Source: Nitrospirota bacterium | GTDB taxonomy: Bacteria > Nitrospirota > Thermodesulfovibrionia > SZUA-242 | Reading direction: 5' to 3' | NCBI GenBank assembly: GCA_027021335.1 | Contig: JALUUO010000108.1 | Span: 17,383-81,382 of the forward strand | DNA length: 64,000 nucleotides | In this document: positions 1-64,000 of the stretch, in pieces | How positions within the stretch are numbered: the stretch's first letter is position 1 | Layout of the letters: each line of letters opens with the position of its first letter | The notes under the pieces: generated by a model | Database searches by the model: none | What the model was told of the DNA's origin: nothing | The model's input: the letters and a program-made list of their open reading frames with translations, nothing else | Position numbers and translations under genes: made by a program

Positions 1-163
1 AATTTCTTAAACATCAAAAAAATCTGTGCGACTATGATAACAGATAAGATGGAATTATGGCAATGTTTTTTCATACATAATTTTTTTTCATATCAATGGT
101 GTAGTACAGCAGAGCACCCGGGAAAAAGTCAAGTTACAAGCCGATCCGCATTAAGAGTATCCA

Positions 164-1885
164 TCATTTATATATGGTTACAATCGGTTTATATCTAAAT
201 ACCCCCCTGTAAGTGAATGCCGCCACTATACTGCGTCCCTCGGTTTTTATCCTGACATTGTCTGGAAGCACAGGGTCTGCTCTGTTGGATATCACAACCA
301 CCGCATCGGCTATGAAGTTTTTTTTATCAGCAGGAACGTAGTACTCAGGGACTTCGTACTCCCAGGTAAACCTGAGTGAAGATGTTTTAACCCATTCCTC
401 CAAAATAGGTTTTTTGTAGTCATAAAAAATATTTTTATCAGTAAAGTAATCAAGGATAGGCACAGCGACAACCGGGTTGACCGCAGTTCTTTTCTGAGGC
501 AGAGTGAATACCTCTATGTTTTCAGCATCCAGAGTGTCCAGAAACAGGCCCGCATTTTTCATATTCATAGCGCTCATCCTCTGAAGTGAAGGCAAAAAGA
601 CAAATACCGCAATAACAATTGAGGAAACAAGAACACACGAAGCTATAAATCTCTTGACCTGCCTGTCCGTAATACAATGCAGTCCATAGGAGGCCATCAG
701 TGCAAGCATGGGGAAAACAACCATTACATAGCGGCTTCTGCGTATCTGAAGCAGAACCACAAGCAGCAATAGCCAGCTTATAATCAGGTATTTTAAGTCT
801 TTTTTCCTTAATGCCGCATAAACAGAATATAAAGCCGCAATTGTGATAAACGGATGCACCTGGTAACAAAAAGTAGACAAAAAGCTCTCTCCCCACCGTT
901 TCAAACCAGGCATTTGATACTTCCGAAGAAATATTATCTGCTCTGAAATCACATCAAATTTATATAAAACAACAGCTCCAATAAAAATAGACGAAACCAA
1001 AGCTACTAACAATCCCCGATAGAGAACATCACGGTTCATAGCCAGACGAAATACGCCGGGATTTTCAGTGCTCTGAGAAACAAGATAAACGAAAAAAACA
1101 ACGCCTGTAACAGAAAGCATCAGCCACGCCGAATATTTCGAAAAAAAGGCCAGAAATATGGAAACAGAGGCAAACAGTATCATATTTGCGCCTCCCCGCT
1201 CCATGGCTTTTATAAATGCAAAGATCACAAGAGTGAGAAAAAACATCACAGGCACATCAACAAGCATTAGAGGCACCTGTGTAAAAAGATAAGGCATTCC
1301 CAAAAGCATAAGCCCGGCATAAAAACCAAGGCTTTCATTCCAGAGAGTTTTACCTATCAGGCAGGTAAGCACAACGGTCATTGAAAAAAGAAGAGTCGTA
1401 AAAACCTGGATGTAAATTCTGGATTCACCAAAGAACTTAAAAATCAAGCCGTAAAAAAAAGACATTATCGGAAGGTCGGTCCAGATATTGATATCCCGGC
1501 CCCATTGAGTTATAAAATATTTTATTCCATATAGTTCAAGATGTTTGGCCTGTGTGAAATACCTTGAGATATCCACAATAACCTCGGGTTCTCGCCATAA
1601 AACCGCGCCCAGGCCAAAAGATAGAACAAACAGAAGTACGGATGAATACTGTTTGGGAAACGGAATTCTCAACAAAGCATACGAAGCAAGCATTCCAGTT
1701 ACAAGAATAAGAACAATTTTGCTTATGTCCAGACCTATAAACACCCACTTCCAGCTCGTAAGCCTGTTGTCGTCTAAAATCCGGAAAGTATAAAGACTCA
1801 GAAAAACGGACAAGGTAAGCAGCGAGATTATAAGAATATAGGCGTTTTTATTCTTAGAAGAGGGGGGAGCTGACATAATAATCAA
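164..1885 (-). CDS. Polytopic membrane glycosyltransferase, GT39/ArnT-PMT-like family
   Basis: 573-aa ORF that is hydrophobic through about 11-13 predicted TM segments, followed by a soluble C-terminal about 130 aa. This architecture is typical of lipid-linked-sugar glycosyltransferases. The start is uncertain (ATG 1885 or 1876). Confidence 0.5.
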   Translation of the reverse strand: MIIMSAPPSSKNKNAYILIISLLTLSVFLSLYTFRILDDNRLTSWKWVFIGLDISKIVLILVTGMLASYALLRIPFPKQYSSVLLFVLSFGLGAVLWREPEVIVDISRYFTQAKHLELYGIKYFITQWGRDINIWTDLPIMSFFYGLIFKFFGESRIYIQVFTTLLFSMTVVLTCLIGKTLWNESLGFYAGLMLLGMPYLFTQVPLMLVDVPVMFFLTLVIFAFIKAMERGGANMILFASVSIFLAFFSKYSAWLMLSVTGVVFFVYLVSQSTENPGVFRLAMNRDVLYRGLLVALVSSIFIGAVVLYKFDVISEQIIFLRKYQMPGLKRWGESFLSTFCYQVHPFITIAALYSVYAALRKKDLKYLIISWLLLLVVLLQIRRSRYVMVVFPMLALMASYGLHCITDRQVKRFIASCVLVSSIVIAVFVFLPSLQRMSAMNMKNAGLFLDTLDAENIEVFTLPQKRTAVNPVVAVPILDYFTDKNIFYDYKKPILEEWVKTSSLRFTWEYEVPEYYVPADKKNFIADAVVVISNRADPVLPDNVRIKTEGRSIVAAFTYRGVFRYKPIVTIYK

Positions 1886-1912
1886 ACAGAAAAGGGGGGC
1901 TTGACGCCCCCC
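1886..1912 (-). terminator. Rho-independent terminator downstream of the rhodanese gene
   Basis: On the - strand, GGGGGGC-GTCAA-GCCCCCC (7-bp GC stem) is followed by TTTTCTGTT. Confidence 0.6.
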
Positions 1913-1951
1913 TCCAGGTCATGAGTGAAAGTGGTGAAAATAAACTTAAAC

Positions 1952-2473
1952 TTATTTTTCGACCGGGAAGTTCTTTTTGGCGGCATTGCCGATAGCCTTC
2001 TTCATGAAATTGCCGCCCATGTAACCTTTACCCCAGGCGGTATATCCGAATGCCAGTACTTTGGCGTCATAGCCTAGAGCACGCAAGGCAACAACCGGAA
2101 GATTCTGGGTCTGACCGGTAAGACAGTAAAGAATAAGTTTCTTGTCTTTCGGAAGCTTCTTTAAGTTCTCGGGCTTTAACATTACGTTATACGGCATAAA
2201 TATGGCTCCGGGAATATGACCGGCTTTATACATCTTAATGGACGGTCTCACATCCACAACCAGAAAGTCATTCTTTTTTTCCTTTATCCACTGATTAAGC
2301 TGATCAGCCTTAACCTGCCAGTGCTTAGCCTTCATTCCCTTTTCCAGAACAGCATCAAGCTTAGCCGCAAGCGCTTCGTCATATGCCTGCACTGAAGGAA
2401 CAACCGCTGCCGACATCAAAAACAACCCAATTAATACTCCCAGAAACACTGCAATACTTCTTTTTTTCATCAC
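1952..2473 (-). CDS. Secreted rhodanese-domain sulfurtransferase
   Basis: Signal peptide MMKKRSIAVFLGVLIGLFLMSAAVVPSVQA. Rhodanese fold motifs VVDVRP...GHIPGA and active-site loop YCLTGQT. Confidence 0.75.
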   Translation of the reverse strand: MMKKRSIAVFLGVLIGLFLMSAAVVPSVQAYDEALAAKLDAVLEKGMKAKHWQVKADQLNQWIKEKKNDFLVVDVRPSIKMYKAGHIPGAIFMPYNVMLKPENLKKLPKDKKLILYCLTGQTQNLPVVALRALGYDAKVLAFGYTAWGKGYMGGNFMKKAIGNAAKKNFPVEK

Positions 2474-2586
2474 CTCAATACCTCCATCTTAAGATTTTTT
2501 GAGTTTTATATCTCCGGGTAAAACCCGGTTTTGCCGAACAATCACGCCGTCATACTTTTCTATATGAGTGGACAGATTATGACATA

Positions 2587-4209
2587 ATGACTCAAAATGT
2601 CAACCTGAACAAACTGCATATTCCAGAGTGCCGGAGGCCAACCAAAATGATAGAAGAAAAGCCCGGGGCAATCCTCAATCCTTCATCATCAAACCTTCCT
2701 CCTTTGGTTACGGACTTATTAAAACCGGAGCAATACCCTCACAACCCAAAAAACATTACTCTTGTCCAAACTCATATTTCATATGTTTTCATTGCAGACA
2801 CTTATGTTTACAAAATAAAAAAACCTGTTAATTTCGGTTTTCTGGACTTCAGTTCCCAGGAGAAAAGAAGGTATTTTTGTGAAGAGGAAAACCGGCTCAA
2901 CCGTCGCACATCAAAAGACATATATCTTAAGGTTGTGGACATATCCGAAAAAAATGGCCGATACTTCCCTGAAGATTCTTCAAACCCGGTCGAAGCCGCA
3001 GTGAAAATGAGACGTCTGCCGGATGAACTGATGTTTTACAACCTGATTCTGGTAAACAGGGTAACGGATGAGATGCTTAGCCGGATAGCCGGCACAATTG
3101 CAGACTTTCACCTTAATGCAGAAACCAGCGAAGATATCTCCCGCTATGGAGGGTTCGATTTAATTCAGAGCCATTCTATTGAAAACTTCGAACAGATCAA
3201 GCCATACATCGGAAAAACGATAGAACTGGGCCTGTATAAAAGCCTCCTGGCTCAGACTACGAAGTTTATAACCGAAAATAAAAAAAAGTTTCTATCCAGA
3301 GTTGAAAACGGCTGCATAAGGGACTGCCACGGAGACCTTCGCCCTAAGCATATATTTGTGAGCGACCGAATAGATATAATCGACTGCATCGAATTCAACC
3401 AATCTTACCGTCTGCAAGACACGGCCTCTGATATCGCCTTCCTGACAATGGAGCTGGATTATATGCGCCGCTCAGATTTATCCATAACTATATTAAATGA
3501 TTACCTCTCGTATACCGCGGACTATGATATGGTTTCTGTTATAAACTTCTATAAGACTTACCGTGCCATAGTTCGCGGTAAAGTGGCTTCTATGACGGCT
3601 TCCGACAAAAGCATACCGACAGAAGCCCGGCAAGAGGCGGCCGGACAGGCTAAAAAATTCTTTCACCTGGCTGAAAACTATACAAGAAAAAAGGAGATAG
3701 AGAAGAAACACCTCACCCTGGTTATTACCTGCGGTTTAAGCGGCAGCGGAAAATCAAGAGCCGCTGGCAAGCTTGCCAAAGAGATAGGGGCGATCGTTAT
3801 AAGGTCAGACTCGGTCAGAAAATCGCTTGCAGGCCTGCAGGTGACAAAACATTATAAATACGGTTTTGAAGAGGGGATCTATTCAAATAAAGATTCAGAA
3901 CGAACCTATAAGAGAATGCTTGATCAAGCTAAAAAAGCTCTCATGGCCGGCTGGCCGGTTATTCTTGATGCCACTTTCGGCAAACGCAGGTTCAGAGATG
4001 ATGCCAGGGCTCTATCCCAAAAAACAGGTGTACAGTTTCGCATTCTATGGTGCGAAGCGCCAATTGCCGTTCTAAGAGAAAGGCTGTCAAAGAGGCTCAC
4101 CAGCCCCGGCAAATTATCACATGAACCATCAGACGCAGGGCCGGAAATACTGGAACTTCAGGCACGCGGCTTTGAGCCTTTAAACGATGAAGAGAAAAAA
4201 TTCACTTGA
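2587..4209 (+). CDS. Bifunctional aminoglycoside-phosphotransferase-like kinase / P-loop (AAA_33-type) kinase fusion
   Basis: N-terminal APH/ELK catalytic loop CHGDLRPKHIFV and IDCIEFN. C-terminal Walker A GLSGSGKS. Confidence 0.7.
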   Translation: MTQNVNLNKLHIPECRRPTKMIEEKPGAILNPSSSNLPPLVTDLLKPEQYPHNPKNITLVQTHISYVFIADTYVYKIKKPVNFGFLDFSSQEKRRYFCEEENRLNRRTSKDIYLKVVDISEKNGRYFPEDSSNPVEAAVKMRRLPDELMFYNLILVNRVTDEMLSRIAGTIADFHLNAETSEDISRYGGFDLIQSHSIENFEQIKPYIGKTIELGLYKSLLAQTTKFITENKKKFLSRVENGCIRDCHGDLRPKHIFVSDRIDIIDCIEFNQSYRLQDTASDIAFLTMELDYMRRSDLSITILNDYLSYTADYDMVSVINFYKTYRAIVRGKVASMTASDKSIPTEARQEAAGQAKKFFHLAENYTRKKEIEKKHLTLVITCGLSGSGKSRAAGKLAKEIGAIVIRSDSVRKSLAGLQVTKHYKYGFEEGIYSNKDSERTYKRMLDQAKKALMAGWPVILDATFGKRRFRDDARALSQKTGVQFRILWCEAPIAVLRERLSKRLTSPGKLSHEPSDAGPEILELQARGFEPLNDEEKKFT

Positions 4210-7200
4210 TCTCTTCATCCAGCCAGGCCTTGGGCTCTGTAATCATCATAAGAGGCGGGTCAAACTGTATTTCAATGATAGTTCCGTTTGAAGACTGCAT
4301 GAACCCTTTTGCACCGCCAGACTTATTCACCTGGACACTTACGGATGAAGGCATACCCTCGCCGGCTTTTATAACTCTTGCGACGGCCTCTTGTGTGCCT
4401 GAAGCAGCCACTTTTTCTTTCTGGGCTTCAAATGTGTAATCTTTATAAGCCGAGCCTGTCTTGTAGTAAACCGAGTACAGGTTACTTTCGCCTCCAAGAC
4501 TGCACGCCGCGGCATCAGGCATAAACGTCGGCCAGACCACCAGGCCTCCAACAACCGCAGGCGAAGTAATCACTCTTTCGCCGGTGTGGGTAAGAACCTG
4601 CCCTTCGAAATCTACGGATTCAACAAGACTGCTGCTGTTATGGTAAATTGCCCAACCATCGTAATTCTCTACAATATTGGTCTCAAGCGTGCTGAAATCA
4701 GTACCCGTACAAGTTGTTGCATCAGCATTCTCCGCGCATATAACTACATCAGAGACATCAAGAAGATTTGTGTACTCATTAAAACACGAGCCGTCCCAGC
4801 AAAGGTCTTTGACCCCGTAAAATCCGCTGTTTGTCGGCTGATTTTTGTCGGCCGAGCCAAGAAACTGCCCGGTTCCGAAAAAGACCCATAATTTTCCGAC
4901 CTCATCCAGCACAGCAACAGGAGCAGATGTTACCCGCCTCGCCTTATCGTTGCCGGATGTGTCGATTTTACTGATGTCTGCAAGAGTCGAAAGTGTCCAG
5001 CTTGATGGGCTGTTAAAAGTTCCATTACCGGTAGTAAGTCTCAGCATCTTTGTATTCCATATCGGCACACATGTTGCCGGAGATGCGCAATCTGCGTCGG
5101 TATTACAACTTGCCACCAGTGAGTCACTACATACATTACCGCCGGCCTGATAGTTTTCAGCAATATATATCGCATCCACAGCATAATCAAGGTCAACATC
5201 CACGGTTATAGGGTTAGACATAAAAGCGTTCGCGCCACTACCACTAGTGGCAGGGAATTTCCAGAAATTTGTACCCTCTATCCACGAACTTATTACACCG
5301 TTTGTGCCTGAGGAAATTTTAAGCACGTAGATGTTTCCAGGCTGAAAAGCCGTAAGGTTGGAATTGGTGTCGTAGTTTGTAGGACCGGAGCCGAATATCG
5401 CAAACCACTCACAGTTGGCGCCGCTGGAATCACATGTTCTTGCCACTGCCGGGTAAGACATGCTAAGGCCAAGGTCTGGATCGGAAAATGTCCAGAGAAC
5501 TCTGGGGTTCTTAGGATCGGTTACATCAAGTGCAAAGTATTCCGGAGTAGTGTTGATACTTTCCTTTGCTCCATACCTGAGCCCGCCGATAAGAATTGTT
5601 CCCCAGCCTAGAGCCTCACCGTCAAGCCCTATGTGCGTAGTGGTGTCACGCGTAAAAATCTTCACATCGGACACCTTCGGCTGCAGATCCACGTAATAGA
5701 CATGGGTGTAATCATTACGCATAAGCAGGCTGAGATCAGGAAGAACACCGCGAGGAACAAAACCCCATAGTTCATCGCCAAGTTCCGGTGAACTTGCATC
5801 GCCGGCACATTCGGTATCGTCAATCTCCCATGATTTATCGCTGTCACCACCCTTGCAGTACCTTAACTTATTGATGTCGTAGAAGCCGGCGTTAAAAGCA
5901 TGAAGCATTCCATCGTTTGCACCGGCATACACCACATGTCTTCTATCAATATAGTTGAGTTTAAAGTAGTAATAAGATAAGTCATTGTATAAAAGATCAT
6001 AATTTTCTTTGGGCTGAGGCACCACCATGGGTGTGGAATAAACCAGGTCTCCAAGCTTCCAAACCCTTGTTTCCGGGGCAATAGGTCCGTTGCCGTCTAA
6101 GTCAAGCAACATATCTCTTGATCTGTATTCCGAGACATCTATCCCCCTTATATAATTTATTATGTCGGCCGCATCAGCAGATGACCCCACACCCAGTGCC
6201 GCCTGAAGATCTGTAACCGCAGCGTTCCCATCATGAAAAGTTCCCTTGATCAGGTCTTCACTCAAACCTGTCGAATCATAACCATTCAACGTGGTAAATA
6301 TCTTTCTGGAATTCGCATCCCCGGCCCACAACCTCTCTCCGGCATCCCAGATAGTATTTATATCATCCAGGCTAACCGTAATCGCCGTACCAGTAGGATT
6401 GCCCTGGTCATCCACCCCGCCGGGATAGCGGTTTACCTTGGTTTCAGCTGCGGCCAAATCAAAATACATGCTGATAATAGTATTTGCATCGGTACAGCCA
6501 ACCGGATCGTCAGGTCCGTAGCAAAGCCTGGCATCACCTCTTGAATCCTCCCTTATGTTGCCGTGTTTGTCCAGGAAAAGCCCATGCACGTTGCCGACCC
6601 ATGCCACGCCATTTTTCTTAGGATTAAAATAAGCCTGATAAACAGCGCCTTCCCCATCGCCTGATGTCGAAAGCACGGCCGATGAAGTGCCCGAAGAGGC
6701 TCTTTCGAGTATGGAGTTGATCGCTGTCATAAGGCTATCGTAAAGCACTGAACCCTCACCGGCCTCAAAGTAATTATCAGGAATATTCTGGGCATCTCCG
6801 TCCTGGTTCCATTCAGACTGCAGATCCGGAAGATTATTGTTATTCTGATCAATAAAACCACCGTACTTGGCGCTTGTAGAGAGAATAGCCCTGCCAACGC
6901 CGGATTCGTCAAAGGCGAAAACTGTATAGGTTGTAATATGCTGTGTTCCTTCAAGGTCAGGCCTAAGGTCAGTTTTATGGGCATAGAAAGCCACTCCCTC
7001 AAGATAATAAGTGCCCTCCATGGAGTTTGCCGCCGTATCATACTCATCTGCCCAGGGTAAACCCGCCAGGTTTGTTAAAGATGCAGTAGTAGCCAGTTCG
7101 TTTGCCGCAATCGAATCCATATAGGTTTTAACATCAAAGTTTGAATCAGAAACCTGGGCTACCGTCCCGCTCCAGAATCCACCCGGAATATTCATATCTT

Positions 7201-9409
7201 TGGTCGATTCGCCGTCTGTAAGCACAATCATGAAATTATCCTGACACCAGTATTCAATCGGATCCACGCTTGGATAGTCATCAACTTCGTAGGCAGGACC
7301 AGCGGCTGCCTGCTGGTAATAACGCACAGCCTCGTACATAGTTTCGGCCAGTGGCGTCCAGGTACTCGGGTCTTCGCTTTCGATGTTGGTAACAAGATCA
7401 GTAAGAGGGCCGCCCAGTTCTGTTTTGACATAACCTCCATCCTCTTGGGTACTGCCTCCGTCTTCATACTTTTTCCCGGTAGCGTTAAAAAACATCAGGC
7501 CCCACCTTACCCGGTCGTATGTCTTCTGCACTATTCCTTCAGGCACAGTGGTGCCGACATTAATAACCACCCTGTAAACACTTACATTGTTTCTGTTACA
7601 AGCACCGAATCTCGGGTCGGTACAGACACGGAACACCGAGTAACCATTCTCTGAATATACCCTGTAGGTCTGGCCGCCGTACCCTTTCCATCTGTTCCTG
7701 TCCGCTTTTGGAGCAGCTATAAGAAAATTATCCGTGCTTGGATCACGCGGTTCAACCTTACCGCCCACCAGAACCTTTCTTGCCACATCCACTCTTCGCA
7801 TGGTAAGCCAGTTAAGAAAACAGCCTTCCCATACTCCGGCAGGATCTTTGAAAAAATACTCTTCATTCAACGCAGGGACAGGGCTTGGGTTTGACTCGGC
7901 ATTACCATAATAAGAGTACATTATTTGCGATGCGTCATCAGGGTTGCATTCGAAATATCCGTAATAGTTGGTGGAAGGATCAAAATTAGTATCACTGTTC
8001 ATGCGCCTGTTCGATCTGCCCGGTTTTTTGTAGGCGAATTCGTACATGCTTCCGGAGTTGTCAAGAACAAGAAGAATATTAGGTTTAACCAGCTCCTGCG
8101 TAAGAACAAAAGGCGGGTATGCCGTCTTCTCAATTATATCGACTGAACAACCGCTTGCGTCACCTATAATGCTGATCGAAAAAGACTTCCGCCTGGTAAC
8201 ACCGTTAGCGTCTGATATGGACACCGTAAAAGAGAAGTCGCCTACTGCTGTTGGAATTCCTGTTATGCTTGTAGAGGGGGTGCCAAGAGCTGTCAACTCA
8301 AGTCCCGGCGGCAAAGACCCGGCCAAAACATTCCAGGCATAAGGCGTGGTGCCTCCTTCTCCGGTTACAGTAGCGGAATAAGAAACACAGGCATTACTAT
8401 CCGTAGGCAGACTGTTTGTAAGAATTATAAGATCGTTTTGGGCAATATAAAGATCGAACCATTTACTGGTGAAATTGGCGCCGTCGGTAAGCTCCACAAG
8501 AAAGTAATATGAGCCTTCCGCTGTCGGCAGACCGGATAACACGCCGCTTTCAGACAAGTTTAGACCGGGAGGAAAATCAGAATCAGCAGGGACCGTCCAT
8601 ACATAGCCGGCAGAATCACCTCCGGTGCCAGCAAGGGTGACACTGTAACTACTGCCTTCCAGCCCATCCGGAAGAGGGGAAGGTGTTGTTATCAAAATAT
8701 TGCTGATATTTATAGTAAAATCCGTCGAAAAGGTTTTACCGGCTGCATCCGTAAGCTCCACCGTGAAGGCCCATGTCCCAAGTGCTGTCGGGTACCCGCT
8801 GATTACAAGAGGGTTTCCGACCCACGTCCCCGATGTTTGAGAAGCTCCGTATGTCAGACCCGTGGGCAGGCTGCCGCTGATAAGGTTCCAGGTATACGGA
8901 GTTATGCCATAAACTCCGGTTATATCAACGCTGTAAAAATTGTTAGTGCCATCAGACAGCAACCCGTCAGGCAGGTTTATTGTAGTTATAACCGGATCAC
9001 CAGAGGATAGAATCGATATAGTAAACGATCTGACTATTGTTTCGAGGCCGCCTCGAGGACCAGTTCCGCAATCCGCAGTCAACGTCAGATCAAATGAAAA
9101 ATCACCAACCACGGTCGGAGTTCCGCTTATCACAATAGGATTTCCGTCCCAATTTCCTGAAGTCTGGGAACTTCCGTACGTCAAACCATCCGGCAGACTG
9201 CCGCTTGAGAGGTTCCATACGTAATCGACACAATTTTCGCCTGTAATTGACTCGCTGTATATGACGCCGGTAGCGCCGTCAGCAAGAGCGCCGCCATCCG
9301 GAGTCATTGCTAGCTGAGCGATAGCATTGCCTGTAAACAGGAAAAAAAACAGAGAGATAAAAAATAAAAACGATATATAATTTACAGTTCTTTTTATAAT
9401 CAGTTTCAT
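4202..9409 (-). CDS. pilY1: Giant type IV pilus tip adhesin PilY1-like protein (signal peptide, 4 Ig-like He_PIG repeats, vWA domain, PilY1 beta-propeller)
   Basis: Signal peptide ending AIA|Q. Four repeats of the form Y.W....GSLP.GL...G.P...G.(F/Y).F.V..(T/S)D at aa 36-416. vWA MIDAS residues DNSGSM and LTDGES. PilY1/PilC signature VYAGANDGMLHAFNAG. Last gene of the minor-pilin operon. Confidence 0.8.
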   Translation of the reverse strand: MKLIIKRTVNYISFLFFISLFFFLFTGNAIAQLAMTPDGGALADGATGVIYSESITGENCVDYVWNLSSGSLPDGLTYGSSQTSGNWDGNPIVISGTPTVVGDFSFDLTLTADCGTGPRGGLETIVRSFTISILSSGDPVITTINLPDGLLSDGTNNFYSVDITGVYGITPYTWNLISGSLPTGLTYGASQTSGTWVGNPLVISGYPTALGTWAFTVELTDAAGKTFSTDFTINISNILITTPSPLPDGLEGSSYSVTLAGTGGDSAGYVWTVPADSDFPPGLNLSESGVLSGLPTAEGSYYFLVELTDGANFTSKWFDLYIAQNDLIILTNSLPTDSNACVSYSATVTGEGGTTPYAWNVLAGSLPPGLELTALGTPSTSITGIPTAVGDFSFTVSISDANGVTRRKSFSISIIGDASGCSVDIIEKTAYPPFVLTQELVKPNILLVLDNSGSMYEFAYKKPGRSNRRMNSDTNFDPSTNYYGYFECNPDDASQIMYSYYGNAESNPSPVPALNEEYFFKDPAGVWEGCFLNWLTMRRVDVARKVLVGGKVEPRDPSTDNFLIAAPKADRNRWKGYGGQTYRVYSENGYSVFRVCTDPRFGACNRNNVSVYRVVINVGTTVPEGIVQKTYDRVRWGLMFFNATGKKYEDGGSTQEDGGYVKTELGGPLTDLVTNIESEDPSTWTPLAETMYEAVRYYQQAAAGPAYEVDDYPSVDPIEYWCQDNFMIVLTDGESTKDMNIPGGFWSGTVAQVSDSNFDVKTYMDSIAANELATTASLTNLAGLPWADEYDTAANSMEGTYYLEGVAFYAHKTDLRPDLEGTQHITTYTVFAFDESGVGRAILSTSAKYGGFIDQNNNNLPDLQSEWNQDGDAQNIPDNYFEAGEGSVLYDSLMTAINSILERASSGTSSAVLSTSGDGEGAVYQAYFNPKKNGVAWVGNVHGLFLDKHGNIREDSRGDARLCYGPDDPVGCTDANTIISMYFDLAAAETKVNRYPGGVDDQGNPTGTAITVSLDDINTIWDAGERLWAGDANSRKIFTTLNGYDSTGLSEDLIKGTFHDGNAAVTDLQAALGVGSSADAADIINYIRGIDVSEYRSRDMLLDLDGNGPIAPETRVWKLGDLVYSTPMVVPQPKENYDLLYNDLSYYYFKLNYIDRRHVVYAGANDGMLHAFNAGFYDINKLRYCKGGDSDKSWEIDDTECAGDASSPELGDELWGFVPRGVLPDLSLLMRNDYTHVYYVDLQPKVSDVKIFTRDTTTHIGLDGEALGWGTILIGGLRYGAKESINTTPEYFALDVTDPKNPRVLWTFSDPDLGLSMSYPAVARTCDSSGANCEWFAIFGSGPTNYDTNSNLTAFQPGNIYVLKISSGTNGVISSWIEGTNFWKFPATSGSGANAFMSNPITVDVDLDYAVDAIYIAENYQAGGNVCSDSLVASCNTDADCASPATCVPIWNTKMLRLTTGNGTFNSPSSWTLSTLADISKIDTSGNDKARRVTSAPVAVLDEVGKLWVFFGTGQFLGSADKNQPTNSGFYGVKDLCWDGSCFNEYTNLLDVSDVVICAENADATTCTGTDFSTLETNIVENYDGWAIYHNSSSLVESVDFEGQVLTHTGERVITSPAVVGGLVVWPTFMPDAAACSLGGESNLYSVYYKTGSAYKDYTFEAQKEKVAASGTQEAVARVIKAGEGMPSSVSVQVNKSGGAKGFMQSSNGTIIEIQFDPPLMMITEPKAWLDEEIK

Positions 9410-9420
9410 AGCATCACCTT

Positions 9421-9720
9421 TTATTGAGCGGTTCCGAAGATCCGGATCTCGACTATTTCACCTTTTTTTTCTTTGAAGTAAATTTTCTCGACTGCCCTGA
9501 GCAGCTCGGAGCTGGATCCTAGTTGATCACCATATAGGGTCTTGATAAGCATTGTTCTGCCGGGTTTGTGAAGCTTTCCATCAATTTCTATAAATCTTGT
9601 AGTAATCCCGGTGATCGTCCCTTTTTTCCATTCAGGGGAAGCAAAAGTCTCGGGAAATGCATTCGCGGCCAGCCCGGTGAAAAACAGAGCCGCCAGTAGT
9701 AGTATCCTTAGAGCCTTCAT
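9421..9720 (-). CDS. Small secreted protein of unknown function inside the minor-pilin operon
   Basis: 99 aa with signal peptide MKALRILLLAALFFTGLAANA. Lies 11 nt upstream of the pilY1 start. I recognise no family. Confidence 0.5.
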   Translation of the reverse strand: MKALRILLLAALFFTGLAANAFPETFASPEWKKGTITGITTRFIEIDGKLHKPGRTMLIKTLYGDQLGSSSELLRAVEKIYFKEKKGEIVEIRIFGTAQ

Positions 9721-9781
9721 AACCGTTTATCTCCTTTATTCAGCGATATATACGCCCGAACAATCAAACTACTTCTTACCT

Positions 9782-10357
9782 CTACTCCCAGGAAACACGC
9801 TGGAAAACCGTGCCCACAGCCGCATTGGCGCCGCTGCCGTCACTGCTTTTGCTATTCACCCTGTAACACGTTACAGTACGGGCGCCGGCACTGCCGGAAG
9901 CAACACCAGAATATGCAGAAGCAAATTGCCTGCCGCCGCCACCCATGGTATCGCAGTTGTACATCAGGTCTATATCAACCGTTACAGTTGTGCCGTCACT
10001 ACTGTCAAACTCAATGTCGGCGTTATTTAGGTGAAGGTTGTCGGTCGGATCAAAATGCCTGACTCTCAACTCCATGTTTAGGTCTACCGCCTCCTGGGCG
10101 GTCAGGTAAGCTTTAAACTCTCCAAGAGTCGGTCTTGACACCACAGCGTCCGTCACTTTCTGACCAAGCTGAACCCCATGTTCTCCTTCGTAAAAATGCT
10201 TTGTTTTTACCCTTATATTGCCCGCAAGCATGTTTTCCACAGTTGTCGAACTTATGCCGGCAATACCGATTATCGTAAGCACAAGAAGAAGGGCAAGGGA
10301 AACCGCCATTATGAATCCGTCCTGGGTTTTTATGTTATTTTCATTTGCTTTTAACAT
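9782..10357 (-). CDS. pilX: PilX-like type IV pilus minor pilin
   Basis: PilX_N-type hydrophobic N-terminus QDGFIMAVSLALLLVLTIIGIAGISSTTVENMLAGN. SD GAGGAG lies upstream. Operon position is after pilW. Confidence 0.65.
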   Translation of the reverse strand: MLKANENNIKTQDGFIMAVSLALLLVLTIIGIAGISSTTVENMLAGNIRVKTKHFYEGEHGVQLGQKVTDAVVSRPTLGEFKAYLTAQEAVDLNMELRVRHFDPTDNLHLNNADIEFDSSDGTTVTVDIDLMYNCDTMGGGGRQFASAYSGVASGSAGARTVTCYRVNSKSSDGSGANAAVGTVFQRVSWE

Positions 10358-10394
10358 CTAAAGGATCTCCTCAGTGCCGCTTATATAAAAGAGA

Positions 10395-11420
10395 CTAAAA
10401 ATTACGTAGATTCACAACACTCTGCCAAAGCCGCCTTCTGAATCCGTCACCAGTAATATCATGAATCCTATTGGCCAACACCGCCGGAGGTGTTTCCGTG
10501 GTAACACCAAGATCTTCTTGGGATGCTCTGGCCAGCAGGCTTACCTGCACAGCTTTTATCTCGTCCGCATTTGCCACATCACCATTGACGAACAAACCAG
10601 TATCATCCAGATAAGTAAACTGGAGGTCTTCTATATTTTCTGCAATAGCCTCGTCATTAACTCCGTCATTTCTTATTAATTCCATATTGTTGTTCACAAA
10701 GTACGTTACATTTATCATTCCGTATACAGGCCGGCCTCTATCATCACCATTGATCTGGCCATCACCGTTGCTATCGCTGACCGCGATAAGCGAGGCTCTA
10801 AGATCCGGTGGTAAATCACGGTTTAGAACAAGACCGGTATCATCATTAGGGCTTGTACATAGATTTGAATCACTTGAGTCGGTGGCAGTACAATTGATCA
10901 CCTTCGCAAAAAACAAACCATCAATATTCAACCAGCATTTTGCACCTGGACCTGCCGCGCATCTTCTTATTTTTCTCTCAGCATTCTGAACATAAATTGT
11001 ATTTCTACTTCCTGCCGGAAACGGTCCGGTGAAGCGAGTGGTCGATAAAGTTCCCTTACTGTTGAATCCGGCCATTACAGAAATGGAATCCGCAGCATCG
11101 GTTCCGCCATCTTGGCTAGGGTTAATCGCCACCAATCCTAAACGTGCAGCTTCTGCATCCATACCCATACCGGCAAGCCTTATCTCTTTCGCCATAATAT
11201 CCATAGCCGTCTTCGACTGTGAGTTCACCTCTGAAACACGTTCGGTACTTGCATAAGAACGGTTTTGCACTATAAAGACAACTGTAGCTCCAGCCACAAT
11301 AATCATCCCAACCACAGTGGCTATCATCAACTCAACCAGTGTATACCCGTTATTGCATCTAGTATTAATTACAATCCTTTTTATAATATTACTAATAAGG
11401 TTATTTTCAACCCTCCACAT
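10395..11420 (-). CDS. pilW: PilW-like type IV pilus minor pilin
   Basis: Prepilin motif NNG|YTLVELMIATVVGMIIVAG with Glu at +5. SD GGAGG lies 6 nt before ATG 11420, giving an unusually long 25-aa leader. Confidence 0.75.
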   Translation of the reverse strand: MWRVENNLISNIIKRIVINTRCNNGYTLVELMIATVVGMIIVAGATVVFIVQNRSYASTERVSEVNSQSKTAMDIMAKEIRLAGMGMDAEAARLGLVAINPSQDGGTDAADSISVMAGFNSKGTLSTTRFTGPFPAGSRNTIYVQNAERKIRRCAAGPGAKCWLNIDGLFFAKVINCTATDSSDSNLCTSPNDDTGLVLNRDLPPDLRASLIAVSDSNGDGQINGDDRGRPVYGMINVTYFVNNNMELIRNDGVNDEAIAENIEDLQFTYLDDTGLFVNGDVANADEIKAVQVSLLARASQEDLGVTTETPPAVLANRIHDITGDGFRRRLWQSVVNLRNF

Positions 11421-11503
11421 GATTTACCTCCAAGTAAAAGCTGGACCTTTAGTCGCAACTATAACACTATGGTTTCTATCTCATAAACAATCTCATAAAC
11501 AGC

Positions 11504-12028
11504 TTAAATTGGACTCCATATCACAGTCGGAAATGATACCGAATGAGTGACGTCATCCTTGTCAGTCCAGCAGGTTCTTATCAAAATAGCTGTAGCGTCA
11601 TTAGTAGCCCTTACGAAAGCAGGATCGCAAAGCGGAGTAATATTGTTATCAAAAACTCCATCGTCAGCTCCGTCACATGTATTGTCATCACCAGCAAGTT
11701 GTATACGGCTGCAACTGGGAACAGCCCAGATCACCCTTGTGTAATCCACACCACCTGTGGTCGAAGAATTATAACTCTCAGCGTCAGGATCAAATATGTT
11801 TTCAGGGTTGAAAATACCGGTGGCCAGGTTGTTGTATGAAAGTGATTTTACCTGCTCCAGAATATCCCGGCTAAAGTTGGTTGCAACCCTCATCTGCCTG
11901 CTTACAGTATTACCATGCATAGACATATACTGCATGCCCATAACAGCGACCATGCCTATTACAAGAACTACAATAGCCACCATCACCTCTATAAGAGTAA
12001 AACCATTCTGACCGGTCTTGTGTTTCAT
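11504..12028 (-). CDS. pilV: PilV-like type IV pilus minor pilin
   Basis: MKHKTGQNG|FTLIEVMVAIVVLVIGM. ATG 12028 overlaps the fimT stop (ATGA) and is preceded by GGAGGTA. The ORF-track start at 12085 is probably an upstream extension. Confidence 0.75.
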   Translation of the reverse strand: MKHKTGQNGFTLIEVMVAIVVLVIGMVAVMGMQYMSMHGNTVSRQMRVATNFSRDILEQVKSLSYNNLATGIFNPENIFDPDAESYNSSTTGGVDYTRVIWAVPSCSRIQLAGDDNTCDGADDGVFDNNITPLCDPAFVRATNDATAILIRTCWTDKDDVTHSVSFPTVIWSPI

Positions 12029-12693
12029 CTTACCTCCGTCCATGTCAGTACGGCTTGGTTCTCTATGTCTCCATCCCAACGCCATAAATTAATCAGCCCG
12101 GCCTGGTTCCTTATATCAACCAGATATGAAAAGCCCCTATCAGCATGTTGAATGTAAACAGATCCCTTTTCACCGAGAGAGCCGTCTTCATTAAACGTTT
12201 CATTGGTAGAGTTAAAAGTACCGAAACATGCGGTACCGCCATTGCAGTCTATTGCATTGTTATACGGATCGTTTGCAGCAAGAGTCCTGAATTCAATACT
12301 AGAGCCATACTCTGAAAGATTGACAATTTTTACAGGACCGTTTCTGTATGTATCAACAGCATCAAGAAGGTCCGTGTCACCAGTATCAGCATTTGCGTTA
12401 AAGCCTATCATGTACCTATTATTTGCAATATCAAAAACCATTAAGTAAGGCCTGTTTTCCTTTATAGCTATACTTCTTGTAAGTCTCATCTCCTGGATCA
12501 GGTCGCTTGCAGCATCTCTTACCCTGTTTTTAGCCACGAACCTTCCGTACTCAGGAGTTCCTATAGATGCTATAATACCCACGATCGCGATTATAACCAT
12601 CAACTCTATAAGAGAGAATCCACGCCGGTTAAAGAAAAATTTTTTTGTATAAAACACCTTGTCAAAATCTCCTTTATAACCCCATATTTCCAT
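12025..12693 (-). CDS. fimT: FimT/FimU (GspH-family) type IV minor pseudopilin
   Basis: Prepilin motif NRRG|FSLIELMVIIAIVGIIASIG, then a GspH-like helix RVRDAASDLIQEMRLTRSIAI. The true start is probably GTG 12657, which follows SD AAAGGAG. Confidence 0.7.
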   Translation of the reverse strand: MEIWGYKGDFDKVFYTKKFFFNRRGFSLIELMVIIAIVGIIASIGTPEYGRFVAKNRVRDAASDLIQEMRLTRSIAIKENRPYLMVFDIANNRYMIGFNANADTGDTDLLDAVDTYRNGPVKIVNLSEYGSSIEFRTLAANDPYNNAIDCNGGTACFGTFNSTNETFNEDGSLGEKGSVYIQHADRGFSYLVDIRNQAGLINLWRWDGDIENQAVLTWTEVR

Positions 12694-12707
12694 TCGTAAA
12701 TTACTTA

Positions 12708-12722
12708 GCAGACTTCATGCCA
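12708..12722 (-). promoter_or_regulatory. Candidate sigma-54 (-24/-12) promoter of the fimT-pilVWX-pilY1 operon
   Basis: The - strand reads TGGCATGAAGTCTGC, against the consensus TGGCACG-N4-TTGC. It has GG and GC at the correct 10-nt spacing and lies about 50 nt upstream of the SD/GTG start. Confidence 0.4.
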
Positions 12723-12982
12723 GGAAGGCTATTTTCTTCTTATCGGACTAAACCAGTTGAGAGTTAAGCGTTTTTTTTAAAATACAGTAAGGACGGTGCG
12801 CATACATTTATGTAATTAATTACACAATGCAGTAAAGCTCTTTACATAAATTTATCTTGCCGTAAATTGTAAGACTACTAAGATCTACGTTAGAAAACTC
12901 TGAGTGGAAGTCTTATGGAGGAAGTTTAGTATTTTTGAGGAATAATACAGAGTACTTTCTGACAAGTAAAGAACAATCATTG

Positions 12983-13420
12983 TCAAGACAGAAGGCTTGC
13001 TTTCAAATACTTTCCCTCAATATCTGCATGTTTAAGCTCACGCCTAATATTCAGTAATTTTTCAGACACTGCCTCTGTCATACATTTATTGACATCCATG
13101 ACTTTTTGAATGACTTCATTTATATCTTCTGCGACCTTCTCAAACCCCTTTGGCAAGGGTTCTGAAATGTCGACACTTTGATCAAGCAATTTAATTTTCC
13201 ATGCCAGTTTATCACGTTGGCTTTGAAGCTCAGCCATGATGTCAACTCTATCATCATGCAGAACCAGCTCCATATCGTTGTACACGGCAAGCATAGATTT
13301 AAAAAGACTCAGTTTTTCTATAAGAAAACATTCTTGATCCACAGTATTTATATTTATTTTACGCCGACACTGCCGACGGCATAGTTTCCATATTTGGAAG
13401 CGGCTTGGTGTTGCCGGCAC
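12983..13420 (-). CDS. Hypothetical coiled-coil protein, possible FliT/FlgN-like flagellar export chaperone
   Basis: Lies directly after fliS in the fliC-flaG-fliD-fliS operon. About 100-120 aa, acidic and helical. The real start is unclear: the ORF overlaps the fliS 3' end, and the candidates are GTG 13342 or ATG 13294. The call rests on position only. Confidence 0.35.
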   Translation of the reverse strand: MPATPSRFQIWKLCRRQCRRKININTVDQECFLIEKLSLFKSMLAVYNDMELVLHDDRVDIMAELQSQRDKLAWKIKLLDQSVDISEPLPKGFEKVAEDINEVIQKVMDVNKCMTEAVSEKLLNIRRELKHADIEGKYLKASLLS

Positions 13421-13787
13421 GATTTTGATTAACAGCGTCTACCCATCCCTCATGAAGAACGTTTAACAGGCGAATGACCTCATCAAGTATATCTGAATTA
13501 TCGGAGATGTTAGCCTTGGTAACCTGAAGCGTCATATACTCGTATAACTTTGACAGGTTCTCTACAAATTCCTCCGCCACTTCCGGATCCAAAGAGCCAT
13601 GTAAGGCATCTATTATAGAAATTACCTTTGTCAACCTCTCTGCTTTGCCGGCCTTGTCTCCCTGGGCCATCATCTCTTTAGCCTGGCTGGTAAACTTTAT
13701 CGCGCCTTCATAGAGCATAAGAAGTTGTTGCTGCTTATCCGCCGTCTTAACTCCAACATCCTGATATACGCCTACATACTGGTTCAT
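13359..13787 (-). CDS. fliS: Flagellin-specific chaperone FliS
   Basis: MNQYVGVYQDVGVKTADKQQQLLMLYEGAIKF... is the typical FliS four-helix family sequence. ATG 13787 is preceded by GGAGGAG. The longer ORF to 13901 overlaps fliD. Confidence 0.85.
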   Translation of the reverse strand: MNQYVGVYQDVGVKTADKQQQLLMLYEGAIKFTSQAKEMMAQGDKAGKAERLTKVISIIDALHGSLDPEVAEEFVENLSKLYEYMTLQVTKANISDNSDILDEVIRLLNVLHEGWVDAVNQNRAGNTKPLPNMETMPSAVSA

Positions 13788-13836
13788 AAACTCCTCCTTG
13801 AGTTTCCATAGGTTACTCTTCCAATGTCTGTCGCAG

Positions 13837-15267
13837 TCATGACTTCCTTCCTGATGCCAAGAACTGCATCGACTCCATTTGTTGCGCAAGAAAATCACCA
13901 CTCTGCTGAAGTTGACCCAGCAGTGACTCCATCGCTGTAAACTTTTGCTGAAGACTTTCCTCCTTAAGCAGAAGGCTGCGCTCCAGGCTTAACATCCTGT
14001 CATCAATCCTATCAATAGAAGTGGTCAGTCCACTTTTTCTTGCCGGAATCATATAGTCGGTATAATTGTTAACCGTGGCCTTCAACGATGTCGCCATACT
14101 GTCAAATGTATCAATGACTTCCTGGACATCATTATTTAAAGCATTTTGTAGTATTGTGCTATCAAGATAAAGAACACCTTCAGTATCATGACTAAGGCCT
14201 AAACTTGCTACTGATTTTCCGTTATAAGAATTAGTAATCTCTGACCGAAGTCCCGAAATAATGCTTCTTGCCGTACTATCGCCGCTAAGAACTGTGCTTT
14301 GACCCTCCGCAGAAGTCGACAGGGCTCTAGCCACACCTGCGGCAGAGTTATATGCAGTGACAAATGCATTCACATTATCCGTAATTGCTGAGAAGTCCTT
14401 GGCAATACTTAATGTCGGAGTGGCCGTGCCTGAATCGTCGAGCAGTGTAAGCGTAACACCAGTAATAATGTCACTAATAGTATTTGAGCTGCGTGTAAGT
14501 GACAACCCGTCAACAGTAAGTGATGCATCCACTGCTGCCTGCGACTGGGTCATATTGGTAGTGCCGCCCGTTACTGCTCCACTTGCATCATACGTGGCGT
14601 TGAAAGCAAGTTTCGACAGACCGGTCGTATCGGTCTCTGCAGACTCCTCATATGTGCCATCATTATCCTCATCAACAGAAACCGTCACCCTGCTGGATGA
14701 TCCGGGGGAGTCAACCGTGAGAATTAACCTGTATCCAGTAGTAGGACTATCCTGTACAACCGACGCATTTACCTCAGATGTAGCAGAGTTAATGGCATCC
14801 CTGATGCCGGTTAAGGTGTTGTTGCTGGAATCTATTGTAATTTCTGTGGCATTACCAGTTCCGACCTGTATTTTCAACTTCTGAGTAGAGTAAGTGGTAA
14901 GGTCAGCCACCTCTGTGTCTTCTGAGGTAAATATTTCGGAATAAATACTCTGGGATGTTGCCAGGTTGTTTACTTTTATATTGTAAGTACCTTCGGAAGC
15001 CGACGATGTAGCTGTGGCGGTAAATACCGTAGTGTCCGACGAAGTTGTTGACATCGAAAGAAAGCTGCTGCTTTTAAGCGAACTAAGAGAGCTTCTCAAA
15101 CTCGAAAGAGAGCTTGAGAGAGTTCCGTAAGAACTGAATTTGGCCTCGTAACTGGACTTCTTAACCTCCAGTCTCTCAAGAGGCTTCCGCTCCAGAGCCA
15201 TCAGGTCGCTGATTATCTTGCTTGTGTCAAGACCTGAAAAAATCCCTGTATTCAGTGCTACACCCAT
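13837..15267 (-). CDS. fliD: Flagellar filament cap protein FliD (hook-associated protein 2)
   Basis: N-terminus GIFSGLDTSKIISDLMALERKPL. Flagellin_IN-like segment ITIDSSNNTLTGIRDAINSATSEVNASVV. C-terminal heptads QKFTAMESLLGQLQ. Confidence 0.9.
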   Translation of the reverse strand: MGVALNTGIFSGLDTSKIISDLMALERKPLERLEVKKSSYEAKFSSYGTLSSSLSSLRSSLSSLKSSSFLSMSTTSSDTTVFTATATSSASEGTYNIKVNNLATSQSIYSEIFTSEDTEVADLTTYSTQKLKIQVGTGNATEITIDSSNNTLTGIRDAINSATSEVNASVVQDSPTTGYRLILTVDSPGSSSRVTVSVDEDNDGTYEESAETDTTGLSKLAFNATYDASGAVTGGTTNMTQSQAAVDASLTVDGLSLTRSSNTISDIITGVTLTLLDDSGTATPTLSIAKDFSAITDNVNAFVTAYNSAAGVARALSTSAEGQSTVLSGDSTARSIISGLRSEITNSYNGKSVASLGLSHDTEGVLYLDSTILQNALNNDVQEVIDTFDSMATSLKATVNNYTDYMIPARKSGLTTSIDRIDDRMLSLERSLLLKEESLQQKFTAMESLLGQLQQSGDFLAQQMESMQFLASGRKS

Positions 15268-15272
15268 GTTTA

Positions 15273-15623
15273 TCAGCCCTCTATGTGAAGTATGTTTTTC
15301 ATGTTGTCATTAAGGAGATCAACCGTCTTTTGGTATTCCTCGGGCGGAATCTGCTTGATAAGATTACCCTCGGAGTCGACTATCCTTATGACCACATTAT
15401 CGTTATCATCAAGAGCAAAAAATGCCTTTTTGGATTCTTTGCCATCCAAGATTTCTTTAGATTGAACAATATCTTTACTCTTATTTTCAGGCCCCGGCTT
15501 AACAGGCAGAGTATTCTGTCCAGGCACAGAAGGCTCCACCCTCTTTTTCTCGACCTTCGGCTTCAAACCCTGAAGGTTCTGACCACTTACAGGTAAAACT
15601 GTATTAATGTTATCTATCTTCAT
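15273..15623 (-). CDS. flaG: Flagellar protein FlaG
   Basis: 116 aa. C-terminal FlaG motif FALDDNDNVVIRIVDSEGNLIKQIPPEE. Position is between fliC and fliD. Confidence 0.8.
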   Translation of the reverse strand: MKIDNINTVLPVSGQNLQGLKPKVEKKRVEPSVPGQNTLPVKPGPENKSKDIVQSKEILDGKESKKAFFALDDNDNVVIRIVDSEGNLIKQIPPEEYQKTVDLLNDNMKNILHIEG

Positions 15624-15634
15624 ATCGGATTAAA

Positions 15635-15655
15635 GGGGAGAGAGTTTCTCTCCCC
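15635..15655 (-). terminator. Hairpin (partial terminator/attenuator) between fliC and flaG
   Basis: 9-bp stem GGGGAGAGA/TCTCTCCCC. On the - strand it is followed only by TTTAAT, so the U-tract is weak and read-through into flaG-fliD is likely. Confidence 0.45.
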
Positions 15656-15679
15656 TTTTTCTCCTTTTTCAACTTATCC

Positions 15680-17194
15680 CTATTGCAGTAGGGCAAGTAT
15701 GTTTTGCGGCAGCGAGTTGGCCTGGGACAAAACTGAAATACCCGCCTGCTGCATGATCATCGACTTTGTCATATTTGCCGTCTCCTCGGCAAAGTCGGCA
15801 TCCAGGATTCTTCCACGTGCGGCCGTCAGATTTTCCCGGACGTTATCAAGGTTTCTGATTGTTGATTCAAGCCTGTTTAGTTTGGCTCCGAGCGTAGCGC
15901 GTTCACTATTTAGAGTGTCAAGACCCTGCTTTGCCGCCAGTATAGCGATATTCGCGTTAGCCGTATTTGTAATTGTTACAGAATTGATTGATGTGGCTGT
16001 AAGAGAAACAGACGATGTTGATGTCCCCAGTCCAAAAATAGCGCCTGATACCGTATTCATACTGACTGAAGTGCTGTCGGTCAGATCATTGCTGAATAGT
16101 ATTTTACCATTTTGTCCTGCTGCAACCGACATAGACGTACTTGCCAGCAGATCTGTACTCATACTACTCGCTCCTGTTACCGTACTATCCAGACTTGTAG
16201 TAATAGCTGCACCAGTCGTATTTGCCAAGACTATTCTTGTTGCACTGTCAACGCTGGACTGTACGGCTCCGGACGAGCTAATAGCCACAGCCACGACACC
16301 GGTTGTTGTGGATTTGTTATTGATAGCTGCTATTATGTTAGTTTGGGTAGTACCTCCAGAGCTGGCGGTCGTGAACGATCCTATTTGAGTTCCATTAATG
16401 GTAAGATAACCTGCGGCAACAGTTCCTACGGTGGCAGCAGCTACTGCAGCTGTACTTAAAGCAAGTGAATTGCCAAAGCTGAAGGCAGTTACACCGGTAT
16501 CACCAGTATATTGGTTTATTCTGTTTATTACCGCCTGGCTGTTGTTTTTGTATTCCGTCGCGTCAAGAGCAGCGCCAAGTGTTGTTCCGGCAAGAGTTGC
16601 CGCAGTAGAACCTGAAGCCGTGTCATAAGCTATATACGCTGCCGCGGCCATATCCGACGCTCCAACTGTTGAGTTATAGGACGTGTTAACTCCCATTGTA
16701 CTTGGAGAGACATTTGATGTGGAAATGTTAATAGTTTCTTTAACCTCGGTACCAACCTGAATGTCTATGCTTTTTGCCTGGTTAAGAAACTGCTCACCAT
16801 TGTATCTTGTCTGGCTTACAACCCTGTTTAGTTCTGCGATCAACTCCTGAACTTCTGTGTTCAGTGATGTTCTGTCAGCAGAAGTATTGTAACTAGCGGC
16901 CTGCTCCGCCAATTCATAAATCCTCTGAATGTTGGTGGTCATCTCATCCATGGCGCCTTCAGCGGTTTGCGCAAAAGAAATACCATCATTGGCATTCCTC
17001 ATTGAGACCGAAAGACCTGTTATCTGACGGCTCATTCTGGTGGAGATCGCCATACCTGCGGCATCGTCTTTGGCCGAGTTGATCCTAAGACCTGATGACA
17101 GTCTCTGCATCGCTTTTTGGAGAGGATTTTGTGTTTTACGAAGATTTCTCTGCGCGTTAAGAGCGAAGAGGTTGGTATTGATACTTAGTCCCAT
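15680..17194 (-). CDS. fliC: Flagellin
   Basis: Canonical N-terminus MGLSINTNLFALNAQRNL...RLSSGLRINSAKDDAAGMAI and C-terminus RILDADFAEETANMTKSMIMQQAGISVLSQAN. The central domain is Ala/Ser/Thr-rich. Confidence 0.95.
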   Translation of the reverse strand: MGLSINTNLFALNAQRNLRKTQNPLQKAMQRLSSGLRINSAKDDAAGMAISTRMSRQITGLSVSMRNANDGISFAQTAEGAMDEMTTNIQRIYELAEQAASYNTSADRTSLNTEVQELIAELNRVVSQTRYNGEQFLNQAKSIDIQVGTEVKETINISTSNVSPSTMGVNTSYNSTVGASDMAAAAYIAYDTASGSTAATLAGTTLGAALDATEYKNNSQAVINRINQYTGDTGVTAFSFGNSLALSTAAVAAATVGTVAAGYLTINGTQIGSFTTASSGGTTQTNIIAAINNKSTTTGVVAVAISSSGAVQSSVDSATRIVLANTTGAAITTSLDSTVTGASSMSTDLLASTSMSVAAGQNGKILFSNDLTDSTSVSMNTVSGAIFGLGTSTSSVSLTATSINSVTITNTANANIAILAAKQGLDTLNSERATLGAKLNRLESTIRNLDNVRENLTAARGRILDADFAEETANMTKSMIMQQAGISVLSQANSLPQNILALLQ

Positions 17195-17197
17195 GAT

Positions 17198-17232
17198 TTG
17201 TTACCTCCTTGTAACAATGCGCTTCCATGCGC
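17198..17232 (-). promoter_or_regulatory. Two CsrA-type GGA hairpins in the fliC 5' leader (one sequesters the SD)
   Basis: The - strand reads GCGC-AUGGAA-GCGC, then UUGUUAC-AAGGAG-GUAACAA, then AUCAUG. In the second, ACAAGGAGGU matches 9 of 10 positions of the CsrA SELEX consensus ACARGGAUGU, with GGA in the loop. Confidence 0.55.
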
Positions 17233-17353
17233 GGTAATTAGGGATATAAAATCCCTGAGTAGTCAGTTTAGAGTCAAATGCAAAACCCGCTCTTAATTAA
17301 GATTCACCCCCTTTCCCTGCAGTAGGTTTGCTTTTGTCTCTGCTTACTTAAGA

Positions 17354-17380
17354 TTATCGGCTAATCGAGGAAAAACTTTA
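17354..17380 (-). promoter_or_regulatory. Sigma-28 (FliA) promoter of fliC
   Basis: The - strand reads TAAAGTTT-N11-GCCGATAA, an exact match to the enteric sigma-28 consensus. It lies about 150 nt upstream of the fliC ATG. Confidence 0.75.
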
Positions 17381-17534
17381 AAAAATAATAATAGTGCAGG
17401 CAAAATCCGGCAGGCTTTAAATCTTCTTTTTAAAATTTTTAAAAAGCTTTTTGTATCAAGATCTTAGCGCAGTTATTTAGGTGAAACAGCTAAACTTAGG
17501 CATTATTTTCAAAGCTGCGAGATGAAAGCTGGAA

Positions 17535-17562
17535 TTGACAAAGATTGCGGAATATGTAAAAT
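17535..17562 (+). promoter_or_regulatory. Sigma-70-type promoter for the tRNA-Gln/tRNA-Glu pair
   Basis: TTGACA-N16-TAAAAT, ending 16 nt before the tRNA-Gln 5' end. Confidence 0.5.
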
Positions 17563-17578
17563 TAAAAAGGTTTTTCGC

Positions 17579-17652
17579 TGGGGGATCGTCCAACGGCAGG
17601 ACTCCAGACTCTGAATCTGGCTACCTAGGTTCGAATCCTAGTCCCCCAGCCA
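17579..17652 (+). tRNA. tRNA-Gln (anticodon CTG)
   Basis: Folded by hand. Acceptor UGGGGGA/UCCCCCA, anticodon stem CCAGA/UCUGG with loop CUCUGAA, T-arm CUAGG-UUCGAAU-CCUAG, encoded CCA. Confidence 0.9.
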
Positions 17653-17702
17653 TGTTTATTGACTGCTGCTGATAAAAACACAGGCTGAATACCTGTTATT
17701 AG

Positions 17703-17777
17703 GGTCCCATCGTCTAGGGGTTAGGACACGGCCCTCTCAAGGCTGAAACACGGGTTCAATTCCCGTTGGGACTACCA
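17703..17777 (+). tRNA. tRNA-Glu (anticodon CTC)
   Basis: Aligns to canonical tRNA-Glu (..TCGTCTAGGGGTTAGGACAC..). Anticodon loop CUCUCAA, T-arm ACGGG-UUCAAUU-CCCGU, encoded CCA, and a G1-U72 wobble. Confidence 0.85.
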
Positions 17778-17854
17778 ATTTCCTTATTTAACCAGCTTAT
17801 CCGGTATTTATTAGATACTTAGAGCAAACAAATTGGTTCGAATATGCCCACTTT

Positions 17855-19492
17855 TCAGCCGGCGGCAAGGGCAGTTCGTGTTAGCCGCTCTGCTGTTTCC
17901 ACCATAGCCGCCTGCTCCTGTGGTGAACGTGTTTCTATATAAAACCTAACCTTAGGTTCCGTACCGGATGGCCTGATAAGAAGCCAGGAGCCGTCTTCAA
18001 AAACAATCTTGGTGCCGTCAAGAGTTATAACATCTTTAACCGTTTTTGTACTCCCGCCGATCTGTATGCCCGAACCTACATTATAATTATTCTGGATAGT
18101 AGCCAGTTTTTCCGCCAGAGCAGGCCCAGTGGCCGCTTTGTCCACTGACAAGCCGGCACGCTGTGGATAGAAGGCTCCGAATTCTTTCTCCAGGTCGGAG
18201 AGATATTCGCTTAGGTTTTTTCCTGTGGCGGCCATCATCTCAATGGCTAAGAGCAGTCCGAAAGTAGCATCTTTTTCGAGTGTGTTGTTATAGCCTGAAA
18301 TTCCATCGCTTTCTTCATAGGCTACGATTGCTCTTTCAGGTGCATCAGGAAGCATGAAGGAACGGAAATTTTTAAATCCGACCGGCCTCTCGTAGACAGA
18401 GACACCAAGCCCCTCGGCCACGGCTTTTCCGAAATTAGACGTGGCCACTGACTTCACCAAAACACCACCGATATTCTTATAATGATACAGATAATGCAGC
18501 GCCATAGCTCCGAATTGATTCATAGGAATATCACGTACGCCATCGGTAAATCTTATCCGGTCACCATCCGGATCCATGAGGGCGCCCAGTTTGAATTTTG
18601 CGTTTGCGCCCCTGAGCACCTCCATTAGTAATGACATGTTTGCGGCGGAGGGCTCCGGCGCAATTCCACCAAATAAAAAGTCATCTTCTGTACGTATCAA
18701 TCGCAGTTTCGAAGAGCCACCGATAAAATGTTCCGGCCGGCCCCGGGTTGCGCCATGCATATGGTCTATGGCGATAAGACAATCCGTTGACTCTACAAAC
18801 TCGCGAATCCCATCAAGATCGAGCGTTCCCCTGCCCCGAAGAAACTCCTCGTGCAAAACCATGGGGTTTATTCGTTCGAACTCCCCAAGTGGGGCCGGGG
18901 CCGGAGCCGCGCCGCTTTTCATTCTAATGTTTGCATTGTCCTCGATAACCGAAGTAATCTCTCTGCCTGCAGGACCGCCGTCACCGGGATTGAACTTAAA
19001 ACCGGAATAGTTTGCAGGGTTATGTGATGGAGTAAGGTTTATAGAGCAAGCGGCGCCCAGGCGGTCAACCGCCGCTGACAGTTCAGGTGTTGTGGCCTCA
19101 CCGGCGTAATAAACACGAATTCCTTCGAAAGAAAGAATTCCCATGACCTCACCGGCAAAATCAGGACCAAGAAACCTGTTATCGTGTCCCACGATCACAC
19201 CACGTTTCTTCACCTCCTCAAAGTTTTCAGCACCAAGGGCTTTCATTGTTTCAACCCCTGCTGTTTTGAACATCTCCACAATCGCGGATGTCACCACCCC
19301 CAGGTTGTGAAAGGTGAAGTCGACACCGGTTTCCCCACGCCACCCAGAAGTGCCAAAGGATATATCTGCAGGTTTTATGTTTTCCCTGGCGAATCGCTCT
19401 ATATGATGTAGAAGATCCCGCCCGCTATTAACGTTGCCAAGTATTACCTGCCAGCATGAAGCTGCATCTTTATACTCGTGTCTAGACATCAT
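17855..19492 (-). CDS. pgm: Phosphoglucomutase (alpha-D-phosphohexomutase family)
   Basis: Active-site Ser loop TPSHNPANYSGFKF, Mg site DPDGDR, sugar loop EESDG, and the C-terminal RPSGTEPKVRFY. Confidence 0.85.
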   Translation of the reverse strand: MMSRHEYKDAASCWQVILGNVNSGRDLLHHIERFARENIKPADISFGTSGWRGETGVDFTFHNLGVVTSAIVEMFKTAGVETMKALGAENFEEVKKRGVIVGHDNRFLGPDFAGEVMGILSFEGIRVYYAGEATTPELSAAVDRLGAACSINLTPSHNPANYSGFKFNPGDGGPAGREITSVIEDNANIRMKSGAAPAPAPLGEFERINPMVLHEEFLRGRGTLDLDGIREFVESTDCLIAIDHMHGATRGRPEHFIGGSSKLRLIRTEDDFLFGGIAPEPSAANMSLLMEVLRGANAKFKLGALMDPDGDRIRFTDGVRDIPMNQFGAMALHYLYHYKNIGGVLVKSVATSNFGKAVAEGLGVSVYERPVGFKNFRSFMLPDAPERAIVAYEESDGISGYNNTLEKDATFGLLLAIEMMAATGKNLSEYLSDLEKEFGAFYPQRAGLSVDKAATGPALAEKLATIQNNYNVGSGIQIGGSTKTVKDVITLDGTKIVFEDGSWLLIRPSGTEPKVRFYIETRSPQEQAAMVETAERLTRTALAAG

Positions 19493-19691
19493 GATACTCC
19501 TCCAAGGTTTTCTTAAGAAAATATGCTACTCAATACAGTATCCGGCTGTCAAAAATAAATCTAAACATTGAAAGGTAACCCTCTGCAAATACAAATAGAT
19601 AGGAAAAACTTTCCTATGTTGAACATGGCTATCGAACAAATTTCCTACCTCCTTGCATGGAAGATTTTGTAAAACAGAGCATGTATGGCCA

Positions 19692-19707
19692 TGGTATGGA
19701 GCTTGCT
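19692..19707 (+). promoter_or_regulatory. Sigma-54 promoter of the flgF-flgJ rod/ring operon
   Basis: TGGTATGGAGCTTGCT against the consensus TGGCACG-N4-TTGCW. All core GG/TTGC positions are present. It lies 39 nt upstream of the flgF ATG, with SD GGAG in between. Confidence 0.6.
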
Positions 19708-19745
19708 TTGTCAAAAGCAGACAGAAATAAAGCGGAGTTTGGATT

Positions 19746-20462
19746 ATGTACAAAGGAATTTATGTAGGGTTATCCGGCGCGGTTCTCAGGCATCAACAAG
19801 TTGACATTGTAGCCCAAAACCTCGCTAACGTAAGTGCAACCGGTTACAAGCGCGACCGTATGTCATTCAGGAGCTACATGTTGTCAGAAGACGCAGCTCA
19901 GCCTTCAACAGCTATCTACCCAGAGTCAAAAACAATGGCAACACTCAGCCGGCAGGAGACTGATTTTACAGCAGGCGAGATTTTTTATACAGGAAACACG
20001 CTGGATGTAGCAATATTTGGAGATGCCTTTTTCTCCATCCTAACCCCGGAAGGCGAACGATATACACGAAACGGAACATTTAAACTGGATAGCGAAGGCG
20101 GCCTTATTACATCGGATGGATACCAGGTTCTATCCGAGTCGGGACCGATAGTTCTCTCAAAGACAGGACAGATCACAATTAACCGGAACGGGAAGATTTC
20201 GGTTGATGGCGCAGCAGCCGAATCACTAAAGCTGGTAGGGCTTAAAAACCCTGTTAAACAGGGAGCCAGCCTCTTCAGCGGCAGCCCGGTTAAAACCGAT
20301 GCCGAAGTCAAGCAAGGCGCTCTCGAGCACTCTAATGTAAATGCATTTCGGGAGATGATCGGTCTTGTCGAGGCTATGCGTGTATACGAAACTAATCAGA
20401 AGGTGATCCAGGCCTTTGATGCACTGGCAGGCAAGGCGGCTAACGACCTTGCAAGGGTCTAG
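19746..20462 (+). CDS. flgF: Flagellar basal-body rod protein FlgF
   Basis: N-terminus YVGLSGAVLRHQQVDIVAQNLANVSATGYKRD and C-terminus LEHSNVNAFREMIGLVEAMRVYE. Lies upstream of flgG. Confidence 0.85.
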   Translation: MYKGIYVGLSGAVLRHQQVDIVAQNLANVSATGYKRDRMSFRSYMLSEDAAQPSTAIYPESKTMATLSRQETDFTAGEIFYTGNTLDVAIFGDAFFSILTPEGERYTRNGTFKLDSEGGLITSDGYQVLSESGPIVLSKTGQITINRNGKISVDGAAAESLKLVGLKNPVKQGASLFSGSPVKTDAEVKQGALEHSNVNAFREMIGLVEAMRVYETNQKVIQAFDALAGKAANDLARV

Positions 20463-20563
20463 GTTTTTTTATTCAAGTTCAGCAGCGTTATTGCTCAACT
20501 TGGATTTCATTAAATCTTGCTTGAACTGGAACTTTAAAACTTAACAACAAGGAGATTGTCAGA

Positions 20564-21352
20564 ATGATCAGATCACTTTTTACTGCAGCTACAGGAATGC
20601 AGGCTCAACAAATAAACATTGATGTTATTTCAAATAACCTGGCAAACGTAAATACCACGGGATATAAAAGAAGCAGGGCAGATTTTCAGGACCTTATGTA
20701 CCAAACAATGCAAATAGCAGGAGTAACAAATGCAGCAGGTTTGGAGGTACCTACATCTCTACAGGTAGGACTTGGTGTAAAACCCGTGGCGGTACAGAAA
20801 GTTTTCAGCCAGGGTGATTTCATACGCACCGAGAACCCCCTGGATATGGTAATAGAAGGCGACGGTTTCTTTCAGATCCTACAACTTGACGGCACTATCG
20901 TATATAGCCGTGCCGGAACATTTAAGCTAGACAGCCAGGGCAACATTGTAACCTCGGACGGCCTGCCGCTGGAGCCTGCCATAACACTTCCTATTGATGC
21001 CACCAGGGTGGACATATCCTCGGACGGTATAGTTTCTGTTCTTCAACCGGGGACCGAAACGCCTACAGAAGTAGGCCAGATAGAGCTTGCAAGGTTTGCA
21101 AATCCAAGTGGCCTTGAATCTCTTGGCAGTAACCTATACGCGGTAACACAGTCTTCCGGACCTGCTACGCTGAATATCCCAGGCACCGAGGGTCTAGGCA
21201 CTATAGGTCAGGGGTTTCTTGAAACATCGAACGTCAATGTCGTGGACGAAATGGTTAACCTCATTGTCAGTCAAAGAGCTTACGAATTGAGTTCAAAGGT
21301 GGTGCAGGCCAGTGATGAAATACTGCAGATGGCAAATAACATGAGGAGATAG
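20564..21352 (+). CDS. flgG: Flagellar distal rod protein FlgG
   Basis: MIRSLFTAATGMQAQQINIDVISNNLANVNTTGYKRSR ... LETSNVNVVDEMVNLIVSQRAYE. Confidence 0.9.
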   Translation: MIRSLFTAATGMQAQQINIDVISNNLANVNTTGYKRSRADFQDLMYQTMQIAGVTNAAGLEVPTSLQVGLGVKPVAVQKVFSQGDFIRTENPLDMVIEGDGFFQILQLDGTIVYSRAGTFKLDSQGNIVTSDGLPLEPAITLPIDATRVDISSDGIVSVLQPGTETPTEVGQIELARFANPSGLESLGSNLYAVTQSSGPATLNIPGTEGLGTIGQGFLETSNVNVVDEMVNLIVSQRAYELSSKVVQASDEILQMANNMRR

Positions 21353-21360
21353 GCGGAAAA

Positions 21361-22101
21361 ATGCGTTCGGTAAAATTGCAAACGTTGAGTTTTTTAAAGA
21401 TCATTTACGTGGTAATTATTTTTTTGGGTCTCCCTGTTATCTTACCTCCGAATATAGCGTTGGCTGTTGATATCACTGAATCCGTACGCCTGGCTATTGA
21501 AGAAAGCATTGCGGATTCCTCCGAATGGGAGAGAGTCGAGGTTTCCGGAATAAGATTGAAACCCGGCATTAGCCTTTCTAATAATCCGGCTGGTGATCCG
21601 GTTATCGAAGTTGTAGAAATCCTTCCTTCAAGGCCTCTTGGCCGTAGAAACTTCCAGATGCTTGCAAGGTTTGACGATAACGAAAAACACTTTCGTGCCA
21701 GCGCTGTTGTAAAAGCTTATAGACGTGTTTTCTATCTTACCCGTTCACTATACAAAGGACAGCCGGTCGCTAAGTCTGACATCGTCAGCCGGGAGATGGA
21801 TGTAAGCAGAGTTCCCAAAGGCGCTTTGTCTGACCCATCCGAACTCGAGGGGCTGGTTGCTTCACGCTCCATCGGAATAAACAGAGTACTCAAGCTTTCC
21901 TATTTCAAAGAGCTTCCAGCGGCCAGAAAGGGAAGCCGTGTGCTCCTTGTGGCTGACAACGGCCCGGTTAAAGTTGCGGTTCCAGGAATTCTTAAAGAGG
22001 ATGCATATAAGGGACGCTCTGTAAAGGCAATGAACATAATGTCCAGAAAGGAGGTTGTAGGATGGCTTGTAGACGCCGGTACAGTAAGTATCAGATTTTA
22101 A
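21361..22101 (+). CDS. flgA: Flagellar P-ring assembly chaperone FlgA
   Basis: Signal/TM N-terminus and a SAF-type C-terminal domain (KGSRVLLVADNGPVKVAVPGILKEDAYKGRSVKAMN). Position is between flgG and flgH. Confidence 0.8.
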   Translation: MRSVKLQTLSFLKIIYVVIIFLGLPVILPPNIALAVDITESVRLAIEESIADSSEWERVEVSGIRLKPGISLSNNPAGDPVIEVVEILPSRPLGRRNFQMLARFDDNEKHFRASAVVKAYRRVFYLTRSLYKGQPVAKSDIVSREMDVSRVPKGALSDPSELEGLVASRSIGINRVLKLSYFKELPAARKGSRVLLVADNGPVKVAVPGILKEDAYKGRSVKAMNIMSRKEVVGWLVDAGTVSIRF

Positions 22102-22802
22102 GACTTTTTGCCGCACTCTGCCTCTTCACGATACCGGTCCTTACAGGATGCAGCGGTTTAAAAGAGGCGCGAATTATAAAGAAACAACCTATGCCTCCCA
22201 GGTATTACCCTATTCAGAAACCACCGGCACAAGCTTCTGCAGGTTCACTTTGGAGGGGTAGCAGCGAAGGGCTCTTCCATGACAACAGGGCAAGAAACCT
22301 GAACGACCTGGTGACAATAAAAATAGTAGAGAGCGCTAAAGGCGCAAAAACTGCAACTACTGATACCGAAAGAACAACATCGGACGATCGCTCGGTAACA
22401 AGCCTTTTCGGTCTGCCACTTAACCTTACTATGAGAGATTTCCTGGGAGCTGGCAACTCATTTGCGCCGGAGGTCAAAGGAGGTGTACAGACTCTGCTTG
22501 AAAGCGACGCCGAAACAACCAGGGGAGGAACCCTGACAGCATCCATCACCGCTAAGGTGGCAGAGGTGCTCCCAAATGGAAACTTCGTGCTCGAAGCGCG
22601 TAAAGAAACCCTTATAAACAACGAAAACCAAATTCTTGTTCTGCGGGGTATTGTCAGACCCCTGGATATCCGGCCGGACAATACCGTATTGTCCACCTAT
22701 ATCGCCGATGCCAAAATTTCTTTTACAGGCGAGGGAGTTCTTGATGATCAGCAAGCGCCTGGCTGGATGACCAGGATTCTGGATCATGTCTGGCCATTTT
22801 AA
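22062..22802 (+). CDS. flgH: Flagellar L-ring lipoprotein FlgH
   Basis: Lipobox VLTGC. Motifs LFHDNRARNLNDLVTIKIVE and ILVLRGIVRPLDI. ATG 22062 is preceded by AAGGAGG and overlaps the flgA end by 40 nt. Confidence 0.9.
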   Translation: MACRRRYSKYQILRLFAALCLFTIPVLTGCSGLKEARIIKKQPMPPRYYPIQKPPAQASAGSLWRGSSEGLFHDNRARNLNDLVTIKIVESAKGAKTATTDTERTTSDDRSVTSLFGLPLNLTMRDFLGAGNSFAPEVKGGVQTLLESDAETTRGGTLTASITAKVAEVLPNGNFVLEARKETLINNENQILVLRGIVRPLDIRPDNTVLSTYIADAKISFTGEGVLDDQQAPGWMTRILDHVWPF

Positions 22803-22853
22803 TGAGTTGTGAGTTGAGAAGTAAGGGGTATTTAAAAGATAAAGGAAATTGTC

Positions 22854-23972
22854 ATGAAAATCATGAAAATATTGTCAGATAGTGCAACTACGTTTTTTCT
22901 GTTGATTATTGGTTTTTTCCTACTATTGACTTCGGCCTCATATGCCGAAAGGTTAAAAGACATTTCGACCATATCGGGTGTCCGTGACAACCAGCTTGTG
23001 GGCTACGGCCTGGTGGTCGGCCTAGACCGCACAGGTGATAAGTCCGGCAGTGTAAGGCAGGCGTTATCTAATATGTATCAGAGGGCAGGAATAAATATCG
23101 ATGCTGCCAGGCTTAAGCCTAAAAACGTTGCAGCGGTAATGGTGACCGCTGATATGCCTACCTTCAGTAAATTGGGAAGCAGGCTGGATGTTATAGTTTC
23201 TTCACTGTCGGATGCAAAAAGCCTTCAGGGCGGCACTCTTCTTATGACACCGTTAAAGGGTCCGGACGGCAATGTTTATGCGGTGGCTCAGGGAGCGGTC
23301 TCGATCGGCGGATTTGCAGGCGGCAGCGGCGGCGAAACAGTAACCAAAAACCATCCAACCGTCGGCCGAGTGCCCTCAGGAGCATTGATAGAAAAAGAGG
23401 TTCCTATCAGCTTCGCTGATATGTCAAGCATCGATATTGTGTTGTATACCCAAGATTTCAAAACAGTGCAATCCGTTATCAAAAAAATAGATGAAGCGCT
23501 CCAGGGAACTTATGCCACAGCCGAAGGACCAAGATCAGTTAACGTGCAGGTTCCGGCTGACTATCAAGGCCGGGTGGTGGATCTTCTTGCTCTTCTTGAA
23601 ACTGTCGAGGTCGAGACTGATATGCCCGCAAAAGTTGTGATAAATGAGAAGACAGGTACGGTGGTTCTTGGAGATCGTGTTACTGTTTCTCCTGTGGCCT
23701 TATCCCACGGAAACCTGATCGTACAGGTAAAAACAACACTCGAAGTATCCCAGCCTACGGCTTTGAGCAATACCGGTCAGACCGCTATCGTCCCTGATAC
23801 AGAAACCACTGTAGTAGAGACCGATACCCGCCTTGTTCCCGTAGGCGGCGCCGACCTGAGCGAAGTTGTTAGTGCTTTGAACTCCCTGGGTGTAACTCCA
23901 CGTGACTTGATAGCAATACTTCAGGCACTGAAAGCTGTGGGAGCCCTGAAGGCTGAACTGGAGATTCTATGA
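22854..23972 (+). CDS. flgI: Flagellar P-ring protein FlgI
   Basis: RLKDISTISGVRDNQLVGYGLVVGLDRTGD ... LIAILQALKAVGALKAELEIL. Confidence 0.9.
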   Translation: MKIMKILSDSATTFFLLIIGFFLLLTSASYAERLKDISTISGVRDNQLVGYGLVVGLDRTGDKSGSVRQALSNMYQRAGINIDAARLKPKNVAAVMVTADMPTFSKLGSRLDVIVSSLSDAKSLQGGTLLMTPLKGPDGNVYAVAQGAVSIGGFAGGSGGETVTKNHPTVGRVPSGALIEKEVPISFADMSSIDIVLYTQDFKTVQSVIKKIDEALQGTYATAEGPRSVNVQVPADYQGRVVDLLALLETVEVETDMPAKVVINEKTGTVVLGDRVTVSPVALSHGNLIVQVKTTLEVSQPTALSNTGQTAIVPDTETTVVETDTRLVPVGGADLSEVVSALNSLGVTPRDLIAILQALKAVGALKAELEIL

Positions 23973-24352
23973 TGACAGGAATGAAACTGATATCCGGACT
24001 GGTTTCCCCTCTAGTTGCCGGTTCTACTGATAAGGCTGTTTCCGAAACCGGAAAAAACCGTGATGAGATTAAAAAAGCGGCAACACAATTTGAGAAACTC
24101 TTTATATCTCAAATCCTAAAAGAGATGAAAAAAACGATACCAGGCGAAAGTTTTCTGCCTCAAGGGCTTGGAAACGATATTTATGAGTCACTTATAGAAA
24201 ACGAACTTGCGGATTCACTGGCACAAAAGGGGATCGGCCTTGCAGATGCCTTTGAACGAATGCTTGAAGGCGGCATCGGGCGGATCAGTTATGATGACTC
24301 ACTAAGAAAAATAACCCAGCCTCATGAATCTGCGTATAAACAGAGCCCATAA
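23969..24352 (+). CDS. flgJ: FlgJ-like rod-binding protein (Rod_binding domain only, no muramidase domain)
   Basis: 127 aa. Rod-binding motif AATQFEKLFISQILKEMKKT. ATGA overlap with the flgI stop. Confidence 0.7.
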   Translation: MMTGMKLISGLVSPLVAGSTDKAVSETGKNRDEIKKAATQFEKLFISQILKEMKKTIPGESFLPQGLGNDIYESLIENELADSLAQKGIGLADAFERMLEGGIGRISYDDSLRKITQPHESAYKQSP

Positions 24353-24487
24353 CACATCATGGGTAAACATAGAAATATATGGTCGATAACCTGTGATTTT
24401 CCGTAGTGTTTTAGACACAGGCAGTGTCAATATACTGACTACATGTCTTGACTTTGACATGTAACCCATTGAACTTTTTAAATAAAT

Positions 24488-24514
24488 TTAAGTTTAAGCA
24501 ATACCTGCCGATAG
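24488..24514 (+). promoter_or_regulatory. Sigma-28-type promoter of flgM-flgN-flgK-flgL
   Basis: TTAAGTTT-N11-GCCGATAG against the consensus TAAAGTTT-N11-GCCGATAA. Lies 30 nt upstream of the flgM ATG. Confidence 0.6.
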
Positions 24515-24544
24515 GTGTATTAAGCGTATAAAGGAGGAGCTACT

Positions 24545-24838
24545 ATGAAGATTCAAGGCAATAACCAGCTCCCGGAAGTCAGGGAACCTAACCTTCGGCA
24601 GGCGGAAGAAAAGAGCGGGACGGAAAAAACCTCTTTACCACAGGACGACTCTGTCAGAATATCTTCCGGGGCCAAAGAGGCTCAAAAGATCATGGCGGAA
24701 GTCGAAAAAGCACCGGATATACGGGAAGACAAGGTTCGCGAACTCAAGACAGCCATTGATGCAGGAACTTACAACGTCAGCGGCGAAGCAGTGGCTGAAA
24801 AAATGATCAAGGAGTTTATGCTTGGAACAATCATCTAA
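24545..24838 (+). CDS. flgM: Anti-sigma-28 factor FlgM
   Basis: 97 aa. C-terminal FlgM domain REDKVRELKTAIDAGTYNVSGEAVAEKMI. Confidence 0.8.
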   Translation: MKIQGNNQLPEVREPNLRQAEEKSGTEKTSLPQDDSVRISSGAKEAQKIMAEVEKAPDIREDKVRELKTAIDAGTYNVSGEAVAEKMIKEFMLGTII

Positions 24839-25304
24839 CCCGAAATCCGGCCTGAAGGAGCTGGCTTGCATACTGGAAGAGGAATTCCGGTTGTGTAATG
24901 AGTTTGAAGAAGCGCTCATGCAGGAACGGGACCACCTTCAAAACTCACGTGCAATGGATGTAGAGAATATCTCAACAAAAAAAAACAATCTGAAAAACCG
25001 CTTCGTAGCAGTTGAAAGCAAAAGACGAAAACTCATCAGATCGTTAGCTGAGGAGGTGGGCATTTCACCCGACTCTCCACTTTCAGAAATATCCATGCAT
25101 TTACCCTGCAACGAATCTGATCGCCTCAACGAAACAGGAGAGAAGCTTAAATCCCGTATTGTCCGCCTGCGCGAACTTAATCGCGTAAACGAATCCATTA
25201 TAGAAAAAATACTGTTCTATCTTCGCGCCTCGGCAGGTTTTTTAAACCTCCATACCGGAGGCCTGGCACGCACATCAGGTAGAATCGTCTCAAAGGAAGT
25301 TTAG
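24822..25304 (+). CDS. flgN: FlgN-like flagellar export chaperone (for FlgK/FlgL)
   Basis: 160-aa helical protein between flgM and flgK. N-terminus LKELACILEEEFRLCNEFEEALMQERDHL is FlgN-like. Putative TTG start overlaps the flgM end. Confidence 0.6.
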   Translation: MEQSSNPKSGLKELACILEEEFRLCNEFEEALMQERDHLQNSRAMDVENISTKKNNLKNRFVAVESKRRKLIRSLAEEVGISPDSPLSEISMHLPCNESDRLNETGEKLKSRIVRLRELNRVNESIIEKILFYLRASAGFLNLHTGGLARTSGRIVSKEV

Positions 25305-25309
25305 TTTAG

Positions 25310-26668
25310 ATGAGCCTAAGCGCCCTATTTGATATCGGTAAATCGGCCCTGATAAGCAGCCAGGCTGCACTTAGCGTAACAGCCAACAACGTGGCCAATG
25401 TCAACACCCCCGGCTACAGCCGGCAAGATGTAAAACTCGGATCGATGGCGCCACAGTTGGTGGGCGGAGAATGGATAGGCAGGGGTGTGAATATCGTTGC
25501 AATTGAGCGCAATTACAATGCATTTATTGACACCCAGATAAACAATGAAACATCCAGCCAGGGCATGTACGACAGCAAGTCTTCAGTATTAAGCCAGGTA
25601 GAGGATATTTTTAACGAAACGCAATACGGCTTATCAGGAGCCATGCAGGACTTTTTCAATGCCTGGAACGAAGTGGCTGCCAACCCTGAGGAGCGCGCTC
25701 AACGTGTAACCCTTCTAGAGTCTTCCGGAGCGCTGGCCTCCCGCTTTCAAAGTATGAACACCAGGTTGCTGGATCTCCAGCAAAACATAAACCGTGAGAT
25801 TCCGGTAGTAGTAAACGACGTCAATAAAATCATAAAGTCTATCTACGATCTAAACTTGCAAGTGACGGTCACCGGTGGAGCGTCTGACACCCTTGACCAA
25901 CGTGACCAGATGATCAATCGTCTGGCAGAGTATGTTTCACTAAACAAGTTTGAGGATAGCATTGGCCGTGTAACTGTTATTGTTGAGGGCAAAAACCTGA
26001 TTGAACCCAACACCTACAACACCATTTCCGCCCAAGCCGGAACAGACGGGATGTACGATGTTGTAATGTCGGACACAGGCGAAACGCTTAACCTCCAGAA
26101 CTCATCCGGTGGCATCATCAAAGGGATGCTCGATCTTCGTGATGTTGAGCTGCAAAATTACCGGGATAACCTGGACACTCTGGCCTACAATCTTGCTGTT
26201 GAGGTCAATACGGTACACAGCGGCGGCTATGCTTTAGACGAAACCACCGGGCGAAATTTCTTTACGCCCCCAACAACCGTTACCGGAGCGGCCGGAAGCC
26301 TGACAGTAGCAATTTCAGATCCTAATCTGGTAGCTGCCTCGTCCAGTCCAAATGAGCTGCCCGGCAACAATTTACAAGCACAGGCTATTTCAGACCTGCA
26401 AAGCCAGGCACTGGTTTCAGGCAGCACATTTAGCGATTACTACCGCTCATTGGTGAGCCAGGTCGGAATCGATACCGCCTCCGCCTCAAGAGAACTCGGC
26501 AGCTCACAGTCCGTTCTTTTTCAACTCAAGGGAAAACGTGATGAGTTCGCAGGTGTGTCCCTGGACGAAGAGGCCGTAAACATTGTCCGTTTTCAGCGCT
26601 CTTATGAAGCGGCCGCAAAAATCATTAAGGTTACCGAGGATCTGTTCAACACAATAATTAATATGTAA
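25310..26668 (+). CDS. flgK: Flagellar hook-associated protein 1, FlgK
   Basis: N-terminus SALISSQAALSVTANNVANVNTPGYSRQ and C-terminus GVSLDEEAVNIVRFQRSYEAAAKIIKV. Confidence 0.9.
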   Translation: MSLSALFDIGKSALISSQAALSVTANNVANVNTPGYSRQDVKLGSMAPQLVGGEWIGRGVNIVAIERNYNAFIDTQINNETSSQGMYDSKSSVLSQVEDIFNETQYGLSGAMQDFFNAWNEVAANPEERAQRVTLLESSGALASRFQSMNTRLLDLQQNINREIPVVVNDVNKIIKSIYDLNLQVTVTGGASDTLDQRDQMINRLAEYVSLNKFEDSIGRVTVIVEGKNLIEPNTYNTISAQAGTDGMYDVVMSDTGETLNLQNSSGGIIKGMLDLRDVELQNYRDNLDTLAYNLAVEVNTVHSGGYALDETTGRNFFTPPTTVTGAAGSLTVAISDPNLVAASSSPNELPGNNLQAQAISDLQSQALVSGSTFSDYYRSLVSQVGIDTASASRELGSSQSVLFQLKGKRDEFAGVSLDEEAVNIVRFQRSYEAAAKIIKVTEDLFNTIINM

Positions 26669-26682
26669 CAGGAAAATAAATC

Positions 26683-28245
26683 ATGCGCATTTCCAACAAC
26701 ATAATGTATGAGAAGTTTCTTCTTAATATTAGAAGCAATGTCAATTCCATATACCGGGAACAGGAAAAAGTAGGCTCTGGAAAAAGAATCAACAGGCTGT
26801 CGGATGATCCCGTGGGCAACTACAAGGCTATGGATTTGCGTGACCGAATTCGTTTGATAGAACAATACCAGAAAAATGCTAATGAATCCGAGACCATTCT
26901 TACGGCGTCGGAAACAGCCGTAAGCGGTGCACAAGAAACAGCCGGCAGGGCTTCCGATCTGGTTCTTCAGTATGCAAACGGAACCTGGACGGCTGAAGAC
27001 AGGCTTAACGGAGCAAAGGAAATACAGGAGATCAGAAATGAAATTGTAAACCTGGCCAATAAAAAAGTGGGGTCCAGATATATCTTTGGCGGGTACCTTA
27101 CCGACGCTCCACCTTACACTGAAACCCTGTTAATCAGAACCGGCGTGAATGACCAGATAGTATTCGATGCCGGAAGCGGTGATATCACAGTTACCCTTCA
27201 ACCAGGAGTGTACACCCCTGAGCAGCTAAACCAGGAAGTAAAAACAAGACTTGAAGCGGCAAATGGCTCGGCAGATACTTACGCTGTAAGCTTCAACTAT
27301 TCTACTGATAAATTCGAGATATCAAATAATACCGGCAATGCTAACAGCATTATTCTTAGGTGGTCGGATGCAGGCTCTACAGCAGCTTCTACACTTGGAT
27401 TTGATGCGGTAGACGATTCTGTGCCCGCCGGATCTTCAGCTGTGGCCGACAATGCCGTCACATTTGAGCGTGGGTTTGTTGTAACCACATCCAACAATGT
27501 CTTCATGGCGGACCTCGGCGATGGCGACGGCATAGCAGCGGTTACACTTACGGCAAACACCTACACACCTACGGAACTTGCCGCCGAAATTAAAACGCAA
27601 CTTGAGGCGGAAGATGGCGATGCAGGAAACACCTATTCGGTTACCTATAACTCAACATCACAGATATTCAATATTACTAATGATGCCGGAAATAACGCGG
27701 TTACTTTCGCATGGACCAACGCAGGAACCACAGCAGGAAGCCTGTTGGGGTTCTCCACAGACGTTACACTTAACGAAGGAGAGACGGCACAAAGCGATAC
27801 GCTTGTTGAGCTTTCCAGCCGATACGTGTACCAGGGAGACTCTGGTAATATTGAGATAGAAGTTGCAAACGGTGTCAGCGCTACTATCAACATACCAGGC
27901 GACAGTGTTTTTGATCCAATTCTTACAGCCATGGATGGGTTTATCGCTTCGATGAACGGGAACAACATAACCGGCATAAACGATTCCATCAACAATATAA
28001 GAAACGGAGATCAGGCACTGCTCGATGCCAGAGCTACAATAGGTGCCAGATTAAACAGGATTGAACAGGAGGGTATAAGGATGGATGAGGAGTTTGTGGT
28101 TGTTAAAGCTTCCCTTTCCAATATCGAAGACACTGATATAGTCGCAAGCGTAGTAGAAATATCCAAGCGGGAAGCTTCGATGGAGGCACTTAGGATGACC
28201 GGCTTTCAAATGCTAAGCAAATCGCTGTTTGATTTTCTAAGATAA
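26683..28245 (+). CDS. flgL: Flagellar hook-associated protein 3, FlgL (enlarged, with a tandem inserted domain)
   Basis: Flagellin-like N-terminus SGKRINRLSDDPVG and C-terminus ARATIGARLNRIEQ...DTDIVASVVEISKREASMEALRMTG. Two homologous inserts of about 88 aa lie at aa 156-241 and 271-358. Confidence 0.85.
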   Translation: MRISNNIMYEKFLLNIRSNVNSIYREQEKVGSGKRINRLSDDPVGNYKAMDLRDRIRLIEQYQKNANESETILTASETAVSGAQETAGRASDLVLQYANGTWTAEDRLNGAKEIQEIRNEIVNLANKKVGSRYIFGGYLTDAPPYTETLLIRTGVNDQIVFDAGSGDITVTLQPGVYTPEQLNQEVKTRLEAANGSADTYAVSFNYSTDKFEISNNTGNANSIILRWSDAGSTAASTLGFDAVDDSVPAGSSAVADNAVTFERGFVVTTSNNVFMADLGDGDGIAAVTLTANTYTPTELAAEIKTQLEAEDGDAGNTYSVTYNSTSQIFNITNDAGNNAVTFAWTNAGTTAGSLLGFSTDVTLNEGETAQSDTLVELSSRYVYQGDSGNIEIEVANGVSATINIPGDSVFDPILTAMDGFIASMNGNNITGINDSINNIRNGDQALLDARATIGARLNRIEQEGIRMDEEFVVVKASLSNIEDTDIVASVVEISKREASMEALRMTGFQMLSKSLFDFLR

Positions 28246-28468
28246 ATTATAAAATTAAATTATATAAACTCACCGCAAAGACGCAAAGAGATCAAAGTTT
28301 TATCACCCAAAGACAGCTCTTTAAAATCCATCCTCAAGAGTGGTAAGATTTTAAAACAAGAATATCTATTAAATTTTTATTTTTTGAGATCTTTGCCTCT
28401 TTGCACTTATCTATTGTTTTTTAGTTTTAATGTAAGCGCCAAGGAGCAGGTCCAACCAGGAGGGTGGC

Positions 28469-28699
28469 ATGCTTGTGCTGACAAGGAAGTCGGGAGAGGG
28501 TATATGGATCGGCGACAATGTGCGTATAGTAGTTGTCGATATCCGTGAGGGACAAGTAAAGCTGGGGATCGAAGCCTCGCGTGAAACACCAATATACAGG
28601 GATGAAATTTACGAAAAAGTCCGAAACGCCAATGTATCAGCCTCGGGTCTTGGCACAGATGACTTTGAGTGGATAAAAAGAGGTTTTAAACAAAAGTGA
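28469..28699 (+). CDS. csrA: Carbon storage regulator CsrA (flagellar type)
   Basis: MLVLTRKSGEGIWIGDNVRIVVVDIREGQVKLGIEASRETPIYRDEIY is the canonical CsrA fold sequence. Confidence 0.95.
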   Translation: MLVLTRKSGEGIWIGDNVRIVVVDIREGQVKLGIEASRETPIYRDEIYEKVRNANVSASGLGTDDFEWIKRGFKQK

Positions 28700-29118
28700 A
28701 AATCCAGACAACAAGATTCGGAGAAATTGAGCTGGATGATAACAAACTGATCAGCTTTCCAAGAGGTATTCTGGGCTTTGATCATTTAAAAGCCTATTTT
28801 TTAATGGATTATAAAGACACCCCTATAAAGTGGCTTCAATCCAGGGATGACCCTGACGTTGCTTTTATGGTTGTGGACCCGTTCCTTTTCTTTCCTGATT
28901 ATGTTCCGGAATTAAGCCAGGTGGAGAAGAATCTGCTGGAAATTCAAGATCCTGCCGACTTGGCCGTCTTGGCAATTATGAACGTGGACAGAAATCAGAA
29001 GCAACCGGTAACGCTTAACCTTCAGGCTCCTCTTGTGTTTAATGCGAATGATATGAAGGGATTTCAGGTTGTGCTGGAAAAGTCTAAGTTCAGTGTAAAA
29101 GAAGCCGTAGCGGTATGA
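28696..29118 (+). CDS. fliW: Flagellar assembly factor FliW (CsrA antagonist)
   Basis: MKIQTTRFGEIELDDNKLISFPRGILGF...PIKWLQS...NLQAPLVFN. The GTG start overlaps the csrA stop (GTGA). Confidence 0.9.
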   Translation: MKIQTTRFGEIELDDNKLISFPRGILGFDHLKAYFLMDYKDTPIKWLQSRDDPDVAFMVVDPFLFFPDYVPELSQVEKNLLEIQDPADLAVLAIMNVDRNQKQPVTLNLQAPLVFNANDMKGFQVVLEKSKFSVKEAVAV

Positions 29119-29135
29119 ACTAAGGTGAAGTCGTT

Positions 29136-29900
29136 TTGGGAGAAACCATAAGCAAGGACGTCATCGCGGAACTTGAGACTGCCCTGCAGAAAACAGAGTT
29201 ACAGCCGGAAGCCGTTGACTCTATCATAAAGTCACTTAAAGTTCGGCGTCGTCGATGGCTTGCAGTACGCTCAACATCAGCAGTAGTGGCAGTGGCGGCC
29301 CTTTGTGCTGTTTTTTATCTGGGCACCATGGTTGGAAAACAAAGAGCTATCCAGCCTGTTTCAAAACCTGAGCCCCATCCAGTGAAAAAATCTTCAGTGC
29401 AAACAGAGACAAAACCGGATGCTTTGATCATGACGGAGGTTTCTGATACTACTGCCGAAACACCGGCTGCAGAAGATAGATTTGCTTTGAAAACAAACCC
29501 TGAAACCGAAAAAAGAGTTCAGGATAAACCGAATTCTACGGATTTGAAACCTATAATATCGGAACCGGTAATACCGAAGCCGGCGACAACAGGGTCTGTT
29601 GCAGCAAATAAAGCTGCTCCGTCAGTTTTGCAGAAGCCGCAAACCAAGGTAGATGCTCCGTCTTTATATGCTGTTGAGCTAATAGGTTTTTCCAAGCCAA
29701 AAGAAAGTGCAGAGCTTAACAAAAAACTAAGAAGAGAAGGTTATTCATCTTCTCTTCATAAGCTAGAGACCCCTAACGGAACTGTTTTACACCGGGTCTG
29801 GATAGGTCATTTTAAAACCCAAGAAAAAGCACTTGATTTTGCCGGAAAACTCCGCCTAAACGAAGGGCTGGAGGGAAAGGTCGTTAAAAGAACCAGGTGA
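29136..29900 (+). CDS. Membrane-anchored SPOR-domain (septal peptidoglycan-binding) protein
   Basis: Single TM (AVVAVAALCAVFYLGTMV), a Pro/Thr-rich linker, and a C-terminal SPOR motif YAVELIGFSKPKESAELNKKLRREGY...HRVWIGHFKTQEKALDFAGKL. TTG start. Confidence 0.7.
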   Translation: MGETISKDVIAELETALQKTELQPEAVDSIIKSLKVRRRRWLAVRSTSAVVAVAALCAVFYLGTMVGKQRAIQPVSKPEPHPVKKSSVQTETKPDALIMTEVSDTTAETPAAEDRFALKTNPETEKRVQDKPNSTDLKPIISEPVIPKPATTGSVAANKAAPSVLQKPQTKVDAPSLYAVELIGFSKPKESAELNKKLRREGYSSSLHKLETPNGTVLHRVWIGHFKTQEKALDFAGKLRLNEGLEGKVVKRTR

Positions 29901-29943
29901 AAAACTCCAGATTGGAGTACAAATAAAAACAAGGAGTGAAATA

Positions 29944-30969
29944 ATGTCAAAAGTAATCCTGTCCTTGGATGGCGGTGGAATTCGCGGTGCGGCAGCTACC
30001 CAGTTTCTAAGTAAAGTCGAACAGAAAATGCAATCCGACCATGGCAAGTCAATACGTGACTGTGTGGATTTTTACGCAGGCACAAGCACAGGCAGTATCA
30101 TCGCTCTAGCCCTGGCCACCACCAACCTGACAATGGATCAAATCAACAACCTCTACAATTATGATACTGCACAGAAGATTTTCTCCGAAAACAGGGGATG
30201 GTTCGAAATTGATGGTTTAAACGCACCAAAATTCGAAGCCAAGGGTAAAACCCAAATTTTAAAGGAAAACCTCGGCAACTCAAAGATTGGCGATGTCCCT
30301 GATGAAAAACATGTTCTGGCTGTGACATATGCTGTGGAAAAACGCAAACCAGTGGTAGTAAAGTCTACAAAGAAGGATTATTTAAATTTATACTCATACC
30401 AGGTGGCGGATGCCTCAAGTGCCGCTCCAACCTATTTCCCCACCAAAGAAATAGAAACACAGGCCGATAGTGATGAACTCTGGCTTATTGACGGTGGAGT
30501 TATTGCCAACAACCCGACAATGTGCGCTATTACCGAAGCCAAACGGGTTTGGACACAGGTGCCTTTAAGTCAAATACGGGTGCTTTCAGTCGGCACAGGT
30601 TTTATGACCAGAAAAATAAATGGGCCTGAGTCCAAAAAATGGGGAGGTCTGCAATGGATGACCAAAGGGCATATTCTTGCAGTACTTACAGATGAACGTA
30701 TTGTTGCCTATCAGGCTATGACAATCATTGAGCCAGGCAATTATATCAGGGTAAATGCTAAGCTTCAGCCACAACCCGGAATAGCTCAAGCACCAGATGA
30801 CGCAATGGATGACGTAAGCAGAACAAATATCAGAAGGCTAAAAAAACTAGGCGACTTTTGGTTTGAGCAGTATGGTGAAGCTGTGGTCAATCTACTAATG
30901 GGCACCTACAAAGGTCCTTCACTCGATCGAATTAATCCGAGATCAGGAAGGCCAATACAACAGAGTTAG
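29944..30969 (+). CDS. Patatin-like phospholipase
   Basis: Oxyanion hole DGGGIRG, nucleophile elbow GTSTGS (GxSxG), and the catalytic Asp in LIDGGVIANNP. Confidence 0.85.
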   Translation: MSKVILSLDGGGIRGAAATQFLSKVEQKMQSDHGKSIRDCVDFYAGTSTGSIIALALATTNLTMDQINNLYNYDTAQKIFSENRGWFEIDGLNAPKFEAKGKTQILKENLGNSKIGDVPDEKHVLAVTYAVEKRKPVVVKSTKKDYLNLYSYQVADASSAAPTYFPTKEIETQADSDELWLIDGGVIANNPTMCAITEAKRVWTQVPLSQIRVLSVGTGFMTRKINGPESKKWGGLQWMTKGHILAVLTDERIVAYQAMTIIEPGNYIRVNAKLQPQPGIAQAPDDAMDDVSRTNIRRLKKLGDFWFEQYGEAVVNLLMGTYKGPSLDRINPRSGRPIQQS

Positions 30970-31002
30970 TGCTGCCGACAATAGTCTTTTTGTTTTTCCG
31001 TC

Positions 31003-31536
31003 TCACTCTCCTTCGAATTCGGTTAATGCAAAAAGCTTGTAACCTTTCTTTTTAAGTTTGGCAAAGCCGCCGATATCCGGAAGATTTACAATAAAGCACG
31101 CCTCAACAACTTGGCCGCCCAGTTTTTCTATAAGCGCCGCAGCAGCAAGAGCTGTGCCTCCTGTAGCAATCAGGTCATCTACCAAAAGCACTTTTGCACC
31201 GTTTTTGATTGCATCCTTGTGTACCTCTATGCTGTCAGTGCCGTATTCGAGCTCATACTCCTGAGAGACTATCTCACCAGGCAGTTTTCCCTTCTTTCTT
31301 ATAGGCACAAATCCCTTGCCAAGAGTATAGGCAAGAGCGCCGCCAAGTATAAAACCGCGCGATTCTATGCCGGCTATAATATTGAAATCGACATCTTCGT
31401 TGATATATCTCTGGGTAAGCTGGTCTATAACCAGCCTGAAACCAACAGGATCCTTAATCAGCGTGGTTATATCCCTGAACATGATACCTTTTTTAGGGTA
31501 ATCCTTAATTGTGCGTATTCTTGATTTAATAGGCAT
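31003..31536 (-). CDS. apt: Adenine phosphoribosyltransferase
   Basis: IRTIKDYPKKGIMFRDITTL and the PRPP loop VLLVDDLIATGGTA. Confidence 0.95.
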   Translation of the reverse strand: MPIKSRIRTIKDYPKKGIMFRDITTLIKDPVGFRLVIDQLTQRYINEDVDFNIIAGIESRGFILGGALAYTLGKGFVPIRKKGKLPGEIVSQEYELEYGTDSIEVHKDAIKNGAKVLLVDDLIATGGTALAAAALIEKLGGQVVEACFIVNLPDIGGFAKLKKKGYKLFALTEFEGE

Positions 31537-31564
31537 GTGTAACTTTCCTCCTTCAGAGTCTTAA

Positions 31565-32341
31565 TCAGCCTCTACACCGGCAGTCGTTGTATTTAATTTT
31601 AGGAATTGTTTTCACTAGAAGTTTTTTTACGTTATCGGCATTCTTCTTCATTGTCTCCATAATCATATCCCATGTCACCGGCTCTTCCTCCTCTTTCCAG
31701 CAGTCGTAATCAGTGCTCATTGCGATAGACTGGTAGCAGATACCAAGCTCCTTTGCCAAGATAACCTCAGGCACTGTAGACATGTTGATCACATCTGCTC
31801 CAAACAAGCGGAACATATGGGATTCGGCCTTTGTGGAAAACCTGGGACCCTCTATTGTAACAACCGTACCCCGCTTGTGGTGTCTTAGCTTAAGCTCTTT
31901 TGCACTTTCTGCCAGCAACACTGACAAGTTTTTACAAAAAGGCTCGGCCATGGGAGTATGTATAACCTTTTTGTCATGAAAGGTAAGAGTTCTATGCTTT
32001 GTCATATCAATAAACTGATCCATGAAAACGAGATCTCCGGGTCTGACCTTCTGCCTAAGCGAACCAACAGCCGTAGTGGCCAGGATATGCGTGCAGCCGA
32101 CCTTTTTAAGTGCATACATATTAGCTCGGTAATTAACCCCTGTGGGATATATCGAATGCTTCTTTCCGTGCCTGGCAAGGACAACAGCTTCGATCCCGTT
32201 GATCTTACCGGTGGTAAGCATACTTGAAGGCTTCCCATAGGGAGTCTTTACAGACTTCTCCTTGATCTCTTTCATAAGTTTCGGATCATCAAGGCCTGAA
32301 CCACCTATTATTCCTATTCTGATCTTGTCCACAACATACAC
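31565..32341 (-). CDS. mtnP: S-methyl-5'-thioadenosine phosphorylase
   Basis: [33 protein letters not shown] and [18 protein letters not shown]. Confidence 0.9.
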
Positions 32342-32394
32342 TCTCCTTCCAGTAACAGTAAAATATGGCTGTTATTTTATCCGAAACAGCAATA

Positions 32395-33936
32395 TCATTG
32401 CCAAAAACCCTTCTTGATATCATTTTGAGACATCAACAACTCGGCGACTTCCACCTGTGCAGCCTCCCCTGACCACCAAGCATTAATAAGTGTGTCAGCC
32501 TCGATCCCCTCAAGTAAATATGGAGACCCGAACGATATCACTGTTGTTTTTGAAAATACAGACAGAATTCTCATAAGAAGACGCATGTTGTCTTCCGACA
32601 AACCGCTTTTGCCTTTCCATGCGGCGATACGCGAAAACAGGGCTACAATAACCGGCCTGTCGTGTTGCCGGCCTGAAATGTCCTTTGAAAAAAAAGAGTT
32701 TGGGTTTCGCTGAAGGCCGACACCGGGATACTTCTGCTTTATTCTACCTATAAAGACAGACCCCTGTCCTGAAGAGAGACTCTGTTTGTCATCTTCATCA
32801 ATAACAAAGAGTGCTTCATTACCCCGAAGACAAGGAGTTCCCTTTCTCACCCTAAGGGATTTCCTTGACAATACATTTACGATCCCATCCTCTAAAGGCC
32901 CTGTAAGCGGTGATGCTGAGCTTAGCGGTTGTTTATTTACAAGGCGTAGTTTTTCTCGAAACGACTCCACTCGTTTTCCGGCTTTTTTAACGCGTTCTTC
33001 CGCCTTTGACCAGTTGGCGGCTATAAAGTCAACAACAACTTCCGGATCATCCGGATGCAAAAGTATATCGCACCCGGCCATGAGTGCCATAAGACACGCC
33101 GAAGCCTCGCCGTAAGTATCTTTTACCGCACCCATGTTCATCGCATCGGTAATAACAACACCGTCAAAGCCTAATTTTTCCCTTAACAAACCATGTATAG
33201 CCTTGCTGGAAAGAGTGACGGAAAACAACGGATCTACCGCTTTAACAAGAAGGTGTCCCACCATAACCATTTTAATCCCTGCCGATATAGCGGAACGAAA
33301 GGGAGCAAGTTCCACGGAATAAAGCCTCTCAAGATCCGCTGAAACCATCGGCAGACTAAGGTGCGAATCGAGATCCGTATCTCCATGACCAGGAAAATGT
33401 TTGACACAGCCCAGAAGACCTGTTGGTTCTGCCCCGCCGCCCTGTAAAACATTGATATACTCTTTAACAAACCATGACACTTTTACCGAGTCCGATCCGT
33501 AGGCTCGGGTGCATATAATCGGGTTTGCAGGGTTTGTGTGAATATCCGCAACAGGTGCAAGTATGACATTTATACCCACCGCCTGTGCCTCCCGGGCAAT
33601 GATTTCAACAGATTTCCTGAAGATTTTTACATCTTTATAATTTTCCGGATCAATAGCATGGGAAACAGCCATAGCAGGAGGCAGCAAAGAACCGCCTGCC
33701 ACCTGTTGTCCCAACCCCTGTTCAAGGTCCGAAAGTATAAGAAGACGCCTGCCGGCAGCTTGCTCCAACTCTTTTAATGCTTCTTTTAGAGTATCCTTTT
33801 CACCGCCAAATACAATAAAACCGCCAAAACCACTTCTTACAAAAGACAGATAGCGGTCAAATTCAGCCTGCACAAACTCACCGTTTAAACGGGGAATTAC
33901 AAGGTTCGCAATACTTTTTCGTATTTTATCTATCAC
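32395..33936 (-). CDS. Glycoside hydrolase family 3 protein (NagZ-like beta-N-acetylhexosaminidase with C-terminal extension)
   Basis: GH3 N-domain motifs KHFPGHGDTDLDSH and GVVITDAMNMGA. 513 aa. Confidence 0.8.
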   Translation of the reverse strand: MIDKIRKSIANLVIPRLNGEFVQAEFDRYLSFVRSGFGGFIVFGGEKDTLKEALKELEQAAGRRLLILSDLEQGLGQQVAGGSLLPPAMAVSHAIDPENYKDVKIFRKSVEIIAREAQAVGINVILAPVADIHTNPANPIICTRAYGSDSVKVSWFVKEYINVLQGGGAEPTGLLGCVKHFPGHGDTDLDSHLSLPMVSADLERLYSVELAPFRSAISAGIKMVMVGHLLVKAVDPLFSVTLSSKAIHGLLREKLGFDGVVITDAMNMGAVKDTYGEASACLMALMAGCDILLHPDDPEVVVDFIAANWSKAEERVKKAGKRVESFREKLRLVNKQPLSSASPLTGPLEDGIVNVLSRKSLRVRKGTPCLRGNEALFVIDEDDKQSLSSGQGSVFIGRIKQKYPGVGLQRNPNSFFSKDISGRQHDRPVIVALFSRIAAWKGKSGLSEDNMRLLMRILSVFSKTTVISFGSPYLLEGIEADTLINAWWSGEAAQVEVAELLMSQNDIKKGFWQ

Positions 33937-33980
33937 GCTTCACACTTACAGGTATTGTAGTACCGGTTTTTATTCTAAAA

Positions 33981-34451
33981 CTAAGCAGGAGGAGGGCAAG
34001 AAGAGTGATCAACCGTCCGGGATTCTCCGGCAACATGCAGGCAACACCACGCGTAAAGAGCATCGTACACTTCGAACTGCCGCTTTAAATTCTTTTTGTC
34101 ATCAGGGTATCTAAGACCAAAACCTACTGCAATAGCTTCAAAACCTGCGGCAAGAGAATCCTTTTCCGGCCTACCTGTATCAGCGGCATTAACGATTTTG
34201 GCTAGTCTGAGCAGCGGCTCATCCGTGAGTTCGTACCGGCGTATTATTACATCAAAAGTACAGAGATCACCATCGTGATCAAGATCAGCCCCAGGAGCGT
34301 CAAAGGCTATTGCCCCCTCTTTTTCTGCAACTGCTTTCACCTGACTTTTGGGAACAAAAATAAACTCAGCCTCCGAATCTATAAAACGTTTTATCAACCA
34401 TGGGCAGGCTACTCTATCCACATGAACATGTGAGCGTGTAATCCATTTCAT
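33981..34451 (-). CDS. ChrB C-terminal-domain (chromate-resistance-like) protein
   Basis: MKWITRSHVHVDRVACPWLIKRFIDSEAEFIFVP is typical of the Chrome_Resist domain. Confidence 0.6.
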   Translation of the reverse strand: MKWITRSHVHVDRVACPWLIKRFIDSEAEFIFVPKSQVKAVAEKEGAIAFDAPGADLDHDGDLCTFDVIIRRYELTDEPLLRLAKIVNAADTGRPEKDSLAAGFEAIAVGFGLRYPDDKKNLKRQFEVYDALYAWCCLHVAGESRTVDHSSCPPPA

Positions 34452-34463
34452 TTTTGAATCTCC

Positions 34464-34745
34464 TTAACTACAGCCGAAATACTTCAGGTTATCGGCAATC
34501 ATATTTTCCATATCCTCCAATAGATGACCAAAGCGGCCTTTCACGTCGTCCTGTAGATGCTGCAGATATTCACGAGCGCCTTCTTCACCGTAACTCTCCT
34601 CAAACATCCTTGCAAATTCCAGAACACGACCTATATCGTGACGTTCCGCTTTCTTTTCCGGATCATCGATCCATTCGTGAATATCACGATAATCTTTACC
34701 CGTTCTTTCAATGCTCTTCTGCATATGCTTGTCAATAGTCGGCAT
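34464..34745 (-). CDS. Small acidic helical protein, unknown function
   Basis: 93 aa from ATG 34745 (MPTIDKHMQKSIERTG...). Lies 12 nt upstream of the ChrB-domain gene. I recognise no family. The longer ORF to 34850 lacks support. Confidence 0.45.
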   Translation of the reverse strand: MPTIDKHMQKSIERTGKDYRDIHEWIDDPEKKAERHDIGRVLEFARMFEESYGEEGAREYLQHLQDDVKGRFGHLLEDMENMIADNLKYFGCS

Positions 34746-34891
34746 CTTTTTCTCCTTATAATAAAATCTCTTGACGTATATATTACTGTAAATCTTACGA
34801 TAAGATAAGAAAAAACATACTATCATTGCTTTAGTCCAGGTTGGATTCAAGGCAAAGCCTTTAGTGCCGTTCGTGTTAAAATTACTACCTT

Positions 34892-36139
34892 ATGATTATT
34901 CAAAGTATTGCAGGCCTGGTTGTCTTTGCGCTGATTGCCTGGCTTATGAGTGAAAATCGCAGCCTGGTTTCACTAAAGACCGTGATAATCGGCATAGCGG
35001 TACAACTGCTGGTTGGAGTTGTTCTGCTGAAGTTTTATATTTTCAGAGAATTCTTTTTATCCTTAAATCGTATTATTTTGTCTCTGGAAGAATCCACTAC
35101 TGCGGGATCATCCTTTGTTTTCGGCTACCTGGGAGGAGGTGTTCTTCCTTTTGATGAAAAAAACCCAGGGGCAAGCTTTATCCTGGCCTTCAGAGCGCTA
35201 CCGCTTGTTCTGGTTATAAGCGCATTATCCTCTCTGTTGTTTTACTGGGGGATCCTGCCGCGTATTGTAAAAACGTTTTCATGGCTCTTACAAAAAACAA
35301 TGCGGCTGGGAGGTGCCGAGGGTTTAGGCGTTTCGGCCAATATATTCGTTGGTATGGTTGAAGCCCCTCTTTTTATCCGTCCTTACCTAAGAGATATGAC
35401 TCGAAGCGAGATTTTCACTCTTATGACATGCGGCATGGCCACAATAGCCGGCACTGTAATGGTGCTTTATGCCAGCATTCTGAGTAATGTTATCCCGGAT
35501 ATCATGGGACACATTCTTACAGCCTCCATAATCAGCGCGCCGGCAGCCATAGTTGTTTCAAAAATTATGATACCTGAAACCGGTAAACCGACATCAGGCG
35601 AAATAACTCATCCGGAAAAAGCTTTGAGCTCCATGGACGCTCTTTCAAAGGGCACGGTTCAAGGAGTACAACTGCTTATTAATATCATTGCCATGATCAT
35701 AGTGCTCGTGGCCATGGTGCATCTTGTAAACCTGGCCCTTGCCATACTGCCTGATATTGGAGGAAGCCCCGTCACCCTTCAAAGAATTTTAGGGTATATA
35801 ATGGCTCCGGTGGTTTGGCTTATGGGAATTCCGGGAGAAGAGGTTTTAACCGCTGGATCGCTTATGGGAACCAAAACGGTGCTGAACGAATTCATAGCCT
35901 ACCTTGATATGGCTCACCTGCCTGAAGGCGCTTTGAGTAAAAGAAGCCTGGTGATAATGACATACGCCATATGCGGTTTTGCAAATCCCGGAAGTCTGGG
36001 AATAATGATAGGCGGCATGGGGGCCATGGCTCCTGAAAGACGCGATGAAATAGTCTCTTTGGGCTTTCGCTCCATAGTAGCCGGTACTCTTGCAACCTGT
36101 ATGACCGGTGCAGTTGTTGGAGTTCTTCAACTTTCCTGA
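34892..36139 (+). CDS. nupC: NupC/CNT-family nucleoside transporter
   Basis: 415 aa and polytopic. N-terminus MIIQSIAGLVVFALIAWLMSENR and C-terminal CNT motifs (ICGFANPGSLGIMIGG). Confidence 0.85.
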   Translation: MIIQSIAGLVVFALIAWLMSENRSLVSLKTVIIGIAVQLLVGVVLLKFYIFREFFLSLNRIILSLEESTTAGSSFVFGYLGGGVLPFDEKNPGASFILAFRALPLVLVISALSSLLFYWGILPRIVKTFSWLLQKTMRLGGAEGLGVSANIFVGMVEAPLFIRPYLRDMTRSEIFTLMTCGMATIAGTVMVLYASILSNVIPDIMGHILTASIISAPAAIVVSKIMIPETGKPTSGEITHPEKALSSMDALSKGTVQGVQLLINIIAMIIVLVAMVHLVNLALAILPDIGGSPVTLQRILGYIMAPVVWLMGIPGEEVLTAGSLMGTKTVLNEFIAYLDMAHLPEGALSKRSLVIMTYAICGFANPGSLGIMIGGMGAMAPERRDEIVSLGFRSIVAGTLATCMTGAVVGVLQLS

Positions 36140-37005
36140 CCACCGGTATCAGGCTTCTCAACAACTGTTTTTACATTCATACTTCCACTGCGAAAACCCT
36201 CCAGATCCATACATACATAACTGAAGCCGAGTTTTTTCAGCTCCTGCACTATATCTGTTGTTAACAGATCAGCAAGCCTATGGCGGTCAACCTCGATCCT
36301 GGCAAGCCGCTCCTGTCTAGGCCCTTCAAGCCGAGATAGATGAGACCTGACTCTGACATTTCTGAATCCGAACTCCCTCAAAATATTTTCTGCCTTCTCT
36401 ACTTTTGAAAGAGCCTCGGGCGTTATTGTCTGTCCGTACGGAAACCTGGAGGCCAGACACGCCATTGCCGGCTTGTTCCAGGTAGACAGGTTCATGCGTC
36501 TGGATAAATCCCGTATACTATTCTTGTCCAGTCCGGCCTCGGCAAGAGGGCTTCTCACCCCATATGCCCCGGCCGCCCTGAGCCCTGGCCTGTGCCCTTT
36601 AAGGTCGTCCGAATTTGTGCCATCCACAATGCAGGGTATTCCTTCAGCTTCTGAAACACTCAACAGTTTACGGAACAACTCATCCTTGCAGTAAAAACAC
36701 CGGTCTTCGGGATTGGCAAGAAACAGGCTGTTTGCCAACTCATCTGTTTTTATAACAGTACTCCTTATCCCGTAGGCCTCGGTAAACTTTAGTGCGGCTG
36801 AAAGCTCGGCCCTGGGCAGTGTTACAGAGTCTCCTATCGCGGCAAGAACATTGCCACTTCCAAGAATATCATGTGCGAATTTCAGAAGAAAGGAACTGTC
36901 CACTCCTCCTGAAAAGGCAACCAGCACATTTCCCATGCTTCTAATTATTTTCTCCAGCCTCTGGACAGTACTGGTGGTTGCGGGTGAACTTATTGATGCT
37001 GACAT
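36127..37005 (-). CDS. larE: PP-loop ATP pyrophosphatase, LarE-like (TIGR00268 family) sulfur transferase
   Basis: PP-loop VAFSGGVDSS and a conserved Cys motif ACLASRFPYG. The start codon directly abuts the rng stop. Confidence 0.7.
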   Translation of the reverse strand: MSASISSPATTSTVQRLEKIIRSMGNVLVAFSGGVDSSFLLKFAHDILGSGNVLAAIGDSVTLPRAELSAALKFTEAYGIRSTVIKTDELANSLFLANPEDRCFYCKDELFRKLLSVSEAEGIPCIVDGTNSDDLKGHRPGLRAAGAYGVRSPLAEAGLDKNSIRDLSRRMNLSTWNKPAMACLASRFPYGQTITPEALSKVEKAENILREFGFRNVRVRSHLSRLEGPRQERLARIEVDRHRLADLLTTDIVQELKKLGFSYVCMDLEGFRSGSMNVKTVVEKPDTGGQES

Positions 37006-38559
37006 CTAGTGAAGCTGCTTTATTGCAAAATTTTCCTGGTGTAGCGATGAATCGGATTTCAAGGTGACATGCAGACCATACTGTTTTTCAAGTTCTTCCA
37101 GGCATGATTGTTCTTCGTCATAGAGAAGATCTATAACCGAAGGATGGGCAGAGACAGTAAACCTTGCCCCTGTCATTGAAGGACTCATACGATGCAGTTT
37201 ACGAAGTATCTCGTAACATACGGTAAGTGCTGACTTCACCATTCCCTTTGCCTCGCAGTATGGGCAGGGTTCGCAAAGAGTTCGCTCAAGACTTTTACGA
37301 ACTCTTTTTCTGGTCATCTGCACAAGACCCAGTTCTGATACATTCAGTATTGTATTTTTTGCCCGATCCCTGGCCATTGCTTCTGAAAAAGCTGAAAACA
37401 GTTTTTGACGATTCTCTTCCCGCTCCATGTCTATATAATCTATGATTATAATACCGCCAAGATTTCTAAGGCGGATCTGGTATGCGATTTCTTTCACAGC
37501 TTCGAGGTTAGTTTTAAGTATGGTATCTTCCAGCGTCTCCTTGCCGACGTACTTCCCTGTGTTTACATCTATGGTTACAAGGGCCTCTGTCTGATCGATC
37601 ACTATATAGCCACCCGATTTAAGCCAGACCTTCCGGCCAAGAGCTCTCGAAATATCGAGCTCAATACCAAGAACATCGAATACAGGCTCATTGCCGTCGT
37701 AGTGTTCGATCCTGTTTTCGAGCTTGGGAAAGTAGTTGCGCACAAAATCAAGCAGCCGCTGATATTCTTTATCCGAGTCGATAATAAGACGATCCACATC
37801 ATTATGCAGAAGGTCCCGAATACTTCTGAAGGCAAGGTCAAGATCGTTGTAAAGCATGCAGGAAGCAGAAACACGTTCATTCTTATTCTGAATGTTCTCC
37901 CATAAAAGATGTAGAAACTCCATGTCACGGGCAAGTTCATATTCTGAACATTTTTCGCTCATTGTTCTTGCTATATAACCGTATCCCGGTTTTTTAAGCT
38001 TCTCAACTATGGCTCGTAACCGCTCCCGCTCCTCCTCGTTTGTCAGACGGCGCGAGATACCTATATGTTCCACATTAGGCATAAGAACAAGATAGCGGCC
38101 TGGAATCGTGACATAGGTAGTAACTCTGGCACCCTTGGTTCCAAGAGGATCTTTTGAAACCTGTACCATCAACTCCTGCCCCTCCTGCAGGGTCTCCTCT
38201 ATCGGAAGATGTTCAGTACGGTTTCTGCCTGAAAGTGAAAGAGAAGATATCTCTTCTTCTGCCTGGTGTGAGTCATCTGCCGCCTGGTGCGAGCCTTCTG
38301 CACCGTTTACAAGCCACTGGTAATCCATAAGATCTGTAAAAACATCGGAAACATGAAGAAAAGCCGCCTTTTCAAGACCAATATCGACAAAGGCAGACTG
38401 CATGCCCGGCAAAATCCTGGCAATTTTACCCTTATATATGTTTCCAACAAGAGACGCGTTTCGTTTTCGCTCTATATAAAGCTCGACCACCTGACCGTTT
38501 TCCAGAAGAGCCACCCTGGTTTCGTAGCTGGTGGCGTTAATGACTATTTCACAGTTCAT
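37006..38559 (-). CDS. rng: Ribonuclease G (Rne/Rng family)
   Basis: S1 domain GNIYKGKIARILPGMQSAFVDIG. Catalytic core GGYIVIDQTEALVTIDVNTGK and LRNLGGIIIIDYIDM. Confidence 0.9.
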   Translation of the reverse strand: MNCEIVINATSYETRVALLENGQVVELYIERKRNASLVGNIYKGKIARILPGMQSAFVDIGLEKAAFLHVSDVFTDLMDYQWLVNGAEGSHQAADDSHQAEEEISSLSLSGRNRTEHLPIEETLQEGQELMVQVSKDPLGTKGARVTTYVTIPGRYLVLMPNVEHIGISRRLTNEEERERLRAIVEKLKKPGYGYIARTMSEKCSEYELARDMEFLHLLWENIQNKNERVSASCMLYNDLDLAFRSIRDLLHNDVDRLIIDSDKEYQRLLDFVRNYFPKLENRIEHYDGNEPVFDVLGIELDISRALGRKVWLKSGGYIVIDQTEALVTIDVNTGKYVGKETLEDTILKTNLEAVKEIAYQIRLRNLGGIIIIDYIDMEREENRQKLFSAFSEAMARDRAKNTILNVSELGLVQMTRKRVRKSLERTLCEPCPYCEAKGMVKSALTVCYEILRKLHRMSPSMTGARFTVSAHPSVIDLLYDEEQSCLEELEKQYGLHVTLKSDSSLHQENFAIKQLH

Positions 38560-38642
38560 ATTACGTAGGGTTCGATTGGTTTAGTTATTTTTAAAGTGCA
38601 TATCTAATAAGAAAATAGCTTACTTTTGGTGTTATTTAATTT

Positions 38643-41126
38643 TCATTGCTTTAGAATTTCCATCGGCGTCAACCAACCGTTTTTAAAGCCGTAAAGCTCT
38701 AGCCGCTCAATATTAAGCAAGGTGACGGATTCCGGCTCAAGACGAAGAATTTTCGCAAGTAGTTCAGACAACCGCAGCTTGGTCTCGCCGCGGTCAAGAG
38801 CTGTAAGAAACAGTATGCCGCTATCAACCTTGGCACTCTCTACCATACGACGAAGATCAACAGTCATGAGTTTTCCGCTTTTGCCAACTTCACGTTCAAC
38901 CATAATTTCTTCATTTAGCAGGGGTTCCGGCACAACAGAACCCTCAGGGAGTTCTACCATATACTTGTATCTGCTGATAAAGCGATTAAGCGACATAACA
39001 CGCTTGTCAACAAACCCTAATTCAAAAACCTCAATTCCCTTTGGCAGCACGGCATTTAGCCCGCCCTTGGCCTTTGCAGGATCTATTGATGAGAGAACTT
39101 CCATATCAAAATATTCAGCGTGTCCGGCTATGCCGACCCCGAGCGCCGGCCCGAAAGATAACTTTGGCTGCGGATGAAAGCCCTTGGAGTAGTCAGGAAC
39201 AATACCGGCCATGCGAACAGCCCGTATTATAGTTTCTTTTAGTTCCAGGTGTGAAAGAAAGCGGGCCCTGCCTGTCTTAGAATACTTTACCCTAAACCGC
39301 GTTGGAGCCGAAAGCATTACAGGATGTTTTACAGGCGGAAGCGCAGCCACATCAGCTTCCACATCTTCCGCAGAAGATATATCCATGCTTTTACAACCAA
39401 GACCACAGGCAAGGCATTTTTCCCTGCACTCCGGAGAAATTTCGGCTGCTGTTGCTTGCTCCCACTCTTTTTTCAGAAATGCCTTGCTGAGTCCCGGGTC
39501 TATCATGTCCCAGGGCAAGACATCATCCGTCAGGTATCGCCTCTGGGCATAATCAGGACCTATGCCGGACTCCTCCATTGCACTACACCAGCGCGAAAAG
39601 TCAAAGACCTCCGTCCACCCATCAAAGCGGCATCCTTTCCGGAAAGCGTTGTAGAGTAACTCAGTCGTAGCTTCATCACCCCTGGCAAATATCGATTCCA
39701 TAACACTTGTCTCGGGCTGGTGCGGCTTGAGCTTGAAGTAACGGCTTGAAAGACCGCGCCTAAGTTCTGCCTGTTTCAACCTTATTTCTTCAAGAGGTAT
39801 CTGCCCCATCCACTGAAACGGCGTATGCGGCTTCGGCACAAAAGTCGAAACACTCACATTTATATTCACCTTGCGGACCTTTGCTTTTTTAGCCACGCGA
39901 ACAGCCTGTTTGGCCATTGCGATAATGCCTTCGATATCTTCGGATGTCTCCGTAGGAAGCCCTATCATAAAGTAGAGTTTAAGCGTCTCCCATCCCTCTT
40001 CAAACAGGGCCTGGAGGCTCTCCATATAATCGGCCTGGCTAACAGTTTTGTTTATCACGTTACGCAGCCTCTCGGTTCCGGCTTCCGGTGCAATGGTATA
40101 GCCGGTTTTTCTCTCGCCTTTCAGCTGCCTGAGCATTTTCCGGTCTGCTGAGCCCACACGAAGAGACGGTAATGAGAGTGCAACATGTGCACCTTTAAGC
40201 CGTTCATTGACGGTTTGTATAAGTGGAAAAAGACAGCCGTAATCGCCTGCTGAAAGAGATGTGAAAGAAATGTCTGAAAAGCCTGTATTACGTATCGACT
40301 CTTCGGCAAGCCGGATAACAGTAGCCATAGAGCGCTCCCTCAAAGGCCTGTAGATCATGCCCGCCTGACAAAACCTGCAACCGCGGGGACAACCGCGCCC
40401 GATTTCGATCGCTACGCGGTTATGTATTGCCCGGTGCGGCACAACCGGCGACGTTGGGAAATAAGCATCATCCAAATTATCCACTATTCTGCGGCGAATA
40501 GGGAGTCTTTTATGACTCCGTCCGTGAACAGACGGTACGTATACCCCATCAATCTCTGCCAATACACTTAACCGTTCAGAACGGCCAGACCCTTTTAGAT
40601 CCATTAGCCTGAGTATTATTTCCGGTACTGCCTCTTCGCCGTCGCCTATTAAAAAAGCCTCTATAAAGGGCAGAAGGGGAACTGGGTTTGATGTGCATGG
40701 CCCGCCGGCAAGAATCAACGGGTCTTCGTTTCGCCTGTCATACGAGTACACCGGGATACCTGAAAGATCAAGCATATTTAAAACATTAGTGTACGAAAGT
40801 TCGTACTGAAGGCTAAAGCCCACAATATCAAACCCTGAGAGAGGCTTAGCGGTCTCAAGGGACTTGAGCGGTTCGTTCCGCCTTCTCAGCATGGCTTCGT
40901 AGTCTGCCCAAGGGGCAAAACACCGCTCTGCGGCAACCCCGGGCATATTGTTAATCAGACCGTATAGAATCTTCATACCCAGGTGCGACATTCCGACCTC
41001 GTATGTATCTGGAAATGCCAGGCAGAAGCTGAAAGCGGCGTCCGGCTTGTATATAGTGTTTATCTCGCGGTTTATATACCGGCTTGGTTTTCTTATCGTG
41101 TTAGGTATCAAGCAGATGCTCTCCAT
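38643..41126 (-). CDS. B12-binding-domain radical SAM protein fused to a DUF2344-type domain (TIGR03960 + TIGR03936 architecture)
   Basis: CX3CX2C cluster motif GCPRGCRFCQAG. 827 aa. C-terminal about 220 aa has RFRVKYSKTGRARFLSHLE. Lies directly upstream of rng, as is common for this family. Confidence 0.8.
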   Translation of the reverse strand: MESICLIPNTIRKPSRYINREINTIYKPDAAFSFCLAFPDTYEVGMSHLGMKILYGLINNMPGVAAERCFAPWADYEAMLRRRNEPLKSLETAKPLSGFDIVGFSLQYELSYTNVLNMLDLSGIPVYSYDRRNEDPLILAGGPCTSNPVPLLPFIEAFLIGDGEEAVPEIILRLMDLKGSGRSERLSVLAEIDGVYVPSVHGRSHKRLPIRRRIVDNLDDAYFPTSPVVPHRAIHNRVAIEIGRGCPRGCRFCQAGMIYRPLRERSMATVIRLAEESIRNTGFSDISFTSLSAGDYGCLFPLIQTVNERLKGAHVALSLPSLRVGSADRKMLRQLKGERKTGYTIAPEAGTERLRNVINKTVSQADYMESLQALFEEGWETLKLYFMIGLPTETSEDIEGIIAMAKQAVRVAKKAKVRKVNINVSVSTFVPKPHTPFQWMGQIPLEEIRLKQAELRRGLSSRYFKLKPHQPETSVMESIFARGDEATTELLYNAFRKGCRFDGWTEVFDFSRWCSAMEESGIGPDYAQRRYLTDDVLPWDMIDPGLSKAFLKKEWEQATAAEISPECREKCLACGLGCKSMDISSAEDVEADVAALPPVKHPVMLSAPTRFRVKYSKTGRARFLSHLELKETIIRAVRMAGIVPDYSKGFHPQPKLSFGPALGVGIAGHAEYFDMEVLSSIDPAKAKGGLNAVLPKGIEVFELGFVDKRVMSLNRFISRYKYMVELPEGSVVPEPLLNEEIMVEREVGKSGKLMTVDLRRMVESAKVDSGILFLTALDRGETKLRLSELLAKILRLEPESVTLLNIERLELYGFKNGWLTPMEILKQ

Positions 41127-41198
41127 TAAAAAATTAAAAATAAAATTTACAAAATAAAAATGTTAGCACATATCTTCGCAACAAATCCGAGACGGTGA

Positions 41199-42029
41199 TT
41201 ATTTTCTGCTTATCCCCGGCGGACTATGACCAACTGCAACTTTTTTTAAAGCGTTCGACAGCGCGGCCAGGCTCTGAATATCCAGGTTTTCCGGCCGGAC
41301 CTGAGGCGGGATATCCAGTTCAGCAAGAATTCTCCTTAGAAAATCCGTTTTACCAAAAGGCTTCAGTCCGTTTAAAAGAGTTTTACGCCTTGTAGAAAAC
41401 ACCGCACGCACAACCTTCATTAAATGTGCATCATCATCTATACGAGCCATTGGAGCTGTACGGTGTTTTATCCGTATAACAGCCGAATCCACCCGTGGAG
41501 ACGGACGAAAAGCGCCTCGTGGAATTATAAACTCGATTGACGGTTCCATCTTGATCTGAACAGCTATCGAAAGCACACCGAATTCCTTACTTCCGGGAGA
41601 TGCGGTGATACGCTTTGCCACCTCTTTCTGCACCGTAAGGGTCATAGAAAGCAACCGGTCACCTGACTCAATGAGCTTAAAAATAATCGGTGTTGTAATG
41701 TAATATGGTATGTTGGCAACCACCTTAAATCGGTCCAGGTTCTCGTAGGGATATTTCAGACAGTCGGCAAAAACCGGCTCAATATTAGAACCTGAAGGCA
41801 GGTTATGGAGTAATCTTTGATAGAGTTTGTTATCCAGCTCTATCGCTATCACCCTTTTAGCCTTCGCGGCAAGAAGTTGCGTCATTCTGCCAAGCCCGGG
41901 ACCTATCTCAACAACCGTATCATCCGGCCTGATCGCTGCAGTTTCGACAATCCTATCTAGGATTTCCGGATCAAGTAAAAAGTTCTGCCCAAGACGGCTT
42001 TTATGCATGTATGCGGAACTGCTTCTCAA
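41199..42029 (-). CDS. rsmA: 16S rRNA (adenine1518/1519-N6)-dimethyltransferase
   Basis: LGQNFLLDPEILDRIV and the SAM motif VVEIGPGLGRMT, plus NIPYYITTPI. Confidence 0.9.
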   Translation of the reverse strand: MRSSSAYMHKSRLGQNFLLDPEILDRIVETAAIRPDDTVVEIGPGLGRMTQLLAAKAKRVIAIELDNKLYQRLLHNLPSGSNIEPVFADCLKYPYENLDRFKVVANIPYYITTPIIFKLIESGDRLLSMTLTVQKEVAKRITASPGSKEFGVLSIAVQIKMEPSIEFIIPRGAFRPSPRVDSAVIRIKHRTAPMARIDDDAHLMKVVRAVFSTRRKTLLNGLKPFGKTDFLRRILAELDIPPQVRPENLDIQSLAALSNALKKVAVGHSPPGISRK

Positions 42030-43066
42030 TCAACACTCCTCAGTTGATCTGACAAGTATCCCACAGACATTGCAAAAAACGTTGAGCGATTCCACTCCAG
42101 AATAAGATAGTAGTTATCATAAACAAGAAAGGCCGGTCCGTCTTTTTCAACTATTACTAGCGAAGCCAAAAGATCCCGCTTCGGCAGATCTCTTCCATCA
42201 GCACGGCGCACGCCTAGCTCCTGCCACCGGCTCAGTCTTTTCCGGGTATCAAGCCCCGCAATTTCAGTATCAAAATCCAGTGGAATTTTCACCATTCTGC
42301 CCCACGTCTGATCTGCCTGCCAGCCCAACTTGGAGAGGTAGTTGGCAGCAGAAGCCAAAGCCTCGGCAGGCTTATCCCAAATATCCAGACGGCCGTTTCG
42401 ATCATAGTCCACCCAGTATTTCCGAACCGTAGAGGGCATGAACTGAAGCTGTCCCATAGCTCCTGCCCAGGAACCCTTCATCTTATCCGGTGAAACATAT
42501 CCTCTATCGATTATATAAAGAGCATCATGCAGTTCAGCCCTGAAATAAGCGCTACGCCTGCCATCATAGGCAAGAGTAGCAATAGAAGCTAAAACAGGAA
42601 AGCCGCCTTTATTACGGCCGAAATCAGTCTCGATAGCCCAAAGGGCCACAAGAAAACGAGGCTGCACTCCAAAATCTGCTCCAATTTTCTCAAGTAGAAC
42701 ACGGTTTTTCCTGTATTTTTGCCTGGCAGCCTTAATTCGTGACTTGGGCGCAACACGTTCCAGGTACTGCCTGAAGTCAAGTTTGAATTCCGGCTGATTA
42801 CGGTCCAGTTCTATCACTCTGAAAAGCGGTTTCAGGTCTTTAAGAGCCGCTTCAATGGTTGTCTTGGAAATCCCTTTCCCTAACGCCTCTTTGCGAAAAT
42901 CCTCCAGCCATAACTTGAAAGAGCCGTCGTTGGTCTCTTCACAAAATGCGCCAGTAGCCATAGTAAGTGAAACCAGCAATAACAGAACGCATAAAATGGC
43001 GGCAAGCAGTGGGGGCTGAGCAGTTAGATCTAAGTGTTTAAACAATTTAGGATTTATTGCTTTCAT
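42026..43066 (-). CDS. mltB: Lytic murein transglycosylase B family
   Basis: ALWAIETDFG, SWAGAMGQLQFMPST and NYYLILEWNRSTFFAMSV. 4-nt overlap with rsmA. Confidence 0.85.
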   Translation of the reverse strand: MKAINPKLFKHLDLTAQPPLLAAILCVLLLLVSLTMATGAFCEETNDGSFKLWLEDFRKEALGKGISKTTIEAALKDLKPLFRVIELDRNQPEFKLDFRQYLERVAPKSRIKAARQKYRKNRVLLEKIGADFGVQPRFLVALWAIETDFGRNKGGFPVLASIATLAYDGRRSAYFRAELHDALYIIDRGYVSPDKMKGSWAGAMGQLQFMPSTVRKYWVDYDRNGRLDIWDKPAEALASAANYLSKLGWQADQTWGRMVKIPLDFDTEIAGLDTRKRLSRWQELGVRRADGRDLPKRDLLASLVIVEKDGPAFLVYDNYYLILEWNRSTFFAMSVGYLSDQLRSVD

Positions 43067-43107
43067 CGACTTTTAAAAAAACTTTTAAAAAGATATAGAA
43101 TAAACCA

Positions 43108-43311
43108 ATGACACACAATAAAGCATCCCATACTAAAATCCGCCCGAAGCTTAACTGCTTTAACTGCAGGCACTTTTATATAACCTGGGATGAACGCTTC
43201 CCAAAGGGTTGCCGTGCCATGGGTTTTAAGGGTAAAGATATACCGTCATTAGTTGTCTACCGGGCTTCAGGCAAGGAATGCTTGTTGTTTGAGCCGAAAA
43301 AATCAAAATAA
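43108..43311 (+). CDS. Small Cys-containing hypothetical protein
   Basis: 67-aa ORF with CFNC...GC...C. I recognise no family. Coding status is unverified. Confidence 0.3.
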   Translation: MTHNKASHTKIRPKLNCFNCRHFYITWDERFPKGCRAMGFKGKDIPSLVVYRASGKECLLFEPKKSK

Positions 43312-43443
43312 CAAAGAATAATTAAGAATAATGCATGAATACAGGTATGATATAAATCATTGAACTGAAAGATCTAACTGCGTTATGCTGGTATTTAGAG
43401 AGTAATGTGCAATATTTCTTAAAATATTAAGGAGACTATCGTT

Positions 43444-43671
43444 ATGATTGATCGAAACAAAGTGGAAGAGGCTCTCTCGGGAATCCGGCCCGCGCTTGAA
43501 CGCGACGGGGGAAATGTGGAACTTATCGAAATAACAACCGATGGGATAGTAAAAGTAAAACTAGTAGGCGCCTGTTCTGGATGCGCCATGTCAAAAATAA
43601 CACTTAAACAGGGCATTGAGGCCCGACTTAAAGAGTTGATTCCAGAAATAACTGCCGTAGAAAACGTTTAG
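43444..43671 (+). CDS. NifU-like (Nfu C-terminal domain) Fe-S assembly protein
   Basis: RPALERDGGNVELIEITTDGIVKVKLVGACSGCAMS with the CxxC motif. SD AAGGAG lies upstream. Confidence 0.85.
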   Translation: MIDRNKVEEALSGIRPALERDGGNVELIEITTDGIVKVKLVGACSGCAMSKITLKQGIEARLKELIPEITAVENV

Positions 43672-43696
43672 AGTTTTTTAACAAGGAGGCATTATT

Positions 43697-44116
43697 ATGG
43701 AAAAAATTGTCGTCTGGTATATCAGGATGAGCCTGGTTTATTTCTTTGTGGGCGCCCTGCTTGGATTGAGTATGATCGCACATCCTGATTCAATTTTTTA
43801 TTACCGTAATGTTCATGTTCATTTCAACCTGCTGGGCTGGATGTCTATGATGATTTACGGCGTCGGCTATCATGTACTGCCGAAATTCAGCGGCAGGCTC
43901 ATCTACAGCCCGGTTTTAATGAAGGTCCAGTTCTGGTTTGCAAACCTCGGCCTTATTGGTATGGCCGTAGGCTGGACCATGATCGGCCGTGACATTGCAG
44001 CAGAAGGGGCAAGAAGTCTGCTTCTGGTCTCTGCCGTTATAGTCCTTGCAGGAATAGGAATGTTCGCATTCAATATAGGCAAAACCGTAACTCCGGTGAA
44101 AAGACCGGCAGGCTAG
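43697..44116 (+). CDS. Four-TM His-containing membrane protein (unverified resemblance to a heme-copper oxidase subunit I fragment)
   Basis: 139 aa with 4 hydrophobic helices. Conserved-looking His residues in HVHFNLLGWMSMMIYGVGYHVLPKF. The family assignment is not verified. Confidence 0.45.
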   Translation: MEKIVVWYIRMSLVYFFVGALLGLSMIAHPDSIFYYRNVHVHFNLLGWMSMMIYGVGYHVLPKFSGRLIYSPVLMKVQFWFANLGLIGMAVGWTMIGRDIAAEGARSLLLVSAVIVLAGIGMFAFNIGKTVTPVKRPAG

Positions 44117-44191
44117 GCTAAGGCTGCGCCAGTTGTAAAGTTCTGATGCAGCCGGGCAGCAACAATAACTTAAGTATGTAAGGAGATTTAG

Positions 44192-44404
44192 ATGAGCACA
44201 ACAACCAAGATAACAAAAGAAAGCGTAATAGGAGATGTCATACGGGACATACCCGGCGCTCAAGATGTCATCAAAAAGTATTTCGGGGATGGATGTTTCA
44301 CTTGCCCCGGCATTAACGTGGAACAGATAGTTTTCGGCGCATCAATGCATAACGTGGACCCGGACAAGATAGTCGAAGAGATAAACGCACTCAGCAAAGA
44401 GTAA
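44192..44404 (+). CDS. DUF1858 / hybrid-cluster-protein-associated redox-disulfide domain protein
   Basis: 70 aa. IGDVIRDIPGAQDVIKKYFGDGCFTCPG with the CxxC motif. Confidence 0.7.
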   Translation: MSTTTKITKESVIGDVIRDIPGAQDVIKKYFGDGCFTCPGINVEQIVFGASMHNVDPDKIVEEINALSKE

Positions 44405-44411
44405 AAGGCAT

Positions 44412-44443
44412 GAAGGGGTAAATAAAAACAGATTTACCCCTTC
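44412..44443. terminator. Bidirectional terminator hairpin between the convergent DUF1858 gene and queE
   Basis: 12-bp stem GAAGGGGTAAAT/ATTTACCCCTTC with an 8-nt loop. T-rich on the + side (TTATTTTGTT). Confidence 0.65.
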
Positions 44444-44459
44444 GCCTGTTATTTTGTTA

Positions 44460-45122
44460 TCAACGCCCCCTGCCGTCTCCGCCCATCTCAAACGGAGGCC
44501 AGATATGCTTGTGAAGCTGTATGTTAAGCCTGGCAGGCAATTTATCCCTCAGTATCCACTCAGCCAGATGTTTGTACTCCAGTTCATCAAAAACCGTCGA
44601 AAGAAGAACTGTACACTTTTTGTGAAGCGAAAAATCATAAATCATGCTTCTGGCCCAAAAATAGTCCTGCTCAGACGTTAAAACAAATTTAATATTATCT
44701 TCAGGCTTAAGCGCCTTGAAATTATCAAACTCCATGCTTGCCGACTCAGAGCTTCCAGGCGTTTTTATGTCCATTACAACAAAAACACGTGGATCAAGCT
44801 CCTGAATGGGTTGAGATCCATTGGTCTCAATCATTATACGGTAGCCTTTATTCAACAAGCCTCCAATAACCTTGTGCACCCCTTTCTGAATTAACGGCTC
44901 TCCGCCGGTTATCTCAACAAGCGGAAGCCCCATAGAGTCTACTGCGTCCAGCAACGAATCTACAGAAATTTCCCTGCCTCCCTCATAGGCATACCGTGTA
45001 TCGCAGTAGCTGCACCTTAAGTTACAACCGGCAAAACGAATAAAGGTACAGGCGGTTCCGGCCATTGTGGACTCCCCTTGTATGCTGCTGAATAACTCGC
45101 TTATGTTTAGAATTTCAGACAT
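44460..45122 (-). CDS. queE: 7-carboxy-7-deazaguanine synthase (radical SAM)
   Basis: ELFSSIQGESTMAGTACTFIRFAGCNLRCSYCDT. The start is ATG 45122 (MSEILNI). The ORF extension to 45233 overlaps the divergent tsaB start. Confidence 0.85.
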   Translation of the reverse strand: MSEILNISELFSSIQGESTMAGTACTFIRFAGCNLRCSYCDTRYAYEGGREISVDSLLDAVDSMGLPLVEITGGEPLIQKGVHKVIGGLLNKGYRIMIETNGSQPIQELDPRVFVVMDIKTPGSSESASMEFDNFKALKPEDNIKFVLTSEQDYFWARSMIYDFSLHKKCTVLLSTVFDELEYKHLAEWILRDKLPARLNIQLHKHIWPPFEMGGDGRGR

Positions 45123-45208
45123 CTTTTCAAATACCATAAATGGCGCAATAAAGTCTATAATACAACCCAAACAGCTTTTATACCGTACCGCGAGCACTAA
45201 GTTATTTA

Positions 45209-45901
45209 ATGAAACTTCTGGCAATAGAAACATCCACTCGACTTGGCGGCCTGGCCATTGTGCATGACAGATCCGGACTGCTCGGCGAAATAAGGTTCAA
45301 CCTCAATATCAGCCATTCAGAACGCATCATGTCAAACCTGGATTTCTTACTTAAAAGCACAGGACTTTTACCCGCCGACCTGGATGCAATAGCCGTAAGC
45401 GCCGGGCCGGGATCTTTTACCGGTCTTCGAGTAGGCATAAGCACAGCCAAGGGGCTGGCCTTTCAAACAGGCGTTCCTATTCTCCCTGTATCAACACTCG
45501 AGGCGCTTGCAAGCGCTCTGTCTTATTCCGAATTACAGATATGTCCGGTTATATACGCACGGAAAAACGAAATTTTCACTGCAATATACAGGGCGGACAA
45601 AGGCAGGCTCCAACTCAAGCTGGAAGAAGCGGCCATGAGCCCTGAAGACCTCATAGCCAGGATAACCGAGCCCACAATCTTTTCAGGCAGCGGATTAACC
45701 AACTACGGCAATCTAATGAAGAAAAAACTTGCCGATAAGTTCTTTGCAGCGCCCACAGCCCTGGCTTTCTCCAGCGCCGTCTCAGTGGCCGAGACAGCTT
45801 TCCGGCACTACCACGGCAACACCGGCAAGCCGGATGCAGCTGCACTTGCCCCCAGATACCTTCGTGCCTGCCAGGCCGAAACAAAAAGTAGACGGACTTA
45901 A
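45209..45901 (+). CDS. tsaB: tRNA t6A37 biosynthesis protein TsaB
   Basis: MKLLAIETSTRLGGLAIV...VSAGPGSFTGLRVGISTAKGLA. Confidence 0.85.
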   Translation: MKLLAIETSTRLGGLAIVHDRSGLLGEIRFNLNISHSERIMSNLDFLLKSTGLLPADLDAIAVSAGPGSFTGLRVGISTAKGLAFQTGVPILPVSTLEALASALSYSELQICPVIYARKNEIFTAIYRADKGRLQLKLEEAAMSPEDLIARITEPTIFSGSGLTNYGNLMKKKLADKFFAAPTALAFSSAVSVAETAFRHYHGNTGKPDAAALAPRYLRACQAETKSRRT

Positions 45902-46599
45902 AGCGGTGTTACAAATCCCTCAAGACCCTCTTTCTCCGTTAAACTACGGCGCTCTTCTATCGCATGGTCCTTGTCGTTGTATCGGCCGATCAGAAGCCTG
46001 TACATGAGTTGGCCGTTTTTGAATTTCTGCACAATAACGGAAACCTCGTATCCCTTGTTTCTGAGTTTTTCAGCAAGTCTTAAAGCATTACGCTCAACCT
46101 TAAAAGCGCCGACCTGAACAGCATATTGCCTGCTGTTATTGTCAGGTAATACCGGGGAAGAGACCAAAGAGTCTGTCTCCTCCGCCATTTCCTCTTTAAT
46201 TATTGCCTCAAAAGGATCTTCAACCTCAATGATCTCCCCCAAGTCATCTTTCGCTTTCTCTTTTACAGTCGTCTCTTCAGATGTCTCCCCAACAGCCTCT
46301 TTAACAATCTTTTCAGCCGGAACATTCTTGGCGTTTTCTTCAGTCACCCGTACAACCGATACAGGTTTTTCAGTATCCGATCCAAGCCGGCCGGCAGATT
46401 CGATATGGTCTATATTTAAATAATAGTAGTAGCCTCCAGCAGCTGTCAGAAATACAATAAATAAGAGCCCACCTATAACAACCTTCTTTCTGCTCTCAAA
46501 ACGGACCGAACGATCCAGGTCTTTCTTAAGTTTCTCTACCGGATCACCAAAGTTAACAGGCCTCTTTTCACCAGGCATAATCGCCCCTTTCAAGTTCAA
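45898..46599 (-). CDS. Membrane-anchored SPOR-domain protein
   Basis: One TM (VVIGGLLFIVFLTAAGGYYYYL), an acidic linker, and a C-terminal SPOR motif YAVQVGAFKVERNALRLAEKLRNKGY...YRLLIGRYNDKDHAIEER. Confidence 0.7.
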   Translation of the reverse strand: MNLKGAIMPGEKRPVNFGDPVEKLKKDLDRSVRFESRKKVVIGGLLFIVFLTAAGGYYYYLNIDHIESAGRLGSDTEKPVSVVRVTEENAKNVPAEKIVKEAVGETSEETTVKEKAKDDLGEIIEVEDPFEAIIKEEMAEETDSLVSSPVLPDNNSRQYAVQVGAFKVERNALRLAEKLRNKGYEVSVIVQKFKNGQLMYRLLIGRYNDKDHAIEERRSLTEKEGLEGFVTPL

Positions 46600-46931
46600 A
46601 AGCTTTCAAAGCACTGCGTCTGTAATCCTTTTGTTCACAGCATCGACACTCAATAGTCATTTTCCATAAATCCACACAACTAATTGTTTTATAAGTGAAA
46701 ATTCATATTAAAAGTCCGGAGGCGGATTAAACAAATTAACAACCCTCATAAGTTATTAACACTAATTGTTTAAAACCGGCACCAAAGACAGTGAAAAAAC
46801 CAACTATAACGCCGCTTAGCATAGATTGCTTAAAAAATAGGCAGTTTTCAGGCATTCCAAAACAGGCTGAAAAAAGGCTTTTTTAAATTTTTTTTAAATT
46901 TTTTTAAAAGTATTTAACTGCGCCAAATCTC

Positions 46932-47714
46932 TCAGTTCCCGGTTGTTTCTTTTATCAAAACAGCCGTAACCGACCCCACCATCACCTGGGTTTGAATTTT
47001 AAGTGGCACATGCCTTGCATTGTCTGTAAGCCAGATCAATATCTTCCCCTTATGTCTAAACAGTCCCTCAGTTGTAAGAGCCGGTTGAACCACAATAGTT
47101 TTAACGGTTCTGCTTACGGTATCTAAGTTCTCACGTCTCAGAATCTTAACCTCAACCTTCTCCATCTTACCGCTGTCAAATATGTTAAGAAAGACCGACT
47201 CCCCTGGTACAAGCTTCAGACTTCTCAGGTATTGAAATCCGGACAGGACATCGTAGTATATTTCTTCTGTATTTTTCTGGTTTTTTTTACCCTTTTGATG
47301 ATCTATATAGCGTATTTTTTTCTTTTCGAAAAATGTTTCCTTGTGACTCCTGTACTTACCCTGCCTAAGCCATGTCTCAAAGTGGAAAGGGACTCCGTCA
47401 CCGCCAAGTTCGCTGTAAGCTCTATCTTCCACCTTGTAGAACTTAGAAATCCAATCCACAGAATCGGCCGCCGATCGTATCATCCTGTTGCTTTCACCTA
47501 TCACCTCAAAAAAAGCCGTGCCGGCTTTTATACCAAGCCAAGAGAGCTCGTACTCAAACCTTTCAACCACCACCGGCTCTACCGAGAGAAAGGCCTTCTC
47601 CTGGGCATAAGTACATGTCGTCAAAAATCCCGAGAAAAATAAGAAACAGAAAAACGCCTGTACCCACAAAAACAGCCAAAGAGTTCGCACTCGACCATAG
47701 CATAGCAGCATCAT
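46932..47714 (-). CDS. DUF3108-like secreted beta-barrel protein
   Basis: Signal peptide, then the YELSWLGIKAGTAFFEV motif typical of DUF3108. Confidence 0.6.
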   Translation of the reverse strand: MMLLCYGRVRTLWLFLWVQAFFCFLFFSGFLTTCTYAQEKAFLSVEPVVVERFEYELSWLGIKAGTAFFEVIGESNRMIRSAADSVDWISKFYKVEDRAYSELGGDGVPFHFETWLRQGKYRSHKETFFEKKKIRYIDHQKGKKNQKNTEEIYYDVLSGFQYLRSLKLVPGESVFLNIFDSGKMEKVEVKILRRENLDTVSRTVKTIVVQPALTTEGLFRHKGKILIWLTDNARHVPLKIQTQVMVGSVTAVLIKETTGN

Positions 47715-47737
47715 ATTAAAATTATAACAGATTGATT

Positions 47738-48544
47738 TTATTGTAATTTAGATCCGAGCAACTTTTTAAAAAGCTCCATGGATTTCAGGTGATCACTTGT
47801 AAGTTCGTAAGAGAGGTTTTCCCAGTAACTTATTAATTCACTTTCGGCCATCCAAGCGCTCTGTGGAGCCAGGGGTGCAAGGGCGGGATATGCAAATTTT
47901 ACCAGATAGCCAACCTTGATTACCTGGCTAGTCAGCATCTGTAGAAGCTTTTTCCTGGGTTCCGTAAGATCCTTTCTCGCAGTCCATAACGCATATACAA
48001 AGGGAAGCCCGGTATGAGCGCTCCAGAGGGTTCCCAGGTCATAAACATGGTTATGCGACAAGCGGTTTTCCTTCAGCGCAGCATCTCCAATCAAAAGAGA
48101 TGCATCAAACCCCTGTAATAAAGCATCTTCTCTTGAGCCTTCCCCAACAGGTGGATCGACCTGAACATATTTTCCTACTTCTACCCCCTCGAACTTTTCA
48201 AAAATAACTTTCAGAAGAAGAGCCGAAGTGGCTGAGTGCGAACTAATAGATATGGTTTTCCCCTCCAGTTTTTTCAACGGATATTTCGAAAATAACAGAA
48301 TACTGCCGGAAGGGCCGATCGAGCTTACAGATTGTCCGGCAATATACTCATACAAGTCGGGGTGAGCCAGGTACTCCACCGAGGACGACGGACTTACATC
48401 CAGATCACCTCTGAGAAGCATTTTGTTAAGGGTAGCGGGCACCCCCTGAATGAAATCGTACTTCGAACAGTCAAAGTGTTGTTTCAGTGTATAAAAAACA
48501 GGAAAAAGATTGGCATAACATATCTCTCCAACTCTTAGCCTCAT
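47738..48544 (-). CDS. mqnA: Futalosine-pathway chorismate dehydratase MqnA (menaquinone biosynthesis)
   Basis: MRLRVGEICYANLFPVFYTL, DVSPSSSVEY and LPFVYALWTARKD (MqnA/MqnD SBP-like family). Confidence 0.65.
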   Translation of the reverse strand: MRLRVGEICYANLFPVFYTLKQHFDCSKYDFIQGVPATLNKMLLRGDLDVSPSSSVEYLAHPDLYEYIAGQSVSSIGPSGSILLFSKYPLKKLEGKTISISSHSATSALLLKVIFEKFEGVEVGKYVQVDPPVGEGSREDALLQGFDASLLIGDAALKENRLSHNHVYDLGTLWSAHTGLPFVYALWTARKDLTEPRKKLLQMLTSQVIKVGYLVKFAYPALAPLAPQSAWMAESELISYWENLSYELTSDHLKSMELFKKLLGSKLQ

Positions 48545-49986
48545 CCCTTTATCACCCCTAGAGGCCTTAACCTCGCCACTTTCCTGGAGATTCCGGCATA
48601 GTGAACAGTATCAACAATATCAGATATATCTTTATAGGCATCGCTCATCTCCTCTGCCAAAGTTCTCCGGCTTGCAGAAAGAGCGAATATTCCCCGATCC
48701 TCCAGCTCCCTCCATATGGCACGGCCCTTGGCACGCTTGACCGCCTGGTGACGGGAAAGAAGCCGGCCCGCCCCATGGCATGTAGAGCCGAAAGTCTCCT
48801 CCATCGCCTTTTGCGTGCCCAGAAGCAGGTACGATGCCCTTCCCATATCACCCGGAATCAGAACCGGCTGTCCTATATTTTTAAAAACACCCGCAAGCTC
48901 CGGATGGCCTGGAGGAAATGCCCTGGTCGCTCCTTTCCGGTGAACCAGAAGATCTACGTTTTTACCGCTTACAGTATGTTTTTCTATTTTGGCGATGTTA
49001 TGGGCAACATCGTAAAGCAAATTCAGACCGAGATCACGCCTTGACAACTTGAAAAAAGCCATTAACACTTCTCTTGTCCGATCCATTATTGTCTGCCTGT
49101 TAGCCCACGCAAAGTTAGCAGCAGCCTTCATTGCTCTAAAATAGCGCTGTGCCTCTTCGGATGAAACAGGAGCGCATGCAAGCTCACGGTCTGGAAGATA
49201 AATACCGTACTTTCTGGAGGCCTGTTCCATTACCTTTAAAAAATCCGTACATACCTGGTGACCAAGCCCTCTTGAGCCACAGTGCACCATAACAGTAACC
49301 TGGCCTTCGAAAAGGCCGAGCTTTTCTGCCGCTGCCTTATCAAAGATTTCATCCACATACTGCACTTCAAGAAAATGGTTTCCGGCCCCAAGAGTGCCCA
49401 GCTGATCACACCCGCGTTTATAGGCTTTATCACTCACCTCGGCGGGGTCTGCACCTTCCATAGCCCCACCTGATTCCGTATGCTCAAGATCCGAAGGATC
49501 GCCGCAACCATGTTCAACACTCCATGCAGCTCCACGCAGCAGCAGGTTCTTCTCATCTTTACGGGACAGATGCAGCCTTCCTTTGGATCCTACTCCCGAG
49601 GGAATTTCGCTGAAAAGAAGGCTGACAAGGTCTTTAAGGCGGGGAAGAATATCGGACTTAAGTAGATTTGTCTTCATCAGCCGGACACCGCAGTTTATAT
49701 CATAACCCACCCCGCCGGGCGAAATTACACCACTATCAGCATCCATAGCAAGCACACCACCGATCGTAAAGCCGTAACCGGCATGTATATCCGGCATGGC
49801 AAGAGCAGCTTTTACAACCCCGGGAAGAGTGGCGGTATTAGCCACCTGCCGTATGGCCTGTTCTTCCAGTGATCCGATCAGTTTCGAGTTTGAGTAGATA
49901 ATGCCGGGCACGCGCATACCGCTTACATATCCGGATGGAACCTCCCATCGGTAGTCATCCAGCCTGCGAATACGCTCAGCCATCAT
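48541..49986 (-). CDS. rtcB: RNA-splicing ligase RtcB
   Basis: GGVGYDINCGVR, GAGNHFLE, HCGSRGLGHQV, GDMG and CHGAGR. All metal/GMP-His motifs are present. Confidence 0.95.
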   Translation of the reverse strand: MMAERIRRLDDYRWEVPSGYVSGMRVPGIIYSNSKLIGSLEEQAIRQVANTATLPGVVKAALAMPDIHAGYGFTIGGVLAMDADSGVISPGGVGYDINCGVRLMKTNLLKSDILPRLKDLVSLLFSEIPSGVGSKGRLHLSRKDEKNLLLRGAAWSVEHGCGDPSDLEHTESGGAMEGADPAEVSDKAYKRGCDQLGTLGAGNHFLEVQYVDEIFDKAAAEKLGLFEGQVTVMVHCGSRGLGHQVCTDFLKVMEQASRKYGIYLPDRELACAPVSSEEAQRYFRAMKAAANFAWANRQTIMDRTREVLMAFFKLSRRDLGLNLLYDVAHNIAKIEKHTVSGKNVDLLVHRKGATRAFPPGHPELAGVFKNIGQPVLIPGDMGRASYLLLGTQKAMEETFGSTCHGAGRLLSRHQAVKRAKGRAIWRELEDRGIFALSASRRTLAEEMSDAYKDISDIVDTVHYAGISRKVARLRPLGVIKG

Positions 49987-50001
49987 TCACCCATTACTTA
50001 T

Positions 50002-50541
50002 TTATTCCTTTTCCTTAGGCCTCATTAAATTTTTGGCCTTCTGCTCCACCTGGCGTGCCATCTTTTTCTTAAAAGCATGAAGTGAATCAGCCACCCCGGA
50101 ATTCGAGCGGGCAATAATCTGAGAAGCAAGTATCGCCGCATTCTTTGCACCCGCCCTACCTATGCTAACAGTAGCAACAGGAACTCCAGGAGGCATCTGT
50201 ACCGTGGAGAGAAGCGCATCCATACCTTTAAGCGATGAGGCGTCCATGGGAACACCTATAACAGGAAGAATCGTATGCGCAGCCAGAACCCCGGCAAGAT
50301 GAGCAGCCATACCGGCTCCGGCAATAATCACGGCAAAACCACGTTTTTCCGCGCCTGAAGCAAGGCGCATAGCCCTGGCCGGAGTTCGGTGAGCAGAAGC
50401 AACTGTCATCTCAAACGAAATACTAAACTCGTTCAGAAGCTTTGCAGCCTCCTGCATTACAGGCAGATCAGAATCACTGCCCATTACTATTAGAACTTTT
50501 GGTTTATCAGACTTAACCTGTAGAGTCTTACCCATAATCAT
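50002..50541 (-). CDS. purE: N5-carboxyaminoimidazole ribonucleotide mutase
   Basis: [14 protein letters not shown] and [28 protein letters not shown]. Confidence 0.9.
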
Positions 50542-50550
50542 CCCTACTTT

Positions 50551-51834
50551 CTACTTTTCTACTTTTACAAGCGCCCTTGCGCCGATATCCTTCCGGTACT
50601 GAACACCATCCCATGAAATGACGGAGACAGCCTCGTATGCCCGCTTGATTGCAGCGCTCATATCACCGGCAAGCGCGGTTACACCAAGCACTCTTCCACC
50701 CGAAGTAACCACATTCTCTTTTTCATAAACTGTTCCGGCATGAAAAACAGTCACATCTTCCATCTGCGAGGCGGCGTCAAGTCCATCTATGATCTTACCC
50801 TTAGCATAGGGACCGGGATAACCTTCTGCCGCCATAACAACACAGACTGCGGGCTTGTCCTTCCAGGCCATATTCACAGTTGAAAGGTTACCATCAACAG
50901 ATGCGTTCATAAGCTCGTACAGGTCATAGTCCATGCGTGCCAGAATCGGCTGGGCCTCTGGATCGCCGAAACGGCAGTTAAACTCGAGCACCATGGGCTT
51001 GCCATCAACTATCATCAATCCCGCATAAAGAACACCTTTAAATACAGTTCCACTTTTCTTTATTCCCTCAACCACGGGCTTCATCACCGTTTGCATTATT
51101 TCATCGGTCAAGATATCGTCAATAATTGGCGCGGGACTATAAGCCCCCATGCCCCCGGTGTTCGGGCCTCTGTCTCTGTCGAATATACGTTTATGATCCT
51201 GGGAAGAGGCAAGTGGAAGCAGAGTTTCTCCATCAGAGATCGCCATAAACGATGCCTCTTCTCCCTTCAGGCATTCCTCCACAATAACCTTGTCTCCGGC
51301 TTCACCAAATATCCTATCTTTCATCGCCTTTTTAAGCGCATCCACAGCCTCGTCCACTGTTGAGCAGACAAAAACCCCTTTACCGGCGGCAAGACCATCA
51401 ACCTTAATTACAATAGGGGCGCCTTTTAATCTCACATACTCTTCTGCATGCAGATAGGAAGAAAACACCTTGTATTCGGCCGTTGGTATACCGTTGTCAC
51501 GCATGAAATCTTTTGCAAACCGCTTGCTTCCCTCAAGACGCGCAGCAGCCTTTTCAGGACCAAACACCCTAAGATTCTCCTTCTGAAAGGCATCGACAAT
51601 CCCCTTGGCAAGCGGAACCTCAGGACCGACCACGGTAAGATCTATCTGCTCATACTTGGCAAACTCCCTGAGAGAGTAGATATCATCCGCCTTTATATCC
51701 AGGCACTCAGCCTGGCTGGAAATACCTGCGTTACCAGGGGCACAGTACAGCTTGCCGACTCTGGAACTCTGAGCCAATTTCCAGACCAGTGCGTGTTCAC
51801 GCCCTCCCCCGCCTACTACTAGTACTTTATCCAT
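50551..51834 (-). CDS. purD: Phosphoribosylamine-glycine ligase
   Basis: MDKVLVVGGGGREHALVWKL, APGNAGI and EFNCRFGDPE. Confidence 0.95.
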   Translation of the reverse strand: MDKVLVVGGGGREHALVWKLAQSSRVGKLYCAPGNAGISSQAECLDIKADDIYSLREFAKYEQIDLTVVGPEVPLAKGIVDAFQKENLRVFGPEKAAARLEGSKRFAKDFMRDNGIPTAEYKVFSSYLHAEEYVRLKGAPIVIKVDGLAAGKGVFVCSTVDEAVDALKKAMKDRIFGEAGDKVIVEECLKGEEASFMAISDGETLLPLASSQDHKRIFDRDRGPNTGGMGAYSPAPIIDDILTDEIMQTVMKPVVEGIKKSGTVFKGVLYAGLMIVDGKPMVLEFNCRFGDPEAQPILARMDYDLYELMNASVDGNLSTVNMAWKDKPAVCVVMAAEGYPGPYAKGKIIDGLDAASQMEDVTVFHAGTVYEKENVVTSGGRVLGVTALAGDMSAAIKRAYEAVSVISWDGVQYRKDIGARALVKVEK

Positions 51835-51837
51835 ATC

Positions 51838-52725
51838 CTAAACCACAATTTCGGTGCCAACACCTTCGCTGGTAAAAACCTCCAGAAGAAGACCGTGCGG
51901 CACCCTGCCATCTATAATATGTACCTTAGGCACACCGGCTGTAAGAGCCTTAAGCGAGGCATCAACCTTCGGCAGCATGCCTCCGCTTATAGTTCCGTCT
52001 TTTATAAGCCTGCCTATCTTCTTCTTATCAAGAGCAGGAATCAATCTTTCTTTCCTGTCAATAATTCCCGGAGAATCCGTAAGCAGCATCAGCTTCTCGG
52101 CACCAACCGCCACCGCCACTGCCGAGGCTACGTAGTCAGCATTTATATTGAATGTCTCACCTTTCGGTCCCACTCCCACCGGCGCAATCACCGGAATAAA
52201 ATTGCTCTCTTCCAGTACAGTTAGCACTTGTGGCTCTATGCCTTCAACCTCTCCAACCAACCCAAGGTCCATAATCTCCGGCGCTCCTGTGCCGGACTCT
52301 TTCGTTGACTTACGAACAATCTTTTTTTTGGCCCTTATTAATCCGCCGTCCTTGCCGGAAAGCCCAATGGCCCGGCCGCCATGACTGTTAATAAAGTAGA
52401 CTATTTCTTTATTTACAAGGCCACCCAGAACCATCTCGACGATATCCATCGTATCTTTATCAGTAAAGCGCTGGCCATGTATAAATGTCGGCTTCTTGCC
52501 CATGCGCTCCATGGTCATCGAGATTTTCGGGCCGCCGCCGTGTACCACTACCGGCCTTATACCGATGAAACTAAGAAGTACAATATCCTGTGCAAACGAC
52601 TCTTTAAGGGAATCTTCGACCATGGCTGCGCCGCCGTACTTGATAACCACGGTCTTGCCTGAAAAACTCCGGATATACGGCAGGGCATCTATAAGTACCT
52701 TGGCCTTTTGGAGGGATTCTTTCAC
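51838..52725 (-). CDS. argB: Acetylglutamate kinase
   Basis: VVIKYGGAAM, VVVHGGGP and FNINADYVA. Confidence 0.95.
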   Translation of the reverse strand: MKESLQKAKVLIDALPYIRSFSGKTVVIKYGGAAMVEDSLKESFAQDIVLLSFIGIRPVVVHGGGPKISMTMERMGKKPTFIHGQRFTDKDTMDIVEMVLGGLVNKEIVYFINSHGGRAIGLSGKDGGLIRAKKKIVRKSTKESGTGAPEIMDLGLVGEVEGIEPQVLTVLEESNFIPVIAPVGVGPKGETFNINADYVASAVAVAVGAEKLMLLTDSPGIIDRKERLIPALDKKKIGRLIKDGTISGGMLPKVDASLKALTAGVPKVHIIDGRVPHGLLLEVFTSEGVGTEIVV

Positions 52726-52742
52726 ACTTCTTTCAGCTTAGC

Positions 52743-53324
52743 CTACTCAACCGTGAGGGTAGCTTCCTCGACAATCACATCATAGGTATAGCCTGCGCCA
52801 AGATCTTTATTGATCACCACGGTACCTGCCACCAGCACAATATCTCCCACATTAACAGTATCACTGGTGGTGACCGTAAGATCATTAGTGCCACTGGCCG
52901 CTTCACCAGTGCCATCTTGCAGGTGAACCCAGTTTCTACCCATAATCATGGGTGAAAATTTCATAACCTTGCCTCGAACGGTAATCTTTTTACCCTCCAG
53001 CTTATCCTTGTTAGCAAAAATATCTCCAATAGTACCGCTGTCAGCTTTTTCTATGCTTCCGGCAGCCGGAGCCGATATGCCGTTAACTGTCTTCTTGAGT
53101 GGCGGATGTTCTTTAATTACTGTTTCGGATGTCGCAGGCGGGGCCTGATTTTCAGTGGACGGCGGTGGCGTAGGAGCTTCCTTCAGTGCAGGGCCTTTGT
53201 CGGAACAACCTATAAATACAACCAATGTAGATGCTGCAAGCATCAACCCTAATATGCTTTTCACAAGAATCCTCCTTAACTCTACGGTTTCGGTGAGAAT
53301 AACATATCTGAGCACCTGCTTCAA
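52743..53324 (-). CDS. Lipoprotein of unknown function (possible OB-fold C-terminal domain)
   Basis: Lipobox VFIGC, a Pro/Thr-rich linker, and a C-terminal about 90-aa beta-rich domain (KITVRGKVMKFSPMIMGRNWVHLQDG). Confidence 0.45.
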   Translation of the reverse strand: MKQVLRYVILTETVELRRILVKSILGLMLAASTLVVFIGCSDKGPALKEAPTPPPSTENQAPPATSETVIKEHPPLKKTVNGISAPAAGSIEKADSGTIGDIFANKDKLEGKKITVRGKVMKFSPMIMGRNWVHLQDGTGEAASGTNDLTVTTSDTVNVGDIVLVAGTVVINKDLGAGYTYDVIVEEATLTVE

Positions 53325-53337
53325 GAATCAGAGGCTT

Positions 53338-54084
53338 TTATGAGGATGACAAAAGGCTTGCGGCTTCCTCGTCGAGGAGGAATTCAACGGTTCCGGCCAC
53401 CGGACATACCATGGATGCCGGAAGTTCCTCGCTGACATCTTCCTCAATAAGTTTCTTTACCATAGCGGCCTTCGACCCACCGGAAACCAGAAAGACAACT
53501 CTTGCTGAAGCGTTCAGCGCGGGAAATGTAAGGGTGACCCTGGCAGGTCCCGGAATCCCAGGTTTTAACACCGGAGCAACAATCTTCCTTTGCTCCTTAA
53601 GAACCGGTGAGCCGGGAAAAAGCGAAGCCGTATGGCCATCGACACCAAGGCCAAGAAGCACAAGATCGAACCGGACCTTCTCTATTCCGCCGAAATGCTC
53701 CTCTATGACCGACGTGTAAAGCTCCGCAGCCCGGGCCGGTTCCTGCTCGCCTGCGATTCGGTGAATATTATTTTCAGGCTGATCCAGCTCCCGCAGCATG
53801 GCATTGTACGTCATATTGTAATTACTGCCAGGCTGGTCCGGAGGCACACAGCGTTCGTCACTCCAGAAAAAATGAACTTTTGACCAGTCAATACTGCGGC
53901 CCACAGGCCCGGATGCAAGGAGATTATACAGATCTTTTGGCGTACTGCCTCCGGAAAGCACAACAGAGAACCTATCCAAAAACTGTATGGATTCCGTATG
54001 GATTTCTTTAAACCTATCAGCCGCACCGCGGAAAAGGCTGTCAGAGTCAGGGTAAATTGTGACTTTAGGTTTAGATAGAGTCAT
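53338..54084 (-). CDS. pgl: 6-phosphogluconolactonase
   Basis: LSGGSTP, FWSDERCVP and LLGLGVDGHTASLFP. Confidence 0.9.
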   Translation of the reverse strand: MTLSKPKVTIYPDSDSLFRGAADRFKEIHTESIQFLDRFSVVLSGGSTPKDLYNLLASGPVGRSIDWSKVHFFWSDERCVPPDQPGSNYNMTYNAMLRELDQPENNIHRIAGEQEPARAAELYTSVIEEHFGGIEKVRFDLVLLGLGVDGHTASLFPGSPVLKEQRKIVAPVLKPGIPGPARVTLTFPALNASARVVFLVSGGSKAAMVKKLIEEDVSEELPASMVCPVAGTVEFLLDEEAASLLSSS

Positions 54085-54419
54085 ATTTTATTATACCTAA
54101 TCGTATTATGAAATATGCGTCCGTCAGAACATTCATCTCCCCATAACCGGTTTTTAAAATCCGAGCAAGTGGACTTGCAGACAGTTATGAAACCCAACAG
54201 AGTATGTAGTCTATTCCATAACTTAAGAAACTATATTGATGCTCAAATAAAAAGTCGGCAAACTGTTTCCATAACTTGATGCCTGGCAGCCATAGATCAG
54301 CATGAACGTTAAAGGTAGGTGGTGCCAACGCACTTGACCTCCTGTAGATGCATGTGTCTTTATATCAACAAAGTAAATTTAGTGCTTTTTTGCCTAAAGA
54401 CCACTAAGATAGTGGAGTA

Positions 54420-54830
54420 ATGAGTATGCAACCTATGGAAATAGTTCTTGCGAAGTATAATTACTGGATCTATGTCCTTTTGATGATGATCGGACTGTAT
54501 GCCATGTTGTCCAAAAACAATCTGGTAAAAAAGATCATTGGAATGAGCGTGTTTCAAGCTGCGATTATGGTTTTCTACGTCTCTATCGGAGCAAAACAAG
54601 GCGCTACAATTCCAATTATCGAAGATGACCCCATTACCGGGCATATTCATGAAGCTGCCGCGCAAACAATTAATGCAATGCACTATGTTAACCCGCTACC
54701 CCATGTGCTGATGCTTACCGCTATTGTGGTTTCAGTAAGCACACTTGGAGTGGCACTTGCTATCATAATCGGAATTCATAAACAATACGGCACAATTGAG
54801 GAAGATGAAATCCTGGAGCAGATACGATGA
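54420..54830 (+). CDS. MrpC/MnhC (NuoK-like) cation:proton antiporter subunit with an inserted loop
   Basis: 136 aa. The N-terminal helices and NPLPHVLMLTAIVVSVSTLGVALAII match MnhC/NuoK. An extra loop of about 25 aa (PIIEDDPITGHIHEAAAQTINAM) is present. Confidence 0.75.
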   Translation: MSMQPMEIVLAKYNYWIYVLLMMIGLYAMLSKNNLVKKIIGMSVFQAAIMVFYVSIGAKQGATIPIIEDDPITGHIHEAAAQTINAMHYVNPLPHVLMLTAIVVSVSTLGVALAIIIGIHKQYGTIEEDEILEQIR

Positions 54831-56332
54831 CACCTTCTGAGCAGCTACCGATTCTGTTGGTAATAACACCTCTTCTTTTTACTCTGGCAGTAAGTATCGC
54901 CGGGTGGTTTAATAGAAAAATCTGCTATCCGATTACCATTATCACCCTTAGCGCCTCTTTATATATATCGGTAGCCCTGTTGTTACAGGTAGTTAAAAAC
55001 GGAGAGATTCATTATCACCTTGGTGGATGGCAGCCACCTTTCGGTATTGAATACGTAGTTGATCACCTAAACGCACTGGTTCTTGTCGTCATATCCTTTG
55101 TTGCCCTGGTTTCTGCTGTCTACTCAAAAGAAAGTGTTAAGCAGGAGTTACCGGACAAAATACCGCAATTCTATACTCTGTATCTTATGCTTGTAACAGG
55201 GCTTCTTGGAATGACTGTCACAGGAGATGCATTTAATCTCTATGTTTTAATCGAGATATCAGCGATTACAACATATGCATTAATAGCCATAGGAAAAGAT
55301 AGAGCTTTGATTTCCAGTTTTAACTACGTTATCATGGGCACAATGGGTGCGTGCTTTTACTTATTGGGTGTGGGCCATCTATACATCATGACAGGTTCCT
55401 TAAACATGATGGATCTTTATAAGATTCTACCACCTCTTTATTCTTCCCATGCGATTTTTGTATCTTTTATCTTAATCCTGGTAGGACTATGGGCCAAGAT
55501 GGCTTTTTTCCCGCTACACGAATGGCTTCCAAACGCATACACCTATGCGCCTTCCGCGGCAAGCTGTCTTATTGCTCCACTTATGACAAAGGTTTCGATC
55601 TACGTTATGATCAGAATCATGTTTTCCATCTTCTCACCAGCCTTTGTATTTGAAGCTTTTACCGCACATAACATCATTATATGGATGGCGGCTGCCGCCA
55701 TCGCAGGCGGCTCAATTCTGGCACTGGCACAGACAGACTTTAAGAAAATACTGACCTACATGATTGTGGCCGAGGTCGGATATATGGTCGGCGGCGTATG
55801 GCTGGCCAACCGCCTTGGAATTACAGGCGCTGTTTTACATATTCTAAATGATGCACTCATGACTTTGTGCCTGTTTCTGGCGGCTGGAATAATCGTCTAC
55901 AAGACAAAGGGCCATAAGCTCGAAAACCTTAGGGGCCTTTACAGGAAAATGCCGGTAACCATGGGGGCCTTTACGGTAGGAGCTTTATCCATGATCGGAG
56001 TTCCGCCGACAGCCGGTTTTTTCAGTAAATGGTACCTGATTTCAGGCGCTATTGATGCAGGACATTGGGGTTTTATGGCCGCTCTCATCTTTTCCAGCCT
56101 GGTTAATGCGGTCTTGTTTTTCCGTATGATAGAGGTTGGTTACTTCGAGCCATTCAGGGATAACCAGGAGGAGCATGATCACAATACCGCCCTATCGCCT
56201 AAAATTGACGAAGCGCCTCTTAGCATGCTTGCGCCTCTTGTAATTGTCTCTATAAGTTTAATAGTGGTTGGTATTTACACCGGCGATATTGTGGATAGCA
56301 TTATCAGGTTTACCGTGCCGGCAGGCATATGA
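54827..56332 (+). CDS. MrpD/NuoN-type antiporter-like subunit 1 (Proton_antipo_M family)
   Basis: TM5 Glu (YVLIEISAITTY), TM7 Lys/His motif WAKMAFFPLHEWLPNAY, and TM12 Lys in GVPPTAGFFSKWY. 4-nt overlap with the MrpC-like gene. Confidence 0.8.
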   Translation: MTPSEQLPILLVITPLLFTLAVSIAGWFNRKICYPITIITLSASLYISVALLLQVVKNGEIHYHLGGWQPPFGIEYVVDHLNALVLVVISFVALVSAVYSKESVKQELPDKIPQFYTLYLMLVTGLLGMTVTGDAFNLYVLIEISAITTYALIAIGKDRALISSFNYVIMGTMGACFYLLGVGHLYIMTGSLNMMDLYKILPPLYSSHAIFVSFILILVGLWAKMAFFPLHEWLPNAYTYAPSAASCLIAPLMTKVSIYVMIRIMFSIFSPAFVFEAFTAHNIIIWMAAAAIAGGSILALAQTDFKKILTYMIVAEVGYMVGGVWLANRLGITGAVLHILNDALMTLCLFLAAGIIVYKTKGHKLENLRGLYRKMPVTMGAFTVGALSMIGVPPTAGFFSKWYLISGAIDAGHWGFMAALIFSSLVNAVLFFRMIEVGYFEPFRDNQEEHDHNTALSPKIDEAPLSMLAPLVIVSISLIVVGIYTGDIVDSIIRFTVPAGI

Positions 56333-56382
56333 ACCAAACCTTACTTATTTTATTTCTTTAATTCCTCCAAAAATAACCGCAA

Positions 56383-56412
56383 TTAACTAAAATTAATGAT
56401 CAAAGGTATAAT
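56383..56412 (+). promoter_or_regulatory. Possible internal sigma-70 promoter ahead of the CBS/permease genes
   Basis: TTAACT-N18-TATAAT in the 127-bp gap inside the Mrp-like cluster. Confidence 0.3.
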
Positions 56413-56459
56413 AAAAAGCCAAATCAACAGGATTGCTGCACTAAGGAGACAAGAAAACA

Positions 56460-56951
56460 GTGTTAAAAAAAGTAAGTGATGTCATGGAGCCGATTATTGA
56501 TACCGTCTCTCCTGATACAACTGTGAAAAACGCTATCATGCAAATGAGAGTAGCCACCCGTAAACCGGGCATTTACGGGGTAAAAGGTATTATAGTTCTC
56601 GATGCAGACGGAAAAGTTATAGGGTTGCTTTCAGTTAGAGACATATTGCGTTCTATTTTACCGGAATATATGATGGAACGCACTGAATTTGGAAGCCTTT
56701 CCTGGCCTGGCATGTTTGAACATATGGCTAATAAAATCTCTGAAAAAACCGTAGGCGAAATCATGTCGAAAGAAGTTATAACTATTTCCCCGGAGGCAAC
56801 ACTTATGGAGTGTGCCGTTTTGCTGATAAAACATAACCTTTGGCGCCTTCCGGTTGTAACCCCGGACAACCGCCCTCTTGGTATGGTTTATCTTCGGGAT
56901 CTTCACTACGCAATTGTCGATAGTATTCTAGAAACGGAGACTGATAAATAA
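56460..56951 (+). CDS. CBS-pair domain protein (stand-alone sensor)
   Basis: Two CBS motifs (VSDVMEPIIDTVSPDTTV...VLDADGKVIGLLSVRDIL and VGEIMSKEVITISPEATL...RLPVVTPDNRPLGMVYLRDL). The TAA stop is immediately followed by the permease ATG. Confidence 0.8.
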   Translation: MLKKVSDVMEPIIDTVSPDTTVKNAIMQMRVATRKPGIYGVKGIIVLDADGKVIGLLSVRDILRSILPEYMMERTEFGSLSWPGMFEHMANKISEKTVGEIMSKEVITISPEATLMECAVLLIKHNLWRLPVVTPDNRPLGMVYLRDLHYAIVDSILETETDK

Positions 56952-58325
56952 ATGACAGAAGCGCCTGCGCCGGAAACACAGGAATTTGTAATGAATGGAC
57001 AGTTCTGGACTGCTACAGCTCTGTTCATTCTAATGTATGTTGCCATAGTCACCGAAAAAATCGATAAAACCGTAGTTGCCATCTTCGGAGCCGGTCTTGT
57101 TCTTATATTAAAAGTTCTTGACCAGCATGATGCTTTTCATACCGAGGCGTTCGGGATTGATTGGAACGTGATCTTTCTTCTGATTTCGATGATGACAATC
57201 GTTAACCTGATTAGGCCAACCGGCCTATTTGAATATGTGGCTATCAAAAGCGCTAAGTGGGGACGGGGTGAGCCGCTTAGAATCATGCTGATTTTTGCGG
57301 TAATCACAGCCGTTTTCAGCGCGCTTCTTGATAATGTTACCACAGTCCTGCTGCTTGCCCCGGTAACTCTGTTTATTGCAGACGCCCTTGAGGTAGACCC
57401 TGTACCATTTCTAATCGTCGAAGCCCTTGCCTCGAACATAGGCGGCACAGCAACACTCATCGGTGATCCACCAAACATTATGATCGCCTCAAAGGCAAAA
57501 CTGGACTTCATGTCATTTGTAACAAACCTGGCGCCGGTTGTTGTTATCATGATGATAGTATTTCTTATCGTGGTACGCCTTTTATTCAGCAAACATCTCT
57601 CTGTGTCTCAGGAGCTAAAAGAGCGCATCCTAGCCATGGACGAACGATCCGCCATTAAAGATAAGGCTATGCTTTTCAAGGGTCTTTTTGTATTAACCTT
57701 GGTTCTTATCGGTTTTGTTTTTCACGGCATTTTTCATTACCAGCCCGCAAGTATTGCGCTCTTTGGAGCCGGCCTGCTTCTTGTTATTTCCAATACCCGC
57801 CATCCTCACAAAATTCTGGCGGAAATTGAGTGGCCGACAATCTTCTTTTTTATGGGGCTGTTCATTGTGATAGGAGGAGTGGTTAAGGTTGGACTTATAA
57901 AATTGATTTCAGCCAAGGTCCTGGCCCTCACCGAAGGAAACCTGCTCAACACAAGCATGCTTGTAATGTGGTTTTCAGCCGTTGCTTCAGCATTTGTGGA
58001 CAACATTCCATACGTGGCCACTATGAATCCGCTTATTATCAATATGGCGCATCATCTCTGGCCAGACCTTCAGGGCACTGCTCTTCTTCACCATCCGGAT
58101 CTAATGCCTCTTTGGTGGTCCCTGGCGCTCGGCTCCTGCCTTGGCGGCAACGGAACTGCTATTGGAGCTTCGGCTAATGTAATAGTTGTGGGAATGGCTG
58201 AACAAAACGGAAAAAAGATCTCGTTTCTACGGTTTATGGCATACGGATTCCCTATTATGTTGCTCACAGTTGCTATTTCTGCGGTTTATGTCTGGCTTAG
58301 GTACTATGTATTCCAAGCACTCTAA
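56952..58325 (+). CDS. ArsB/NhaD-superfamily (IT superfamily) permease
   Basis: 457 aa with about 11-13 TMs. Motifs FSALLDNVTTVLLLAP and IGGTATLIGDPPNIMI, repeated as FVDNIPYVATMNP and LGGNGTAIGASANVIV. This is the inverted-repeat hairpin signature of the family. Confidence 0.8.
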   Translation: MTEAPAPETQEFVMNGQFWTATALFILMYVAIVTEKIDKTVVAIFGAGLVLILKVLDQHDAFHTEAFGIDWNVIFLLISMMTIVNLIRPTGLFEYVAIKSAKWGRGEPLRIMLIFAVITAVFSALLDNVTTVLLLAPVTLFIADALEVDPVPFLIVEALASNIGGTATLIGDPPNIMIASKAKLDFMSFVTNLAPVVVIMMIVFLIVVRLLFSKHLSVSQELKERILAMDERSAIKDKAMLFKGLFVLTLVLIGFVFHGIFHYQPASIALFGAGLLLVISNTRHPHKILAEIEWPTIFFFMGLFIVIGGVVKVGLIKLISAKVLALTEGNLLNTSMLVMWFSAVASAFVDNIPYVATMNPLIINMAHHLWPDLQGTALLHHPDLMPLWWSLALGSCLGGNGTAIGASANVIVVGMAEQNGKKISFLRFMAYGFPIMLLTVAISAVYVWLRYYVFQAL

Positions 58326-58369
58326 GTATTTAAAAAAATCTTAGCGGTAAATCAGAATAAACTAAATTC

Positions 58370-59854
58370 ATGAACACTATTGTATCGATCAAACCACTGT
58401 TTGCGATTCTTGTCTCACTGCTTGCAGTCATACCTATAGTGTTTTCAAGATCAAGTCCAAACCTTCGGGAATTCTGGACGTTTGCAGCAGGCATAATTAA
58501 ATTCTCTATAGTTGCCTCGATGATTCCAACGATTTTAGATGGGTCCTTGATTGAATATACCCTGGCCGAAGTTCTCCCCGGTATTGCCATAAAGTTCAGG
58601 GTGGATTCTCTGGGCCTTCTTTTTGCCCTGGTTGCATCCGGTCTCTGGATTGTTACATCCGCATACTCCGTAGGCTATATGCGCGGCCTGAAAGAGCATA
58701 GCCAGACACGTTATTTCTCGTTTTTCGCGTTGGCCCTTTCTGCGACAATAGGCGTGGCTTTTTCGGCCAACCTCTTAACCCTTTATCTATTCTATGAAAT
58801 GCTGTCATTGGCGACCTATCCTCTTGTCACCCATCACCAGGATACTGAAGCCCGTTCATCCGGCAGGAAATATCTCACTTACATTTTAGGCACATCCATA
58901 GCATTTGTTCTGCCTGCCATGCTGATCACTTATAACCTGTCAGGAACTCTGGAATTTTCGAACCAGGGTTTTTTCACTGCAGAAGCAGCGCCAAAAACCA
59001 CGATAGCAGCTCTTCTTGTTATATTTGTTTTCGGTTTTGCAAAAGCCGGCATTATGCCTTTTCATTCATGGCTGCCGGCAGCCATGGTAGCCCCAACTCC
59101 GGTAAGTGCTCTTTTACATGCTGTTGCCGTTGTCAAGGTGGGAGTTTTTTCTATATTTCGTGTCGTAACAGGTGTTTTTGGGGTTGACTTACTGCAGTCC
59201 CTCGACCTGGGAACAGTCCTGGCATATGTTGCATCATTTACGATAATTATGGCTTCACTGATCGCTCTTTCACAGGATAGCCTGAAAAGGCGCCTGGCTT
59301 TTTCAACAATCGGACAGCTCTCTTATATCGTCCTTGGAGCCGCTCTTCTTTCGCCCAAGAGCATGACCGGCGGCATGATGCATATTGGAATGCACGCATT
59401 TGGTAAAATCACACTTTTTTTCTGTGCCGGCGCAATATTCGTCGCTACAGGCAAGAAAAATATAAGTGAGATGGTCGGAATCGGGCGAAGAATGCCGATT
59501 ACGATGTTTGCATTTTTTATCGGATCGCTGAGTGTTATCGGCCTGCCCCCAACAGGGGGTTTTTTAAGCAAGTGGTACCTGGTGCTGGGAACCATAGAAG
59601 CTGATCAGTTACCTATGCTGTTTGTGCTTTTAGGCAGCTCTCTGCTTAATGCAGCATATTTCTTCCCTATATTTTATAAAGCCTTTTTCTGCACTACGGA
59701 AGAATCTTTATTCGAAAACAGGATGAATGAGGCCCCGGCCTGGTGTATAGCTCCCCTGGTGCTGACTTCAGCTGTTTCCATCCTGTTGTTTTTTTATCCG
59801 CAACCGTTTCTCGGCCTGGCCGGCCTGGCGGTGCAGAATATAACTGGAGGATAA
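58370..59854 (+). CDS. MrpD/NuoM-type antiporter-like subunit 2
   Basis: TM5 Glu (LYLFYEMLSLATY), TM7 FAKAGIMPFHSWLPAAMVAPTPVSALLHA, and TM12 GLPPTGGFLSKWY. Confidence 0.8.
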   Translation: MNTIVSIKPLFAILVSLLAVIPIVFSRSSPNLREFWTFAAGIIKFSIVASMIPTILDGSLIEYTLAEVLPGIAIKFRVDSLGLLFALVASGLWIVTSAYSVGYMRGLKEHSQTRYFSFFALALSATIGVAFSANLLTLYLFYEMLSLATYPLVTHHQDTEARSSGRKYLTYILGTSIAFVLPAMLITYNLSGTLEFSNQGFFTAEAAPKTTIAALLVIFVFGFAKAGIMPFHSWLPAAMVAPTPVSALLHAVAVVKVGVFSIFRVVTGVFGVDLLQSLDLGTVLAYVASFTIIMASLIALSQDSLKRRLAFSTIGQLSYIVLGAALLSPKSMTGGMMHIGMHAFGKITLFFCAGAIFVATGKKNISEMVGIGRRMPITMFAFFIGSLSVIGLPPTGGFLSKWYLVLGTIEADQLPMLFVLLGSSLLNAAYFFPIFYKAFFCTTEESLFENRMNEAPAWCIAPLVLTSAVSILLFFYPQPFLGLAGLAVQNITGG

Positions 59855-59857
59855 AGC

Positions 59858-60112
59858 ATGGAGGAAGAAGAAAAAAAAGAATCCCACCTTCTCTACCAAC
59901 CCGGTGTAATAAGAAAGCTCTGGATTATGCTGTATCTGATTTGCGGGTTGACTTTAGTTCCTGAATTTTTTATAGAAAGAGAACCTCATTTTGGAATTGA
60001 TGCCTATTTCGGTTTTTTTGCGTTACTTGGATTTGCCTCGTGTATTGTTTTAATCATGATAGCTAAGGCCGGTGGAATTGTGCTTAAAAGGAAAGAGGAT
60101 TACTATGACTGA
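59858..60112 (+). CDS. Small two-TM membrane protein of the Mrp-like cluster
   Basis: 84 aa with an acidic N-terminus (MEEEEKKE) and two hydrophobic helices. Starts 3 nt after the preceding gene. Its stop overlaps the next gene's ATG. Confidence 0.5.
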   Translation: MEEEEKKESHLLYQPGVIRKLWIMLYLICGLTLVPEFFIEREPHFGIDAYFGFFALLGFASCIVLIMIAKAGGIVLKRKEDYYD

Positions 60113-61865
60113 TTTTCCACCTGCATGGTTTTTGATACTAGGCTCCCTGCCGGTTCCTTTTTTTAAAGGGAATTTAAAGAACTGGTATTTGATTTTTCTG
60201 ACAGCTGCGGCTTTCTACTTAATCTCCCAACTAAGTGCAGGGTCTTCTTGGCAGATACAATTTTCAGGTTTTAATCTTACCCTTTTACGCGTTGATAAAC
60301 TTAGCAAAATATTCGGCTATATATTCACATTGAATGCCTTTGCAGCCTTTATATATGCCTTTTACCTGAAAGACTCCACCCAGCATATTGCCGCGCTCTT
60401 CTATATAGGAAGCGCACTGGGCGCAGTCTTTGCCGGCGACTTGGTCTCACTCTATTTCTATTGGGAAGTAATGGCGGTTGCCTCCTCTTTTCTCATACTT
60501 TCGCGAAAAACCAGCAAGTCCATGAATGCCGGCATGCGATATATTTTAGTGCATATTTTCGGGGGCCTCTGCCTGCTTGCAGGTATTATTATCCATATAT
60601 CCTCCACCGGTTCGACTGATTTTAATACTATAACCGATCATAACATGGGAACCTACCTTATGTTGCTGGGTATCCTGGTTAATGCCGCGGCGCCTCCTCT
60701 TTCAGCCTGGCTTTCTGATGCTTACCCTGAGGCCACTGTAACAGGAGGAGTTATTTTAAGCGCCTATACAACAAAAACAGCCGTCTATACCTTGATCAGG
60801 GGGTTTCCCGGCTGGGAAATATTAATTGTTGTCGGATGTGTTATGACAATCTACGGCATTATTTATGCTCTTCTTGAAAATGATATGCGGCGCATTCTTG
60901 CTTACAGCATTATCAATCAGGTTGGATTCATGGTTACAGGCATCGGAATCGGAACAACCATGGCATTAAACGGCGCAGCCGCCCATGCATTTGCCCATAT
61001 TATATACAAGGCACTACTCTGGATGTCTGCCGGCTCGGTTCTATACATGACAGGTAAAAGCAAGTGCACCGAGCTTGGAGGACTTTATAAAACAATGCCA
61101 TGGACCCTGCTGTTTGGAGTTATAGGAGCCCTTGCTATATCGTCTTTTCCAGGAACCAGCGGTTTTACAACCAAGTCTCTTATCATTAAAGGAGCAATTA
61201 ATGAACACCTGACATGGGTCTGGCTTGTTCTTGAGATCGCCTCAGCCGGTGTATTTCTGCATGCGGGAATTAAGTTTCCTTATTTTGTCTTTTTTGCAAA
61301 AGATAGAGGTTTACGTCCTGGTGAAACCAATAAGCCTATGCTTATTGCAATGGGATTTATGGCATTTCTTTGTATCTTCATAGGCATTTATCCCAAAATT
61401 CTTTACGATATCCTGCCGTTTGATATGAAGTATTACCAGGCCTATACTGCTGTGCACGTCACTACTCAGCTTCAGTTACTGATGTTTTCAGCTTTGGTTT
61501 TCTTCCTTCTTCTTTCTCTTCTTAAACGAACAGAAACCATTGCGGTAGATACCGACTGGTTTTACCGTAAGGGAGGCCGCATCTTTTATAGCGTCATGGA
61601 TAAAGGTTTAAACGGGCTGAACAACGCGGCGGACAAGTTTTTTGTAAAAGGAATTACAGGTTCTATTATTCGTTTTTCCCAAAATGCTCCGGCCAGCATA
61701 ATGCTGCTTTTTTTCATACCATACTGGTCTATCATCGGCCTTGATCCTGCAAAGAAAGCCGCAAGAAAGGAGAAGCTCTACAGGAGTTTTAGCGCCGGCG
61801 CTCTTTCGGTGGGGTTAATATCTATTTCGGTAACTCTCTATCTGTGTATACTGTTTTTCGTCTAA
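60105..61865 (+). CDS. Divergent NuoL/MrpA-like antiporter-like subunit 3 with C-terminal extension
   Basis: Proton_antipo_M core (YFYWEVMAVASSF; GFTTKS). The TM7 motif is degenerate (LVNAAAPPLSAWLSDAY). About 100-aa C-terminal extension ends in a TM. ATG 60105 follows SD AGAGGA and overlaps the upstream stop. Confidence 0.75.
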   Translation: MTDFPPAWFLILGSLPVPFFKGNLKNWYLIFLTAAAFYLISQLSAGSSWQIQFSGFNLTLLRVDKLSKIFGYIFTLNAFAAFIYAFYLKDSTQHIAALFYIGSALGAVFAGDLVSLYFYWEVMAVASSFLILSRKTSKSMNAGMRYILVHIFGGLCLLAGIIIHISSTGSTDFNTITDHNMGTYLMLLGILVNAAAPPLSAWLSDAYPEATVTGGVILSAYTTKTAVYTLIRGFPGWEILIVVGCVMTIYGIIYALLENDMRRILAYSIINQVGFMVTGIGIGTTMALNGAAAHAFAHIIYKALLWMSAGSVLYMTGKSKCTELGGLYKTMPWTLLFGVIGALAISSFPGTSGFTTKSLIIKGAINEHLTWVWLVLEIASAGVFLHAGIKFPYFVFFAKDRGLRPGETNKPMLIAMGFMAFLCIFIGIYPKILYDILPFDMKYYQAYTAVHVTTQLQLLMFSALVFFLLLSLLKRTETIAVDTDWFYRKGGRIFYSVMDKGLNGLNNAADKFFVKGITGSIIRFSQNAPASIMLLFFIPYWSIIGLDPAKKAARKEKLYRSFSAGALSVGLISISVTLYLCILFFV

Positions 61866-61953
61866 TTTTTTTAATAGCGCACTGATAAAGCCTGTCTCCC
61901 CCCCCCGGCAAGTTAACACTTGACAAGAACCGGCATTAAAACGAGCACGTCCA

Positions 61954-61983
61954 TTGACGCATAGACTCCTGGCTGGTTATTAT
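61954..61983 (+). promoter_or_regulatory. Candidate sigma-70 promoter of the PPIase gene
   Basis: TTGACG-N18-TATTAT, about 100 nt upstream of the start. Confidence 0.4.
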
Positions 61984-62084
61984 AAGTTTGTCGAGATCCA
62001 TGGGGTCTTCAGATAGGGCCGGCTTTATTGTCCGTCAATACTCCTGCCTTTACTCTAAACCTTTTTTTATTAAGGAGATCTGTT

Positions 62085-63119
62085 TTGAACAATCAACACT
62101 ATATGAAGACAATTGTTTGTTTTTTTATGCTTGGCCTGTTGCTATACACAACGCCTGCCGTAGCTGAAGATCCGGAGAATACACCTCCTTCAGCCGGCCG
62201 GAAACAGGAAAAGACGAAGGACAAAAACGACGTAGTTGCCAAAGTAAATGCAACTGAGATTAAAGAATCCGAACTCTCGGAAGCTATGAACGCAACCATG
62301 GCACAGAACCCTCAACTTTACTCAATGATGGCCTCAGAAGAGGGGAAAAAAGCTCTTAGGAAAAGAGCGCTGGACAGGGTTATCTCCACAGAGCTTCTTA
62401 ACCAGGAAGGCATGAAGATAAAGATAAAAGATTTAGGGCAGCAGGTGGATAAAGCTTACGAGGATATCAGAGCCAAGTTTCCAAAAGAGGAGGCTTTTCA
62501 GAAAGCGCTGAAACAACGTAACATGACCAAAAAGGATCTGCGCAAACAGATAGAGAAGGGAATCCGCATCAGAAGCCTGATAGATGACAAGGTCAAAAAG
62601 AATATTTCTATTTCCGAAGCTGATGTAAAGTCTTTCTATGATACAAATAAAGATAAGTTTGTTGATAAAGAGGAAGTCAAGGCCAGCCATATCTTGATTA
62701 AAGTCGCCAAAGATGCTGATAAAGCAGATGAGGAAAAAGCACTCAAAAAGATCAAGGAGCTTTTGAAACGCGCAAAAGCAGGCGAGGATTTTGCCAAGCT
62801 GGCCAAAGAAAACTCAGAAGATCCTTCGGCCGCCCAAAACAGCGGCGATCTTGGATACTTTAGCCGCGAACAAATGGTTCCCGAGTTTTCAAAAGCCGCG
62901 TTTGCTTTAAAAAAAGGCGAAATAAGCGATCCTGTAAAAACAACCTTTGGATATCACATAATTAAGTTCGAGGATAAAAAAGCGGAGCGAGCTGTCCCTT
63001 ATGAAGAAGTTAATGACAAGATAGCCGAGTACCTGAAAGGCAGGGCTGTTCAATCAAAGGTTGCCGATTATGTTGAATCTCTGAAGAAGACAGCCAAGAT
63101 CGAAATTTTACTCAAATAA
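62085..63119 (+). CDS. Periplasmic parvulin-type peptidyl-prolyl isomerase (SurA/PrsA-like)
   Basis: Signal peptide MKTIVCFFMLGLLLYTTPAVA and parvulin motifs ASHILIKV...GDLGYFSREQMVPEF...FGYHIIKFE. The start is TTG 62085 (after AAGGAG) or ATG 62104. Confidence 0.8.
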   Translation: MNNQHYMKTIVCFFMLGLLLYTTPAVAEDPENTPPSAGRKQEKTKDKNDVVAKVNATEIKESELSEAMNATMAQNPQLYSMMASEEGKKALRKRALDRVISTELLNQEGMKIKIKDLGQQVDKAYEDIRAKFPKEEAFQKALKQRNMTKKDLRKQIEKGIRIRSLIDDKVKKNISISEADVKSFYDTNKDKFVDKEEVKASHILIKVAKDADKADEEKALKKIKELLKRAKAGEDFAKLAKENSEDPSAAQNSGDLGYFSREQMVPEFSKAAFALKKGEISDPVKTTFGYHIIKFEDKKAERAVPYEEVNDKIAEYLKGRAVQSKVADYVESLKKTAKIEILLK

Positions 63120-63189
63120 GTAATGGGGATTTTCCCCTTGGGCGTTAAAATTATCATCAGTAAGCAGTATTATGTAAGGAGAAAGTATC

Positions 63190-63567
63190 ATGACCGAACG
63201 ACTGCAGGTGTACAAATGTGAACTTTGCGGCAACATAGTTGAAGTGCTTCACGAGGGGGCAGGAGAATTGGTCTGCTGTGGTCAGCCTATGGCGCTTTAC
63301 ACTGAAAACACCACGGATGCCGCCCAGGAAAAACATGTTCCGGTTATTGAGAAAACCTCGGAAGGTATCAAGGTGAAAGTCGGCAGCGTAGCTCATCCTA
63401 TGGAAGAAAAACATTACATTGAATGGATAGAGTTGATTGCCGGCGAAAAGGTCTGCCGCAGGATCCTTAAACCAGGAGATACGCCTGAGGCCGTCTTTGA
63501 CATCTCTGTAGACAACCCGGTGACGGCGCGGGCCTACTGTAATCTGCATGGTCTCTGGAAGGGATAA
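63190..63567 (+). CDS. dfx: Desulfoferrodoxin (2Fe superoxide reductase)
   Basis: Center [14 protein letters not shown]...CCGQPM. Center II KHVPVIE...[14 protein letters not shown]...CNLHGLW. Confidence 0.95.
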
Positions 63568-63579
63568 TTCCATAAAAGG

Positions 63580-63601
63580 GGGGCGTATTGCAATACGCCC
63601 C
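63580..63601. terminator. Palindromic GC-rich hairpin after dfx
   Basis: GGGGCGTATTG/CAATACGCCCC is a perfect 11-bp palindrome. There is no U-tract on the + side, so termination is plausible but unproven. Confidence 0.45.
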
Positions 63602-63759
63602 TACCGCCTGATCCCGGCCCCCGTGAATTGCTTACCCCCTTTTTAACGAGTCCTTCGCACATCCCGCCTTCCTCCTCATTTTTTGCATTGTGACGATTCT
63701 GCGATTTCCTCTGTTTCAGACCTTGAATCAAGAAGTATTTTTCAGCTAACATTAAAGTT

Positions 63760-64000
63760 ATGTTTTCAGCTATTCTACAAAAGGTTATAGGTACTAAAAA
63801 CGAGCGGGAGCTTAAAAAGCTTCAGCCGATTGTAGATTCCATAAATTCTCTTGAATCATCATTCTCCTCCCTTTCCGACTCTCAACTTGCCGCAAAAACA
63901 GATGAATTCAAAAGCCGCCTTTTAAAGGGTGAGTCTTTGGACGATCTGCTGCCTGAGGCCTTTGCCACGGTCCGTGAAGCATCAAAACGAGTTCTTCACA
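63760..64000 (+). CDS. secA: Preprotein translocase ATPase SecA (5' fragment, runs off the window)
   Basis: [29 protein letters not shown]...[17 protein letters not shown] is the canonical SecA N-terminus. The frame stays open to the window end. Confidence 0.9.

Follow-up and report, generated by a model that had tools for sequence, protein, structure and literature searches.

An interleaved Mrp-type locus with a nested CBS-permease pair in a Thermodesulfovibrionales-like genus

The membrane locus studied here lies in a 64-kb stretch of DNA (the window). We favor, with moderate confidence, its interpretation as a lineage-specific split or truncated Group 3 Mrp operon that hosts a nested, co-transcribed and mechanistically independent transporter and receives its missing subunits from elsewhere. 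In the clade sharing the arrangement, the 5' half of the operon, i.e., E, F, G and MbhD/E/MnhB, which make up Na+ module and junction subunits, is gone from the locus, a unit of CBS-pair regulator and permease is placed at the D1|D2 junction, and the remaining Mrp genes are intact.

Locus organization and reference operon

Gene calls and Pfam searches confirm the seven co-directional genes (Table 1) with the order, spacings, overlaps and domains described in the earlier note, as well as the flanking genes it had named, i.e., a gene of the Glucosamine_iso/pgl type, encoded in the opposite direction, and a SurA-type PPIase. C and D1 overlap by 4 nt, and a gap of 127 bp separates D1 from the CBS gene, whose TAA stop abuts the permease ATG at 56952. 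Further downstream, the D3 ATG at 60105 overlaps the S84 stop. The organism belongs to the Nitrospirota (Thermodesulfovibrionales-like) and not to the Desulfobacterota; its SecA protein shows 70-74% identity with named Nitrospirae proteins. Our literature search found no published description of the arrangement, in line with the earlier note, which did not recognize it as a described system.

Table 1. Features of the locus (positions refer to the window).
Feature	Position	Strand	Length or motif
Conserved non-coding block upstream of C	54332..54372	+	41 nt, contains TTGACC
C (MrpC/MbhG/NuoK-like subunit)	54420..54830	+	136 aa
D1 (antiporter-like, true MrpD/MbsH type)	54827..56332	+	501 aa
Sigma-70-like promoter candidate for CBS-permease (D1-CBS spacer)	56383..56412	+	TTAACT-18-TATAAT
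Stand-alone CBS-pair protein	56460..56951	+	163 aa
Permease (ion-transporter superfamily; CitMHS/ArsB/NhaD-like)	56952..58325	+	457 aa
D2 (antiporter-like subunit)	58370..59854	+	494 aa
S84 (two-TM small subunit of Mrp subfamily, no Pfam family)	59858..60112	+	84 aa
D3 (antiporter-like, MbsH'/MrpA-N-like, C-terminal extension)	60105..61865	+	586 aa

The Mrp-like genes of the window are orthologous to those of a nine-gene sodium/proton antiporter operon, the "Group 3" Mrp type, which is very common. Relatives of D3 are encoded by 535 GTDB species genomes, and all 80 loci we retrieved show the order C-D1-D2-S84-D3; 66 loci were counted as carrying both D1 and D2. Where 3.5 kb or more of sequence is available ahead of C, the species loci have E, F, G and B directly before C in all cases (54/54). 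These upstream genes carry PF01899, PF04066, PF03334 and PF13244+PF20501+PF04039, and the full order reads MnhE-MrpF-MrpG-MbhD/E/MnhB-C-D1-D2-S84-D3. The architecture has been annotated as MrpEFGBCD1D2D3 in Verruconatronum alginivorum (PMC13274419), and a split form, MrpEFGBBBCD plus MrpDD, is on record for NPL-UPA2 (PMC6305446). In the closest outgroup (L085; 84% identity for C, 78% for D3), MnhB stands directly before C and D1 adjoins D2. Of the 66 loci, 61 have no more than 72 nt between D1 and D2, and five have a larger gap. The operon family breaks recurrently at the D1|D2 junction, which is exactly where L011, L012, L019 and L021 are permuted.

Conservation of the Mrp subunits

Pfam assigns PF00420 to C (E = 6e-19) and PF00361 to D1, D2 and D3, with PF00662 as an additional domain of D2. 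Curated NCBIfam cutoffs are exceeded by C (NF005624, score 105.4, cutoff 95), D2 (NF006236, 685.5, cutoff 663) and D3 (NF009310, 712.9, cutoff 564). The best solved-structure matches belong to the Pyrococcus MBS/MBH membrane arm (6U8Y, 6CFW), i.e., MbsG (6U8Y_G) for C, MbsH (6U8Y_H, 2.6e-61) along with MrpD (7QRU_D) for D1, and MbsH' (6U8Y_X) along with Dietzia MrpA for D3, while D2 matches MbhH, NdhF, NuoL and MrpA. A low-confidence AF2 model of D3 predicts a 62-residue helix (483-544) followed by two terminal helices. S84 has no significant match in Pfam or the PDB; it separates D2 from D3 in nearly every one of the 80 loci, and a search of 50%-identity cluster representatives returned 819 matches at E <= 1e-3.

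With regard to family-invariant positions, D1 keeps 82/82 (including E143, K224, K255 and K401), D2 126/126 and D3 157/157. C keeps all its charged conserved residues (K37, K38, K59, E128) and departs from the invariant state at two hydrophobic positions (I44V, L51V); its identity with the sister lineage is 89-93%. Constraint on C, D1 and D2 matches that in complete operons: relative to the sister lineage, dN/dS amounts to 0.07, 0.08 and 0.07 (dS 0.5-0.8), and the respective values for a pair of complete operons are 0.07, 0.09 and 0.07. No rate acceleration of the Mrp genes was observed against outgroups.

Clade distribution and regulatory signals

The interleaved arrangement recurs only in a genus-level Thermodesulfovibrionales-like clade, where we found it in five further contigs. 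Together, six contigs from different samples carry the five-gene block C-D1-CBS-permease-D2 with its tight permease-D2 spacing. In the sister lineage the block is conserved within a different genomic context, and comparison with the window shows purifying selection on all five genes. The arrangement is therefore neither a one-off assembly artefact nor a decaying insertion. In the sister population, S84-D3 is found on a contig separate from the block, next to Dfx-SecA and syntenic with the window, and this D3 copy diverged at 28/157 invariant positions. The five-gene block relocated together and left S84-D3 behind, which is also how a functional unit would look. Dispersal of the genes is tolerated in the clade.

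Upstream of C, a 41-nt block is 37/41 identical in L087, L088, L089 and L176, while the surrounding spacer has diverged. It occurs only in the clade and upstream of no complete operon (search with up to 9 substitutions), and no Rfam family matches it. The block is probably a promoter or operator. The D1-CBS spacer differs among lineages (127, 230 and 658 bp); in L089 it holds a toxin-antitoxin-like ORF. Its promoter candidate in the window matches the consensus at 10/12 positions and is a candidate on that basis only. The GTG start of the CBS gene has an AAGGAGA ribosome-binding site in front of it. The 44-bp permease-D2 spacer lacks a terminator-like site and has been conserved in the sister lineage as well.

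Missing subunits

The earlier note had reported an incomplete Mrp-type set, i.e., MrpC plus three antiporter-like subunits without MrpB, E, F or G, and our searches bear this out. A tblastn search with more than 200 E/F/G/B proteins of related operons found no homologue in the window (best E = 0.037), and the gene calls for contig positions 8,770-90,468 of 93,122 include no MrpB/E/F/G. Nor are such genes hidden in S84 or the C-terminal extension of D3, for which hhalign comparisons with E/F/G/B gave probabilities below 7%. The missing subunits probably have their genes at another place in the genome and would be supplied in trans; against this stands that no such gene was found in about 82 kb of the contig or within 10 kb on each side of the sister loci.

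Alternatively, the complex could be truly reduced, i.e., MrpEFGB was lost and MrpC-D1-D2, with or without S84-D3, acts as a stand-alone proton-conducting or pH-homeostasis module next to an independent permease. We consider this unlikely. It would fit that no E/F/G/B is found in any sequence available for the clade, that the clade-specific conserved block puts C at the head of the unit, and that the sister lineage has apparently separated a diverged D3 as well. The subunit complement of Mrp is moreover flexible, given that the P. furiosus complex works with a single MrpD and without MrpA (PMC8415708). However, all characterized Mrp complexes require the MrpB-domain and E/F/G subunits (PMC5703873, PMC8415708), and the unaccelerated, complete-operon-like constraint on C, D1 and D2 is unexpected if partner interfaces had been lost before the lineages split.

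The CBS-permease module

The CBS protein carries two PF00571 domains (E = 5e-26), and its closest solved relatives are MJ1225 and MJ0100, i.e., archaeal nucleotide-binding CBS proteins. The permease is assigned to PF03600 (E = 2.9e-88) and PF02040, stays below every curated NCBIfam cutoff (MamN 180/500, ArsB 106/415, NhaD 65/577) and has ArsB as best PDB match (10tp, 6.8e-16). In 54 of 80 related metagenome loci, the permease homologue is immediately preceded by a CBS gene, and none of these loci shows Mrp genes beside the pair. The closest relative of the permease (L172, 93% identical) is followed not by D2 but by panD on the opposite strand, and nucleotide homology between it and the window stops at the module borders. 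CBS-permease is thus an autonomous two-gene module. In L093, it is found directly upstream of a Hyf-type hydrogenase, another complex-I-like membrane module. A TauE-x148 neighborhood is common to CBS-permease and complete Mrp operons, which hints at some functional relationship.

The earlier note had proposed a coupling, physical or energetic, between the antiporter-like trio and the ArsB/NhaD-type permease, with the permease replacing the Na+ module and the CBS protein gating the assembly. Such coupling is not supported and in our view improbable. PF00361 proteins do team with non-Mrp partners, e.g., in DabAB or NDH-1 CupA, and the conserved, tightly spaced five-gene block in six contigs, the purifying selection on all its genes and the independent juxtaposition with a Hyf-type complex all speak in its favor. 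Yet the permease keeps 185 of the 191 positions invariant in 77 autonomous homologues, and all six changes are shared with the 93%-identical relative, which has no neighboring D2. The pair is autonomous in 54/80 loci and has its own promoter-like site and a spacer of variable length, in L089 even with a toxin-antitoxin-like ORF in it. Furthermore, we know of no ion-transporter-superfamily permease that is a subunit of an Mrp/complex-I-like complex. As to conservation of the pair inside the cluster, it holds for the sister lineage in its different context, while a CBS-permease-like pair is found between D1 and D2 in 0/66 orthologous loci outside the clade, which speaks against the proposed coupling.

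A decaying remnant, i.e., non-functional leftovers of an operon disrupted by insertion, is strongly disfavored and highly improbable: although seven genes in the window, five plus a detached, fast-diverged S84-D3 in the sister lineage and CBS-permease without D2 in L172 could be read as stepwise erosion, the reading frames are intact, dN/dS equals that of complete operons (0.07-0.08 over dS ~0.5-0.8), D1, D2 and D3 retain all family-invariant residues, including the TM5 Glu and TM7/8/12 Lys, C retains its charged ones, and the upstream 41-nt element is conserved.

Comparison with known systems

Operons of the Group 3 Mrp type (without full-length mrpA, with at least one mrpD copy; e.g., the stand-alone mrpEFGBB'CD of P. 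furiosus) share orthologous C, D1, D2 and D3 with the locus, and the genes of C-D1 and those of D2-S84-D3 are ordered and overlap in the same way. Unlike these operons, the locus lacks MnhE, MrpF, MrpG and MbhD/MbhE/MnhB, present in 54/54 related loci, and has a 2-kb foreign transporter pair between D1 and D2. MrpC and MrpA/MrpD-type subunits with the conserved Glu/Lys set are also common to Group 1/2 Mrp Na+/H+ antiporters (Bacillus, Anoxybacillus 6Z16, Dietzia 7D3U, B. pseudofirmus 7QRU); the locus differs from them in lacking the MrpA C-terminal/MrpB domain, E, F and G, and in having PF00361 in three separate genes, accompanied by an 84-aa subunit specific to the family. In contrast to MBS/MBH, there is no hydrogenase/sulfane-reductase module, no NuoH-like MbsM and no equivalent of MbsA-E.

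Regulation of transporters by CBS domains is known from MgtE, ClC, CNNM/CorC and OpuA; at the locus, a polypeptide of its own forms the CBS pair. Autonomous pairs of CBS and ArsB/NhaD-like permease, common in Nitrospirota, show the same translational abutment with CBS upstream, whereas the clade's pair is embedded in an Mrp operon. In hyf/FHL-type operons such as E. coli hyf, which includes focB, a secondary transporter shares its transcript with complex-I-like membrane subunits while staying outside the complex; by comparison, the transporter here is from another family and encoded mid-operon instead of at the end. DabAB, MpsAB and NDH-1 Cup show that antiporter-like subunits can energize a non-canonical partner, but that partner is a carbonic-anhydrase-like soluble protein, while the candidate here is a permease.

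Conclusions

Within the favored interpretation as a rearranged Group 3 operon, MrpC, the three antiporter-like subunits and S84 would still form that portion of an Mrp complex which translocates protons, with the missing subunits most likely contributed by another locus. The permease would be an independent secondary transporter, sharing transcription with the Mrp subunits but without mechanical coupling to them, and the CBS protein may regulate it in response to adenine-nucleotide-type ligands. Transcripts starting at the promoter ahead of C, at the module's own promoter, or at both would extend into D2-S84-D3. For the family, the locus is an unusual, selectively maintained rearrangement in one genus and not a demonstrably new machine.

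Gene content of the locus

The locus comprises seven co-directional genes, i.e., C (MrpC-like), D1, CBS, permease, D2, S84 and D3, where D1, D2 and D3 denote antiporter-like subunits. ORF and gene calls place all seven on the + strand and reproduce the coordinates, overlaps and gaps of the earlier note: C and D1 overlap by 4 nt, D1 and CBS are 127 bp apart, the TAA stop of CBS lies directly against the permease ATG, 44 bp separate permease and D2, and the ATG of D3 overlaps the S84 stop. The interval between D1 and D2 is a 2,037-nt insertion. The locus is flanked by a divergent pgl-type gene (upstream of C) and a SurA-type PPIase gene. The placement in the Desulfobacterota had to be corrected, i.e., the organism is a Thermodesulfovibrionales-like member of the Nitrospirota, with a SecA that is 70-74% identical to named Nitrospirae proteins.

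Pfam assigns PF00420 to C, PF00361 to each of D1, D2 and D3, two CBS domains (PF00571) to the 163-aa CBS protein and CitMHS/ArsB to the permease; among the seven proteins, S84 obtained no match. D3, D2 and C exceed the curated NCBIfam cutoffs of "Na+/H+ antiporter subunit D/C" equivalogs (for C, 105.4 against the NF005624 cutoff of 95). As in a complete Mrp (CPA3) antiporter, a NuoK-like MrpC subunit (PF00420) is present, and the three PF00361 proteins keep E143, K224/225, K255/256 and K401, i.e., the TM5 Glu and the Lys of TM7, TM8 and TM12. The best solved-structure matches are membrane subunits of the Pyrococcus MBS/MBH complexes (C to MbsG, D1 to MbsH, D3 to MbsH'), followed by bacterial MrpA and MrpD. 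An AF2 model of D3, from a 13-sequence alignment, has low confidence (mean pLDDT 53.6) and was used for secondary structure only; its C-terminal helix (residues 483-544) is consistent with the lateral helix of MrpA/NuoL-type proteins.

Coordinates of the features, in the window or on comparison loci
Sequence	Positions	Strand	Feature
Window	164-12000, 13800-28300		Remaining window
Window	4202-9409		PilY1-like protein, 1,735 aa
Window	52743-53324	-	193-aa ORF between argB and pgl
Window	54332-54372		41-nt block upstream of C
Window	54420-61865	+	Seven-gene locus
Window	59858-60112	+	S84
L174	12039-13789		YeeE-type Sulf_transp and TusA, on the contig upstream of the window
L011	1-5777		Permuted Mrp operon
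L012	881-6425		Permuted Mrp operon
L019	3127-10838		Permuted Mrp operon
L021	787-8321		Permuted Mrp operon
L177 (JGI 3300001390, contig SMAR1_100021)	146-2150		S84-D3 beside Dfx-SecA
L082	2376-3821		TauE/SafE permease and 138-148-aa protein
L086	1532-2977		TauE/SafE permease and 138-148-aa protein
L089	7359-8016		D1-CBS spacer of 658 bp
L093	9516-18675		CBS-permease followed by Hyf/formate-hydrogenlyase-like group-4 hydrogenase cluster
L104 (also L105, L118, L138, L142; about nine loci)	173-4758		Tight operon: GntR - CBS - 505-aa DASS/CitMHS-type transporter - LCIB-type beta-carbonic anhydrase (PF18599) - second CBS - permease homologue

The 193-aa ORF combines a signal-peptide/lipoprotein-like N-terminus with a Pro/Thr-rich linker and has no Pfam match. 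The remaining window looks ordinary: beside a type IV pilus tip cluster with the PilY1-like protein it encodes FliD, flagellins, FlgK, RNase E/G, RtcB and purD/purE/argB, none of them related to Mrp. The same holds for the YeeE-type and TusA genes of L174.

Relation to complete Mrp operons

D3 belongs to a large and slowly evolving family, i.e., its best non-self matches are 72-78% identical across phyla, and a scan of one genome per GTDB species yielded 535 relatives. We retrieved 80 loci from Desulfobacterota, Nitrospirota, Verrucomicrobiota, Acidobacteriota, Actinomycetota and Syntrophomonadaceae, whose D3 is 52-78% identical to that of the window. All of them show the core C-D1-D2-S84-D3 in the same order. 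Upstream of C, related loci carry MnhE, MrpF and MrpG together with one to three MbhD/MbhE/MnhB genes (PF01899, PF04066, PF03334 and PF13244+PF20501+PF04039), in the following abbreviated E, F, G and B. Wherever at least 3.5 kb upstream of C are visible, all four types are found there (54/54 loci). D1 and D2 are at most 72 nt apart in 61 of the 66 orthologous clusters that have both.

This corresponds to the Group 3 Mrp operon type, characterised by several mrpD copies and the lack of a full mrpA (PMC8415708; PMC5703873); the architecture has been annotated as MrpEFGBCD1D2D3 (PMC13274419). The window fits this subfamily by its orthologous C, D1, D2, S84 and D3 in order, but departs from it in two respects, i.e., E/F/G/B are missing upstream of C and D1 and D2 are not adjacent. 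In the closest outgroup, L085 (C 84%, D1 77%, D2 78% and D3 78% identical to the window), MnhB immediately precedes C, and D1 and D2 adjoin. Since L085 still shows both, the truncated state is derived and, by the standards of the family, recent. The locus goes back to a complete Group 3 Mrp operon, the 5' half of which is no longer there.

S84 shows two TM helices, the invariant residues G58, F59, C62, K70 and K77 and a C-terminal EDYYD motif. Its orthologues occur in 60+ loci, i.e., nearly every operon of this Mrp subfamily has one, and 819 matches are found among 50%-identity cluster representatives. Profile searches against Pfam and PDB gave nothing significant, only weak sub-threshold matches. 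S84 is an extra subunit specific to this Mrp family.

The missing subunits

The earlier note had reported MrpB, E, F and G as absent, which is borne out at each level investigated. Neither the MrpB domains (PF04039 MnhB, PF13244 MbhD, PF20501 MbhE) nor those of MrpE, MrpF and MrpG (PF01899, PF04066, PF03334) are found in the seven proteins, by tblastn of the window or in gene calls of the contig flanks. The tblastn search used more than 200 E/F/G/B proteins of relatives and gave no match (best E = 0.037). The gene calls cover positions 8,770-90,468 of the 93,122-nt contig, over which a location elsewhere on the contig is rejected. A hidden MrpB/E/F/G homologue in S84 or in the D3 C-terminus, which would have undone the earlier reading, was likewise dismissed (hhalign probabilities 0.1-6.8%; Pfam and PDB matches sub-threshold). 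Moreover, relatives have S84 alongside E/F/G/B. Also in line with the earlier note, NuoH, NuoA and NuoJ are absent: no PF00146 or similar domain of a complex I membrane arm, which combines these three with NuoK/L/M/N, occurs in the seven proteins or the flanking gene calls.

The CBS-permease pair

Permease homologues of 58-75% identity are abundant and mostly from Nitrospirota. In 54 of 80 metagenome loci, the gene immediately preceding the permease encodes a CBS pair, and none of these has Mrp genes beside the two. The pair of the window corresponds to this autonomous module, its PF03600 permease being 58-93% identical to the homologues. It keeps 185 of the 191 positions invariant in 77 autonomous homologues and shares its few changes with L172, the contig with the closest relative (93% identical; followed by panD on the other strand), i.e., a neofunctionalised permease is not seen. 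Nucleotide similarity between L172 and the window ends at the borders of the CBS-permease module. We observe an autonomous transporter pair inserted at D1|D2.

Concerning its class, the permease stays below every NCBIfam cutoff, including MamN, ArsB and NhaD. It scores 64.7 and 40 for NhaD (TIGR00775 and NF038006; cutoffs 577.1 and 80) and 105.9 and 118.8 for ArsB (TIGR00935 and NF011980; cutoffs 415 and 457), and the ArsB structure 10tp matches only at 6.8e-16. The CBS protein, with its two PF00571 domains, has solved relatives in MJ1225 and MJ0100 and is by domain homology a candidate for binding adenine nucleotides. It is a putative ligand-sensing regulator of the permease.

Recurrent neighbours of the pair form a GntR-TauE-x138-Usp series. 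About nine loci show a second CBS gene, a DASS-type transporter and an LCIB-type carbonic anhydrase beside the pair. These LCIB-containing operons may be a lead that the module handles inorganic carbon or another anion; the literature held nothing useful on LCIB, CBS and permease together. On L093, a hydrogenase cluster starts 129 bp after CBS-permease. Besides two PF00361 proteins, one of 680 aa, it encodes NuoH-like and NuoK-like proteins, a large subunit of fused 30/49-kDa type and a small subunit of 20-kDa type. Here the pair adjoins a complex-I-like membrane module for a second time, independently of the window.

In two Nitrospirota-like loci, L082 and L086, complete Mrp operons are directly preceded by a TauE/SafE permease and a conserved 138-148-aa protein (no significant Pfam match). 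The two genes also stand beside CBS-permease in about nine other loci (L091-L099, L114, L119), with TauE 68-80% identical between both contexts. Given their position upstream of complete Mrp operons, the Mrp and CBS-permease units share an ancestral neighbourhood in the phylum and a local rearrangement is plausible.

Distribution of the interleaved arrangement

C-D1-CBS-permease-D2, or part of it, recurs on contigs from five other samples (L087, L088, L089, L090, L176), in the following called the sister lineage. An assembly chimera is therefore rejected. Amino acid identities to the window are 86-93% for C, 89% for D1, 78% for CBS, 89% for the permease and 90% for D2. The flanks are unlike those of the window, i.e., a regulator of the Crp family stands upstream, the next gene after D2 is on the opposite strand, and S84-D3 is missing. 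A detached S84-D3 is found on L177, from the sample of L088, syntenic with the window. There, S84 and D3 are only 33% and 56% identical to the window, compared to 82-92% for the flanking genes, and D3 is changed at 28 of 157 family-invariant positions. This reflects either fast evolution after detachment or replacement by a foreign copy.

The interleaving is thus real but confined to one small genus-level clade. The earlier note had named absence of the pair from orthologous clusters as a sign of chance insertion. The pair is indeed absent between D1 and D2 in all 66 orthologous clusters with both genes, but it recurs in the sister contigs. We found no paper that combines NhaD/ArsB, CBS and Mrp or describes this interleaving, in agreement with the earlier view of an undescribed architecture. 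Parent operon and transporter module are each of a known kind; what is new is that they are interleaved and that the locus has lost the Na+ module.

The position of the breakpoint has parallels. Four Desulfobacterales loci (L011, L012, L019, L021) carry permuted Mrp operons, ordered D2-S84-D3, response regulator, Usp, long MnhE, MnhB, F, G, MbhD, small ORF, C, D1, i.e., they are broken exactly at D1|D2, where the window has its insertion. The split operon "MrpEFGBBBCD + MrpDD" is likewise broken there (PMC6305446).

Selection and transcription signals

Between window and sister lineage (dS 0.5-0.85), dN/dS is 0.07 for C, 0.08 for D1, 0.15 for CBS, 0.07 for the permease and 0.07 for D2. Two complete operons that are about as diverged from each other yield 0.07, 0.09 and 0.07 for C, D1 and D2. 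D1, D2 and D3 of the window keep every invariant position (conserved to 95% or more within the family), the Glu/Lys set among them; C shows two hydrophobic changes (I44V, L51V) with its conserved charged residues kept. Distances to outgroups reveal no rate acceleration in the window genes. We thus see neither pseudogenisation nor the relaxed selection or rate rise that might follow the loss of partner subunits. All genes are under purifying selection and, given dN/dS, kept residues and unaltered rates, they are functional and constrained to the same degree as in complete complexes.

The 41-nt block upstream of C, which contains TTGACC, is identical at 37/41 nt in the sister lineage within an otherwise diverged spacer and is absent outside the clade among 170-odd loci. 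C therefore heads a unit that has a conserved control region of its own. Between D1 and CBS, the spacer differs in length (127, 230 and 658 bp) and shows in the window a promoter-like site, TTAACT-18-TATAAT. In L089 it contains a zinc-finger ORF of 86 aa that weakly matches the MqsA antitoxin (E = 9e-4, below the Pfam cutoff), and L087 holds a shorter remnant of this insert; the spacer appears to be a hotspot for insertions. Between permease and D2, the spacer is short and conserved and has no terminator-like site, such that D2-S84-D3 is presumably transcribed by read-through. An RNA element in the spacers was discarded, with no Rfam family at E <= 1.

Origin and function of the interleaved locus

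We infer that C, D1, D2, S84 and D3 would continue to make up the proton-translocating part of an Mrp complex. On balance, the likeliest situation is a supply of E/F/G/B from another locus, because constraint is unrelaxed and the clade tolerates dispersed subunit genes. CBS would regulate the permease, which would act on its own, co-expressed with the Mrp subunits.

A truly reduced, stand-alone proton module, with which the missing E/F/G/B genes along the contig would also agree, appears rather unlikely in view of the same unrelaxed constraint. We give little credence to a direct coupling of the permease to the antiporter-like subunits, as proposed in the earlier note from the interleaving; the permease retains the conserved positions of its autonomous homologues. 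Its extended form is similarly doubtful, i.e., that the clade truly lost MrpEFGB and that MrpC-D1-D2 (with S84-D3 in the lineage of the window) is a self-sufficient proton-translocating scaffold functionally coupled to a CBS-gated permease. Such coupling could energise, or be balanced by, Na+ or anion transport, with inorganic carbon as one candidate, given the operons that combine permease homologues with an LCIB-type carbonic anhydrase. If true, it would be a new use of complex-I-type antiporter-like subunits. A decaying remnant is very improbable as the selection data contradict it.

For annotators, it may be useful that this Mrp subfamily has in S84 a conserved 2-TM subunit that is unannotated, and that CBS+permease is a widespread, uncharacterised transporter module in Nitrospirota. 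If the missing subunits are encoded elsewhere, the locus is instructive but ordinary, a split operon in which a transporter is nested, showing a Group 3 Mrp operon that breaks at a module boundary (E..C-D1 / D2-S84-D3). If E/F/G/B are truly absent, it would be a natural experiment in which MrpC and antiporter-like subunits are fully constrained without the Na+ module, and it would bear on the division between proton and sodium paths in Mrp, MBH/MBS and complex I.
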